From NCBI GenBank assembly GCA_032718475.1, contig JAUCBJ010001616.1, positions 98,909-162,908 of the forward strand: a DNA stretch of 64,000 nt, given 5' to 3'. The position numbers and the translations under genes are program-made. The number at the start of each line of letters is the position of its first letter. The first letter of the stretch is position 1. This DNA comes from Nemertoderma westbladi (lineage: Eukaryota; Animalia; Xenacoelomorpha). Of the stretch, positions 1-64,000 are shown one piece after another. The notes below the pieces were generated by a model, which saw nothing but the letters and a program-made list of their open reading frames with translations, was not told where the DNA came from and did not search any database.

Positions 1-837
1 TCAACGAACCCTTTGACAATAGTTTAGTAAAGTAACAGAGATGATAAATAATAATTGTCACCAGTAAGCATTACAGATCTATATGGTCTTATGGTCAGGT
101 CAGGTATTCAGGTAATGCAGCATGCCGATCCTAGTAGTAGTACAGATCTTTTCACTGATTCTAAAAGAACTTTGGTACCCAAGTGTTTTGTTATACATCA
201 GATAGGTCCTTCCTATATATGGTATACAGACTGTTGTATATATTGGTGTAAACCCTACGCCGACCGATAATCAAAACCGACAAACATTATTGACGCTAAT
301 TAATGTTAATAATCAATTGAGGGAAAGGTACATCTTACAGTGGATTGTTATTCTAACCAAAACAATAAACAATATCTCATTGAGTGAATCAGTTACAGAT
401 TTATATTTGTCATTTGTCGGCAATGGTTGTTGGCTGTCGGTTATCGGCATAGCTTTTATACCCCATATTTATCCAGTTTTTTGCTTGGACATTATCCACT
501 TAATCGACCGACACTTCAATGGAAACAATTGTTCCTCTATTGATAAGCTACTTTCTGGAGTTTATTTCGAATATGGATAAGCCTGTCACTTGAACGTACT
601 GATCTATTAATCTTGCTAATTTAAAAGTTGTAAGAAGTTTGGGCAAGAAAACTTTATTGGAAACTTGATAAGTTGTTATCAAGTTATATTCTGATTATTA
701 ATTTATTATGACTAAGTAAGTAATTAAGTTATTAATCCTATTAAATCACCATTAATCCTTGCATCCCGCTCAAACCCCATTCTGCTAACTGCTAATAATT
801 GTTGTCTAATATATAATAACTGTTATATTATTTGCAG

Positions 838-960
838 AATTTGCATCACAAATGCGAAAAGTAATTATTAAAAATGAAGGATATCGAGAAAAATTTATGA
901 ATATGGGAGACGATCTACCTTATTCGTACTGGTTTATTTTCGAAGTAATAACCACAATAG
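838..960 (+). CDS. K2P (two-pore-domain) potassium channel, internal exon ending in pore 1
   Basis: Acceptor tttgcag at 831-837 and donor gtaggt at 961. Translates (E)FASQMRK...YSYWFIFEVITTIG; a phase-1 splice to 1107 rebuilds the TTIGYGD selectivity filter. Confidence 0.85.
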
Positions 961-1106
961 GTAGGTATGGGTTAATTAATAATACTGACGGATAGTTGAG
1001 AAAATAATTTGTGATACTTTTCTGTAGTAAATACTGTTTTTAATACATTCTAAATGAACAGAAAGAAATGTATATATATATACATATTTATTTGTTTGTC
1101 CTTCAG

Positions 1107-1717
1107 GATATGGTGACGTGATACCTGGTTCTGTGTTGGGCAGACAATTGACAATTGTTATCGCTTTGTTTGGTATTCCACTGATGATTTATACACTGAA
1201 TGCATTCCGAGGAATCCACACATTCATTGGTTATTGTCTAGACGAAGTTATGTTTCATTTAAAGCCAAAATGGCTAACAGTACAAATGAGCACTGCGATC
1301 TCGGCAGTCGTCCATATAGTAACTTCCTATTTGCTTATATTTATATTGCCAGCGTTGTTATTCAAACGCATGGGATATAATTGGACTTACGAAATCGCTT
1401 ACTATACAACATTTATAACGTACAGTACTATAGGTTTGGGTGATTACATCCCAGGGGATGAGGAAATACAGGAAACACCCGAGCAAAAAGCAGGATGGCA
1501 TTCATTGGGAATTCTCTGGTCACTTATGGTGATGATGGTGGCGGCATTGTCATACTTTTCGTCATTAGTCAACGCGTTAGCTGGTGGTACCTTGAGGCAG
1601 CATCTGGGGCTGCATAAATGTAAGAAAGACCAGAGCCAAACCACCAGCTATTTCAATAACATAAGTGTTGGTCAGGATTCTGTCGACGACGCTTATCTCT
1701 TGTCGACGATATCGTGA
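1107..1717 (+). CDS. K2P potassium channel, terminal exon (TM2, TM3, pore 2, TM4); GYG/GLG filter pair as in TWIK-type channels
   Basis: Acceptor cttcag 1101-1106. Reads GYGDVIPGSVLGR...ALFGIPL, then second pore YYTTFITYSTIGLGDYIPG and hydrophobic TM segments; stop TGA at 1717. Upstream exon(s) not identified. Confidence 0.9.
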
Positions 1718-1779
1718 AGTTTTTGATATATTTAAAAATTTGATGAGACTTCTAGTTTCCGAGATATAACAATTAATGT

Positions 1780-4700
1780 GTATTTGTATTTCCTTTCCAT
1801 TATCGGGCACTAATGACCCATGCTACTGTACGTACATTTTTAATATACTAAACGAAACACATAACACAAAATTAATTACGGTTGGACCCTACAATCTATA
1901 ATTAAATTCACAGTGACCGACAATCGACCAAAGAAAAAAAGAACAAAAATGAAACCAATAGAACTTCATTATACACTATCATTACAAAGTGAAAAATGCA
2001 AAAAAAAAAACAAAAAAAAAAAAATTTACGAGGGTGGATATTTATGGCCCAGTATTGCGAATATATTAATTATACAATATTACACAGATAGAAGTACTTC
2101 CCAACGGTCCCGTAAAGTCGAGGACGTACAAATATTAAAACAAACTGAAAGTAAATCGTTACTAGAAGACGCTACTCGCCTTGCGAACGAGCCTGCCGCA
2201 ACCCTACATATTGCTACAAAAGCATTAACTCGATTATTTACAAAAATTGTATCCGCGTCATCACAGCGACAATACTTAAAAAGTAACCTGAACGCAGTAT
2301 TGTAGGCTACACGGACCTTACGTAGTTCCTCAACTCTAAATATACTCCACAATGAAGTACAATAAAGACTGTAACAATAAGTTTTAAATAGCGCTCGTTT
2401 CACTGGCAATGAGCAACCGCCAAAGAAGCGTGCTAACTGGTTACCATGGCGATAAAGAGAACGCTTAGCAACCATCATATCAGACTCATCTGACAGTGAA
2501 CTACTAAGTATGTGTCCTGGATAAGTAAGTTCTTTTACGCAAGGTATTATTTTACCACATAAATAAACATCCCCAGATCTACCTAGTTTACATGGGTGAT
2601 AATATAAACACTTAGATTTACCGGGGTTATACAGAATATCCGGATCGATACCATACTTTTCACAGATTCGTAATAGCACTCTCAGACCCTGTATACTGGG
2701 GGCCAAGACACAAAGGTCGTCGGCGTAAAGTAAGTTATTTATCCTACTGGACCCAACTTTACATCCTACAGAAGCACGATTTAATAATTTACTCAAATCA
2801 TTAAGATAAATGTTGAACAAAAGAGGAGACAACAATGAGCCTTGTCGTACAGAGTTACCGACACGAAAAACAGCTGAGGTAGCATTACCCCAGGTTACAG
2901 TTAGCACTTGGTTAGTGTACCAGTAGAATAAAATACGTACTATACACACGGGTACTTTGAGATTTAATAATTTCTGAAAAAGTTTGTAATAATTAACCCG
3001 ATCGAACGCTTTACAGGAGTCTAAGAATGCCACATAAACAGGCGAGTCACGAGAGATATATAAATGAACTGTGTCTTTAAGAACATATATACAAGTCTCG
3101 GTACCCAGTCCTGGACTAAAACCAAATTGATTGTCGGTCAATTTCGTTTTTTCCTTAATTCTACCAAATATACAAGATTCAAACACTTTAGCACAAATAT
3201 TAGATATATTTATAGGCCTATAATTATCCTTATCAGACAAAGAGGCATTCTTATTCTTTACAATAGGAAACAAAGCACAAACCATAAATGAACTAGGAAG
3301 ATATCCATGCGTTAATAATGCATTAAACAATAACGATAAAATAACACAGAGGTTATCACCGGCATACATAAAAAGTTCCGGACAGACGCCATCGGGCCCG
3401 GCGGCCTTCCCGCCATTCAGCCCCTCGATAGCCGATTTTACTTCGCGAGGGGAAACATGAGTTTTCCCCTCACCATCCCAATTTTCAAAGGTTTTCTTTA
3501 GAGACGAGATATCTTTCTCGTTGACGTCAACTGAGTTAAAAATACGTTCATAATTACCACGAAACAGATCAGCAATATCCGCGTCAGAATGAGCGTCACC
3601 AACTGAAGACGCTCTAGGGATTCTAGAATTAGTTATTTTCTGGGTTTGACGCCAAAAGTCCTTATTAGAAGCGAGAAATGAATTGGCCAATTTATCATTC
3701 CGAATCTCCTTCTCTCGGGCTCTACAGTTACGTAGAGCCAATTTATATTGAGCTGACGTTTTCCTTTTTACTTCCCAAAGCAACCCCGTTTTAGGGTTTC
3801 CATTTTCCCGCCAAATACGGAAGGCCTCACGAGAGGCCTCTCGTTTTTCTTTCACAAATTCATTCCAACCGGGGACCACTGGTTTGTTAGAGCCCCCCGT
3901 TTTAGAATCCCGAAAACATTCCGAACCAGAATTTTTCAAAATACGCATAACATTATCATGTAGCAACTGAAATTGTAACAAATGTGCCTCGTTGCAACAA
4001 TGTACATCAGAACAAATAATTACTTCGTGGGGCAATATAATATCAGAAAATAAAACATTAGTACGATCGGCATATGCACGTTTCATGTTATTATCTACTT
4101 TGTCCCAGAAGGGGGCGCTATAATTCTTACGTGAGTCATTATTCAAATTATTAGTTCCATTACAAAAATTATCACTGCGAAAAAATAAATTTGAATGAAA
4201 TAGGCATATGATCAAACTCTGACACCTCATACAGTATCTTCATATCCAAAATTAACTTATGAAATTCGCAACTCGATATCACGTGGTCGAGCCAAGACAC
4301 GGTACCGTGTACATGGCTCGTGTATGTGAACGAGTTACTAGGTAACAAATGAGAGTCAGAAATATACAGCTTTTCACTGTCGCAAAATTTCATAAGTTCC
4401 TTGCCAAAGCTTCGGCGCGGGTCAGCGTTAAAGTCTCCCAATATACAGTTACTAGTAAAAGTATTAAAATCAATGATCGAACCACATTTACCCAATAATT
4501 CAGAGAAATGGTCCATATTATCGTTCGATTGGCACGGCATATAAACATTGAGAAAAAGGCTCTGTGGGCCATCCGGGGCGCCAACCCGCAGACCCATAAT
4601 ACGCTCCTCATTGAACTCCTGAAAATTAATATAAGGAGCCAATGGCTTGCGCCATAAAGCCGCCAAACCACCATGTGGCCTACCCACCCTCGGGCCGAGG

Positions 4701-4975
4701 GACAGGTCGACTGAGGAGACTCCCCTACCAAAAAAACTATCGTGGATAGAATTCAGTTTATGCAGATCTTGCTTTACCATCCAAGTTCCCTGTAAAAAAA
4801 CAATATCATGACTGTCTAGCAACTTAGTAACGTGGGGCAGGTTATTATCAATGCCATTACAGTTAAATGTACATATACGGAGCGAACTAGATATGGGTGC
4901 CATCACGCTTTCTGGGACCATAGAACGAGCCTGGGCCCCAATACTCGTACGGCTTTATGTGTAACACGCCAGTGT
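1780..4975 (-). mobile_element. 5'-truncated LINE (APE endonuclease + RT; RTEX-like, clade uncertain), inserted antisense just after the K2P stop codon
   Basis: ORF 4172-4921 has APE motifs (TFNCNG, GDFNA, LDH, FDHMPI). ORF 2080-4230 has RT motifs (NYRPI, KAFDRV, RQGSLLSP, YADD) and a PGWN motif. Element ends approximate. Confidence 0.9.
2080..4921 (-). pseudogene. LINE ORF2 (EN-RT) broken by one frameshift near 4170-4230
   Basis: Two overlapping ORFs in different frames together give a complete EN-RT protein; the break lies near an A6/T6 run. Confidence 0.85.
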
Positions 4976-5410
4976 AAATATTATTAATATCCTATTGAAT
5001 CACAGCTTATTGTGAAATTAATTAAATTATTCTGGAACATCACCAATTTGCTACTTACTTTTCCCTACTGTTCCTTTTGTTTGGCTTGTGTTATGTAAAT
5101 TTAGGTAGAATTTCCATGAATAAACATACATAAGCAAAATAAAATTTTGTAGACTTTTTTTTGTCATTAATAAGGTAATATAGAATCCAAAATATGTGGT
5201 TCGGATTGATTGCGAAATACTTATGGGTTTTTTGCTAGATTGACTCGACTATAAGCCTTTACATTACAATTGAGCTTACCCTGAGTTGATGACAGTATTG
5301 TAACGATGACAATTAGGCCCTATAGATACATACGATATATAAATAATGTACTGCTTGACATTACACTAACTGGCTGAATAGAGATAGAACTATAATAATA
5401 TAATAATAAT

Positions 5411-5642
5411 AGTAGTAATGGTTTACCCTATTTCTGCGACAGTTTAGTCCAACTTCACACCTTGGGTGTTAAGTAGGTCATTAATTAATTAACCAATTAA
5501 TTAATTGGTCGATTAAACAATTAATTAATTGTTTAATCAATCGATTTGTATCAAATAATGTTGCCAAAGGCAATTTAATTTGACACAAATCAATCAGATA
5601 GGGACGCGCGATGAATAAATTGTACTACAGCAAACGAAATAT
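5411..5642 (+). repeat. Left outer terminal inverted repeat
   Basis: Reverse complement of 11299-11527 (e.g. cacaccttgggtgttaagtag...atcagatagggacgcg...tgaataaattgtacta). Confidence 0.92.
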
Positions 5643-5644
5643 CG

Positions 5645-6240
5645 AGGCCCAAAACATAAATTACCCTCACACGAAAATAAAGTGGCCCCAGTTTGGCCCC
5701 GAGTCATCCCTCAATAATCTATGGCTGGTTGGGATCTTATTAGCCGTAGCATAACTAACCCAAACATCAATGCGTGAATGGGGCCTGCTACAGAGTTTAA
5801 ATTATTCAAACCCACAGCTTCGTTATTATATCAATTCATCCAAGAAATTAGAATAAACATCTGGTATGGCAATAGTTTGCATTCTTTCATATTGTGCAGT
5901 TTACGCATGCATTAGCTCAACAACAAAGCCCTACCCAAACGCCATGTGTCAAATTAATTCCCAACCATATCTATACCACAGTGGATACTGCAGTTTTATT
6001 GTTTGAAAATATGCCTAACCCCTCACGCGCCGTTGGACTCTTATTAGCCGTAGCATGACTAACCCAAACATCAATGCGTGAATGGGGCCTGCGTGAATGG
6101 GGCCTGCCACAGAGTTTAAATTATTCAAACCTTCAGCTTCGTTATTACATCAATTCGCCTAAGAAAATTATAATAAACATCTGCTCTTGCAATAGATTGC
6201 ATTCTTTCGCATTGTACTTTATGAAGCAGTCCACTCGCGT
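5645..6240 (+). repeat. Subterminal repeat modules (5645-5980, partial re-copy 6030-6240), inverted relative to 10108-10445 and 11050-11200
   Basis: Shared blocks such as gcccaaaacataaattaccctcac / gtgagggtaatttatgttttgggc and cagagtttaaattattcaaacc / ggtttgaataatttaaactct. Confidence 0.85.
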
Positions 6241-6816
6241 CTGACCGCACATAATTAAATAAGGCCCTCTTTTAATACATAAGTTATATACAGTTTATCT
6301 TAAATTTATTGAATTTGTTTTTATTTACAACCCTAATTGTTCTACCGTATTATAATTTATGTTTTATTATAACAAGCTATACCCTGTTAATCTTTATTAA
6401 TTTTATTTGTACTGAAGTTTTCGAGGGCGCTGTTTCCAATGGTCCTACTCTCAAAGCGATCTAACCTACTGTATAATTAATTACTTAAGTCTGCGAGGTA
6501 TGCGTAAGTAACAAATCTCGTTTACCAGTTTTCCTTAAAAACTATGAATCTATATTGCTTAAGAGTTCTGAGGGGTGAGCCATGAGGCAAGGTGTTTGAT
6601 ACTTTTTAGATATATTATTACTTAATTTTGACCCCCCAGACGGTATCTATTACAATATAGGCTATATCTTTTTGCGGAGTCACAGAGTAGTCTGAAGATC
6701 CGAGTCTGCTGCTAGAGGGTGAAATGTCTCAAAGTGAAAATCATACAGTAACTATGAATTGGTTGCTAGGCAATAATACTACATTTTGTATAGTTAGGCC
6801 TATTGCTGATCGAACG

Positions 6817-6900
6817 AAAACTGCCCTGGTCCATGTGAGGATCGAACCCACGACCTACTGGAGATGTGAATTCAAAGCAACCACTACACCAAGGTGGAAC
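6817..6900 (-). ncRNA. tRNA-like / SINE-head Pol III unit (left copy)
   Basis: On the minus strand: A box TGGTGTAGTGG, T-arm GTGGG-TTCGATC-CTCAC containing the B box, then TTTT terminator. No clear anticodon arm. Confidence 0.6.
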
Positions 6901-6968
6901 AGTAACGTTCGAATTTGTTCGTTAACGTTCGAATTTGTAAGACTCTGATTTAAGACCTGAGGCACTCC

Positions 6969-7550
6969 CCACAACCACAGCCACAGCCACAACCACAGCC
7001 ACAACCACAGCCACAGCCACAGCCACAGCCACAACCACAGCCACAGCCACAGCCACAACCACAGCCACAGCCACAGCCACAGCCACAGCCACAGCCACAA
7101 CCACAGCCACAACCACAGCCACAGCCACAACCACACCCACAGCCACAACCACAGCCACAGCCACAGCCACAACCACAGCCACAGCCACAACCACAGCCAC
7201 AACCACAGCCACAGCCACAACCACACCCACAACCACAGCCACAGCCACAGCCACAACCACAGCCACAGCCACAGCCACAACCACAGCCACAGCCACAGCC
7301 ACAGCCACAGCCACAACCACAGCCACAGCCACAACCACAGCCACAGCCACAACCACAACCACAGCCACAGCCACAGCCACAACCACAGCCACAGCCACAG
7401 CCACAACCACAGCCACAGCCACAGCCACAACCACAGCCACAGCCACAGCCACAACCACAACCACAGCCACACCCACAGCCACAGCCACAGCCACAACCAC
7501 AGCCACAGCCACAGCCACAACCACAGCCACAACCACAGCCACAACCACAG
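6969..7550. repeat. (CCACAG/CCACAA)n hexamer array
   Basis: Directly visible; inverted partner of 9157-9966. Confidence 0.97.
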
Positions 7551-7656
7551 CCTCACCTTCACCCACTTTATTGTTAAATACGCCTGAGAAAAATTCAAGA
7601 AACATCTGGTTTACAATAGATTATTCTTTTTTCACAACTCCATTCTAGCCTCCCTC

Positions 7657-7690
7657 TATAAAAGCCCCCATTCACCGCATTCTCATTCAT
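7657..7690 (+). promoter_or_regulatory. TATA box + initiator for the zinc-finger ORF
   Basis: TATAAAAG at 7657 and TCATTC at 7683 and 7687 (about 26-30 nt downstream); AATAAA after the gene at ~8928. Confidence 0.55.
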
Positions 7691-7803
7691 TCTCTAATTT
7701 TTATTTTTAAAAGTTTTATTTATTTTCATAAAAGTTTTATTTATTTAAAATTTTGTAAAATCATTCAGCGAAAATTCATAATATCAATTGACATTGCTAT
7801 ATA

Positions 7804-8562
7804 ATGCCTAGCTATGAAAGATGTTTGGTTTGTAATAAAGAAATGAGACGAGACAGTATATCCCGTCATATGAGTATACATAGAAAGGAAGGTGTAATGG
7901 AACCATTACCAAAGAAATTAAAAAATAATGATGATATTTTTAGTGAAGAAGAAAACAAAAAGAGAGTTGAGAGTGATTTTCTAGAGATTAAACAAATGAT
8001 GAAACATAAATTCGAGAAAATCATGAATATTTTGAAGAATATACAGAAACAGCCACATAGTGAAAAGGACGATGAGAGTGAGGAAGAGAATAAATCAGAG
8101 GAAAGTGAGAATGATGAAACGGAGAGTGAGATAGAGAAAGAAGAAAATGAGAGTGGTGGTGAAGAAAATGAGAGCGAGAAAGAAGTCGAGGAACATGAAA
8201 GTGGTGAGGATAATGACTCAGATAATGAGGAGATATTAAGACATGTATTAGGAAATAAAAATAAATTGCAGAAAATAATTAGACAATTGAATGAAATGCA
8301 GAAACATTCGCATAAGGAGAGTGATAATGATGGAAATGAGAGTGATGAGGATGAATCGGAGGAGAGTAGCGATGACAGTGAGGAAGAATCAAAGGAGGGT
8401 AGCGATGACAGTGAGGAAGCATCAGAGGAGAATGACAATGAAAATGGACAGAAAATCAGAGTAGGGAATGGAAAAGTTATATCTCCGGCAACTGTTGTAT
8501 ATCGACCTAGGATTATGAACAGTAACAGTCGTACAGTTAGTGCGAGACAGTGCAGAAGATAA
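7804..8562 (+). CDS. Intronless protein: N-terminal C2H2 zinc finger, basic NLS-like motif, coiled-coil and long Asp/Glu/Ser-rich tracts (element cargo)
   Basis: 252-aa ORF with CLVCNKEMRRDSISRHMSIH, PLPKKLK and acidic runs, flanked by TATA/Inr and polyA signals. Confidence 0.7.
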   Translation: MPSYERCLVCNKEMRRDSISRHMSIHRKEGVMEPLPKKLKNNDDIFSEEENKKRVESDFLEIKQMMKHKFEKIMNILKNIQKQPHSEKDDESEEENKSEESENDETESEIEKEENESGGEENESEKEVEEHESGEDNDSDNEEILRHVLGNKNKLQKIIRQLNEMQKHSHKESDNDGNESDEDESEESSDDSEEESKEGSDDSEEASEENDNENGQKIRVGNGKVISPATVVYRPRIMNSNSRTVSARQCRR

Positions 8563-8834
8563 TTAGACAATTGAATGAAATGCAGAAACATTCGCATAAG
8601 GAGAGTGATAATGATGGAAATGAGAGTGATGGGGATGAATCGGAGGAGAGTAGCGATGACAGTGAGGAAGAATCAGAGGAGAGTAGCGATGACAGTGAGG
8701 AAGCATCAGAGGAGAATGACAATGAAAATGGACAGAAAATCAGAGTAGGGAATGGAAAAGTTATATCTCCAGCAACTGTTGTATATCGACCTAGGATTAT
8801 GAACAGTAACAGTCGTACAGTTAATGCGAGACAT
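8267..8834 (+). repeat. 284-bp tandem duplication of the 3' end of the zinc-finger ORF
   Basis: tgcagaaaataattagacaattg at 8267 recurs as tgcagaagataattagacaattg at 8551; the copies are nearly identical and out of frame with each other. Confidence 0.95.
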
Positions 8835-9156
8835 TAATTATAACCGAAATATTGTATATGTTTGAAATATTTATTATATTTAGTCGTATTAATTATGTAA
8901 TTTCATAATAATATGCTTAATTAAACAAATAAAGTCAACTTGATCCTGAGTTCTGAGTCGTTTTGTGTGGTGGTGGGTAATTGTATTTGTAATTTTAATT
9001 TGTGTAATGGTCTAATATATATTATATATTATAAACCACTATAAATGATCAGTCCTGTCTGATCCTATTTTAAATGCATAATGAATGAGTAACCAAAACA
9101 TCAAATTAGTTAAACATTTTGACAACAGATAAACAAATATTCTCCTGTGGGGAGAA

Positions 9157-9966
9157 GTGGTGGCTGTGGTTGTGGCTGTGGTTGTGGCTGTGGTTGTGGC
9201 TGTGGCTGTGGTTGTGGCTGTGGCTGTGGTTGTGGCTGTGGCTGTGGTTGTGGCTGTGGCTGTGGTTGTGGCTGTGGCTGTGGCTGTGGCTGTGGTTGTG
9301 GCTGTGGCTGTGGTTGTGGCTGTGGCTGTGGCTGTGGCTGTGGCTGTGGCTATGGCTGTGGCTGTGGCTGTAGCTGTGGCTGTGGTTGTGGCTGTGGCTG
9401 TGGTTGTGGCTGTGGCTGTGGCTGTGGTTGTGGCTGTGGTTGTGGCTGTGGCTGTGGTTGTGGCTGTGGCTGTGGTTGTGGCTGTGGCTGTGGCTGTGGT
9501 TGTGGCTGTGGCTGTGGTTGTGGCTGTGGCTGTGGCTGTGGCTGTGGCTGTGGTTGTGGCTGTGGCTGTGGCTGTGGTTGTGGCTGTGGCTGTGGCTGTG
9601 GCTGTGGCTGTGGTTGTGGCTGTGGCTGTGGTTGTGGCTGTGGCTGTGGCTGTGGCTGTGGCTGTGGTTGTGGCTGTGGCTGTGGCTGTGGTTGTGGCTG
9701 TGGCTGTGGCTGTGGCTGTGGCTGTGGCTGTGGTAATGGCTGTGGCTGTGGCTGTAGCTGTGGCTGTGGTTGTGGCTGTGGCTGTAGCTGTGGCTGTGGT
9801 TGTGGCTGTGGCTGTGGTTGTGGCTGTGGTTGTGGCTGTGGTTGTGGCTGTGGCTGTGGCTGTGGTTGTGGCTGTGGCTGTGGCTGTGGCTGTGGTTGTG
9901 GCTGTGGCTGTGGTTGTGGTTGTGGCTGTGGTTGTGGCTGTGGCTGTGGCTGTGGCTGTGGTTGTG
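9157..9966. repeat. (GGCTGT/GGTTGT)n hexamer array
   Basis: Directly visible; reverse complement of the 6969-7550 array. Confidence 0.97.
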
Positions 9967-10035
9967 GGGAGTGCATCAGGTCTTAAATCAGAGTCTTACA
10001 AATTCGAACGTTAACGAACAAATTCAAACGTTACT

Positions 10036-10107
10036 GTTTCACCTTGGTGTAGTGGTTGCTTTGAATTCACATCTCCCGCATGTCATGGGTTCAACCCTCA
10101 CATGGAC
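10036..10107 (+). ncRNA. tRNA-like / SINE-head Pol III unit (right copy)
   Basis: A box tggtgtagtgg 10045-10055 and B box ggttcaaccc 10088-10097; inverted copy of 6817-6900. Confidence 0.55.
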
Positions 10108-10566
10108 TTGACACATGGCGTTTGGGCGATGGCTTTGTTGTTTAGCTAATATGCGCGTGGACTGCTTCGCAATACAATGCGAAAGAATGCAATCTATTGC
10201 AAGAGCAGATGTTTATTATAATTTTCTTAGGCGAATTGATGTAATAACGAAGCTATAGGTTTGAATAATTTAAACTCTATCGCAGGTCCCATTCACGCGT
10301 TGACATACAGTATAGGATTCGATGTTTGGATTAGTCATGCTATGGTTAATAAGAGCCCAACGACCGCAGATTATTGAGGGATGACTCAGGGCCAAACTGG
10401 CCCACTTTATTTTCGAGTGAGGGTAATTTATGTTTTGGGCCCCGATTGTGTCTTTATATTTCATTCTAGAGTATAACTCAACGTGGGATTCCGTGGGATG
10501 CTTAATCCTTCACGCATGCCATACCAAAAACTATGGTTCTGTTTGAAATGTTAAGGTGGACCTTTC

Positions 10567-10600
10567 TATATAAATAAAACCATGTAAAGTTAGATCATTA
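10567..10600 (+). promoter_or_regulatory. TATA box + initiator for the GTSF1-like ORF
   Basis: TATATAAA at 10567 and TCATT at 10595 (28 nt spacing), the same layout as the 7657 promoter. Confidence 0.55.
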
Positions 10601-10703
10601 TCTCTAAAAAATATTAAGCGAGGTTTTTCAAAGTTTTTTTTTTTTTTTTTTTAAAAAGTAAATCTAAATAAATTTTGTCTTTTGTCTTTTGTCTTTTGTT
10701 ACT

Positions 10704-11015
10704 ATGGAATATTTTATATGTCCATATGATGCCACACATCGAATTCATTCAGAAAAATATGTCAACCATTTAAGAAAATGTCGTAAGAACTTTCCCAGCG
10801 AAAAAATGGTTCAGTGTCCTTTCGAAGTCGCACACAGCTTCAGAGAAGCTGAAAAGGACCACCATCTGCTGTATTGCGAATATAGGAACAGGAACTCAAT
10901 TTTTCAGAAAATAAAAGAGGAGAAAAAAGAAGAGAAAAAAGAAGAGAAAAAAGAAAAAAAGGTAGAGAAGAAAGGAGAATGTTCGATGGCGTGGGGAGAA
11001 GAGGTGTGGGATTGA
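10704..11015 (+). CDS. GTSF1: GTSF1/Asterix-like protein: two CHHC (U11-48K-type) zinc fingers, charged linker, C-terminal W..EExWD motif; 103 aa, intronless
   Basis: CPYDATHRIHSEKYVNHLRKCRKNFP and CPFEVAHSFREAEKDHHLLYC match the GTSF1 pattern CPYD..H.I......HL.KCRKN.P...CPF...H.....E..HH...C. Ends AWGEEVWD. First ATG is at 10704. Confidence 0.88.
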   Translation: MEYFICPYDATHRIHSEKYVNHLRKCRKNFPSEKMVQCPFEVAHSFREAEKDHHLLYCEYRNRNSIFQKIKEEKKEEKKEEKKEKKVEKKGECSMAWGEEVWD

Positions 11016-11298
11016 AGTTGGTATGCGCGAGAAAAACTACAGTAACTAGTATAGAGAAGATTGGGGTTAATTTGAGACATGGTGTTTGGGTATTGCCTTT
11101 GTTGATGAGCTAATACAACGACCGCAGATTATTGATGGATGACTCAGGGCCAAACTGGTCCACTTTATTTTCGAGTGAGGGTAATTTATGTTTTGGGCCC
11201 CGTTCTCATCTTTATATTCATTCTACCTTTACCTACTGTACGGCAAAAATAATACAAATGTATTGTATATTATATTGTATGGTTCCTATTGTGTTGTA

Positions 11299-11527
11299 TA
11301 TTTCGTTTGTTATAGTACAATTTATTCATCTCGCGTCCCTATCTGATTGATTTGTGTCAAATTAAATTGCCTTTGGCAACATTATTTGATACAAATCGAT
11401 TGATTAAACAATTAATTAATTGTTTAATCGACCAATTAATTAATTGTTTAATTAATTAATGAACTACTTAACACCCAAGGTGCGAAGTAGGTCCAACTGT
11501 CGCCAAGAGTGGCAAACCATTACTACT
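11299..11527 (-). repeat. Right outer terminal inverted repeat
   Basis: tagtacaatttattcatctcgcgtccctatctgattga...acacccaaggtgcgaagt...aaaccattactact mirrors 5411-5642. Confidence 0.92.
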
Positions 11528-11955
11528 GGTACATGTTTAATTTTTATGGTAGATAGTGTTTTCAATGGTAGTTAGTGTATTCATAAAAATGGTACAGTAG
11601 TTATTTAATAGTATTATATTATTAGTACTATTATAGTATTTAAAAATACCAACATATCGTATTATTATTATGAATATCCATATTAAATTTGGTTTATCTT
11701 CATTTATTTATCAGTGAAAAGAGTCTAGTATTGAAGAAAATAAAATAACGTGATTTCTGCAGCAATTTATTAAATAGATAATGAAAAAAATCTACAGTAG
11801 TTGCACAGATTCGGTCGTCCTTACGACTCATTTCCAGTATAGAACCCACAGAACTATACTTCTTACAGGCAAAGAGATAACTGGTGCCGGGACTCATTTA
11901 AGGACCATTTAATTAACAAAGCAAATATGCGCCCTGGTTTGGTTAGTCCCTTTAA

Positions 11956-13510
11956 CCCTATTAGTACCGGGCTATAAAATGTTGTACAAATACCGGGAGG
12001 GGGTCATATTGACCCCCCCCTCTAAAATCTACAAATATTTACGAAAACGTCTGATTTCTTGTTTGTACGTAGGTATCACTTGTCTGGATCCGACCGAAAA
12101 AAAAAATTTCGAAAAAAATGTACTGGGGTGGTTATATTGCAGCACCAAAATTACAAGTAGTGCACAATTTTCACCAAATTTGAAAGTTACATTTTCGGCT
12201 AATTATTTTTCAATACAGGTTTTCTGGGGTGCAAAATACATTGGAAAATATTAAAAAATGATATGATTACTATAAATGGCTGTTTAGTCCTCTCTGCGTA
12301 GGAAAAAAATGAAAAAAACAAGTAACCAGCACTTTTCAGTTAGAACACAAAATTTTTAATTCACTTATACGATGCTATAAATTCACATTTTCAGGTTTTC
12401 GAGGGCGCTGATTCTAATGGAATACATTTCTAATATGCCAGATCATTGCTACTTGTATTTTTCGGCGTTTTTTGGCAAATTTTGGTGCTAGCACCAAATT
12501 TCGTACCCATCACCAAAAAGTACAAGTTTGCGATGTCCAGTGCTGTTTTTATTGATTCCATCGGATTCAGGACCCTCATAAACCCGTATAACGCAAGAAA
12601 CAAGGTGATACTATCTACTTATCAATTTGCATATTTTCCAAAATTTGGTGCTGGCACAACAATTTTCACCTACCGGCGAAAAATACCATTTTGAGAACAC
12701 TTATGAAATTTTTACTGATTCCATTGAATTCAGAACCATCACAAACCCATATAACGCAAGAAACAAGGTGACACAATCAATTGATATATTTGATGGTTTT
12801 CAAAATTTGGTGCTAGCACCACATTTTGCACCCACATCCGAAAAATACAAGTTTGAGATGTCTAGTTCGATAATTATATTTTCCATTGAATTCAGAACAG
12901 CCATAAACCTCTAAAACCCAAGAAATAAGTTGTCACAAGCAATTTTATCTATTGAATGGATTTTCAAAATTTCGTGCTTGCACCAAAATTTGCACACAGC
13001 ACCGAAAAATACAAGTTTGATACGCTTGGTGCAACTCGTATATATTTCATCGAATCTAGAAACCCAAAAAACCCCAATTGCGTAAAAAACAAGTTTCAAA
13101 CGATCAATTTACAAAATTGACTTATTTCAAAATTTGGTGCTGGCACCAAAATTTGGCACCCACCGAAAAAAACAAGTTTGAAATTTCTAAATCAATTTAT
13201 ATGAATTCCATCAAATTTCTAACACCAAAAAACCGGTGTAAATAATAAATAGAGATGTTACAATTCATATTTAATGAAATGTAATTTTCAAAAAACGTCT
13301 CAAAAAAAGTGCCAAAAGTAGGGTTAAAAAATGGTGCTATAACTCGAAAAGTACCCAATATTTTTGAAAACGGTTTTCACTACTAGGAAGACAATAGATT
13401 TTTAGGAAAGGTCATAAAATTTCAGATTCCTAACTGCGTTTGTTTCAGATTTATAATAAAAAAACCACGGGAGGGGTCATATTGACCCCCCCCCCCCGGG
13501 TTTAATAGGG
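11956..13510. mobile_element. piggyBac-type non-autonomous element
   Basis: TTAA on both sides (11952-11955, 13511-13514); termini CCCTATTA...TAATAGGG; subterminal motif gggtcatattgacccccc near both ends; internal degenerate tandem modules; no transposase. Confidence 0.88.
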
Positions 13511-13530
13511 TTAAAGCATTTATGCCAAAA

Positions 13531-13628
13531 CGAAAACTATCCTGGCCCGCCTGCAGGGGTAGAACCCCACGACCTCTGGAGCGATATTAATTCAAGGAAA
13601 TGAATTTAAATGCTACGCAAGGCTTGGA
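13531..13628 (-). ncRNA. Degenerate tRNA-derived SINE-like unit related to those at 6817 and 10036
   Basis: cgaaaactatcctggcccg...agaaccccacgacctctggag aligns by eye with cgaaaactgccctggtcc...cgaacccacgacctactggag. Confidence 0.45.
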
Positions 13629-13725
13629 AAAATTTAATATGCGTGTTTGTATTAGGACACGACCCTTAAAAATACAAAGTAAGCTGTCACTTTGTTCGTT
13701 CAATATGCTCAAATTAACAATAAAC

Positions 13726-13935
13726 ACAATATTGCAATGTTCTAGAGTTAATATACGGAAATAAAAACCTTCAGCGAATAAAACTGTAATAATCACTTCT
13801 GCCTTATCCTTCAGCAAATTAACCTAATATACAATACAGGTTAATTTGCTTCTGGAACGGCATCAGTGATTATTCAGTCTTATTCGCTTCAGGTTATTAT
13901 TTCCGTATATTAACTCTAGAACATTGCAATATTGT
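13726..13935. repeat. ~210-bp near-perfect palindrome (foldback MITE-like)
   Basis: acaatattgcaatgttctagagttaatatacggaaataa ... ttatttccgtatattaactctagaacattgcaatattgt; the arms pair to a short loop near 13830. Confidence 0.85.
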
Positions 13936-16901
13936 ATGTATATTAGATATTAGATATTTGATATTTTTGTTTATTTTTGATATTGTTCATTTTCATTATG
14001 TTTGATATTTTTTTTTATCTGTTCTTTATTATATTTTTCATAAATGGCGAATTTTCAAGGATCTAGAAGCCTTAACATAGTATCAACTGCAACTCTGTCA
14101 GAGGTGCCTCTTTGGCAACTATAAAAGGTTTATGTAGTTTTGCCGATATTATTTGTTTACATGAGATTATGCTCCCCAAACAGGAGCTTGGTTTTTTACA
14201 AACAATTTCAGATAATTTTTATGCAAAGGGATTTAGTCCTGTTGACTTACAGGAACAATTACTAATTGGAAGGCCATATGGCGGACTAGCATTTTTGTGG
14301 CGTAAAGTATTGGGAAAAATTATTGTAATTTTAAAGGATATTGGTGATGATAGGATTAGAATTGCAGTAATTAATACACATGAAACTGAACCTTACTTGT
14401 TTAACGTGTATCTTCCATACGAATGTCCAGAAAATGTAGACGATTAATTGGATTACTTGGGTACCCTCACTTCCCTCATAGATGAGATGAACAGTCCTTT
14501 AATTGCTATTGTAGGAGATTTCAATGGTGACCCCTCAAGACGGAACTTTGGTAATTTTATCAAATTTTTTGTAGAAGATGCCGGGCTCACATGGAGAGAT
14601 TTTGAACGTCAATCAACAGTTACACATACATTTGTCAGTTCAGCCCATCATACTACATATTGGCTAGACCACATCGTATGTAGCGGTTCTATGGACTCTA
14701 AAGTGTTTCACGTATCAACATTCCCAGAATTACTAACTTCCGATCACATACCGATATCTATGATACTATCTTTGAATTATGAGTTACGCTTTTGCGACGC
14801 GGGAATTCCACCAGGTACAACTCTAGAAAGTTCAGGATCAGTTAGTTTTTGTTTCTCAAAATCCCCCAGTAGAGACTGGTCTCGCGCAACGTCTTGTCAT
14901 TTAAACTCATATAAAAGTGTTTTAATTAAGGAACTGAAAAGTATAGATATTCCGTACAGCGTTCTTTCCAACACATCCATTGACATTAGTGATGATAATC
15001 GTACTCAGGTAATAGATGACTATTATGAGAATATTGTTGATGCCATTTTAAGAGCGTCTAAGGAATCAATTCCGGCTCGTCCTTGTGGAGAGAAGGATAA
15101 TAAACATGACCACTCGGTGCCAGGTTGGTCTGAGTTGGTTAAAGATAAATACGATCAGGCCAGGGAGGTCTTCTTATGGTGGCGCGCAGTCGGTAGTCCT
15201 AGAGATGGTCCTATCAGTGTGGAAATGCGTAGAACACGTGCGTTTTTCAAACTAGCTTTTAATTAATGTCGTAGGACTGCAGAAAGAATTAAATCTGACA
15301 AATTAGCAGAAAGTCTCTTACATAGAAAACCCAATGATTTTTGGATAGAGGTCTCCAAGATGAGTAACCAGCATACAGTCATACCTGACAGTGTAGATAC
15401 AGCAAATGGTGAAGAGGCTATATGCGATATATGTGGCGCACTGAGTATAGTCAGCTGCTTAATCAGGATCCCAAGAAAAGCAAGGAACACAAATGGAAGA
15501 TCTAGTACATAATTTGATCCCCGACAGTGAGGAAAATCCGAAGGATAGTGCAGTGAGCGCGTCAGAAATTTTCGAGGCCATTAAGGAATTAAGTGGAGAG
15601 AAAGCAATTGGGACAGATGGTGTAAGTGCAGAACATTTACTCTATGCACCAGCCGAGTTATCTGTGCATATTTCTTTTTTGCTAACAACTTCATTGTCTA
15701 ACAGTTACTTTCCATCAAAGTTTATTGTAAGTTATATTGTACCTGTTTTAAAAAACAAGAATGAAAAAATAACTGATAACTGTAATGATAGACCAGTTGC
15801 AATATCAAATATTTTGTCTAAAGTTCTATAACGAGTGATTCTTACGCGTTATAAATCACATTTAATAGTCGCTGATAATCAATTTGGTTATAAAGCTAAT
15901 CATAGTACTGATTTCTGCAATTTTGTACTGAAGGATATAGTATCAGAATACATCCGTATACATATTACATATGCTTAATTGATGCCTCAAAGGCTTTTGA
16001 TAGGGTGATCCATTCATTAATATTATTTTTTAAGTTATTAGACAAGGGCGTGCAGAAATCTGTACTTATTCTACTCACGTCTACTGGTATAGTCGTCAAG
16101 AAATATGTGTTAAATGGGGAAAGATATTTTCTGGTTTATTTTTTGTAACCAATGGAGTTCGTCAGGGTAGTTTAATATCTCTTGTGTTTTATAATGTATA
16201 TATGGATGATCAAACTATTTTACTAAATAATAGTGGTTTAGGGTGCAAAATTAATAATTGTAGAGCTAATAATATTTCTTACGCAGATGACATTTCCCTT
16301 ATGGCAACAAGTACTCTAGCGTTACAGAAATTAATTGATATTGGAAGTAAATACGCTAACGATCATTGTCTTACATTTAATTTAAAGAGAACGAAATGTT
16401 TATATTTTAAGGCACGTTCTAGAACAGATTTTCCACAGTGCGGTGTATTTAAATAGGGAAGTTGTCAAGGTTGTTACTAGTGCTACTTATCTAGGTCATA
16501 TCATTAACACGAACATTAATGATAAACCAAGGACTTCTAGAACATAGTATATATTCAGGACGCGATGCTCGCATATAGTGTTAATTTTATTAGAGGCCGG
16601 TTTTTTCTATTCAGTGTAGGCCTAATTACTTTAATTTACAGAAGTAAACTTCTCAATTTCCTTTCATTGTTTTTAATGCAAACGTTTTTAATGTTTTTAA
16701 TTTGTATTGCTAACAACCTAATGTACTAATGTACTTAATGTAAATATTTTACGACAATTTGCTAGCGATAATTTATTAGTACAAAAAATAACTAACACTG
16801 TTGAAAGATATTCGAAATAACCTTTGAAATTGTTCTCTGTTCAAAATTTCAGTTTTCTCTTCTTTCTATTGTTAGTCTCTACATCTCTGACATTAGCCGC
16901 T

Positions 16902-17537
16902 TTATTGCTGTAGAACTTGGAGAGTCCCTTCATCATTATATTGCAGAGTCTGGATAATACCTGCCTTCCTACCATCAATAGCACTATCTACCACGGTATT
17001 GTCATATATGATATCGACAAATCGCCTCATCCTGGTTGTACATCCAATATAGCGCCGTTTGGTAAGTGACAGTGAAGCACAGGCTAGATGAAATATATCT
17101 GCACGGGGAATTGAAAGCTTTCCTCTAGAGACCATGTTCGTGAAGTCACACTCTGGAAGTTGTGAACAATCTCCAAGTTCTGAGACATCAATGGGCAGTT
17201 GTTTCTTGAAGGTCACATAGCCGCATGCATACATCAAAGCGCTTTTCTCTGTGTCACTAATGCTGTATTTTTCATTTTCAAGGACGTAGTCAATATCTTC
17301 CAGTTCATTATTAGTTAATTCGCTCGTGCAGCAGTGGTTCTTTTCGTGACTAATAGGTTCGATGTCAAAGCTGTGGTAAATCTTCGCTCGTCGTAATCTC
17401 TCTGAATACATGACCTGTTCTAGAGAGATGTTATAATTTCCGCCACTCATTTGCCTATATACTCCAAACTCTCCTTCGATCGGATCAGACTGTAGTAAGC
17501 CAAGCAAGACATAATTATATCCATTGACTCTAAGCAA
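16902..17537 (-). pseudogene. C-terminal part of P-type transposase
   Basis: YVLLGLLQSDPIEGEFGVYRQMSGGNY (catalytic Glu region), YACGYV and SRGKLSIP motifs; the central domain is missing. Confidence 0.82.
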
Positions 17538-17631
17538 GTCCTCTATCTGACAGATCTTTTGTCAAACTCGTCAGATCAGGTGATATTTTATCTAACTGAA
17601 TGAATTCCGCTAGTTCATCTCCTTGTTGATT

Positions 17632-17949
17632 TCAGATACTCGAAGATACTCCACGCTTATTAACTTCTCTTGATGATGATGAAGTTTGTCTGTTGTTTAT
17701 ATCAGTTCCGAATACTGATGGAGCCTCCAGCGGTCTTTCATACCTTTTTATCTTGATCATCTCAGCGTTTTCTGGCCAATGTCGCGCACATACTCCAATA
17801 TTTGGCGTTACTTTCTCTATTCTATTTGGTATATTCTCCAACCAATAATGTTGGTCTATTAAGTTTTTTGGGAACTGGTAAACTGTTACCTTCTCTTCTT
17901 GCGAGGCATAATTTCCTTCACAGCCTGCCACAGAGCATTTGCGTGGCAT
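17632..17949 (-). pseudogene. THAP DNA-binding domain (N-terminus of P-type transposase)
   Basis: MPRKCSVAGC...YQFP...W...VCARHW...APSVF is the C2CH THAP signature with an AVPTIF-like box. Confidence 0.85.
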
Positions 17950-19025
17950 CGATAATGTGATGATTTGCAGAGATTATCAAATGTCTGTTATATTATTATC
18001 ATGTACTGTATGTTCGAACTAATTGACTGATAAATTATGAGATCTACTCACCCATGGAATACTAAATAATTATACATGTATATTTAGTATTCCATGACTC
18101 ACCTAATGCTACTTACAGATCATTTCTATTTAAATGTTAAAAATATTATAATCTTAAAATATTTCAATAATAAAAAAAAATACGTTTTAAAAAAGTAGCA
18201 ACAACTAGCTAGTATGTACAAGATCTTTTAACTTGATGAAACAAGTTCTTGAATAAAAAGTTAAGATTAAAACCAAGGGGTCCTAAACTATTTGATTGTT
18301 AAATTTGCGAGAAATTTCCACTGTGTTTCTGTTTACTATGTAATAGGCAATACTATTAATTGTATATGTGCAACTATAGATAGTTTATGTATTGGTAATT
18401 TTTGTAATAATATTGTAGTATAATTTCCGCCATTACTATAGTATTTCAACTGCATTTCTTTTATTTAGCTACACTTTATCTATAAACTAAGAAACTAAGA
18501 TAATGAATACCGGCCTCTAATAAAATTAATTAACACTATATGCGAGCATCGCGTCCTGAATATATACTATGTTCTAGAAGTCCTTGGATAAACTCGATAT
18601 TGAAAATCAAACTCGTAGCCTGTACCGCAGAGGTAACAGTATTGTTAGGAAATTTAATAATTGTTCAACTGCAGTTAAAAATACTTTGTTTAGATCATTT
18701 TGTTCCGGTATCTATGGGTGTAGTCTGTGGTCCGTATATACAGTTAGTGCATTAAAATCAATACAGCTCGCTTACCACAGGATCTTTCGGAAATTACATC
18801 ATTACCCCAGTAATTGCAGTGCAACAGAAATGTTTATATTTAATAGGGTTCCTACTTTCTTACATATAAGACGTAGATCAGCGTACAGTTTATATTCTAG
18901 AATACAACTATCTGATAATTCCATAGTTAGGTGTGTTCGAATGTTACGTTTTAAGTACGATTCAAGTTTATGGTCTGTATTTAATTTCCTTTTGTTCTAG
19001 TTTCTACGAATTAATATCAATATCT

Positions 19026-19866
19026 GTGGCTGGCCACGAGAAAAGGGACCTTATGTCACCGGAGGTCGATTTTGAGTTATTAGGCCTACGAGATGCAGAA
19101 TTTTCCAGAGATTTTAACAAAAAAAACGGTGTCTCAATATCAATTTCTAAAAAAAAGTTATAGCGATTTATGTGAAGGTGAATCGGGTAGCAAAAATTTT
19201 TTTAATAATAGCGGTTATAATAAGCGATTATTTAAAAAAATGGAAAATATTAATAATATCATAGCAATTCTTACTATATAGTTAGGCAGTTCAATGTTAA
19301 TTGGCTTTTTATACAACTTTTAACACTTTGAAACTATTAATATTGTTCATGAACTATTTAAAAAAAAAATTTGCAAAATTTTCAAAAAAACATGTAGGCC
19401 TAACCAAAAAAATTTTTTTTTAATTTAACATTTTTTCAAAAAGATAAATTTTTTTAACAAATTTTAAAATTATTTGTATTTTGAATTCTTTATTGGGATT
19501 ACAAAATTTAAGAACTAACGAATTTAAATTAAGAAAATGACAGCCATATTACATTTAAAAAATAACTGTAGGCCTACAGTACCTATTACAGTATTAGAAT
19601 TTCATTTTATTACAGTCCTAAATTCAGACATGAAAACCCTAAGACAGTGTTGTATACAACACTGCAACATCTTATATTGCTTCCTGTAATTAGTTATTTC
19701 CTAGGTATATTGAATATCAGAACCAATTTGAATTTCCCTCATCGTTTTATACATTTCTAAATTGATAATCCAATTAAATTTGTTCAAAAATAGAGGGAAA
19801 CTTTAAACGCGATTATCTCAGAATCAGGTTTTGCGACATAAGGTCCCTTTTCTCGTGGCCAGCCAC
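19026..19866. mobile_element. MITE with ~32-bp TIRs and apparent 4-bp TSD, inside the LINE 3' UTR (superfamily unassigned)
   Basis: gtggctggccacgagaaaagggaccttatgtc ... gacataaggtcccttttctcgtggccagccac, flanked by atct on both sides. Confidence 0.85.
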
Positions 19867-20625
19867 ATCTACAGTACATATTATACATACTTAACACTAT
19901 ATTGTGCTATTTATCTATGCGTCACTATAATATTGTATATGGGCCTTGGCCTGAATTAAAGATAACATAACATACCATGAACTGTAAAAAAGGTCCACCA
20001 CCTATTGCTCAGCTTGAAACAAATCAATTTAATTTAAATTACGTTTAGCAGACCTTATATGTTTGGTGTTAATCAACACCAATTTCAATTTGACATTAAT
20101 ATATTAAACATAGACCCTAATACTATATTTCGGTAATTATAACAATATAATAATAAATGTAATAATAATCAAATAATAAATGTACATTAAAAAATATACT
20201 TTATTATCCTTCCCATCTCTAGATTAGTTTATCGTAGCGTTCGCCTGTAAAATAAAGTGATTTTGGATGAGCGATAGATACCAGTAAGGCATATTTTATT
20301 TATTGTCATATAAAGGAACAGATTTCAGTGAAAAAGTTTTTTGAATTTTTAACAATAATAATTATTTATTACATGATAAAAAAACTAGAACTTTTTTCAT
20401 TATTTTAATTGCATTATTTTGCATTTAATTTTGCATTATATTCTTAGTTAAGAAGATATAATAATGTAGTTGTATTTACTTTACACAGGCTAAACCAATA
20501 AAGGGCGAAATTTGTATGGACACCTCCATCCCCGGAACCATGGACCCCACCTTGTCTGAAAGCATCCAACATCGTATCCATGGACTAACTTCTCTGAAAG
20601 CCTCCAACATTGGAACCATGGACCC

Positions 20626-20900
20626 CTACTTCTACGATCGGCATGCTGCATTGCAGCTGCATTATATATATTACATTACATATTAAGAATGATATGCCGG
20701 CTTGTCGACAAAATTCCTCCCCCAAAACTCCCTATCACCCAAGATATTTGCTAGATCATCCGCATCTTTAGGGCCAGTGTCCTTTAAGATGTGTCTTAAG
20801 AAAGTCATGGGTTCACGCAGTGCTTTTGGGAATTTTGTCCAAAAGACTTTCAAGGATGCGATATGTACTGGCAGTATTTATCGTGTGATATAGCATGTAA
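20626..20900 (-). mobile_element. Degraded 3' end of an RTE-type LINE
   Basis: gatcggcatgctgcattgcagctgcat and ccggcttgtcgacaaaatt are reverse-complement matches to the RTE 3' ends at 26860-26940 and 52420-52495. Confidence 0.6.
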
Positions 20901-21529
20901 TCTGGCGAATATAATCTAATCTCGAAATGTATGTCAACTTGTGTTAGTGGATCGTTAGTTGAGGAGTTGCTTTGTTGATAAGCCGGCATAACATTCTTAA
21001 TGTACGCTGCATTGGGTTTGCCAAATCTGAATTACATGGTGGTGACAAAATGTTATTGTCCAACCGGCATAGCATCTCAAATAGTTTCAATGCTGTAGGC
21101 CGACTATAGTAGTTGTAGTTATTGGTTCGACCCATTAATCCTAATCCATCATGTCTGTCCCCTTCCATACTATTACACTTGTACAGATAGTCTAATATTT
21201 TATTTATTGCTGAAGACTTACAACACATCGTAGGCAACCATCTCAACTCATTTTTCCATCCGGCACGGCACTATAGCAACTAAAACCGTAGCTAACTGCC
21301 ACAAGTGATGTAAGAATCAACAATTGTTTCATAATTATTGAAATAATTTTATACTAAAGAGATTGTAAAAGTTTAATATAATATGTTAACAAAATAAATA
21401 ATATTTTTTCAAATAATAATTAAGACAATCTGAAGGCAATGCTATAAAAAAATGTAGTAATGAATCAAAAGCAAACGCACAAATGGCACAAGTTTTCCAC
21501 TCTCTCTGTCTGTCTTTATCTGTCGGTCT

Positions 21530-22860
21530 CTGTTCGCCCCCTTCTTGGTTCGGTCCGGGTCTCTGTCCACCACCTGGGTTTGGTTCGGGCCTCTGTCTGC
21601 CTCATAAGCCAACTGGGGGTAATTGACCGACCCCTTGCCTTGGTTCGGTCCGGGTCTCTGTCCACCCACTGGGTTCGGTCCAGGACTCTGTCCGCACCCT
21701 GGTTTGGTCCAGGACTCTGTCCGCTCCCTGGATTCAGTCCGGGGCACTGTCCGCCCCATTGGTTCGGTCCGGGTGTCTGTCCACCCCCTGGGTTCGGTCC
21801 AGGACTCTGTTCGCACCATGGTTCGGTCCAGGACTCTGCACGCCCCCTGGGTACGGTCCGGGACACTGTCCGCCCCCTTGGTTTGGTCCGCGTCTCTGTC
21901 CACCACCTGGGTTTGGTTCGGGCCTCTGTCTGCCCCATAAGCCAACTGGGGGTAATTGTCCGACCCCTTGCCTTTATTCGGTCCGGGTCTCTGTCCAACC
22001 CCTGGGTTCGGTCCAGGACTCTGTCCGCACCCTGGTTTGGTCCAGGACTCCGTCCGCTCCCTAGGTTCAGTCCGGGACACTGTCCGCCCCATTGGTTCGG
22101 TCCGGGAATCTGTCCACCCCCTGGGTTCGGTCCAGGACTCTGTACGCACCCTGGTTCGGTCCAGGACTCTGTCCGCCCCCTGGGTACGGTCCGGGACACT
22201 GTCCGCCCCATTGGTTCGGTCCGGGTCTCTGTCCATCCCCTGGGTTCGGTACAGGACTCTGTCCGCCCCCTGGATACGGTCCGGGACACTGTCCGCCCCA
22301 TTGGTTCGGTCCGGGTCTCTGTCCACCCCCTGGGTTCGGTCCAGGACTCTGTCCGCCCCCTTGGTACGGTCCGGGACACTGTCCGCCCCATTGGTTCGGT
22401 CCGGGTCTCTGTCCACCCCCTGTGTTCGGTCCAGGACTCTGTCCGCACCCTGGTTCGGTCCAGCACTCTGTCCGCCCCCTGGGTACGGTCCGGGACACTG
22501 TCCGCCCCCTTGGTTTGGTTCGGGTCTCTGTCCACCACCTGGGTTTGGTTCGGGCCTCTGTCTGCCCCATAAGCCAACTGTGGGTAATTGTGCTCCCCCT
22601 TGCCTTGGTTCGGTCCGGGACTCTGTCCGCCCCCTTGGTTCGGTCCGGGACTCTGTCCACCCCCTGGGTTCGGTCCAGGAGTCTGTCCGCACCCTGGTTC
22701 GGTCCAGGACTCTGTCCGCCCCCTGGGTACGGTCCGGGACACTGTCCGCCCCCTTGGTTCGGTCCGGGTCTCTGTCCACCCCCTGGGTTCGGTCCGGAAC
22801 TCTGTCCACCCCCTTGGTTCAGTCCAGGTCTCGGTCAGCCCCCTGGGTTCGGTCCGGGAC
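21530..22860. repeat. GC-rich ~30-bp minisatellite with higher-order structure
   Basis: Unit ~cctgggttcggtccaggactctgtccgccc, with a recurrent variant block cataagccaactgggggtaattg. Explains the overlapping repetitive ORFs. Confidence 0.95.
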
Positions 22861-24376
22861 TTTATCAATGATGAGTGATTTTTTGCCGAGTTGGCAACCG
22901 TTGGATCGAGTTTTGTAATGCAGCAGAGAGAGAATAAACCATAATAATTTATTGGCGCTGATCTGCGAAAATCATATCAGATCATTGTAGGTCAACTATT
23001 ACAGTTTCATTTAACTCAGTCTGACTCTTGAGCCTATATCTATCATTACTGTGATGTGTCTATTTTTGATTCCTTAAAATAATTCAAAGTATCATTTTTA
23101 GTGTATTTGTCCATATCACATCAAGGCGGTAATGTAGACTTGTGCCGGACTTCACATTTTCTGCGACATCTCAAGAACTATTCCCTCTATGTTTGTTTTG
23201 AAGGTGTCTACCCCCACCCCCGGTCATTGCGGTTCTAATGAACATAATATTAATGTAGTAGGAGAACTCAAAGTTGGCCAACGCGAAAATTTGAGAATAA
23301 TCAACACTTGCGCCAAATGGTAGGTTCTGGCCATGTGCCTGTGGCACTAGTTCCCTTGATCCATAAAAAATAAAAATTTTGTAATCTAACTAAGTTTGGA
23401 CACATTGGATGACATTTTATGTATGCAGGAAGTTCTTTCATGAGTCATTGATCTTTCATCCATGTGTTTATATTGCTATAAATTTCATTATGGTTAATGC
23501 TATTATTATATCGCTGATTGTGCTTTATAGATCTGATATTACGAACAACTGTAACTATAAACTCAGTAATTTTACCAGCCTTCGGCCTTTCAGCATCCTC
23601 AACAGCCGTTCAGTAGCCTAACAGACGCGGCGACGAGTATTTTCCACACGACTCAAAATACCACACCGGTCGGGATCCTCGCCAACTCGGATCCCGTCAC
23701 ACTAACTCCAGACATTATTTTGTTAATAAAAAAAGCATTGCCTTACTTTATGTTGTCTGTTTTACAAAACATTGGAAAGTGTGTTTGTATTGAATAGTTT
23801 GCGATGGCAGAAATTATAAAGTGCTAACTCGACGAGATTGTTACGTCTCATAAAAAGCAATCAATTAGTTCAATATGACTGCCATCAATTTCATACTAGG
23901 TTAGCACTACAGTATAATATTCAATTTACTTTTAAAATATTATACTACTAACATTTACACATTGCAGTTAGCACTATATTAACTTTACTATCAAAATGTT
24001 ATACTGCTAACATTTACACACAAAGTTAGCACTACAGAAGATTCAGCCGATATAGTGATGCACACATGAGACGCTAGGGGGCGCATCGCAATTTACACAT
24101 ACACATGTACGTGTTTGCAACAACTTTAAAGTGCTAACAGCCAAACTGAAAGCAAATTTGGACCAATCATGGCTTAAGAATTCATTTGGCAGGTTTGGTT
24201 AGCACTTTAAGTTAGCACTTTAAAAAAGTTAGCACTTTACCCTAAAAAGCTGCTGTATAGTTAGACCTTTAGGGGTTCTACAAACACATTCACGGTGACA
24301 CACTTACACCCTTTATATTCGTAATTGTAGTTGACTATTTTATTCGCATGTCCTTAGATCATCATAATGATGATGG

Positions 24377-25700
24377 GTGATAACTCCACCTACTGTACTG
24401 GCACAAATAAATAAATACGGCGTACCACAGGGAAGTGTGCTCGGTCCCATCTTATTTATTATTTACATAAATGACCTTGTTGATGTATTGTCGGCAAACT
24501 GTTCACTGTTTGCTAACGATACATCTCTTTTATCTAGAATCATTCATCCTGTTGTGCGCGCTCACTTTCTTAACCACGAACTTCATGAACTACACACTTG
24601 GGCTACTAAATGGCTCGTAACTTTTAACCCAGAGAAAACCATTGTAATGACTATGTGTGGTACCATCCCCTACCAGACAGTGCCATTCCATCTAAATGGT
24701 GATGTCCTTCCGTGTGGTGAGACTCAGAAACACCTGGGACTGGTATTTTCTTCCAATTTCAAGTTCAATGACCATGTCCTAGAACTAATTAACTCAGTTT
24801 CGAGAAATCTATTGGTTCTGCGGAAAACTAAATACATCCTATCCAAAGATGCAATACTAAAAATATACAAAACATTTATACGTCCTAAACTGGAATACGG
24901 CTGTGCGGTCTGGAACAACATATCTCAAGAAATGTCGGTCTACTTGACAATTTTGAACTTGAAATTCTAAGAATTGCCACTGGTGCTCCATCTCGCACAT
25001 CACATAGAAAGTTGCATACCGAATGCAACATACAGAGTCTCTCTTCCAGGCGCTCAGCCATCTGCTTAATAACTTTTTATAAAATTATTAACAAGTTAAC
25101 TCCGGAGTACTTATTTTCCAGAATCCCAATTACAGTAGGGCAAAACCCATCACATAGTTACCCTCTCAGAAATAGTGCCATTTCTCAAACATTTCTCAAA
25201 TATCGTACCGTAAAAACCTTTATGGCAAATCTTTCTTTCCAAACACTATAAAAAATTGGAACGATCTCCCTTTATCAACACGTTCACTCCCTCTCCCAAC
25301 GTTTAAATCCCGACTTATTTCAAATAATGTTATCAAACCATTTTACTGTGTTGGAACCCGCAAATTTCAAATCATTGTCTGCCAGTCGCGATTGCGGTCT
25401 AGTGAACTATCTGCAGACATGGTATCCAGGCACCTTCAGGACTCACTTGAGTGCACCTCATGCGGTGCTGCCACAGAAACCGACTTTCACTTTTTTATAA
25501 CTTGTCCGAGTTCCTCTGGTGCCCGCCGTACACTGAAGGTTGGGTTGTAAGCTCTGGGGGCTTCACTGTTATTAAACTCTGTATTAGAGGAACAAGGTAT
25601 ATCTGCGACCGATTACAACAAATTTGTCTCCCTTCTAAACACCTTTATTGTCTCTACTCAGCGTTTTCGGCTACTTTCACAATAAAACAAAACCATTAGC
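24377..25700 (+). mobile_element. 5'-truncated CR1/L2-group LINE fragment
   Basis: GVPQGSVLGPILFIIYINDL, LFANDT, FNPEKT, KHLG and IRPKLEYGCAVW; frameshifted C-terminus. Confidence 0.88.
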
Positions 25701-26059
25701 CCAAAATATTTACTTACTTGCTTGCATATATACCTTTTCCCTTCAACTGTCATTGTTAGCTAATTAAATAGATTCATTTGGTAATGTAAATTAAATTTCA
25801 CTGTATGTTGCTACATTATATTATTATATTATTAATGTTTATTGATGTGCCTTCTATTTTGTGGCTTGGGTTGTGAGTCAGCGCGCCCGTCGGTCTAGTA
25901 TATTTTTATTTTATAAAGTTTATTGTTTACCATATTTTTACAACTTTCACTCCTAGCACCTCTAATTTGATCTAATAACTAAGCTGGATATAGGGCCTCA
26001 TATGTCCTAATTGTTATTGTTATTGTCAATTGTCAAAATGTGACCCTTAAGCTTAATTT

Positions 26060-26940
26060 AATATACAGTCCTCCGCTAGAGAAAATAAATACCGGTAAAT
26101 CCATTAATGTACCTTAACTGATCTAGAATTTGCTGATGACTTAGGGGTACCGGAATTACTAGAGGGAGCCAAAAGGCTCCTGTTTTCATTGGGGCAGCTT
26201 TTTCTTAACTCCAAGAAGACCAAAATTATGACAGTGAACATTGACTGCCCTCAAGTAATGTGTAATAAGCTCCATAGGGATGGTTTGCTTGAGCATGTAA
26301 TTAAATTCTAGCACTTGGGATCACGGATCTGCAAGTCAGGTCGAGAAGAAAACCTTAGTATATGTAATGCAGGAGAAGAAGATCATTAGAACATGCTGCT
26401 TCTAGTGGTGGTCTTTTTATTAACTCCAGAAAGACCAAAATTTTGACAGTTAACTTTGAACGTTCTCAGCAAGTCTCTGATCGGATGAGCATAAGCTCAA
26501 AGGATGGTATGCTTGAGCCGGTGGACGACTTCTGTTACCTGGGATCATGGATTCGGAAGTCAGGTGAGGACCTTCGAATACGTAAGGGAAAGGCATGGGC
26601 AGCCGTGAATAGGCTTTCCAGGACTTGGAAGTCACCGAGAATTAATCGGAAACTTAAGGTCCGATTATTTAGAGCAGAAGTAGTTCCAGTACTCCTCTAC
26701 GGGAGTCCATGCTGGGCTCTAACTGCTGATGATACCAAATCTCTGGATGGCACATTCACAAGAATGCTACGCCGGGTTCATTGTGTCAAGTACAATGCAC
26801 ACATCTCCAACCAGACACTATATAACATTGGAGATGTCATGGGTGATAGGGAGTTGTGGCGGCGCAATTTTGTCGACACGCCGGCACAGCATTCTTAAAA
26901 ATGCAGCTGCAATGCAGCATGCCGATACTAGTAGTAGTAT
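26060..26940 (+). mobile_element. RTE-clade LINE fragments (two partial copies), ending in a (TAG)n tail
   Basis: DLEFADD-like sequence near 26120, VDDFCYLGSWI, VLLYGS and LDGTFTRMLR; tail ctagtagtagta. Confidence 0.8.
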
Positions 26941-27692
26941 GCTGGGCTCTATCTAACTGCAGAGGATGCCGAATCTCTGGATGGCACTTTCGCAAGAAGG
27001 GTGCGCAATGCGTATTGCGGCGAAATTTTGTTGACAAGCAATCACATCATACTTAATATCGACATAAAAAGTTGCGTGCCCAGGTCACCGGCGGAAACAT
27101 ATTAAGTTGGAGGGGGGGGTGAGGGGGTTGCAATCTTTTTCAGGTGATCAAAGTAGTATTATACTTAATTATATTTAATATATAATGCAATTATATAATG
27201 CAGCACGCTGTTAGCAGTAGTAATATTTCCTAGACAAGCGCCAAGGTTAGAGTAACTCACCACACCCATTGATTCTCTATCAAATTGAAATCCACATAAA
27301 AGACTATTAAGAACAGCACTAAACATGAATAAACTAAACAGGCGATGAATATATAATCTGTGTGTAATAATCAGCAAATATTCTGAGTAATTTTTATTTA
27401 GATAATAAAATCGTTGTTACTGATATTATCTTATGGGAAACTTCCGTTAAGATTATTGGTTCCCATGACCTGAGTCATATTCATGGAACATAGTCACGTA
27501 TTTCACCGGATTTTAATGATTATAATCGATTTCTACGTACACACACCCCCTTCTTGTATAAGATGACAAACATTACATTACAGAGATATTTGCGATAGAT
27601 AATATCTCCCTTGGAACACACAGCCCATTAATTAGTGAACTAAATGGCAACACCCATATTTGTAGAAGTGAAGTTCAGTTGGTACCAAACCA

Positions 27693-27727
27693 TATAAAGG
27701 CTGTGAAACGGCTGTGTGTCAGTCAGT
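27693..27727 (+). promoter_or_regulatory. Possible TATA + TCAGT initiator
   Basis: TATAAAG at 27693 and TCAGT at 27719 and 27723, followed by gtaagt donors at 27825 and 28369. Confidence 0.3.
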
Positions 27728-29289
27728 ATACCTTACGAGTACTTAATCACAGTGTCGCAGAATCGCTACAATTTATTCAGCTCCAAAGATCCTGACGAAA
27801 GACAAAATTTATCTACAAATAAATGTAAGTTTATAATCTAATTGCGTTGCCTTATGTTATACATATAAAGTAGCAAAGGTGCAGAAATATTTTTGTAGAA
27901 ATAGATACATTTTTAGTAATATATTTTCTCCTGAACATCTTATATTAAATCTTTCACCAACATTATTAATGTTGCTTCATAAACATACAACAACATTCCA
28001 GTCACAGTGTGACCGTACACTTAATCAGGTTATACAGTATAAATAACTAGACCTATTATCTGTCTGTTCGTACATATTTAGACCTACCAGCTGTCTCTAT
28101 GTACATAAAGTACATACGGAGATTTACCATCAGTATGTACGTAGATACCAACACAGAACATCAATCTTTACATACATAGATACCTACTGTCATTATTACT
28201 AAACCATAATTACTATCGGCTTGTAATATTATTATTTTAGGTTGATCAGCGATACAGAAGATCAAATTCTAAGTGAATATAGACGAACCTCCCCAGTTAC
28301 CAACGTTCCTTCTCGTTCCATCCAATAACCTTCAGTTCCAGAACTTAATAATTGTAAATCAACCCATTGTAAGTTATACTTTTGTTATATATTATAATGT
28401 GAGCCGTATTTTAGTTTTTGTGATATTTATGTTCACGAGATATTCATAGATTTTTCGATAGTAAACAATAGCCTTCTGGTGGGTTTGGACGCAGAGTGGA
28501 GGCAGTTAGTTTGTAATGAATTGTTTTACATTTTTTACATATTTTTTTTAATATATGTACGAGAATTATTTTATTTATTTAATATCGGCGAATAGGAGTC
28601 AGCATGGAATGAAGAAATTGCATTGAATTTGGTAAGATAAACCTATTTTTGTAATCCATTTCTGTAATGATCTGTTTCGGAAGTAACCAAACCAATAGAC
28701 ACGGCGGTACGTATCATTTACCTTTACCGCAAACAAATTATTCCGTTAAAAATGAGTGTAAATGTTAGACCAAAACTCTATGTAGTCTATGATGATATAT
28801 GTAAGCCGACCACTTGCGACTTACTCTTTATACATGACCCAAGAGTGGTTGGAACTTGGCCTAACCTAAATACCTTATGTGTAAACTAGCCGACTTCTAG
28901 CGATCCTCCATAAGTCACCTGTGGTCGGCTGGTCGGCTTTCATATAAAATGAAATGAACTGGAATGTCTTTGCCAACGGAGTAATAGTCATAATAATATT
29001 TGTTCCCACTTTATTATTCATATATACTAGTTAACAGATTCAAAATAATTTAAATAGACATTAAATATATAATTAATAGTAAATAGTAATAACTGGCCAA
29101 CTATATAGTACGTAGTTATACCAATTAACCAATCAAATGCTGTGCATGATAATGAGGGACAGTAATTAGGGTAGACGCATTGTTATTGGATTCATATAGC
29201 GGACCATTATTGCGTCGATTTTCCCCTGGAGAGGATAAAATTTTTCTTGCGTCGAAAGTTCCCCGACTATCTGATAATAGAAAATGCCG

Positions 29290-29955
29290 TAGGGCTGTTA
29301 GTTCTACATGCCGTAGTGCTGTTATTCACACATGCTGTAGTGTTGTTAGTTCTACATGTCGCAGTGCTGTTATTCACACATGCGGCAGTGTTGTTAGTTC
29401 TACATGCCGTAGTGCTGTTATTCACACATACTGCAGTGTTGTTAGTTCTACATGCAGTAGTGCTGTTATTCACACATGCTGCAGTGTTGTTAGTTCTATA
29501 TGCCGCAGTGCTGTTATTCACACATGCTGCAGGGTTGTTAGTTCAACATGCCGTAGTGCTGTTATTCACACATGCTGCAGGGTTGTTAGTTCTACATGCG
29601 TAGTGCTGTTATTCACACATGCTGCAGTGTTGTTAGTTCTACATGCCGTAGTGCTGTTATTCACACATGCTGCAGTGTTGTTAGTTCTACATGCCGTAGT
29701 GCTGTTCTGTTACACACATGCTGCAGTGTTGTTAGTTCTACATGCCGCAGTGCTGTTATTCACACATGCTGCAGTGTTGTTAGTTCTACATGCCGCAGTG
29801 CTGTTATTCACACATGCTGCAGTGTTGTTAGTTCTACATGCCGCAGTGCTGTTATTCACACATGCTGCAGGGTTGTTAGTTCTACATGCCGTAGTGCTGT
29901 TATTCACACATGCCGCAGTGCTGTTAGTTCTACTTGTCGCAGTGCTGTTAGTTGT
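29290..29955. repeat. ~54-bp minisatellite
   Basis: Unit ~gtagtgctgttattcacacatgctgcagtgttgttagttctacatgcc; period judged by eye. Confidence 0.9.
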
Positions 29956-30044
29956 ACTTGATAGGCCACTAGGGGGATGTAGCCTGGGTCTCTCCGGTCT
30001 GTCGTTGACTTAGGTTTGTTAGTGCCGAGGTGGGATGCTGGCCA

Positions 30045-30390
30045 AGGAATGGTGCAACCTTCGCCTGCATCCAAACTTTGCCCGGTGAAAACTTCGCCCG
30101 CAAAGGAATCTTCGCCCGCCAGCAACCTTCGCCCATAATATTTGTGTTAGTTACCATTTCAGTTACCAATTGAGGGAAAGGAACAGGTTACAGAGTTGGC
30201 TTTTTCTAACCAAAACAATAAACGATGTTGTTACCAATTGAAGGGAAGTAGCAGGTTACAGAGACGGATTTTTCTAACCAAAAAATCATTGTTTAGTGGG
30301 CGATGTTTGCTCATGGGCGATGATTGCCCGCGGGCAAAGTTCAGCCGGATGATAGTTGGTCATTTTCAAGGCGAAGATTTGTGTCTCTCC
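30045..30390. mobile_element. Possible small degraded MITE with TTCGCCC / GGGCGA subterminal motifs
   Basis: cttcgcccgc motifs on the left and gcgggcaaagtt / ggcgaag on the right; it interrupts the 76-bp minisatellite family. TSD not resolved. Confidence 0.4.
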
Positions 30391-31642
30391 TGTCTAACAT
30401 TCACCGGGGTTGTGAGGGCCGAGGTGGGATGCTGGCCAGCTGGGGTTATGTATAGGGGTTGTGAGTGCCGCGGTTGGATGCTGGCCAACTAGAGGGATGT
30501 AGTCAGGGTCTCTCCTGTCCGACATTTACCGGGGTTGTGAGGGCCGCGGTGGGATGCTGGCCAACTAGAGAGATGTAGTCTGGGTCTCTCCTGTCTGACA
30601 TTGTCCGGGGTTGTGAGGGCCGAGGTGGGATGCTGGCCAACTAGAGGGATGTAGTCTGGGTCTCTCCTGTCTGACATTCACCGGGGTTGTGAGGGCCGCG
30701 GTGGGATGCTGGCCAACTAGAGAGATATGGTCTGGTTCTCTCCTGTCTAACATTCACCGGGGTTGTGAGGGCCGAGGTGGGATGCTGGCCAACTGGGGTT
30801 ATGTATAGGGTTGTGAGTGCCGCGGTGGGATGCTGGCAAACTGGGGAGATGTAGTCTGGGTCTCTCCTGTCCGACATTTACCGGGGTTATGAGGGCCGAG
30901 GTGGGATGCTGGCCAACTAGAGGGATGTAGTCTGGGTCTCTCCTGTCTGACATTCACCGGGGTTGTGAGTGCCGCGGTGGGATGCTGGCCAACTGGGGAG
31001 ATGTAGTCTGGGTCTCTCCTGTTTGACATTCACCGGGGTTGTGAGGGCCGAGGTGGGATGCCGGCCTACTGGGGAGATGTAGTCTGGGTCTCTCCTGTCT
31101 AACATTCACCGCAGTTGTAAGGGCCGCGTTGGGATGCTGGCCAACTGGGGAGATGTAGTCTGGGTCTCTCCTGTCTGACATTCACCGGAGTTGTAAGGGC
31201 CGCGTTGGGATGCTGGCCAACTGGGGAGATATTGTCTGTGTCTCTCCTGTCTGACATTCACCGGAGGTGTAAGGGCCGCGTTGGGATGCTGGCCAACTGG
31301 GGAGATGTAGTCTGGGTCTCTCCTGTCTGACATTCACCGGAGTTGTAAGGGGCGCGTTGGGATGCTGGCCAACTGGGGAGATGTAGTTTGGGTCTCTCCT
31401 GTCTGACATTCACCGGAGTTGTAAGGGCCGCGTTGGGATGCTGGCCAACTGGGGAGATGTAGTTTGGGTCTCTCCTGTCTGACATTCACCGGAGTTGTAA
31501 GGGCCGCGTTGGGATGCTGGCCAACTGGGGAGATGTAGTCTAGGTCTCTCCTGTCTGACATTGACCAGGGTTGTGAGGGCCGAGGTGGGATGCTAGCCAA
31601 CTAGAGGGATGTAGTCTGGGTCTCTCCTGTCTGATATTCACC
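30383..31642. repeat. 76-bp minisatellite
   Basis: Unit gtctctcctgtctgacattcaccggggttgtgagggccgcggtgggatgctggccaactggggagatgtagtctgg; the ORF track shows 76-nt periodicity. Confidence 0.95.
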
Positions 31643-32916
31643 ATCTGGCCTTCTCTGTAGAAGGTTTGTGCCAGAATGGGTAAGGTCAAGCAGCAGACTT
31701 CTCATCCTCGAGTAGAAGAAATGATAGGCAGACAACCAGGAATTGGACGACGCCAGTGGGCCACTTGCTTTCCGATTTCTCCATCCTCCACTGATGGCCA
31801 GACCAATGAATTAATTACGACGACAACCATATTTAACAGTATGGTGTTTTGTTAATGAGTTGGCTGTCGGGACAGTTACAGCACCATGATTGCCAGTCCA
31901 CAGGGTGAGCTTCTAGTACGTCCACCACTTGTTGGTGTCATCTGCAGTACATTGACTGTAACATGGTCTAACGTGGTAACGTGGTCTAACATTGACTGTA
32001 GCAAATTGGCCAGACCATGTCCTGTGCATCTTTGCCAATACTAAGCTGAAACTACCAACACCAACACTATAAGTTAGCTACTTCATTTTAGATTTATGAG
32101 ACTTTATTTAATTTGCAAATACTGTCGCATTATTCCAGGAAAATATTTTATGCAAATTAACACGCCGAGAAACAATAAAGGCTCCTTAACCAACCAACAA
32201 CACCTATACAAACACAAACATTAAACAGATTAGCTCTAAACATTTTAAATACGGATTATTACACGTTCGTGGGGCCTTCGCGTAGCACGAGGCTAAGTTA
32301 TCAGATACAGATTAAAATTGAGCAATTCTATCCCAAAATCGGTACTTAAGAAATTTAAATAAATAAATAAGAAATTTAATCAAACTGCCAATAAGAATAT
32401 ATCTCTTAATCTGCACCACGCACCCCAAACCAAAGGAGCACAGAGGATTAATGAAAGGCAGAGTTATTAACAGGAAATTTGTGTTTTAAAAGTAATATAT
32501 TTTTAGGTGTGGAGGCAACCAAATATGTAAAAATTATTAAAACTTACCTTATGCCGATAGTATTGATACTGAAATATTAATTTATAAGGTCAACACCTCA
32601 AATAAATTATTTAGCCAGATTGTAAAGAATATGATTAAATACTCCAGGCAAGGATGTTATTACGTTACGTTACGGTATCTTTTCAGGAATACCGTAGCTC
32701 AATATTTTTCCGTAACGTAATAGCTTTTTCAATACCGTAACGTAATATTACTCTATATTTTTGCCGTAAACCGTAACGTAATACCATAATATTTGTTTTA
32801 TCTACCAAGCAATCATTTTGGAGAAAAAAGTAAATCTTTCAACAAAAAACTTTCACTTGAACGTTCTAGCTATTCAATATAAAGTTAAATGCTTTTAGGT
32901 TTTGTTGGATAGTACT

Positions 32917-33779
32917 AGATTGTGACAACAATCGAAAACAGGCGAAAACAAGGGAAAACAGTTGAAATGTAGGGAAAACAGACGAAAACAGTTAGATCGT
33001 TTAAAAATAATCATCCATGCATCCAGGTGAAAATAGATATTGAAGTTAACTTGGTGTAATAATACATTTAAAATTTAGTGGCATTTATAATGTCGCTAAC
33101 TTAAGATGACGTTTTACCCATAACCCATGTACAATAACACTGATTACCCGATGATTACGGATTACTCCAGTGCGGCAGTAAGCCTACAGAGTAGAGTATT
33201 CAGTGAGTCAATTGTACCGGCACCCGTACCGGCACCGATAGAAGAAGATGTGGAAGTACGAAGTTCCGGTATCTTCGCTTCCAGCGGTTTCGCCATTATC
33301 AGAACAAACAAAATTATTTAATGCTGGAAATGAAATAGGCCTATGTGCTATGTATTTTACGTACCTAGTATCGTTCTTACAGACATGGAGTTCAACTTAG
33401 GCCTACTGTACTAGCTACTACTACAGTACTAGTGTCAAACAATCAATAAAGTGCATCTCTGCAATAATAATAAATTCAATATGGTACTTCCCAACCGGTA
33501 CGGACACAGTAACTACAACAGGTACCGGTACGGCAGTACGGGCACTGATATTAGCAGTGTTATTGTACATGGGTACGTCATCTTAAGTTAGCGACATTAT
33601 AAATGCCACTAAATTTTAAATCTATTATTACACCTAGTTAACCTCAATTTATATTTTCACCTGGATGCATGGATGATTATTTTTAAACGATCTAACTGTT
33701 TTCGACTGTTTTCTCTAAATTCAACTGTTTTCGCTTGTTTTCGCTTGTTTTCGCCTGTTTTCGACTGTTGTCACGATCT
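32917..33779. mobile_element. Nested foldback MITE with >200-bp TIRs
   Basis: agattgtgacaacaatcgaaaacaggcg...catccatgcatccaggtgaaaat mirrored by attttcacctggatgcatggatg...cgcctgttttcgactgttgtcacgatct; possible 3-bp TSD ACT. Confidence 0.8.
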
Positions 33780-33889
33780 ACTGTAGTACTATCCGGTTTT
33801 GTTTATCTGTACACGGTATCCTTATAGCCAGCTTCCTGGCTTCTCCAGTTATTTATGTTGAAGTTTTAATTAATAATTAATTTATAGTT

Positions 33890-34033
33890 AAATTAAGTTT
33901 TAATTAAACATTAAGTTTTAATTAAACATTAAGTTTTAATTAAACATTAAGTTTTAATTAAACATTAAGTTTTAATTAAACATTAAGTTTTAATTAAACA
34001 TTAAGTTTTAATTAAACATTAAGTTTTAATTAA
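33890..34033. repeat. 18-bp tandem repeat
   Basis: (aattaaacattaagtttt)n. Confidence 0.9.
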
Positions 34034-34863
34034 TGTTAAGCTAACTAGGGCTACTGACTGAACTATTTATACTGAGTCTCTGCTCTACCAGCTGTAGCCT
34101 ATAACAACGCAGTATGCTGCAATGGTATAGATCATAGATTTACAGGACAGTAGGTAGGTATGGTAGGCCTACCTACAGGGCTACCGCTACCTGTATGTCT
34201 TATTATGACAACCTATTACAACACAAGCCAAGCCGTTCTACCAATTTAAAGTTATTTTTATGTTAAGTTAATTTGCAATTTCAAAACATTGAAACTATAA
34301 TTTTCCGATTTTCAGACAAAATTAGGATGAAACTTTAAATATCTCTTTGTGGTCCTATGGAATCTGAACCGGTTATTACGTTATGGTATTTTCGGTAATA
34401 CGCAATTATTTTTTACGGAATACAGTAACGTAATGTAATTTGGAAATTATTTTGCAATGTAATATCGTAACGTAAAAAGTTCAGTTTTTCAACCGTAACG
34501 TAACGTAATACAGTAATGTAACGTAACGTAAACATCCTTGACTCCAGGCCATCATTTTGCTATAAAAATAAATAATAAGCAAGCTGGCTTATTAGTCACT
34601 TTACACTAGTAGTGCCGGCCTTGCCTATGTCCTATAGATGTAATTACGCGTTGCCTAATAGTGATGAGATTTGGACTGGTTCCAACTAATAGGCAATAGC
34701 TAGTATGCCAACGAAGGAGGGAGCTATAGCTGGAGACGGGGCATTTTACTAAATTAATTACGTTTAGATCAATTAAAAACACATTTCTTAAAGCAAATCA
34801 CTTGAACTAATTAAAAACTATAATGAAATTGGGTACGGGGATTACAGCTGTATAACTTTTAAG

Positions 34864-35772
34864 CAGAAACATAATACGATACGATACGATACGACAATAC
34901 GATACGATACGATACGATACAATCCAATGTTTAGGATACGATACGATACTCTTGCAATTTTGAGGAATTACGATACGATTCGAAATACGAAACAATTTCG
35001 TATGTTTTTCCTATCGTATTTTATCTAAGAGTTGATAAAATATTGGGATTTTGTATTATACACTTATAAAATCATATAAATATCTATATAATAGGCAAAT
35101 ATATTTTATTTCAATGGTCCAGTCCAGTATGCTTGCTACAGCAATAGTGTGTCTACTGGCTACAACATCCCATATGGACGTTATGCAACACGGCCCAATA
35201 GTAGGCGTTTCCATATTACCCTGCCACTTTATGTATACTGTACTGCTTTACCTATATACCTACTGCCGTTATATATAGAATGATGACTGTGCATTATTAC
35301 CAATATTGAAAAAAATTCAAAACTTCAATTTCCAAGTCAAACTAATACTAGAATAAAACTATGTTTTATTTCAAAATAAATGTTTTATTTTTTATTCTCT
35401 TACTAGAAAGACGTCAAGGCCTTGTACAGTAGGCGCGATTAGAGATATCCTCGCTCAACTGTAATTAGATTATATTTTATCATTTTTCTACGATTAACGA
35501 TCCTCATTTTGTTACAATTTTATTGACATGGGTAATAAAACTGTAAGCTGAAACCTAATTTATTCACATGTAAAGAAATAAGTGGTGTGATCTCTGGTTT
35601 GTCTGTTAAAAACATGAAAATAAGAAAATCCGATACGAAATTCGAAAAATATTTTTTCGTATTTTACGATACGAAGTCAATTTTTATAATACGATACGAA
35701 ATTCGATACAAATAAAATACTGCGATACGAAATACGAAAATCCGTTTACGTATCGTATCGTATCCGTCCCTT
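34864..35772. mobile_element. Degraded hAT-like MITE with (GATAC)n subterminal repeats
   Basis: Apparent 8-bp TSD CTTTTAAG (34856-34863, 35773-35780); gatacgatacg on the left and cgtatcgtatc on the right. Confidence 0.7.
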
Positions 35773-36799
35773 CTTTTAAGTATAATTATTTATATCTTAT
35801 AATAATAATTACAATTAATTTCCATTTAAGATTTCCAGCAATTTCCTTGAAAATGCTGTTTTTACCCTTATTTAATAACTTAATTCAACTTAATTAATTT
35901 TAATCTAATTAATTAACTGCTCTTAACTTAGCTTCTCGAAGACCACATGCAAATTCAACTTGGAAAAATTCTAAACTTTTGCCAAACAACATGTGTAACA
36001 AGTTTGGATAGATTTCATTTGGCTGAGTTATTAATGTTTAAAATTGAACTCAACAGAACGACAGACACACCGATTGAATTAGTGGTACCCGTATGCTAAG
36101 CTCGCTTACTTTCGTGGCTCGCCCCACTAGCCAGTAAAAAATTAAATAGCTCCATAAAATACTCTAATATAATCGCAACCATAACTAACTAATAATGTTA
36201 ACAAAAAGTTAACATAGAGAAACTACTGCGTAAGAGCCAAAACGGATTTCGACCAAGTAGATCAACAATAGCTCAGATACTTGCACTACGGAGACTGATT
36301 GAAGGAATTAAGTCAAAGAATCTCCCCGCAGTCATGACTTTTGTGGACTTCAAGAAGGCATTCGACTCCATCCATAGAGGTAAAATGCTTGAAATCCTAA
36401 GAGCTTATGGAATACCAGAAGTAATTGTTGCTGGCATTGGATTGTTATATTGTGACACAGAAGCGCAGGTACTCTCACCAGATGGCGAAACTGAGTTTTT
36501 CTCAATCCTGGCTGGCGTACTGCAAGGTGACACATTAGCACCATTACTATTTGTAATTGTGCTGGATTACGCAATGAGGACGGCCACAAAGGGTGAAGAT
36601 CTGGGATTCACACTTCAAGAACGCAGAAGTAGTAGATATCCGGCAACTACAGTCACAGACACCGACTTTGCGGATGACATCGCCCTGCTCTCTAATACGC
36701 TAGCAGATGCACAGCTTCTACTAAATAAAGTGGAGAGGGCTGCTAAGGAGGTTGGATTGCATATAAATGCTACCAAGACCGAATTCATGACCTAATATA

Positions 36800-37595
36800 A
36801 TTTTACAAGCTCTGCTGGGGGTTTGCTTAAATGATACAATGGCCGGTAACCGCCGCTATGTTGGTCTCGGCTCGACCTATGATGCGTGTAGATGTACTTT
36901 CCCACTGCCACGTCTGTCATCATTACTGAGTTACAGCTACAGTATGCGTTCATTGAAAGAGAGATTACAACCTGACCAACTCACATATCTAGAGACATTT
37001 CAACTCAATTTTATTCGCAGCTGCTATTACTCATCCGGTACTTTCACTGATAAGCATGAACATATCCTAAGTTTTTTCAACATTTCATAGTACAAACGGC
37101 AATGTTTTATTTTTTTATGTACTCTCAGTGACAGCATACTCTTTTCCATACACTATATTGATTATAACATAATGTTGCCTTCATTGATTATATATTTATT
37201 TTACAATTGTGACAATTTCCTCTGCTCGATGTAATAATATCAATTTATAATATTGACTACAACCACAGGGATGTACCGTTGTAATATTTAAAACTTAGAT
37301 TAGATTTCAATCGTTAATTATATATTGTTATTTATTGTATTGCGTATTGCTCATTGTCCGGTAATGCTCTAAATCATTTGAACTATTCAGTACACAGTTT
37401 TTGCATGCAAAGTAATTGTGTCCACGAGTGGCGACTGACAACTAACTCCTTGTATTCTTCAGCCACCTCTATGATATTTTAATCACATACTTTATATTTT
37501 TAGCCAGCTGTTTTATTGTGCATTTGCGTGCATTTTTATTTACATTTACCCTGTATTGTCGCCTCGTGCGAATTAAATCAAATAATAATAATAAT
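36800..37595 (+). mobile_element. Probable 3' end of another retroposon with an (AAT)n tail, inserted in the RTE
   Basis: Interrupts RTE coding between EFMT and VDGN; ends aattaaatcaaataataataataat. Confidence 0.55.
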
Positions 37596-38148
37596 GTTGA
37601 TGGAAACTTGACAACCATTGATAATAATCAACTAAGGAAGGTCGATGACTTCCAGTACCTTGGATCATAGATAGAGAGTAGAAAAAAGGACATAGAAGAT
37701 AGGAAAGCAAAGGCTTGGGTAGCTCTATCAAAAATGGATACCATCTGGAAATCAGATCTCTCCAGGCACCTGAAGACTAAGTTCTTTCGAGCCACAGTGG
37801 AAAGTGTACTTTTATACGGGGGTGAGACCTGGACACTGACGAAATCACTTGAACAACGAATTGATGGTTGCTACACAAGACTACTAAGGGCAGCCCTGAA
37901 CATCAGCTGGAGACAACACATGACAAACGCCGAGCTTTATGGTACAATACCACCTGTATCAACCACCCTCCGTGAATGCAGATTAAGATTCAGTGGGCAC
38001 TGCTGGCGAAGTAAAGACGAGGTCATACCAGATCTACTTCTCTGGCAACCAACTCATGGAAAGCGTAGTCGTGGACGACCTGCCATAACATATATAGATC
38101 AACTTGAAAGGGATACTGAACTTGGGAGAAACGAAATTGCGACAACTA

Positions 38149-38418
38149 TGGAGAATCGGGAAGCCTGGAAGGATCTCATTTCCACTGTCCGAGTTCGCTC
38201 GACCTAGTAGTAGTTGGAGAATCGGGAAGCCTGGAAGGATCTCATTTCCACTGTCCGAGTTCGCTCGACCTAGTAGTAGTTGGAGAATCGGGAAGCCTGG
38301 AAGGATCTCATTTCCACTGTCCGAGTTCGCTCGACCTAGTAGTAGTTGGAGAATCGGGAAGCCTGGAAGGATCTCATTTCCACTGTCCGAGTTCGCTCGA
38401 CCTAGTAGTAGTAGTAGT
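38149..38418 (+). repeat. Four tandem copies of the 66-bp RTE 3' terminus
   Basis: tggagaatcgggaagcctggaagg...gctcgacctagtagtagt repeated with period 66. Confidence 0.95.
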
Positions 38419-39939
38419 TAACAAAAAAAGTAAATAACCATTTAAGTTGTGGCAAAAAAGTAGGCTTTATTTTAAGGCAAAAAATGTTACTTTTTTCCAC
38501 AACTTACGTCGTTTTATTTGTTGTAAATCTTCTCTCTCTTTTATCTGGGCCTATTTCAGCATAAATATCGTCCATCGAAGCTTCTTCCATAGTTAAATAC
38601 CGGCATTACTATAACACCTTGGGTACCCGTAGTTTAACCTATTTTTTTCATATAAATAGGCTTTTATCATGAGGTTTTTATTCTAGAACAAATATTTGAC
38701 CTTCTGACAGTAGTATGGTATTTGTTTTCCAAAAAATGTTCTAGAAAAAAAATGTGTTCAAGAACAAAAATATTTATCAAAATTGATAACCAACACTTGT
38801 TCTAGAACATTTATAATAAAATAAGCAAAAACTCGCTAGTATTATAGATATTATCTATTTAATCTATTTAAATGCAATATTATAATTAATGTCATGGAAA
38901 CATTACTTTTTGCGTTGGCAGAAAAAGTGCTATTTTTATGTCAAACATGATAAACGACTTTGACTAAAGAAGTGAGTTGTATACAACAAATAATAATTAT
39001 TTATTTATTACATGGGAGAAAATGTAGAACTTTTTTTCACTATTCTCGAGGCATTTTATTTACCGATCGTCACCGAGGTTAATAAAGGGTCGAGAGAATA
39101 TTGAAAAGAAATGTTCCACTTTTTTCCCATGTAATACGTAATTATATTGGTACTTTTTTGTTGCTCAATTCTTTAATAAAACATAGAGCGATATACTACA
39201 GTACAGTTGTGTTACAAAATAAATTGAACTGCAGTATTTTACTATATTGCTTCCATAGTTACTGCGATTCTAATTATTGAACTCTTCAACTCCTGATGGC
39301 TGCCTTAACTCAATGTTAAATAATTTAGTGTTCTAGAATATTTATTAGGTAACTTAGAAAGCCGCTTAACTACATAAACCAATATTGGATATTGAGTTCC
39401 GTTATGGAGTTCGTCTTTCAGACACTAAAGTTGCAATAACTTTTGAGTTTTTGAATGGATTTTGGCTCAAATTACTTGCAAACCTTTTCTACTTCGATTC
39501 TCTTTCAATCAAATTGTAATAAAATTTAAGAAATTCAAACAAAATATTTTATTTTACTTTTTTCCCTAGGGAAAAAAAGAGCAACTTTTTCTCCCGATTT
39601 TGGGGTATATTCGAGCAAAAAAGTAATAATTTAAGAATAAAATATATTTTGTATTTTCATAATATATATACTATCTACCCACCTTGAAAAAATACCTACT
39701 AATGTTCTAGAACATTCAACAACAAATTAATGGTTAAAAAATGACAGGGGGTGTCGACAGGGCGAAGTAGAACCGGTAAATAGACAATCTGACATTCTAG
39801 AAACCATCAATGCAACCCAAGCCAGTCGACCACAAACAATAAACCTTAAACTAACAAGTAAAACAATCCCACATAAAGTCGGGAGGTGCGGGGAATCCCG
39901 CCCGATAAATACAATCCCGCCAGAGAAAGGGTTGGAGTG

Positions 39940-40192
39940 GAGCGCGGCGGAGGTCCGCGGAGCCGACTGCAGTGCGGCGGAGGTCCGCGGAGCCGACTGT
40001 AGCGCGGCGGAGGTCCACGGAGCCGACTGTAGCGCGGCGGAGGTCCGCGGAGCCGATTGTAGCGCGGCGGAGGTCCGCGGAGCCAACTGTAGCGCGGCGG
40101 AGGTCCGCGGAGCCGACTGTAGCGCGGCGGAGGTCCGCGGAGCCGACTGTAGCGCGGCGGAGGTCCGCGGAGCCGACTGTAGCGTAGCGGAA
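39940..40192. repeat. 30-bp GC-rich minisatellite
   Basis: (agcgcggcggaggtccgcggagccgactgt)n. Confidence 0.95.
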
Positions 40193-40649
40193 CCTTTTTA
40201 TGTCGGTTTGTTATTCCTGCAAAATAAACTAAATAAATTTTAGTTTGAAAAGGTTTTCTTCCGTATATTTATTAAATACCAAACCTTATACTAACTACGG
40301 TATGTAGCACAAATACTGGATGTTCAATATTCATGTTCTAGAACATATTTATTTTGTTCTAGAACATTATATTTAAACTAACTAGTTGTCGCTACTTTTT
40401 AATCTCCTAGAACAAGTTCGTTATCAATTAAGGTTCTAGAACACTTTGTTTTACTGGAACATTAAAAATAATTTAAATATTATATTGATCGTTTATACAA
40501 ACCGAATAAATAAAAACAGCTAGTAAATAATTACTGGCTACGCTGACTATCTAATAACAATTACTAGCGCTGTAATACTTATTAGTACTTTAGCAATTTA
40601 GCGGCAATTTACTTTATTTTATCTTTTAGATTCAATAATCCCCCTAACA

Positions 40650-41502
40650 ATGGCGCGGATCAAGGAACTCAAAATGATCCCGGGTACCGAGGAGGTTGTC
40701 TTTGTGTCTTACAACCTCCCCTGTATCATAAACTCAACAACTCTCTACAAAAAGGAAGATCTACCGGTATCCGGAGGTTCTAACGGTTACAGGAGAGTCG
40801 CGGTTTCTACGGACGGGAACCGCGTTGCCTCGGGAACCTGGGCGGTGGGGTCGGTGACTGTCTGGGAGCGGGAAGCGACCGGTTGGAGGGTCGTAGTGGA
40901 GGTACCGGGGAGGGAGTTCGTGGTTGGTGGGGGGAAGTATGTAACTAGGTGGGGAATAGATATAAATCCCTCCAACCGGGACGTCGTTGCAACTTGTGGG
41001 GACGACGGGGGGATTTCTATTATATCAATAACTGGGGGGAAATATAAGGTTAAGAACTGGGTGGGGCATTCTGAGTCGGTTAACTGTATTCGGTTCGACT
41101 CGAACGGGTCCCGGTTGGCCAGCTGTTCGGATGATGGAACAGTAAAAGTTTGGGGGACCGGAACCCAGGAGATGTTGTATCAATACCGGGGGCACAGTGA
41201 GGGGGTCTGGAGTCTGGGTTGGGGTCCGGATGGGGAGTCAGTGGTGTCGGTAGATGGGAGAGGAGGGATCCATCGCTTCGTTGTTGGTGCAGGGGAGACC
41301 TTGTGGAGACAGGAAGCAACTCCTGAGGTCTCGAGGATCGTATTGAGTCCCAACGGATCCAGAATCGCTGCTGTTGGGTGGAACACCGGGTTGATTTATA
41401 TTCTAAATTCTGTAACTGGGGAGATTATCAACCGGATTAAAGGAACGGGGAGCGGCATCGAATCGGTCGATTTCTGTAAAGATGACCGGCATATTATTAC
41501 AG
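40650..41502 (+). CDS. WD40-repeat exon of the ROCO gene
   Basis: GHSESVNCIRFDSNGSRLASCSDDGTVKVW and GHSEGVWSLGWGPDG motifs. Acceptor tttag at 40625-40629; donor ACAG|gtaatt at 41503 in phase 1, mid WD repeat. Confidence 0.88.
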
Positions 41503-44500
41503 GTAATTAATTAATAGACCTCTTTTATTAAAACACGTTAAATTAATTAATTAGGCCTAGGGTCTAATTCAGTACCGTACCACGTACCATAGTAAGTAAT
41601 AATCATTATAACACTTAAATGAATTAATTACATTAATTATTATTATTTTATTTTATTTAATTAATAATTTACTTACCGATATGATGCGGATTAACTGAAC
41701 ATTAACTTCACTGCCTCCTGCCAAGATTGGGTACGATGGGAACGAAATTTAAATTAGTCTAATATCAGAATATAGACCATTACAACATAGTCCCTGTAGT
41801 CGGATAGTTTTAGGTGCGGTTTGGTTCCGGTAAATGTAACATAAAAATAAACTAATAAACCAGCAATTAGCTTAATAATATTATGTATTCAGTTATCTGT
41901 TAGGTTGTTTGTTATTGGTTTGTATCAATGGCGTTTTAACCAACTGGTAGTTCTACTTAAATAAACAAACTATAATGGTACCGATAGGCGTACCGGTACT
42001 GCAATGCAGTAAAGTAACTGTACAGAGAATACAACCGGTAATGTATAATAAAAACTTTCATTTTTAGGTCTGCCACACAGTCCAATTACTTAGGCATACA
42101 ACAAGGTGTATTATATTATATAACACCTTGCCCGTAATAAAGTGTCATTTTAGATAAGAAGGGACACCCCTAACCCACACCCCACCTTATTTTTATACAA
42201 TCTTTATCATACTTTATTTAACATGGAGCTACGTATAATTTTCTATTTTGAATTTGTAGACGTTTAACGTTTGCGATATCGCCCTCATTGCATTACGACC
42301 ATTCCTCATATTATTAGCCACAACGACATATTATTAGAAAGCTCGAGTTGTAAGGATTCCAAATATAAATATATTTTGAGCTTCGTTGAGAAACAGCTGA
42401 GATATAATACTGGCGTTCAAAGATTGTGATAAATTATCATTCGCTGGAAGTCATTTATTATAATTAATATAAACACAACATTCTAGAACGTGTTATTATT
42501 TTTATCATTTTTATGATAAAAATCCCATTTATTTATCCTATTTATTATATATTATTATATTTATGTATGCATAGCTACACATATACATAAATAACTGGTA
42601 TACAGTATTATAATGAAAGATACTTCTTGCAATCTTAGAACGCCCATATCTCATCTGTTTATCAACGAAATTTAGACATTAATACATATTTGGAATCCTC
42701 ACAATGCAAACTTTCAAATATATAAAAAATAAATCACTATTGATGAGAAAAATGGGCAACGAAACGAAGGCAACAATTTCGTAAAAGTCACTTTTATAAA
42801 ACGCTAACGTAAAAATTTAAATGTAAAATTGAAAATTCTGGTTACATGGGGTCCTCTACTCTGAGTTGAACTAATACAATTGTTAACTTATTTCTGCCTA
42901 TACAGTAAGTCTGCGAGTTAAATTATCGTGCAGTGGGGAGCTGATTTTTTACTCATTGTGTTTGGAATATGACTATTTTATTTACAGCCACATTTACTAT
43001 TTACAACTGTATGGCAATATTCCTGATCTCTTACGGGGTCAGGCAAAGACAACTTTTCTCTATAGTATTTAGACCGGTAGTGATACAGAATATGATACCC
43101 TGACCTTTTTGAAATTTCCCACCATCACAAACAAACATACTTTCCCACAAACAAAGAAATGTATCATTGGATTTGGTAGGTTTTCTCATGTTACAATAAG
43201 TGTGGAATTATTGTACTGTTTATAGTAGAGTAAGTGTCTTTTTCAAAAATTACGAGTGTACAGAACAGTGAGTGTGGAAAAATAGTAATGTAAGTTCATA
43301 TAAGTATATAAGTGCCACTCATCAAAGAAAGTACAATTTTTAATGTCGTTTTATTCCTGGTAAAATAAATTATTATAAAAATATATGTATATAAATTTGT
43401 TCGTATTGGAATAGTTTCGTGAGTTGCCAAATCGGTTGGATCTATATATGGGAGTCTAGAACTGACACGTTATATTCGTCGAATAAGTGGCCATTGTCGA
43501 TACAGTGTTGTGTTATTCCACAACGTTTATAGCCATTATATAAGACCGCATATAACTGTAAATCGGTACTTTTTATTTACCAATTACCATTATTTACATT
43601 CAAATTTTAAGCCCACCACCAACACTGTCAGTAAAAACTATAACACTCTCCATAAATAATGTTCGTTGTGGCGCTTTACATGTTTTCGTTTAAGTTTCCC
43701 AATGTAATTATGGTCAGTTCAGGCATTACAGTCTATTTTACATATTGCATGCATGTGTTTAACCTTCTTTCCCAACCCTCTTTAAATCGGAGCAAATTTG
43801 TGGAAATTTTCGAAACAGTTTCAAAACGAGTCAACTTAAACTTTGTAAAAAAAATTTTAAGGGGGGGATACACCATTTTGGAACAAAATACGTCGAAATT
43901 TTTTTTAGGGTCTATTATAATGCACCATTGAATGGTGTTTCCAAATCTGAAGACCGTTATTTAATAGCTCTTTTAGTTGTCAAGTTATGTAAATTTCCAT
44001 TTAGGGAATCCTATTGAAATTACTATTACTATGTATAATGAAAGGTCGATTATCTCCAAATATTTTTTTCATGAAATTGTCAACTTCAAAACCCTACCAC
44101 TTCTACAATTTTTAAGTAATTAGTCTGAAACTTCCTGTGGGTGTCTAGATAGCCACCCTGCGTATCAGACAACTTTTCGAAATTTTTTGTTAATAAAATT
44201 TAATACTATTTATTAAAAACCTAAAAATTTGCATAAATTTTGCAGCGCCACCTATTGGTGTAGAATTATTTTAACAAAATTTCGCCTGATAGTTATGTTG
44301 CCCCATCTTTGATCTATCATATAAAAAACTTTCATGTGATTAGGTTCAAAACTGCAAAAGCCTAAGGGATTTAAGCGCAACCAAGTTTTTTTTTTTAACT
44401 AGTATTAACTAATATTAAATAGCGAAAAAAAAATTTTTCTGACCTGTCATGTAGAATAGCATCTTAGGCACCTATATGCCAAATTTTAGCCAAAACCAAA

Positions 44501-44569
44501 CAATTTTGAAACGCTGAGAGTGATAAATCGAAGAGTTGTCCTTTGATCTTTGATCTATCATATAGTAGT

Positions 44570-47500
44570 TATAACAGTATACAGTATCGCGGGTAGTTGT
44601 TTATATTAACAGTATACAATATCGCGGGTAGTTGTTTATATTAACAGTATACAGTATCGCGGGTAGTTGTTTATATTAACAGTATACAGTATCGCGGGTA
44701 GTTGTTTATATTAACAGTATACAATATCACGGGTAGTTGTTTATATTAACAGTATACAGTATCGCGGGTAGTTGTTTATATTAACAGTATAAAGAATCGC
44801 GGGTAGTTGTTTATATTAACAGTATACAGTATCGCGGGTAGTTGTTTATATTAACAGTACAGTATCGCGGGTAGTTGTATATATTAACAGTATAAAGAAT
44901 CGCGGGTAGTTGTTTATATTAACAGTATACAGTATCGCGGGTAGTTGTTTATATTAACAGTACAGTATCGCGGGTAGTTGTTTATATTAACAGTATAAAG
45001 AATCGCGGGTAGTTGTTTATATTAACAGTATACAGTATCGCGGGTAGTTGTTTATATTAACAGTATACAGTATCGCGCGCGTGTAGTTGTTTATATTAAC
45101 AGTATACACTATCGCGGGTAGTTGTTTATATTAACAGTATACAGTATCGCGGGTAGTTGTTTATATTAACAGTATACAGTATCGCGGGTAGTTGTTTATA
45201 TTAACAGGATACAGTATCGCGGGTAGTTGTTTATATTAACAGTATACAGTATCGCGGGTAGTTGTTTATATTAACAGGATACAGTATCGCGGGTAGTTGT
45301 TTATATTAACAGTATACAGTATCACGGGTAGTTGTTTATATTAACAGTATACAGTATCGCGGGTAGTTGTTTATATTAACAGTATACAGTATCGCGGGTA
45401 GTTGTTTATAGTAACAGTATACAGTATCGCGGGTAGTTGTTTATATTAACAGTTACAGTATCGCGGGTAGTTGTTTATATTAACAGTATACAGTATCGCG
45501 GGTAGTTGTTTATATTAACAGTATAAAGAATCGCGGGTAGTTGTTTATATTAACAGTATACAGTATCGCGGGTAGTTGTTTATATTAACAGTACAGTATC
45601 GCGGGTAGTTGTTTATATTAACAGTATAAAGAATCGCGGGTAGTTGTTTATATTAACAGTATACAGTATCGCGGGTAGTTGTTTATATTAACAGTACAGT
45701 ATCGCGGGTAGTTGTTTATATTAACAGTATACAGATATCGCGGGTAGTTGTTTATATTAACAGTATACAGTATCGCGGGTAGTTGTTTATATTAACAGTA
45801 TACAGTATCGCGGGTAGTTGTTTATATTAACAGTTACAGTATCGCGGGTAGTTGTTTATATTAACAGTATACAATATCGCGGGTAGTTGTTTATATTAAC
45901 AGTATACAGTATCGCGGGTAGTTGTTTATATTAACAGTATAAAGAATCGCGGGTAGTTGTTTATATTAACAGTATACAGTATCGCGGGTAGTTGTTTATA
46001 TTAACAGTACAGTATCGCGCGGTAGTTGTTTATATTAACAGTACAGTATCGCGGGTAGTTGTTTATATTAACAGTATACAATATCGCGGGTAGTTGTTTA
46101 TATTAACAGTATACAGTATCGCGGGTAGTTGTTTATATTAACAGTATACAGTATCGCGGGTAGTTGTTTATATTAACAGTACAGTATCGCGGGTAGTTGT
46201 TTATATTAACAGTATACAATATCGCGGGTAGTTGTTTATATTAACAGTATACAGTATCACGGGTAGTTGTTTATATTAACAGTATACAGTATCGCGGGTA
46301 GTTGTTTATATTAACAGTACAGTATCGCGGGTAGTTGTTTATATTAACAGTATACAATATCGCGGGTAGTTGTTTATATTAACAGTATACAGTATCGCGG
46401 GTAGTTGTTTATATTAACAGTATACAGTATCACGGGTAGTTGTTTATATTAACAGGATACAGTATCGCGGGTAGTTGTTTATATTAACAGTATACAGTAT
46501 CGCGGGTAGTTGTTTATATTAAACAGTATACAGTATCGCGGGTAGTTGTTTATATTAACAGTATCGCGGGTAGTTGTTTATATTAACAGTATACAGTATC
46601 GCGGGTAGTTGTTTATATTAACAGGATACAGTATCGCGGGTAGTTGTTTATATTAACAGTATACAGTATCGCGGGTAGTTGTTTATATTAACAGTATACA
46701 GTATCGTGGGTAGTTGTTTATATTAACAGTATACAGTATCACGGGTAGTTGTTTATATTAACAGGATACAGTATCGCGGGTAGTTGTTTATATTAACAGT
46801 ATACAGTATCGTGGGTAGTTGTTTATATTAACAGTATACAGTATCGCGGGTAGTTGTTTATATTAACAGTACAGTATCGCGGGTAGTTGTTTATATTAAC
46901 AGTATACAATATCGCGGGTAGTTGTTTATATTAACAGTATACAGTATCACGGGTAGTTGTTTATATTAACAGTATACAATATCGCGGGTAGTTGTTTATA
47001 TTAACAGTATACAGTATCGCGGGTAGTTGTTTATATTAACAGTATACAGTATCACGGGTAGTTGTTTATATTAACAGTATACAGTATCGTGGGTAGTTGT
47101 TTATATTAACAGTATACAGTATCGCGGGTAGTTGTTTATATTAACAGTACAGTATCGTGGGTAGTTGTTTATATTAACAGTATACAGTATCGCGGGTAGT
47201 TGTTTATATTAACAGTACAGTATCGCGGGTAGTTGTTTATATTAACAGTACAGTATCGCGGGTAGTTGTTTATATTAACAGTATACAATATCGCGGGTAG
47301 TTGTTTATATTAACAGGATACAGTATCGCGGGTAGTTGTTTATATTAACAGTATCGCGGGTAGTTGTTTATATTAACAGTACAGTATCGTGGGTAGATGT
47401 TTATATTAACAGTATACAGTATCGCGGGTAGTTGTTTATATTAACAGTATACAGTATCGCGGGTAGTTGTTTATATTAACAGTATACAATATCGCGGGTA

Positions 47501-47976
47501 GTTGTTTATATTAACAGTATACAGTATCGCGGGTAGTTGTTTATATTAACAGTATACAGTATCGCGGGTAGTTGTTTATATTAACAGTATACAGTATCGC
47601 GGGTAGTTGTTTATATTAACAGTATACAGTATCGCGGGTAGTTGTTTATATTAACAGTATACAGTATCGCAAGTAGTTGTTTATATTAACAGTATACAGT
47701 ATCGCGGGTAGTTGTTTATATTAACAGTATACAGTATCGCAAGTAGTTGTTTATATTAACAGTATACAGTATCGCGGGTAGTTGTTTATATTAACAGTAT
47801 ACAGTATCGCGGGTAGTTGTTTATATTAACAGTATACAGTATCGCGGGTAGTTTTTTTTAGTAACAGTATACAGTATCGCGGGTAGTTGTTTATATTAAC
47901 AGTATACAGTATCGCGGGTAGTTGTTTATATTAACAGTATACAGTATCGCGGGTATTTGTTTATATTAACAGTATA
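44570..47976. repeat. 35-bp satellite array (resumes at 52815-52935 beyond the LINE)
   Basis: (agtatacagtatcgcgggtagttgtttatattaac)n. Confidence 0.97.
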
Positions 47977-48254
47977 GTTAGTTAGTTAGTTTATTGACAT
48001 AAAGTTAGATTGTATATAAATGAGATAAACAATTATTAACCAGCACAACACCACTTTACGTCCTGATATTAATAATATACATGTTATACATAATCATCAA
48101 AATAATAATTCCTACTGTAATTTAATAAAATAAACATTTAAATATAATTAGCACAAGATTATTTTAATTGACACATTACTAATGCCTCATTACTAATACT
48201 AATGTATTGATGCTATCAATCGAATAATTTTTGAACCTCGTATACAAAAACAGC

Positions 48255-51200
48255 TTAATATACAGACATTACTGACTCTATATACCTACACAATTGTTCA
48301 ATATTATCCATATTACCATTGAAAAAGATACTTATATTTTGCATATTTAACTGTGGGTACTGTCTGCGTATTGGTAGTGATATTGGGCAATGTAACAGTG
48401 TGTGCACTTCGTCCTGAACGGATTTGTTATCACAGGGACACACTCGCTCCTCGTGTGGAATCCGTGACCATCGCCCTCGTTCTACAAACAGGTTGTGCGA
48501 CATTAATCGCATTCTGCTGAAGTGCGCCCTAATATAATCCGGTACATACGGGGATTTCAGGCTGTAAATCGAGTGGCATGTCAGGTCCATATTCAGTGAC
48601 GTCCTGTATGTGACAAACTTGGTCGCCGTGCTTGGCTTCTTGCGTATTCTAGTAAGAATGTCGCTGTTAGTCGGGCTTGGTTCGGACCACGCCATAGCAC
48701 ACTTTATCATGTTGTACCCTGGTGAGTTTACATTCTTACAAATGGTAAGTGCCTGTCGGAAAGGTGTGTCCTCTGGTAGCGTATGTAGAGCTTTCTGTAG
48801 GAACCGTTTGCGGTATTTCATTATGCGTGTTTGAATGGAAGGCATCCCTACTTCTATTAAACAAATGTCGGTCGGGGTTTGTTCCCGTACACCTAATAAT
48901 ATTTTTATCATACGGCCATAAAATATATCTAAACTCTTAGTATTATTAGTTAACCAGCCTTCGCAACCATATAGGAATGCTGTAGCTACTGCAGCCTCAA
49001 ACACCTGCTTTTTAACACAAAAAGCAATATTTGTATTGTGCGCACAAAATATAGAAAATTTATTTACAATCTCCTCGCACCGAGTTTTATGTAGATTAAA
49101 AACTGAGTTGAATTTACCATCTTCTGTAAAAATAGATCCAAGATAGGTGTATGTAGTACAATGGTTAACTGTTACGTCATTTACAACTAGAGGAGTTCTA
49201 TCGTACATTGCACCATTAACAACGAAAAACTTTGTCTTTTTTACATTTATCTTCATACCAGACTCTTTACAAAAAGCTATAAGAGCACCCAATTTACGCA
49301 GGCACAAATTACGGTTAGTAGAAAGAATTATAGTATCATCCATTAGTAACATAATATGCAAAATACCCAAATAACCATCCTGGGTTACAGTATTACACAC
49401 CATTGTTACCAGATTGTCAATATATAAGCTAAATAATATTACACTAGTAGCTGCACCTTGTCTTACGCCTATGGCTGTACATATTATAGCGGATTTCAAT
49501 ATACTTTTAGTACATGTATAAGTAGCTAAGATTGCCATTAACATTACTTTTCCACAACCCAATTTTCTTAATCTTTCAATAAGTTTCATTCTAGGTATAT
49601 TATCGTAAGCCTTTGAGAAATCTACAAATAGTACAAAAAGTTTCTCCCTTTTAAAAATCGCATAATCTATAAGTAGACGCAGTGCTAATATATGTTCAGT
49701 GCAACTGCGGTTTTTTCTACCCCCTGCCTGACACCTACTTATATTGCACCATAAGGACAGTCTAGCTGATAATAACATATCATAAATCTTAGCACAGGTC
49801 TCCATAATTGATATACCTCTGTAATTACCACAAATAGCTCGGCTCCCCGATTTGAAAAATATTATTAATTTACTGTAGCACCACGATGTGGGGTACGCCC
49901 CAAATTTAAACACGAAATTAAAAAATGCAAGAAAAAATATAAGCCAATTACCAGGTAGCGAAGTGAACAATCCAAGTGCGACACCTATGTAACTTTTATT
50001 TATTTTTATTTCACTTAAAACTTCCGCAAATTCCTTTTCTGACAACGGATCATCTAGAATCGGAACATATGGAGCGGTTGAAAATTCGTCAGTCATATGC
50101 ACTGTTTCCGCAGATGGAGGATTCAGTAACGCTTCAAAATGGCTTTTAAATTGGTTGTCATCTGGCATACTCTCTCTCCTGGGTTTTAGTTTATCAATTT
50201 CACCTTTCCAGTTTACTGCATGCCAGATTAATTTAGGGTCATTCAAAGAAACTAGCCTCGCCCACCGATCATTATTAGATTCAGGTAGATTAACATTGTG
50301 TATACAATCGTATTGCTTTTTAACTTTGCAACTTTTGGCCGTTTCATTTAAAATTTGTGTTGCAGTTTCTACTATATTCTGCCCACCCTCTCTACTAGCG
50401 TCATTAATTATCGGTGGATGAATACTTGTAATAAGGTCTTTAAACTGGTCTAAATTAGTATTGCAATGGCTGGGTCCTTTCTCCCCAAGTGGGGTTGTAC
50501 GGTAATTATTAAAATTTAATTCAGTCCACACCGCACCCAAATCACCTGCTCTGTCATATATCGCACTTGTTAAATATTTTTTATTATTAATATTAATTTC
50601 TACTTCTACCAATAAAGGTGCGTGATCCGAGCCATGTTGGTTTCTGTCTACACTAACTTTAACTACATTACTAACCAAACAACTCGTAATTACACATAGG
50701 TCCAATGAGCTTACCCATGATTTACCCTTCCTATAGGATAAACCCCCACCTAACACACCCCTCCCTGTTTCTAAATGGTTTGCGACTACACTCCCAGTGG
50801 TAGAGCATATACGTAGTAACCGTTCCCCATTGCTATTTACAGCGTTATCTTCCACCCCGTGATACTTTCGGTTAATCACATGCCGTTCACCGGTGTATTT
50901 AGGGACCCCAACACGTGCATTGAGGTCGCCAACAACTATAACCTTTCGGTTCTCTTCAAGGGTGGCATTCAGGTTCCCGAACATTTGGGTCGAAAAATAG
51001 CGAGAGTCACAAGGGGTTATGTAGGAGGTACCGATCAAGGTATCAGGCGCGAAACTAAACCGCAGCCATAGCTGATCCTCCTTACTCGTATCCACTTCTA
51101 ACACGAATTTAGCTAATGTACATTTCACCAAAGCCAATATCCCCCCGCGATGGGATGGTGTTGGCGTATTAATATATTGGGTGAAGCCGGGTACGTGTGT

Positions 51201-51350
51201 GGGTTTATTAGTTTTAATTTCTGACAGGAATACGATATCATGGGAATGTATATATCGGAGAATCTGGGGATCTAGGAGTTTATCTTTCAGACCACAGATA
51301 TTCCACGAGCATAGAGACAAAGTTCTAAATAGGTGTTGTGCAGCTCCCCC
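48255..51350 (-). CDS. LINE ORF2: APE endonuclease, RT (LMDD variant), C-terminal CCHC
   Basis: SWNICGL, GDLNAR, GSDHAPL, NYRGIS, FVDFSKAYD, GVRQG, LLMDDT, YTYLGS, CPC...EVHTLLHC; uninterrupted for >1000 codons. Confidence 0.93.
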   Translation of the reverse strand, partial: GGAAQHLFRTLSLCSWNICGLKDKLLDPQILRYIHSHDIVFLSEIKTNKPTHVPGFTQYINTPTPSHRGGILALVKCTLAKFVLEVDTSKEDQLWLRFSFAPDTLIGTSYITPCDSRYFSTQMFGNLNATLEENRKVIVVGDLNARVGVPKYTGERHVINRKYHGVEDNAVNSNGERLLRICSTTGSVVANHLETGRGVLGGGLSYRKGKSWVSSLDLCVITSCLVSNVVKVSVDRNQHGSDHAPLLVEVEININNKKYLTSAIYDRAGDLGAVWTELNFNNYRTTPLGEKGPSHCNTNLDQFKDLITSIHPPIINDASREGGQNIVETATQILNETAKSCKVKKQYDCIHNVNLPESNNDRWARLVSLNDPKLIWHAVNWKGEIDKLKPRRESMPDDNQFKSHFEALLNPPSAETVHMTDEFSTAPYVPILDDPLSEKEFAEVLSEIKINKSYIGVALGLFTSLPGNWLIFFLAFFNFVFKFGAYPTSWCYSKLIIFFKSGSRAICGNYRGISIMETCAKIYDMLLSARLSLWCNISRCQAGGRKNRSCTEHILALRLLIDYAIFKREKLFVLFVDFSKAYDNIPRMKLIERLRKLGCGKVMLMAILATYTCTKSILKSAIICTAIGVRQGAATSVILFSLYIDNLVTMVCNTVTQDGYLGILHIMLLMDDTIILSTNRNLCLRKLGALIAFCKESGMKINVKKTKFFVVNGAMYDRTPLVVNDVTVNHCTTYTYLGSIFTEDGKFNSVFNLHKTRCEEIVNKFSIFCAHNTNIAFCVKKQVFEAAVATAFLYGCEGWLTNNTKSLDIFYGRMIKILLGVREQTPTDICLIEVGMPSIQTRIMKYRKRFLQKALHTLPEDTPFRQALTICKNVNSPGYNMIKCAMAWSEPSPTNSDILTRIRKKPSTATKFVTYRTSLNMDLTCHSIYSLKSPYVPDYIRAHFSRMRLMSHNLFVERGRWSRIPHEERVCPCDNKSVQDEVHTLLHCPISLPIRRQYPQLNMQNISIFFNGNMDNIEQLCRYIESVMSVY

Positions 51351-52754
51351 CTATAGGGAACCTATAGGATTAAACCTATCAATAACAGTATTACCGCGTG
51401 TCACTACCCGGCGCTTATAATCGTAGCGCACAGTGACCCCCGCATTCTCAGGACGTTTCCTTTCTTCCCATGCGAGGTGACGTAGACGTCCTTCCTCACG
51501 TCGCACTGAAGGGTGAACATCTGGCTTGATATACACCTTACCGAACCGATCATCGCCCTTTAGGTTCTTTGCTGCAGCCAAGATCTTGCTACGGTGGCCA
51601 GGGCTATGTATGGTTATTAGCAGAGGCCTGATTCTATTGGGAGAACCACTGCCGAGACTTGGCCTCCCGTCAGCAACACGCCCCTGACCCAGTTCTCTTC
51701 CCAGTCGTTTTATTTCCCATCCGGGCAACGCGCTTATTAGGTCCTCGCATTTTAAAACCTTTAGTAAATCTCCCACCTCTTGTAGGTCGTCACTTCCGTC
51801 ACGTTCAACCAACCCGGTTATCACGATATTGCTCGCTCGTTCCTTGGAATCAATCCGCTCGATATATTCCTGTTGTCTTCCGATAATCGCGAATGCGTCG
51901 TCCAGTTTCCCGGATAGTTTCGCGACATGTTCTTTCTCTGTCCTAAGGTCCTCCCGTAGTTCCCGAATCTCCTTAAGAATCGTATTGAGCACTGCGGAGT
52001 TCGGCGGCTGTGACGCATCTGGTATGTTTGTCACCGCCCGGCTCGACTCCAACTGCATGAACTGGTCGGACTCTCGGTATAATGCCAGAACTGCCTTTAA
52101 CTGGGCATTTTGAAGACTATTAACCTGCGAGGACGAGAGTTGTCGCACATCCTCAAGGGATTTGAGATCACAGTGTACCGGTAGTCTTTTATTCTTTGGT
52201 TCCCCCGGGCTTGACACTGGAGCAGGATCGCCTCCGCTTTGCAGGACATTGCTTTCGCCGTGAGGACCGGCCGGTGCATGGTCTTGTGCTTTGGCGGCCT
52301 CGTGGAGTGAATAAGCGTGGTGGACAGCCCATGGCTTTCTTGGGACGCGTCTTAGGGGACACTGGCCTTGGGGATGCGGGTGGTCTGGCAGGTGTCATGG
52401 GTGATAGGGAGTTGTGGCGGTGCAATTTTGTTGATAAGCCGGCACAGCATTCTTAAAAATGCAGCTGCAATGCAGCATGCCGATGCTAGTAGTAGTATTC
52501 TTTGCACCAATAGTAGGTGCACTTGGTAACGCCTTTCCTTTATTGGAAGTTTCTTTACTCCGTCTACCGCTACCGGCAGCCTTACCTCCTGCACCGGCTA
52601 CTTGCCAAGAGTTTGGACTATCTTGGGATTCGGGTTGTGACTGTGTGTTATCATAACATTCCAATAAATGCATCTGGAGCTCATCCACATCAGTGAAGGT
52701 TTCCCCGCACTTATCACATGATACAGATATAGCCTGACTACCTGGACTGGCCAT
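51351..52754 (-). pseudogene. LINE ORF1 (N-terminal zinc finger, coiled coil, RRM-like C-terminus) interrupted by an RTE fragment
   Basis: CDKCGETFTDVDELQMHLLEC and ERASNIVITGL...RPLLIT...KVYIKPD. Removing 52199-52504 restores one frame (IGAKN-KRLPVH), 366 codons including the stop. Confidence 0.85.
52199..52495 (+). mobile_element. Short RTE 3' fragment with 9-bp TSD
   Basis: RLRFAGHCFR...GDRELWR, (TAG)n tail; TSD TATTCTTTG at 52190-52198 and 52496-52504. Confidence 0.9.
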
Positions 52755-53011
52755 ACTACAGTACTGCAGTAGGCTGTCATAGGTCAGTACAGCAGTAGGC
52801 TACACTACTGCGCTATACATTATCGCGGGTAGTTGTTTATATTAACAGTATACGGTATCGCGGGTAGTTGTTTATATTAACAGTATACAGTATCGCGGGT
52901 ACAGTAGTTGTTTATATTAACAGTAATACAGTATCAGTGAGATATTGTATTTCAGCTTCATACTTCGGCTCAGAAATATTGCAAAAAACATATTTTTATA
53001 ATTTTAACCAT

Positions 53012-53240
53012 CCTATTGTCCGGCCTATTGTCCCGCCTATTGTCCCGCCTATTGTCCCGCCTATTGTTCCGCCTATTGTCCCGCATATTGCCCCGCATAT
53101 TGTCCTGCCTATTAATTGCCCCGCCTATTGTCCCGCCTATTGTCCCGCCTATTATCCCGCCTATTGTCCCACCTATTGTCTGGCCTAATGTCCCGCCTAT
53201 TGTCCCGCCTATTGTCCCACCTATTGTCCCGCCTATTGTC
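53012..53240. repeat. 12-bp minisatellite
   Basis: (cctattgtcccg)n. Confidence 0.93.
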
Positions 53241-53700
53241 CGTTTATCCTTGCTATAATGCGTAATTTTGGATTAACTATAAGAAAGTTTGAGATGTCAG
53301 TTATATTCGATGAATAATTCAGGGTTGGAGCAAGTTAAATATTATTAATCAAATGTCAAATATAATTACATATATATTTCGGTAGCTCAGCGCTATCTTT
53401 ATCAATAAAGTACAAATTCTAATATAAATTGCAGAATTGACTAACGTAACGTACGACTTGATATCTGTTGAAAATTGCACTAAAAACAGAATAAATGTTG
53501 TAACCAAAAAACAGAAGACATAGGCAGGGAAACGTATAGGGACCGTAGGTGCATACTGGAGAGCCTAACGAATTATATTTATAATTATATTTGTAATTTG
53601 ATTAATAATATTTAACTTGCTCCAACCCAGAATTTTTCATCGTAATATTGGATGTCAACTCAGTGGAAAGACAACTTAACAATAATTATACTTTATACAG

Positions 53701-56700
53701 GAGATAATCGCGGCACAATTAGAATAATTGATATGTTCAGTAAAGATCAAACTGAAAGAAAGAAAAGTATCGAACAGGTGGAAAGTATATTGGAGGAAAC
53801 TGAAGAATTAAAGGAAATTGTTGAGTATATTGGATGGGTTGGTCCCATAAATAAACCACTCCAGGGTAAGATAACTGATATAATTATATCTACTGTTGAT
53901 GTTCTTTCAGATAAAGAGAAAGAACTTTACTTTAGACTGGATGCAGATATTTCTGAGTTAACAACCCAGAATCTGGTTAGTATTTGGGGTTTAAATGAAA
54001 TTTCAACAATAGAAATTGTTAATAAATTCAGAGACATGGGACTTATGATTATGAATATAAGTGGATCAAATACACTAAAAATTCCAAATTTTTTAATTAA
54101 TTATATTAAAGAACAAAAACTGCCGATAGAGATACTGGCGAGAGGCCCAGAAGCATTGGCTGCTTATAAAGCAGCTCTTTCTAAAGGGACTACATGGATA
54201 TTGAAAACCCGGTTAATGTTAGTGGGACAAGAGAGGGCTGGTAAAACAAGTTTGAAGAAGGCCCTTATTGGTCAACCGTTTGATATTAATGAACCAATAA
54301 CAGATGGTATTGATTCAGTGGCTAATTGTGTTATAGATACTGATAAACACACAGACTGGACTAATTTAAAGAATGTTGATATTTTAGAGGCTGATCCAGA
54401 CAATGCTGTTGCAAAGAAAGTTGCAAAAAGTGTTCTAGAATTCAAAGTTCAAGAAGATGCATATAGAAGAATATACACTGATGACATCCAGTCAACTTTA
54501 TCAGTAATATCTGGTGAAAATAGCGATAGAGACATGAATAAAAGCACCAGTTCTTATGATAAGCCTGTTAAAATAGAAAGCAGCAAGGAAATTATAGAAG
54601 ATATTCCAGTAGATAGCGAAAGAGGAAATATATCTGAAAGCGGAAAAGTCGTAACACCATATGAATCAAAATTTGAGGGCAATAAATATGATATCCCTTC
54701 AGAAGTTACAAAAGGTATAGAGGATATATTGTTATCTGGTAAACCTCAAGATATTCTGGCTAAATTTAATGAGGAAGACAGTCGCTTTTCTCTACAGATA
54801 GTCGATTTTGGTGGCCAATGTATTTATTACACAACCCATCAGATGTTTCTAAGTAGACGGGCTATTTATATAGTTGTTTTTGATCTTACCCAAGATGCTG
54901 ATAAAACAGCCAACATTATATTCAGAGCCGATGAAGAGAATTTAAATAAGATATATAGCGAGATGACTAATATAGAATTTATTGATTTTTGGTTGCGCAA
55001 TATATTTACATTTGGTAAAAATAATTCAGAAAGTGGCGCAAACATTTCTGGTCCTCCAGTATTCTTAGTTGGAACAAAGAAAGCCAGTTTGCATGAAGAT
55101 CCAGAAACTCAGAACATTTTAGCTCGTAAAAAGTTTAAAGAAATTTTCCGACTATTAAAGTCCACATTGCATTGCAATATTTTAGTTAAAGAAGCATTTG
55201 CTGTGGAAAATAGCAAAGAGGCAAGATCGGATTCAGATGAAGAACTTCAAAACTTACAGCTAGAAATTGTTAAAGAAATGGACAAATTTAGGGAAGAAAT
55301 TCCTTTGGATTATTTAAAATTTGAAAAACTTGTAACTCAATTACTTAAAAATGATGCCGTATATATTGATATTATAGATTTAGAATGTAAGTTAAAGGAA
55401 ATAAAAGTAGAATTTGAATACCCCGGTTTAAAGACAATGTTAGAATTTTACCATGATAGAGGTAGAATTATCTATTTTGATGAAGAATCGTTGCGTGATA
55501 CAATTATATTGAAACCAGAGTGGTTAAGTTCAATGTTTGCCAGTATTATTACAGTCAAAGAACATATAAATTGGAAAAATTTGAAATATTTTGAGGATTT
55601 GGATGACAAGGGTATATTGCACTGGGATCTACTGGACGATATCTGGGGTAATATGGGACTCAAAAAAACTTTTATGTTAAAAATCCTAGAGCGTTTTGAT
55701 TTAATATGTGAAAGAATAGGAGAAACTGTGCCAGGTAATGGAGACGAATCAGAACCATTGTTAAAAAAGTCAAAAATGAATAAATCATATTATGTACCTT
55801 GTAGACTTAAGAATGCCAATCAGCCTATTTACCCTATTAAAGCAAATGATATTGAATTTTTTATTGCATTTATTGGTTTTTTACCTGAGGGTCTATTTTA
55901 TCGACTAGTAAAACGCCTTATAGAATGGTCGTATCTCATTGGAGATATTAAATCTGAACCAACTCTTTACTACCGGTCTGTAGTTATATACTGTGATGTT
56001 GATCACGATATAATTCTATATGTGTCTCCAAGGCATTTTTCTAGAATAAAAGTTCAAATTGTAAGAAAAGTTCTTATGAAACCTAAAGATAATATTGATA
56101 GCAACGAAAATTTTATAAGTCCTCCAGATTCTGATTTTGCAAACAGAGTAAAAGATTACATTGTTGACAGCTTGGGAGAACTTATATTAGCTGGAAAAAT
56201 GAACAATATTGTTGATTTTCAATTGAAAGTAACATGTCCTTGTTCATATAAATGTGAAAGGCATGGCCTATATAAATGCCACAATGAATCCTGTATCCAC
56301 TTTATTCTACTATCAGATTGTTTGAGTAAACCAATAATTATGTGTGAGAATAATGCAAGTATAGAAACTCATGAATATAAAACTTGGTTTTTAGTTAAAT
56401 CGAAGGATCAGGAATATTTAAAAGTTGAAACAAAAAAATTGGAAGAAAAACTTGAACCAACTGAGTTATTACTATATATCGAAAAAAGTTTTATACTAAA
56501 CAATGATCAGATTCAGTTTATAGAAACAAGAGAAACTAAAATACTAAAGAGCCGAGCCATTATAGAATCTCTGAAAGGGAAATCAGAGTTCATTATGAAA
56601 GTATTTATGGATAGTTTAACACAAACAAACCAACAACATTTAGTAGATATGATAAAAGGAAACGTTGATGTAGAATTTGAAAATATTCTTATGAGGAATA

Positions 56701-56951
56701 AAGTTGAACTGGTTTATAACATGGAGCTGAGTGAATTGTTACCGCTATTGAGAAGTAGAAATATTCTTACTGAAAATCTTATTGAGCAGATCAAATATCA
56801 GCCGACTGGTTTACAAAGGAACAGCGAACTAATAGAAGCCATTAAAAGGAGACCTTATGATGACTTTATTGCATTCTGTGAATTATTGAATAAAACTAAC
56901 CAGAGCCACTTAGTTAAATTACTAACTAGAAAAAAATATAAAGACAGTTAG
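53701..56951 (+). CDS. Terminal exon of ROCO gene: end of WD40, winged-helix-like segment, Roc GTPase, COR, two CARD-like death folds
   Basis: Acceptor ctttatacag at 53700. P-loop GQERAGKTS, G2 TDGID, G3 DFGGQ, G4 VGTK; COR motifs (FYHDRGRII, ILKPEWL, LERFDLIC, YYVPC, FLPEGLFYRL); CARD-like ...AFCELLNKTNQSHLVKLL. Confidence 0.9.
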
Positions 56952-57249
56952 GAAATAGTATAGTGGACTGTAAATATAATATATTATAAGGTTATTAAAT
57001 TGATTTTATATTACAAATTATTTTCTAATCAGATCAGTCCATCTCATCGTCATTGTCATTGTAACTTTATTTTATTTTGTACAAACTTCATTGTAACTTT
57101 ATTTTTAAATTAAAATTATTAAATTATTGGTCTAATAGGTATAACACCGTGAATCATTTCCGAATTCAACTACCGAAATCTACTAAATATAGTCGAATAT
57201 ATTCCAGCAAAACCTCATAAGCTGATAATTATATAGGATATGTGAACGA

Positions 57250-58685
57250 TGTGGGAATCAGCCAAAATCTGAACCACGATATGAGAACCAACCATACTCT
57301 GAACCACGATATGTGAACCAACCAAACTCTGAACCACGATATGAGAACCAACCAAATTCTGACCCACGATATGAGAACCAACCAAACTCTGAACCACGAT
57401 ATGTGAACCAACCAAACTCGAATCCACGATATGTGAACCAACCAAACTCTGAACCACGATATGTGAACCATCCAAACTATGAACCATGATATGTGAACCA
57501 ACCAAACTCTGAACCACAATTTGTGAACCAACCAAAATCTGAACCACAATATGTGAACCAAGCAAACTCTGAACCACGATATGTGAACCAACCAAACTCT
57601 GAACAACGATATGAGAACCAACCAAACTCTGAACAACGATATGTGAACCAACCATACTCTGACCCACGATATGAGAACCAACCAAACTCTGAACCACGAT
57701 ATGAGAACCAACCAAACTCTGAACCAAGATATGTGAACCAACCAAACTCGAATCCACGATATGTGAACTAACCAAACTCGAATCCACGATGTGAGAACCA
57801 ACCAAACTCCTAACCACGATATGAGAACCAACCAAACTCTGAACCAAGATATGTGAACCAACCAAACTCGAATCCACGATATGTGAACTAACCAAACTCG
57901 AATCCACGATGTGAGAACCAACCAAACTCTGAACCAAGATATGTGAACCAACCAAACTCGAATCCACGATATGTGAACTAACCAAACTCGAATCCACGAT
58001 GTGAGAACCAACCAAACTCTGAACCACGATATGTGAACCAACCAAACTCGAATCCACGATATGAGAAACAACCAAACTCTGAACCACAATTTGTGAACCT
58101 ACCAAACTCTGAACCACGATATGTGAACCAACCAAACTCTGACCCACGATATGTGAACCAACCAAACTCTGAACCACAATTTGTGAACCAACCAAACTCT
58201 GAACCACGATATGTAAACCAACCAAACTCTGAACCACGATATGAGAACCAACCAAACTCTGACCCACGATATGTGAACCAACCAAACTCTGAACCACGAT
58301 ATGTGAACCAACCAAACTCTGACCCACGATATGATAACCAACCAAACTCGAATCCACGATATGTGAACCAACCAAACTCTGAACCACGATATGTGAACCA
58401 ACCAAACTCGAATCCACGATGTGAGAACCAACCAAACTCTGAACCACGATATGTGAACCAACCAAACTCTGAACCACGATATGAGAACCAACCAAACTCT
58501 GACCCACGATATGAGAACCAACCAAACTCTGAACCACGATATGAGAACCAACCAAACTCTAAACCACGATATGTGAACCAACCAAACTCTGAACCACGAT
58601 ATGTGAACCAACCAAACTCTGAACCACGATATGTGAACCGACCAAACTCTGAACCACGATATGTGAACCGACCAAACTCAGAACA
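57250..58685. repeat. 30-bp minisatellite
   Basis: (gaaccacgatatgtgaaccaaccaaactct)n. Confidence 0.97.
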
Positions 58686-58872
58686 CGGGTGTGGGACTTC
58701 CTATTTTCGGTGAGTGGTAAATAAACAAAATGTGATATTTTACAAATTCCAACAAATACTCTATATTATTTGATTGACTATTAATTGCTTCTTAATTAAG
58801 TATTGCTAATACGATTTATATATCTTACGACGGGACCCCCGAGTTGGCGAGGGAATCCCGACTGGTGTGTTG

Positions 58873-60588
58873 ACTCGGCGTTCACGGAGGGTCGTTGATA
58901 CAGATGGTATAGTACCATAGAACTCGGCGTTCACGGAGGGAGGTTGATACAGGTGATGGTATAGTACCATAGAGCTCGGCGTTCATGGAGGGTGGTTGAC
59001 ACAGGTGATATAGTACCATAGAGCTCGGCGTTAACGGAGGGTGGTTGATACAGATGGTATAGTACCATAGAGCTCGGCGTTCACGGAGGGTGGTTGATAC
59101 AGATGGTATAGTACCATAGAGCTCGGCGTTCACGTAGCGTGGTTGATACAGATGGTATAGTACCATAGAACTCGGCGTTCACGGAGGGTGGTTGATACAG
59201 GTGGTATAGTACCATAGAGCTCGGCGTTCACGGAGGGTGGTTGATACAGGTGGTATAGTACCATAGAGCTCGGCGTTCACGGAGGGTGGTTGATACAGGT
59301 GGTATAGTACCATAGAGCTCGGCGTTCACGGAGGGTGGTTGATACAGGTGGTATAGTACCATAGAGCTCGGCGTTCACGGAGGGTGGTTGATACATATGG
59401 TATAGTACCATAGAGCTCGGCGTTCACGGAGGGTGGTTGATACATATGGTATAGTACCATAGAGCTCGGCGTTCACGGAGGGTGGTTGATACAGGTGGTA
59501 TAGTACCATAGAGCTCGGCGTTCACGGAGGGTGGTTGATACAGGTGGTATAGTACCATAGAGCTCGGCGTTCACGGAGGGTGGTTGGTACAGGTGGTATA
59601 GTACCATAGAGCTCGGCGTTCACGGAGGGTGGTTGATACAGGTGGTATAGTACCATAGAGCTCGGCGTTCACGGAGGGTGGTTGATACAGGTGGTATAGT
59701 ACCATAGAGCTCGGCGTTCACGGAGGGTGGTTGATACAGGTGGTATAGTACCATAGAGCTCGGCGTTCACGGAGGGTGGTTGATACAGATGGTATAGTAC
59801 CATAGAGCTCGGCGTTCATGGAGGGTGGTTGATACAGGTGGTATAGTACCATAGAGCTCGGCGTTCACGGAGGGTGGTTGATACAGGTGGTATAGTACCA
59901 TAGAGCTCGGCGTTCACGGAGGGTGGTTGATACAGGTGGTATAGTACCATAGAGCTCGGCGTTCACGGAGGGTGGTTGATACAGGTGGTATAGTACCATA
60001 GAGCTCGGTGTTCACGGAGGGTGGTTGATACAGATGGTATAGTACCATAGAGCTCGGCGTTCATGGAGGGTGGTTGATACAGGTGGTATAGTACCATAGA
60101 GCTCGGCGTTCACGGAGGGTGGTTGATACAGGTGGTATAGTACCATAGAGCTCGGCGTTCACGGAGGGTGGTTGATACAGGTGGTATAGTACCATAGAGC
60201 TCGGTGTTCACGGAGGGTGGTTGATACAGATGGTATAGTACCATAGAGCTCGGCGTTCACGGAGGGTGGTTGATACAGGTGGTATAGTACCATAGAGCTC
60301 GGCGTTCACAGAGGTTGGTTGATACAGGTGGTATAGTACCATAGAGCTCGGCGTTCACGGAGGGTGGTTGATACAGGTGGTATAGTACAGTACCATAGAG
60401 CTCGGCGTTCACGGAGGGTGGTTGATACAGATGGTATAGTACCATAGAGCTCGGCGTTCACGGAGGGTGGTTGATACAGGTGGTATAGTACCATAGAGCT
60501 CGGCGTTCACGGAGGGTGGTTGATACAGATGGTATAGTACCATAGAGCTCGGCGTTTGTTAGTTTGTTTTCTCCAGCTGATGTTTAGC
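58873..60588 (-). repeat. 49-bp minisatellite derived from RTE ORF sequence
   Basis: The unit reverse complement aacgccgagctctatggtactataccacctgtatcaaccaccctccgtg matches 37926-37975; flank 60556-60588 continues the RTE match. Confidence 0.93.
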
Positions 60589-62803
60589 TAATGATTTAAT
60601 TTTCCGTTAAACTGCCATTTAGACATTTATTATTTCTAATTTATTTATAGATTAAGTCTGCCGCAAAAAGAAACACAATTTAGTAAATTTAATGAAGAAA
60701 CCCAGTTGGTCGCCACTAACTAAATAAATACTAAAGTAAGTATAGCAGTTGGGCATAACATATACAATGACTTAGTTACTTGTCCTACCTCTATAATGGT
60801 ACCGGTATTGGTTTTTGCTATTAAATAACAACAACAGACTAAGTGTTTATTAATTTGTTGCACAGAGTTTGTTAAGCTAAGCTGTTAGATGAGCTAATTA
60901 AAGTTATGAAATCATAATATTTCATTTTTGTTATATTTCAGACAATTATCTAGAAGGTTTCCAAATCTACAACTCAATGAAATTAGCTCAAAATCTCCGA
61001 AAGATCCAGTAAGACAAGCTTCGATATGTCGTCGGTGAGTTACATTGAGTTGAAAAACCAACCCCAGAACCATTATTCACAAATAATGTCTCTGTTTAGA
61101 ACTTAGTGAAATACTTAAGATAAAAATTACGATTATTTTACATTTTGGTGAGTGAAAAATTAAATAAACGAATTCGTTAAAAATTAATTATTAGATAAGC
61201 TAATCAATTTTTATACGAAATCATTTCCGTTTTGCTATTTTCCAGACAAGTATCAACTCTTGACTTCTAAATCAACAACTTCAGTTCAACTCGGACAGAT
61301 TATTATTTAACATTGAGATTTCGGCAACATATCTTATATTCCAACTAGACCAACAATCCGAATTATTTAAGGAGTTGAATCTTCGATATATTAAGGTGAG
61401 ATACATTGAGTCCCAAAGGCCTCTAGAAATAATTTTGGTTTTCAGTCAGGAAGAAATTTCTCCTTTTAGAATGTTAGAAATGCTCCTTAAAATTATTACT
61501 GTACTATTTAGTTGCATTGAAATAGTTTCAATGTTGAAATCGTTTTAAATTTCCCGCCTTATATCACTAGGGCCTATCATACTGATAGTTTTAAATTTCC
61601 CGCCCTTTTCTACTTGGTCAATGAATTCATGTTGTCTGTTGGTGGGGGGTATTATTTGGTGCATATTCGAAATAAATTAAATATTATATAAAGAAATGTA
61701 ACATAAAAAAAAGTTTCAATAATATGCAAATTTTATGGACCTATTTCATTTCTATATTTACAGAATAATCGCAAACCAAACAAGATGCCATTTGGATTAT
61801 AAGAAAACAGAAGCAGATTATTATATATATAATATTGGAATATCAGAGAAGAGAAACTTAATTATAACAAATCAACAAATTAACAAATAACATCCCAATA
61901 AAGTAATCCAACCCTACAGACAGACAGTAGTTCCGATGTTCTAAACTCAAACTATACTAAGTATTCAAAAAAAGATCAGATCAATTGATTGAATAACACC
62001 AGTTCAAAACCGTATCTTACAGAATATTATATTCAGTTACCGAAAATATTTAATAGTATTGATGTTGAGGGCCAGTATTATAAATAGGTTTATGAATAAT
62101 TTATATTATGGGAATTTTATAACTTTATTTATATTATAAATAATAACAAAGATTTAATTATTTTGCTTAGGGAGAGCTCGCAATTTTCGCTAAAATTAGA
62201 TCTAAAATAATTAATTTATATCAGATATAAATACATAAATGATAATTTTATTCCCATATTATCTGTATTGAGTATTCGAGTAATACCTGTGTATCTCCTA
62301 CGTCTCTTTGGTAGATACAAACCTGGTCCATCCACTAATATAAAGTTTTAATTATTACTCAGAGGTTCCCATTGGTTATATTATTTAACCAATAAAACAT
62401 TGGTTTACATTGAGTGTAACGGAGTTGGTTCCCATTCAGAACTACTATAATGTTATATGTTTATCTAATCTATTCTAATTATCTCGGTCCCACTGTGGCT
62501 GGTTGTGGTTTCCCTAAAGTTACCCGACAACCCTATGTCATTGTACGTCCGTCCGTGTTACTAAACTATCAACTCTGTTTGGACAATCGCACTCCATTCT
62601 GCATCCAAAATCTCCAGTTCAGCTATTTATATCCTTATAAAGGATATATTTAGCATTAATTACAGCGACCAGTGGATTGGTTACAGACTTGTTCAGTAAA
62701 CCCAGGGGGGTCTGTATTGGATACACAGGGTTCCTTCTCTATATACTTACATTCCTATATGGAACACTGAAATGAAACCAAATCAGATTTTCAGCTGTTG
62801 TAA

Positions 62804-63030
62804 TTATTGAAGGATCATTATTGTGAGCTAACCCTATTCCTTTATATTAATTATTTGTATTTATTGAAGGATCATTATTGTGAGCTAACCCTATTCCTTT
62901 ATATTAATTATTTGTATTTATTGAAGGATCATTATTGTGAGCTAACCCTATTCCTTTATATTAATTATTTGTATTTATTGAAGGATCATTATTGTGAGCT
63001 ATCCCTATTCCTTTATATTAATTATTTGTA
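62804..63030. repeat. 57-bp tandem repeat, four copies
   Basis: ttattgaaggatcattattgtgagctaaccctattcctttatattaattatttgtat. Confidence 0.93.
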
Positions 63031-63249
63031 ATTATACGGTTTAATTGATGCGATTTAATTGGATTGTGTCCCAGTTATTTATATTTAGTCATAATAAAGA
63101 AATTATGTAAATATTAATAACATATTAATATATGAAAGCTATGGGGAGGGGGGGGGGGGGGGGGGGGGGTGTAAGTTAGTCTGTTTCATTGGGGAGGGGG
63201 GGGGGGTGTAAGTTAGTCTGTTTCATTGGGGAGGGAGAGGGGGGGGGGG

Positions 63250-63846
63250 ACTAGGGACCATAGACCACCCCGTAGAGTTCCTTGTTGTTAGTGAGTGAGG
63301 GGTCCATGGTCCCCATAATGGAGGCCGCATTTCCGACCAGGAGGGCAACACCAGTCTCGGCAGAAGGAAGCGGTGAGAGCGGGGCAACTGTTCGAGAGGA
63401 AGACAAATATAGAATATAACAAAATTATAGATATAAAATAATAAGAGTAATAATAATAATAAGCCTTGTGTGGGACGCGACGGTGGAGGACCCACTGGTG
63501 CCCAGCCACCTCGCCTTGTGTGGGACGCGACGGTGGAGGACCCACTGGCGCCCAGCCACCTCGCCCAGATGCTATCCGCCGGAGGCTGCACTGCAGAGAA
63601 CTCATGGGCCAGGGCTACCTCTTCCCCCAAGTAGCCTACGAGACCTTGGGCCGGGGCGGCCGGCCATGAAACATCCGAGTTCCTGAAGGAGATCAGGGCA
63701 AGACTCCACTCTGTTACCAAGGAACCCCGATCCCACCGCTTCCTCTTGCAGAGACTGGCTGTTGCCATCCTGGTTGGAAATGCGGCCTCCATTATTGGGA
63801 CTCACTAACAACGAGGGATACAACGAGGTGGTCCATGGTCCCTAGT
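63250..63846. mobile_element. Two oppositely oriented 3' fragments of a CRE-like (restriction-like endonuclease) non-LTR retrotransposon
   Basis: Plus strand 63462-63808 encodes, with frameshifts, VWDATVEDPLAPSH...VAYETLG...FLKEIRARL...EPRSHRFLLQRLAVAILVGNAASIIG. Minus strand 63285-63390 carries the same 3' end. Confidence 0.7.
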
Positions 63847-64000
63847 ACCATAGGCACAATACCTTTAGACCTTTAGAGGCACAATATAAGTAATGGCTAT
63901 AATATTGATGCATATACTGAGTTTGTGAGGGGGTGTTTTCAATACAGGTTGCTAATGGATTATATTGGTTGGAAATATGGTTTGACAGATGGGAGGCAAT

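Follow-up and report, generated by a model that had tools for sequence, protein, structure and literature searches.

A GTSF1/Asterix-type gene carried by an inverted-repeat element of Nemertoderma westbladi

The GTSF1/Asterix-type reading frame

The window analysed here (64,000 nucleotides of Nemertoderma westbladi contig JAUCBJ010001616.1, position 1 being its first letter) contains at 10704-11015 of the + strand a stop-free frame of 103 aa whose C-terminus reads WGEEVWD. The features of this gene are:

10567..10599, + strand: TATA box and Inr-like motif, predicted promoter (2% of shuffles)
10704..11015, + strand: GTSF1/Asterix-like ORF, 103 aa, intronless (translation, Pfam, PDB sequence match, homologue scan, AlphaFold, fold search)
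10719..10877, + strand: CHHC zinc finger pair, codons 6-26 and 38-58, with H15, K18, K25 and K28 opposite mouse R26, R29, K36 and K39
10878..10991, + strand: Lys/Glu-rich linker, variable in length among copies and unusually basic for the family
10992..11015, + strand: C-terminal W-x4-W-D motif and stop, aligned to mouse W107/W112; the DNA of the motif is retained in diverged copies

The predicted zinc ligands are C6-H12-H22-C26 in finger 1 and C38-H44-H54-C58 in finger 2. The ORF matches the Pfam family zf-U11-48K (PF05253) with an E value of 2.8e-9 and 37.1 bits, above the cut-off of 21.1 (when single stretches are taken, finger 1 only passes this cut-off). This Pfam search, which the original prediction had itself proposed, together with translation confirms the intact, intronless 103-aa ORF with two CHHC fingers and a WGEEVWD end that had been described there. 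Moreover, a sequence search of the PDB gave E 1.2e-12 for mouse GTSF1, E 8.6e-10 for the GTSF1 chain of 9nhb and no better than E 0.05 for U11-48K; these values and the mostly GTSF1-like names among its relatives place the ORF closer to GTSF1 than to U11-48K or TRM13. An AlphaFold model of the protein, made with 42 aligned homologues as input, has a mean pLDDT of 85.5; in a fold search with this model, mouse Asterix/Gtsf1 (6x46) ranked first and the GTSF1 chain 9nhc_E, from a SIWI-piRNA-target-GTSF1-Maelstrom complex, ranked second. Judged by its sequence, the 103-aa ORF is a GTSF1/Asterix-type protein, and the proposal of a captured GTSF1-type gene is borne out by the Pfam, PDB sequence and fold matches. 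We entertained the idea that the frame is an exon of a longer host gene; the ATG start, the stop directly past the Trp motif, the TATA/Inr pair on the 5' side and the element DNA that flanks the frame on both sides rule this out.

Relatives of the protein are numerous and distant. At E ≤0.001, HMMER picked out 527 relatives among 1.84 billion representatives, none of them close, the best full two-finger matches having about 47% identity, and among the 30 relatives that we looked up those with names are mostly animal GTSF1-like proteins. A word-based protein search gave zero matches, both with the whole 103 aa and with residues 1-66. Neither a relative of the protein nor a short homologue stopping just past its Trp was found in viral and metagenome contigs; viral structures gave no fold match to the model at E 0.001, and no PHROG was assigned. 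A tree of 140 finger regions puts the protein on the fifth longest of its terminal branches; the nearest group has a support of 0.46, and no neighbour is supported. For want of resolution in this tree we leave the donor lineage unclaimed. (Note that P0030, P0031 and P0081, nameless GTSF1-like proteins of 105-107 aa from public contigs, end 1-2 residues past a Trp.)

Mouse GTSF1 requires R26, R29, K36 and K39 for RNA binding and cleavage stimulation, and it holds PIWI tightly by means of W98, W107 and W112 (PMC9385479). The former four positions are occupied by H15, K18, K25 and K28, and are thus basic in three of the four cases, as far as sequence tells. The histidine at the R26 position is no clear defect, because arginine stands there in only 37 of the 152 other two-finger proteins (in a set in which 153 of 169 proteins, the ORF protein included, fit the two-finger pattern). 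W97 and W102 align with mouse W107 and W112 at identical spacing, providing two of the three PIWI-binding Trp residues, and the alignment shows no aromatic residue at the position of W98. From what is known of the family, the expected partners are PIWI or a Tudor protein for the W-x4-W-D tail and RNA for finger 1. The linker has a predicted net charge of +4, in the top three of about 113 proteins. It is this basic linker, together with the lack of a W98 equivalent and the long branch, that sets the predicted protein apart.

The original prediction had read the stop right after the Trp motif as a hint of a decoy, and this part of it does not hold. The ORF protein is one of 10 of the 153 two-finger proteins that end at most 10 residues past the last Trp (some of them perhaps being cut gene calls). 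Silkworm Gtsf1L has a tail of 39 residues that ends near W99-D100-D101 (PMC10711660), and it activates slicing by BmAgo3 (PMC9808576). Because Gtsf1L is short, ends in W-D and is nevertheless an activator, the short tail is no sign of a decoy, and we consider the idea that such a tail makes a dominant negative to be ruled out.

The element that carries the gene

Self-comparison of the window places the ORF, as predicted, in the right arm of an element bounded by terminal inverted repeats (TIRs). The ends, at 5411-5642 and 11298-11527, measure 233 bp with 93% identity and enclose an element of 6.1 kb, the parts of which are:

5411..5642, + strand: left TIR, beginning AGTAGT; 93% to the right end
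5641..6238 (5641-5952 and 6031-6238), - strand: left-arm subterminal blocks, inverted copies of 10108-10446
6829..7566, - strand: tRNA-like head (box A/box B) and hexamer microsatellite, left copy, an inverted copy of 9364-10107
7804..8562, + strand: second element ORF, 252 aa, a C2H2-like finger followed by acidic repeats; TATA at 7657
9140..10107, + strand: microsatellite and tRNA-like head, right copy; box A at about 10045, box B at about 10088
10108..10468, + strand: subterminal block 5' of the gene; its last 111 bp (10358-10468) are repeated at 11116-11225, 93%
11116..11225, + strand: the other copy of the 111-bp repeat, enclosing the gene cassette together with 10358-10468; in forms that lack the cassette, 10468 is joined to about 11233
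11298..11527, - strand: right TIR, ending ACTACT

The GTSF1 cassette sits in the right arm, between the 111-bp repeats at 10358-10468 and 11116-11225. Inner inverted blocks (5641-5952 against 10108-10446, and 6829-7566 against 9364-10107) make the element a near-palindrome around a 1.6-kb core, within which the second ORF lies, with arms that differ by 7-20%. In the left arm, 5911-5997 matches the DNA directly 3' of the GTSF1 stop, and the gene itself is missing. The paired inverted ends and blocks found by self-comparison rule out that the gene is a host gene with chance flanking repeats. Note also that inverted hexamer microsatellites of the GCCACA/ACCACA type, at 6961-7551 and 9140-9975, could fold the element into a hairpin of more than 700 bp.

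Maverick/Polinton elements have a 6-bp target-site duplication, are 12-25 kb long and carry genes for a protein-primed polymerase, integrase, capsid, ATPase and protease. Their TIRs measure 46-1447 bp, and 5'-(AGT)2//(ACT)2-3', that is AGTAGT...ACTACT, is the commonest end motif of vertebrate Mavericks (PMC8097293). The element agrees with them in the length of its TIRs (233 bp) and in its end motif, with AGTAGT at 5411 and ACTACT running to 11527. No repeat of 5-8 bp abuts both ends within 3 bases, and the 6.1-kb element holds no integrase, polymerase, capsid or other Polinton core gene; outside microsatellite frames its ORFs are the GTSF1 and the C2H2/acidic ORF only. The patterns of the TIRs were found at 37 viral loci and one metagenome locus, and we judge these to be chance because none of them aligns past the pattern. 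Of the Polinton assignment in the original prediction, then, the end motif and the TIR length stand and the target-site duplication and core genes are absent. We consider the element to be probably a non-autonomous Polinton derivative, the label being taken from the end motif alone.

The gene had also been credited with its own TATA/Inr. A TATA motif does occur at 10567, followed by an Inr-like TCATT at 10595 and with no upstream ATG, and such a pair, 26-28 bases apart, lies 5' of both element ORFs. Each pair, however, turns up in 2-3% of shuffles (2% for the pair at the GTSF1 gene), and what remains of the claim is a motif, a predicted promoter at most. The second ORF contains an internal duplication of 283 bp (8267-8549/8551-8833) that ends the frame early; its C2H2 match reaches only E 0.07, it has no family assignment, and no relative of its N-terminus was found in viral or metagenome contigs. 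(A weak feature-level likeness, of 0.81-0.83, links it to small zinc-finger proteins of giant viruses.) The tRNA-like heads, at 6829-6893 on the - strand and 10041-10107 on the + strand, have very deep cover and many unlike flanks in public contigs, and neither ARAGORN nor Rfam calls them tRNA. The tRNA-like repeat is likely a SINE head.

Elsewhere in the window, a ROCO-type protein of 1099 aa, in which Roc, COR and two CARD stretches are recognised, is encoded without introns at 53652-56951 (+), and an intronless 286-aa WD40-repeat frame, which has no clear orthologue among solved structures, lies at 40650-41510 (+). A two-pore potassium channel gene (Ion_trans_2, E 8e-13) has its last exon at 1058-1717 (+). 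LINE-type endonuclease/reverse-transcriptase frames, some of them broken, occupy 2080-4954 (-), 14076-19000 (+), 36334-36795 (+) and 48255-50984 (-), and a THAP-domain frame at 17632-17949 (-) lies inside that of 14076-19000.

Copies in public sequencing runs and selection on the protein

The stretch of the window was found in three public sequencing runs, X1, X2 and X3, which come from two samples and two studies and one of which is possibly the source of the window. In X2, 10706-10799 is covered by at least five distinct contigs, whose differences from the window number 2, 12, 15, 22 and 25; in X1, 10764-10791 is common to at least four versions, with depths of 37 to 334. (The contig counts for X1 and X2 derive from 24 of 81 pieces and are therefore lower bounds.) Copies diverge by up to 16% from that of the window, and at least four versions in X1 and at least five in X2 exceed the two alleles of an individual, the samples being possibly pooled. 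A single-copy host GTSF1 locus, the alternative that the original prediction had itself named, is ruled out by at least four to five versions per run with up to 16% divergence.

A second version (15 differences, 12 gap letters) leads from the end of the ORF into the subterminal block of the element, with joints of 11013 to 10134 in X1 and of 11011 to 10223 in X3. The link between gene and element is therefore not peculiar to the copy in the window; the public contigs being short, this link could be read for the second version and not for the most diverged ones. Forms free of the cassette, with a joint of 10468 to 11233, occur in X1, X2 and X3. In X1 the summed contig depth is about 300-1300 over the ORF as against 25,000-84,000 near the TIR end, which suggests that gene-bearing forms are a minority of element copies, depth not being equal to copy number. 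Five bases are inserted after 10820 in one contig of X3, and H44 is altered in one minor version; some copies are therefore decaying. In a further run with the same species label, X5, the TIR is covered and the ORF almost bare, missing cover being no proof of absence in a library whose type is guessed. Between 11119 and 11504 this run shows 59 A-to-G places, many of them in a single contig of 521 nt that lies over right arm and TIR; these places look like A-to-I hyper-editing of fold-back element transcripts, if X5 is RNA (it is guessed to be DNA).

We examined selection with the best-supported 40 of 54 substitutions in 10733-10883, from two samples, the Trp region being left out as a repeat. 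Substitutions were scored one base at a time on the codons of the window, against a null in which the same types of change were placed randomly in 20,000 trials. As many as 23 of the 40 listed substitutions are synonymous when 11.2 were expected, a number reached in 0 of the 20,000 trials, and the crude dN/dS among the listed substitutions is 0.17. A zinc ligand is changed by one of the listed substitutions (H44, in the minor version) as against 4.8 expected. None creates a stop, where 1.5 were expected; the probability of zero stops under neutrality is 0.21, not significant alone. The diverged contigs align over the fingers and, for 22-24 letters, at the Trp motif, and the linker between them is unlike; provided that those letters end the records, it is shorter by 48, 48 and 42 bases, all of them whole codons. 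The gene family is under purifying selection as a protein and not neutral, and the doubt that the original prediction had raised on this point falls away. That gene, fold, place in the element, several versions per run and protein-level selection hold together is a conclusion in which we have high confidence.

Possible action on the piRNA pathway

We favour, at a probability of roughly 0.4, the reading that the element-borne GTSF1 mimic docks on host PIWI instead of host GTSF1 and weakens piRNA silencing of the element family. The 103-aa protein would occupy PIWI in place of host GTSF1 through its W-x4-W-D tail, and the resulting complex would be unproductive, through poor slicing, a lack of hand-over to Maelstrom/Tudor partners (a Piwi-Gtsf1-Maelstrom complex is cited in PMC13269885) or faster turnover of PIWI. 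As an alternative step, the mimic might drive the turnover of target-engaged PIWI; a precedent is the Gtsf1 of Paramecium, which was proposed to drive degradation of the PIWI-RNA complex (PMC11724296). We propose an anti-silencing sign because a gene that is kept by selection in a parasite lineage should serve the parasite. For a competitor of host GTSF1 speaks the divergence from host-type proteins (47% best identity, the long branch, a linker of +4 and a non-aromatic residue at the W98 position). Against it stand the absence of an inactivating lesion, with three of four RNA-binding positions basic and both tail Trp residues retained, and the fact that Gtsf1L, of the same length and with a W-D end, is a working activator. 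No lesion being visible, the anti-piRNA reading therefore rests on evolutionary logic. Moreover, a diffusible inhibitor would also benefit existing cassette-free copies, so that selection at the level of the element is not obvious. The sequence does not settle the direction of action.

A rival that fits nearly as well, if somewhat less probable, is a working activator: the element would distribute a minimal GTSF1 of full activity and so increase slicing by PIWI, favoured either through the host (as an extra dose or as a family of domesticated paralogues) or because it holds competing transposons down. All the activator features examined appear to be retained, the architecture is that of the activator Gtsf1L, paralogues and intronless retrocopies of host GTSF1 are common (PMC9539491, PMC6505081), and host-level selection would account for purifying selection on a diffusible protein with no cheater problem. 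Such a protein would, however, strengthen the silencing of its own carrier, and the copies belong to a dispersed, high-copy element family with gene-bearing, gene-free and some broken members, unlike a fixed domesticated locus. We think it rather improbable that a rewired GTSF1 works for the element by way of some non-PIWI partner, such as a Tudor-domain protein, an RdRP or a tRNA-like RNA (for example the box A/box B head 600 bases upstream). Binding of Vreteno by Gtsf1L depends on W99-D100 (PMC10711660), GTSF1 binds tRNA (PMC9539491) and both arms carry tRNA-like heads, and the 103-aa protein has a long terminal branch. In nematodes GTSF-1 has switched to RdRP, but there it lost the aromatic residues and the basic surface (PMC13650160), both of which the 103-aa protein retains; the tRNA-like head, moreover, recurs in great abundance beside many unrelated flanks, so that its nearness may be chance.

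Two further readings take the protein of the present copies out of play. That selection on the gene dates from an autonomous Polinton ancestor, and that the copies of today are silent passengers, would suit an element with no mobility genes or target-site duplication, with arms that differ by 7-20% and with some copies broken; the open frame and TATA/Inr pair kept by the copy in the window and the lack of stops among the 40 listed substitutions (for which the neutral probability of 0.21 has to be borne in mind) speak against it, and we regard it as improbable. Least credible of all, and in our view very unlikely, is RNA-based anti-silencing of the TART type, in which the captured sequence yields piRNAs against host GTSF1 mRNA and the protein is irrelevant. 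Fragments of nxf2, piwi and aub have been captured by telomeric transposable elements at least eight times, but these known captures are fragments of 140-235 bp, and they have to share about 90% of their nucleotides with the host gene (PMC13534243); here a whole ORF is present and its changes are mostly silent (23 of the 40 listed), the opposite of selection for a nucleotide match.

The candidate competitor of host GTSF1 can be set beside several known systems. With GTSF1/Asterix itself (6x46; silkworm 9nhb/9nhc) the ORF shares the CHHC finger pair with the same spacing and fold, lysine at mouse R29, K36 and K39, and W-x4-W; it differs in being element-borne and present in several versions, in having no W98 equivalent, a histidine at R26 and a basic linker, and in stopping one residue past the last Trp. 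Silkworm Gtsf1L (PMC10711660, PMC9808576) is alike by description, rather than by alignment, in its length of about 100 aa, its two fingers and its short Trp-Asp tail; it is, however, a host paralogue that activates BmAgo3 and binds Vreteno, whereas the ORF is element-borne and known from its sequence only. Nematode Mavericks carry host-derived cargo beside the TIR, namely wasp proteases and krma kinases (bioRxiv 10.1101/2022.07.12.499685), and share with the present element both a host-derived gene adjoining the TIR and the Maverick end motif; here the cargo is an intronless piRNA-pathway cofactor, and the element has neither core genes nor a target-site duplication. The telomeric retrotransposons of Drosophila likewise took pieces of piRNA machinery (nxf2, piwi, aub; PMC13534243), but as short fragments that are thought to be sources of piRNAs, whereas here a whole, protein-selected ORF lies in a DNA element; the available text of that paper mentions neither GTSF nor Asterix. 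VANC of Arabidopsis transposons (PMC5735166) is, as proposed for the 103-aa protein, a diffusible transposon-encoded protein acting against host silencing; it targets DNA methylation at element-specific motifs in plants, and homology to the ORF is not claimed. Among adintovirus accessory genes no piRNA factor is named in the available text of PMC8502044. A literature search for GTSF1 with Polinton returned a review (PMC11125864) and one for Polinton with CHHC no match, and among the matches listed we found no transposon- or virus-borne GTSF1 (supplementary annotations could hide one), in keeping with the original prediction, which was aware of no described Polinton-borne GTSF1. The GTSF1 family, Maverick cargo and transposon capture of piRNA genes are thus known kinds, and what appears to be new here is that a piRNA cofactor selected as a protein travels in a mobile element.

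The element bears on the question whether transposons of animals produce proteins directed against the piRNA pathway; the animal cases considered here act via captured RNA fragments (PMC13534243). Since a simple in vitro assay for GTSF1-dependent slicing exists (PMC9385479), the question is directly testable with one 103-aa protein. If the protein inhibits, it would offer a natural tool against PIWI and reveal contacts of GTSF1 that separate binding from activation; it would match, in an animal, the RNAi suppressors of viruses and the anti-CRISPRs, and be made from the defence's own cofactor. An activator would be a booster of genome defence that is spread by a mobile element, which would be likewise surprising.
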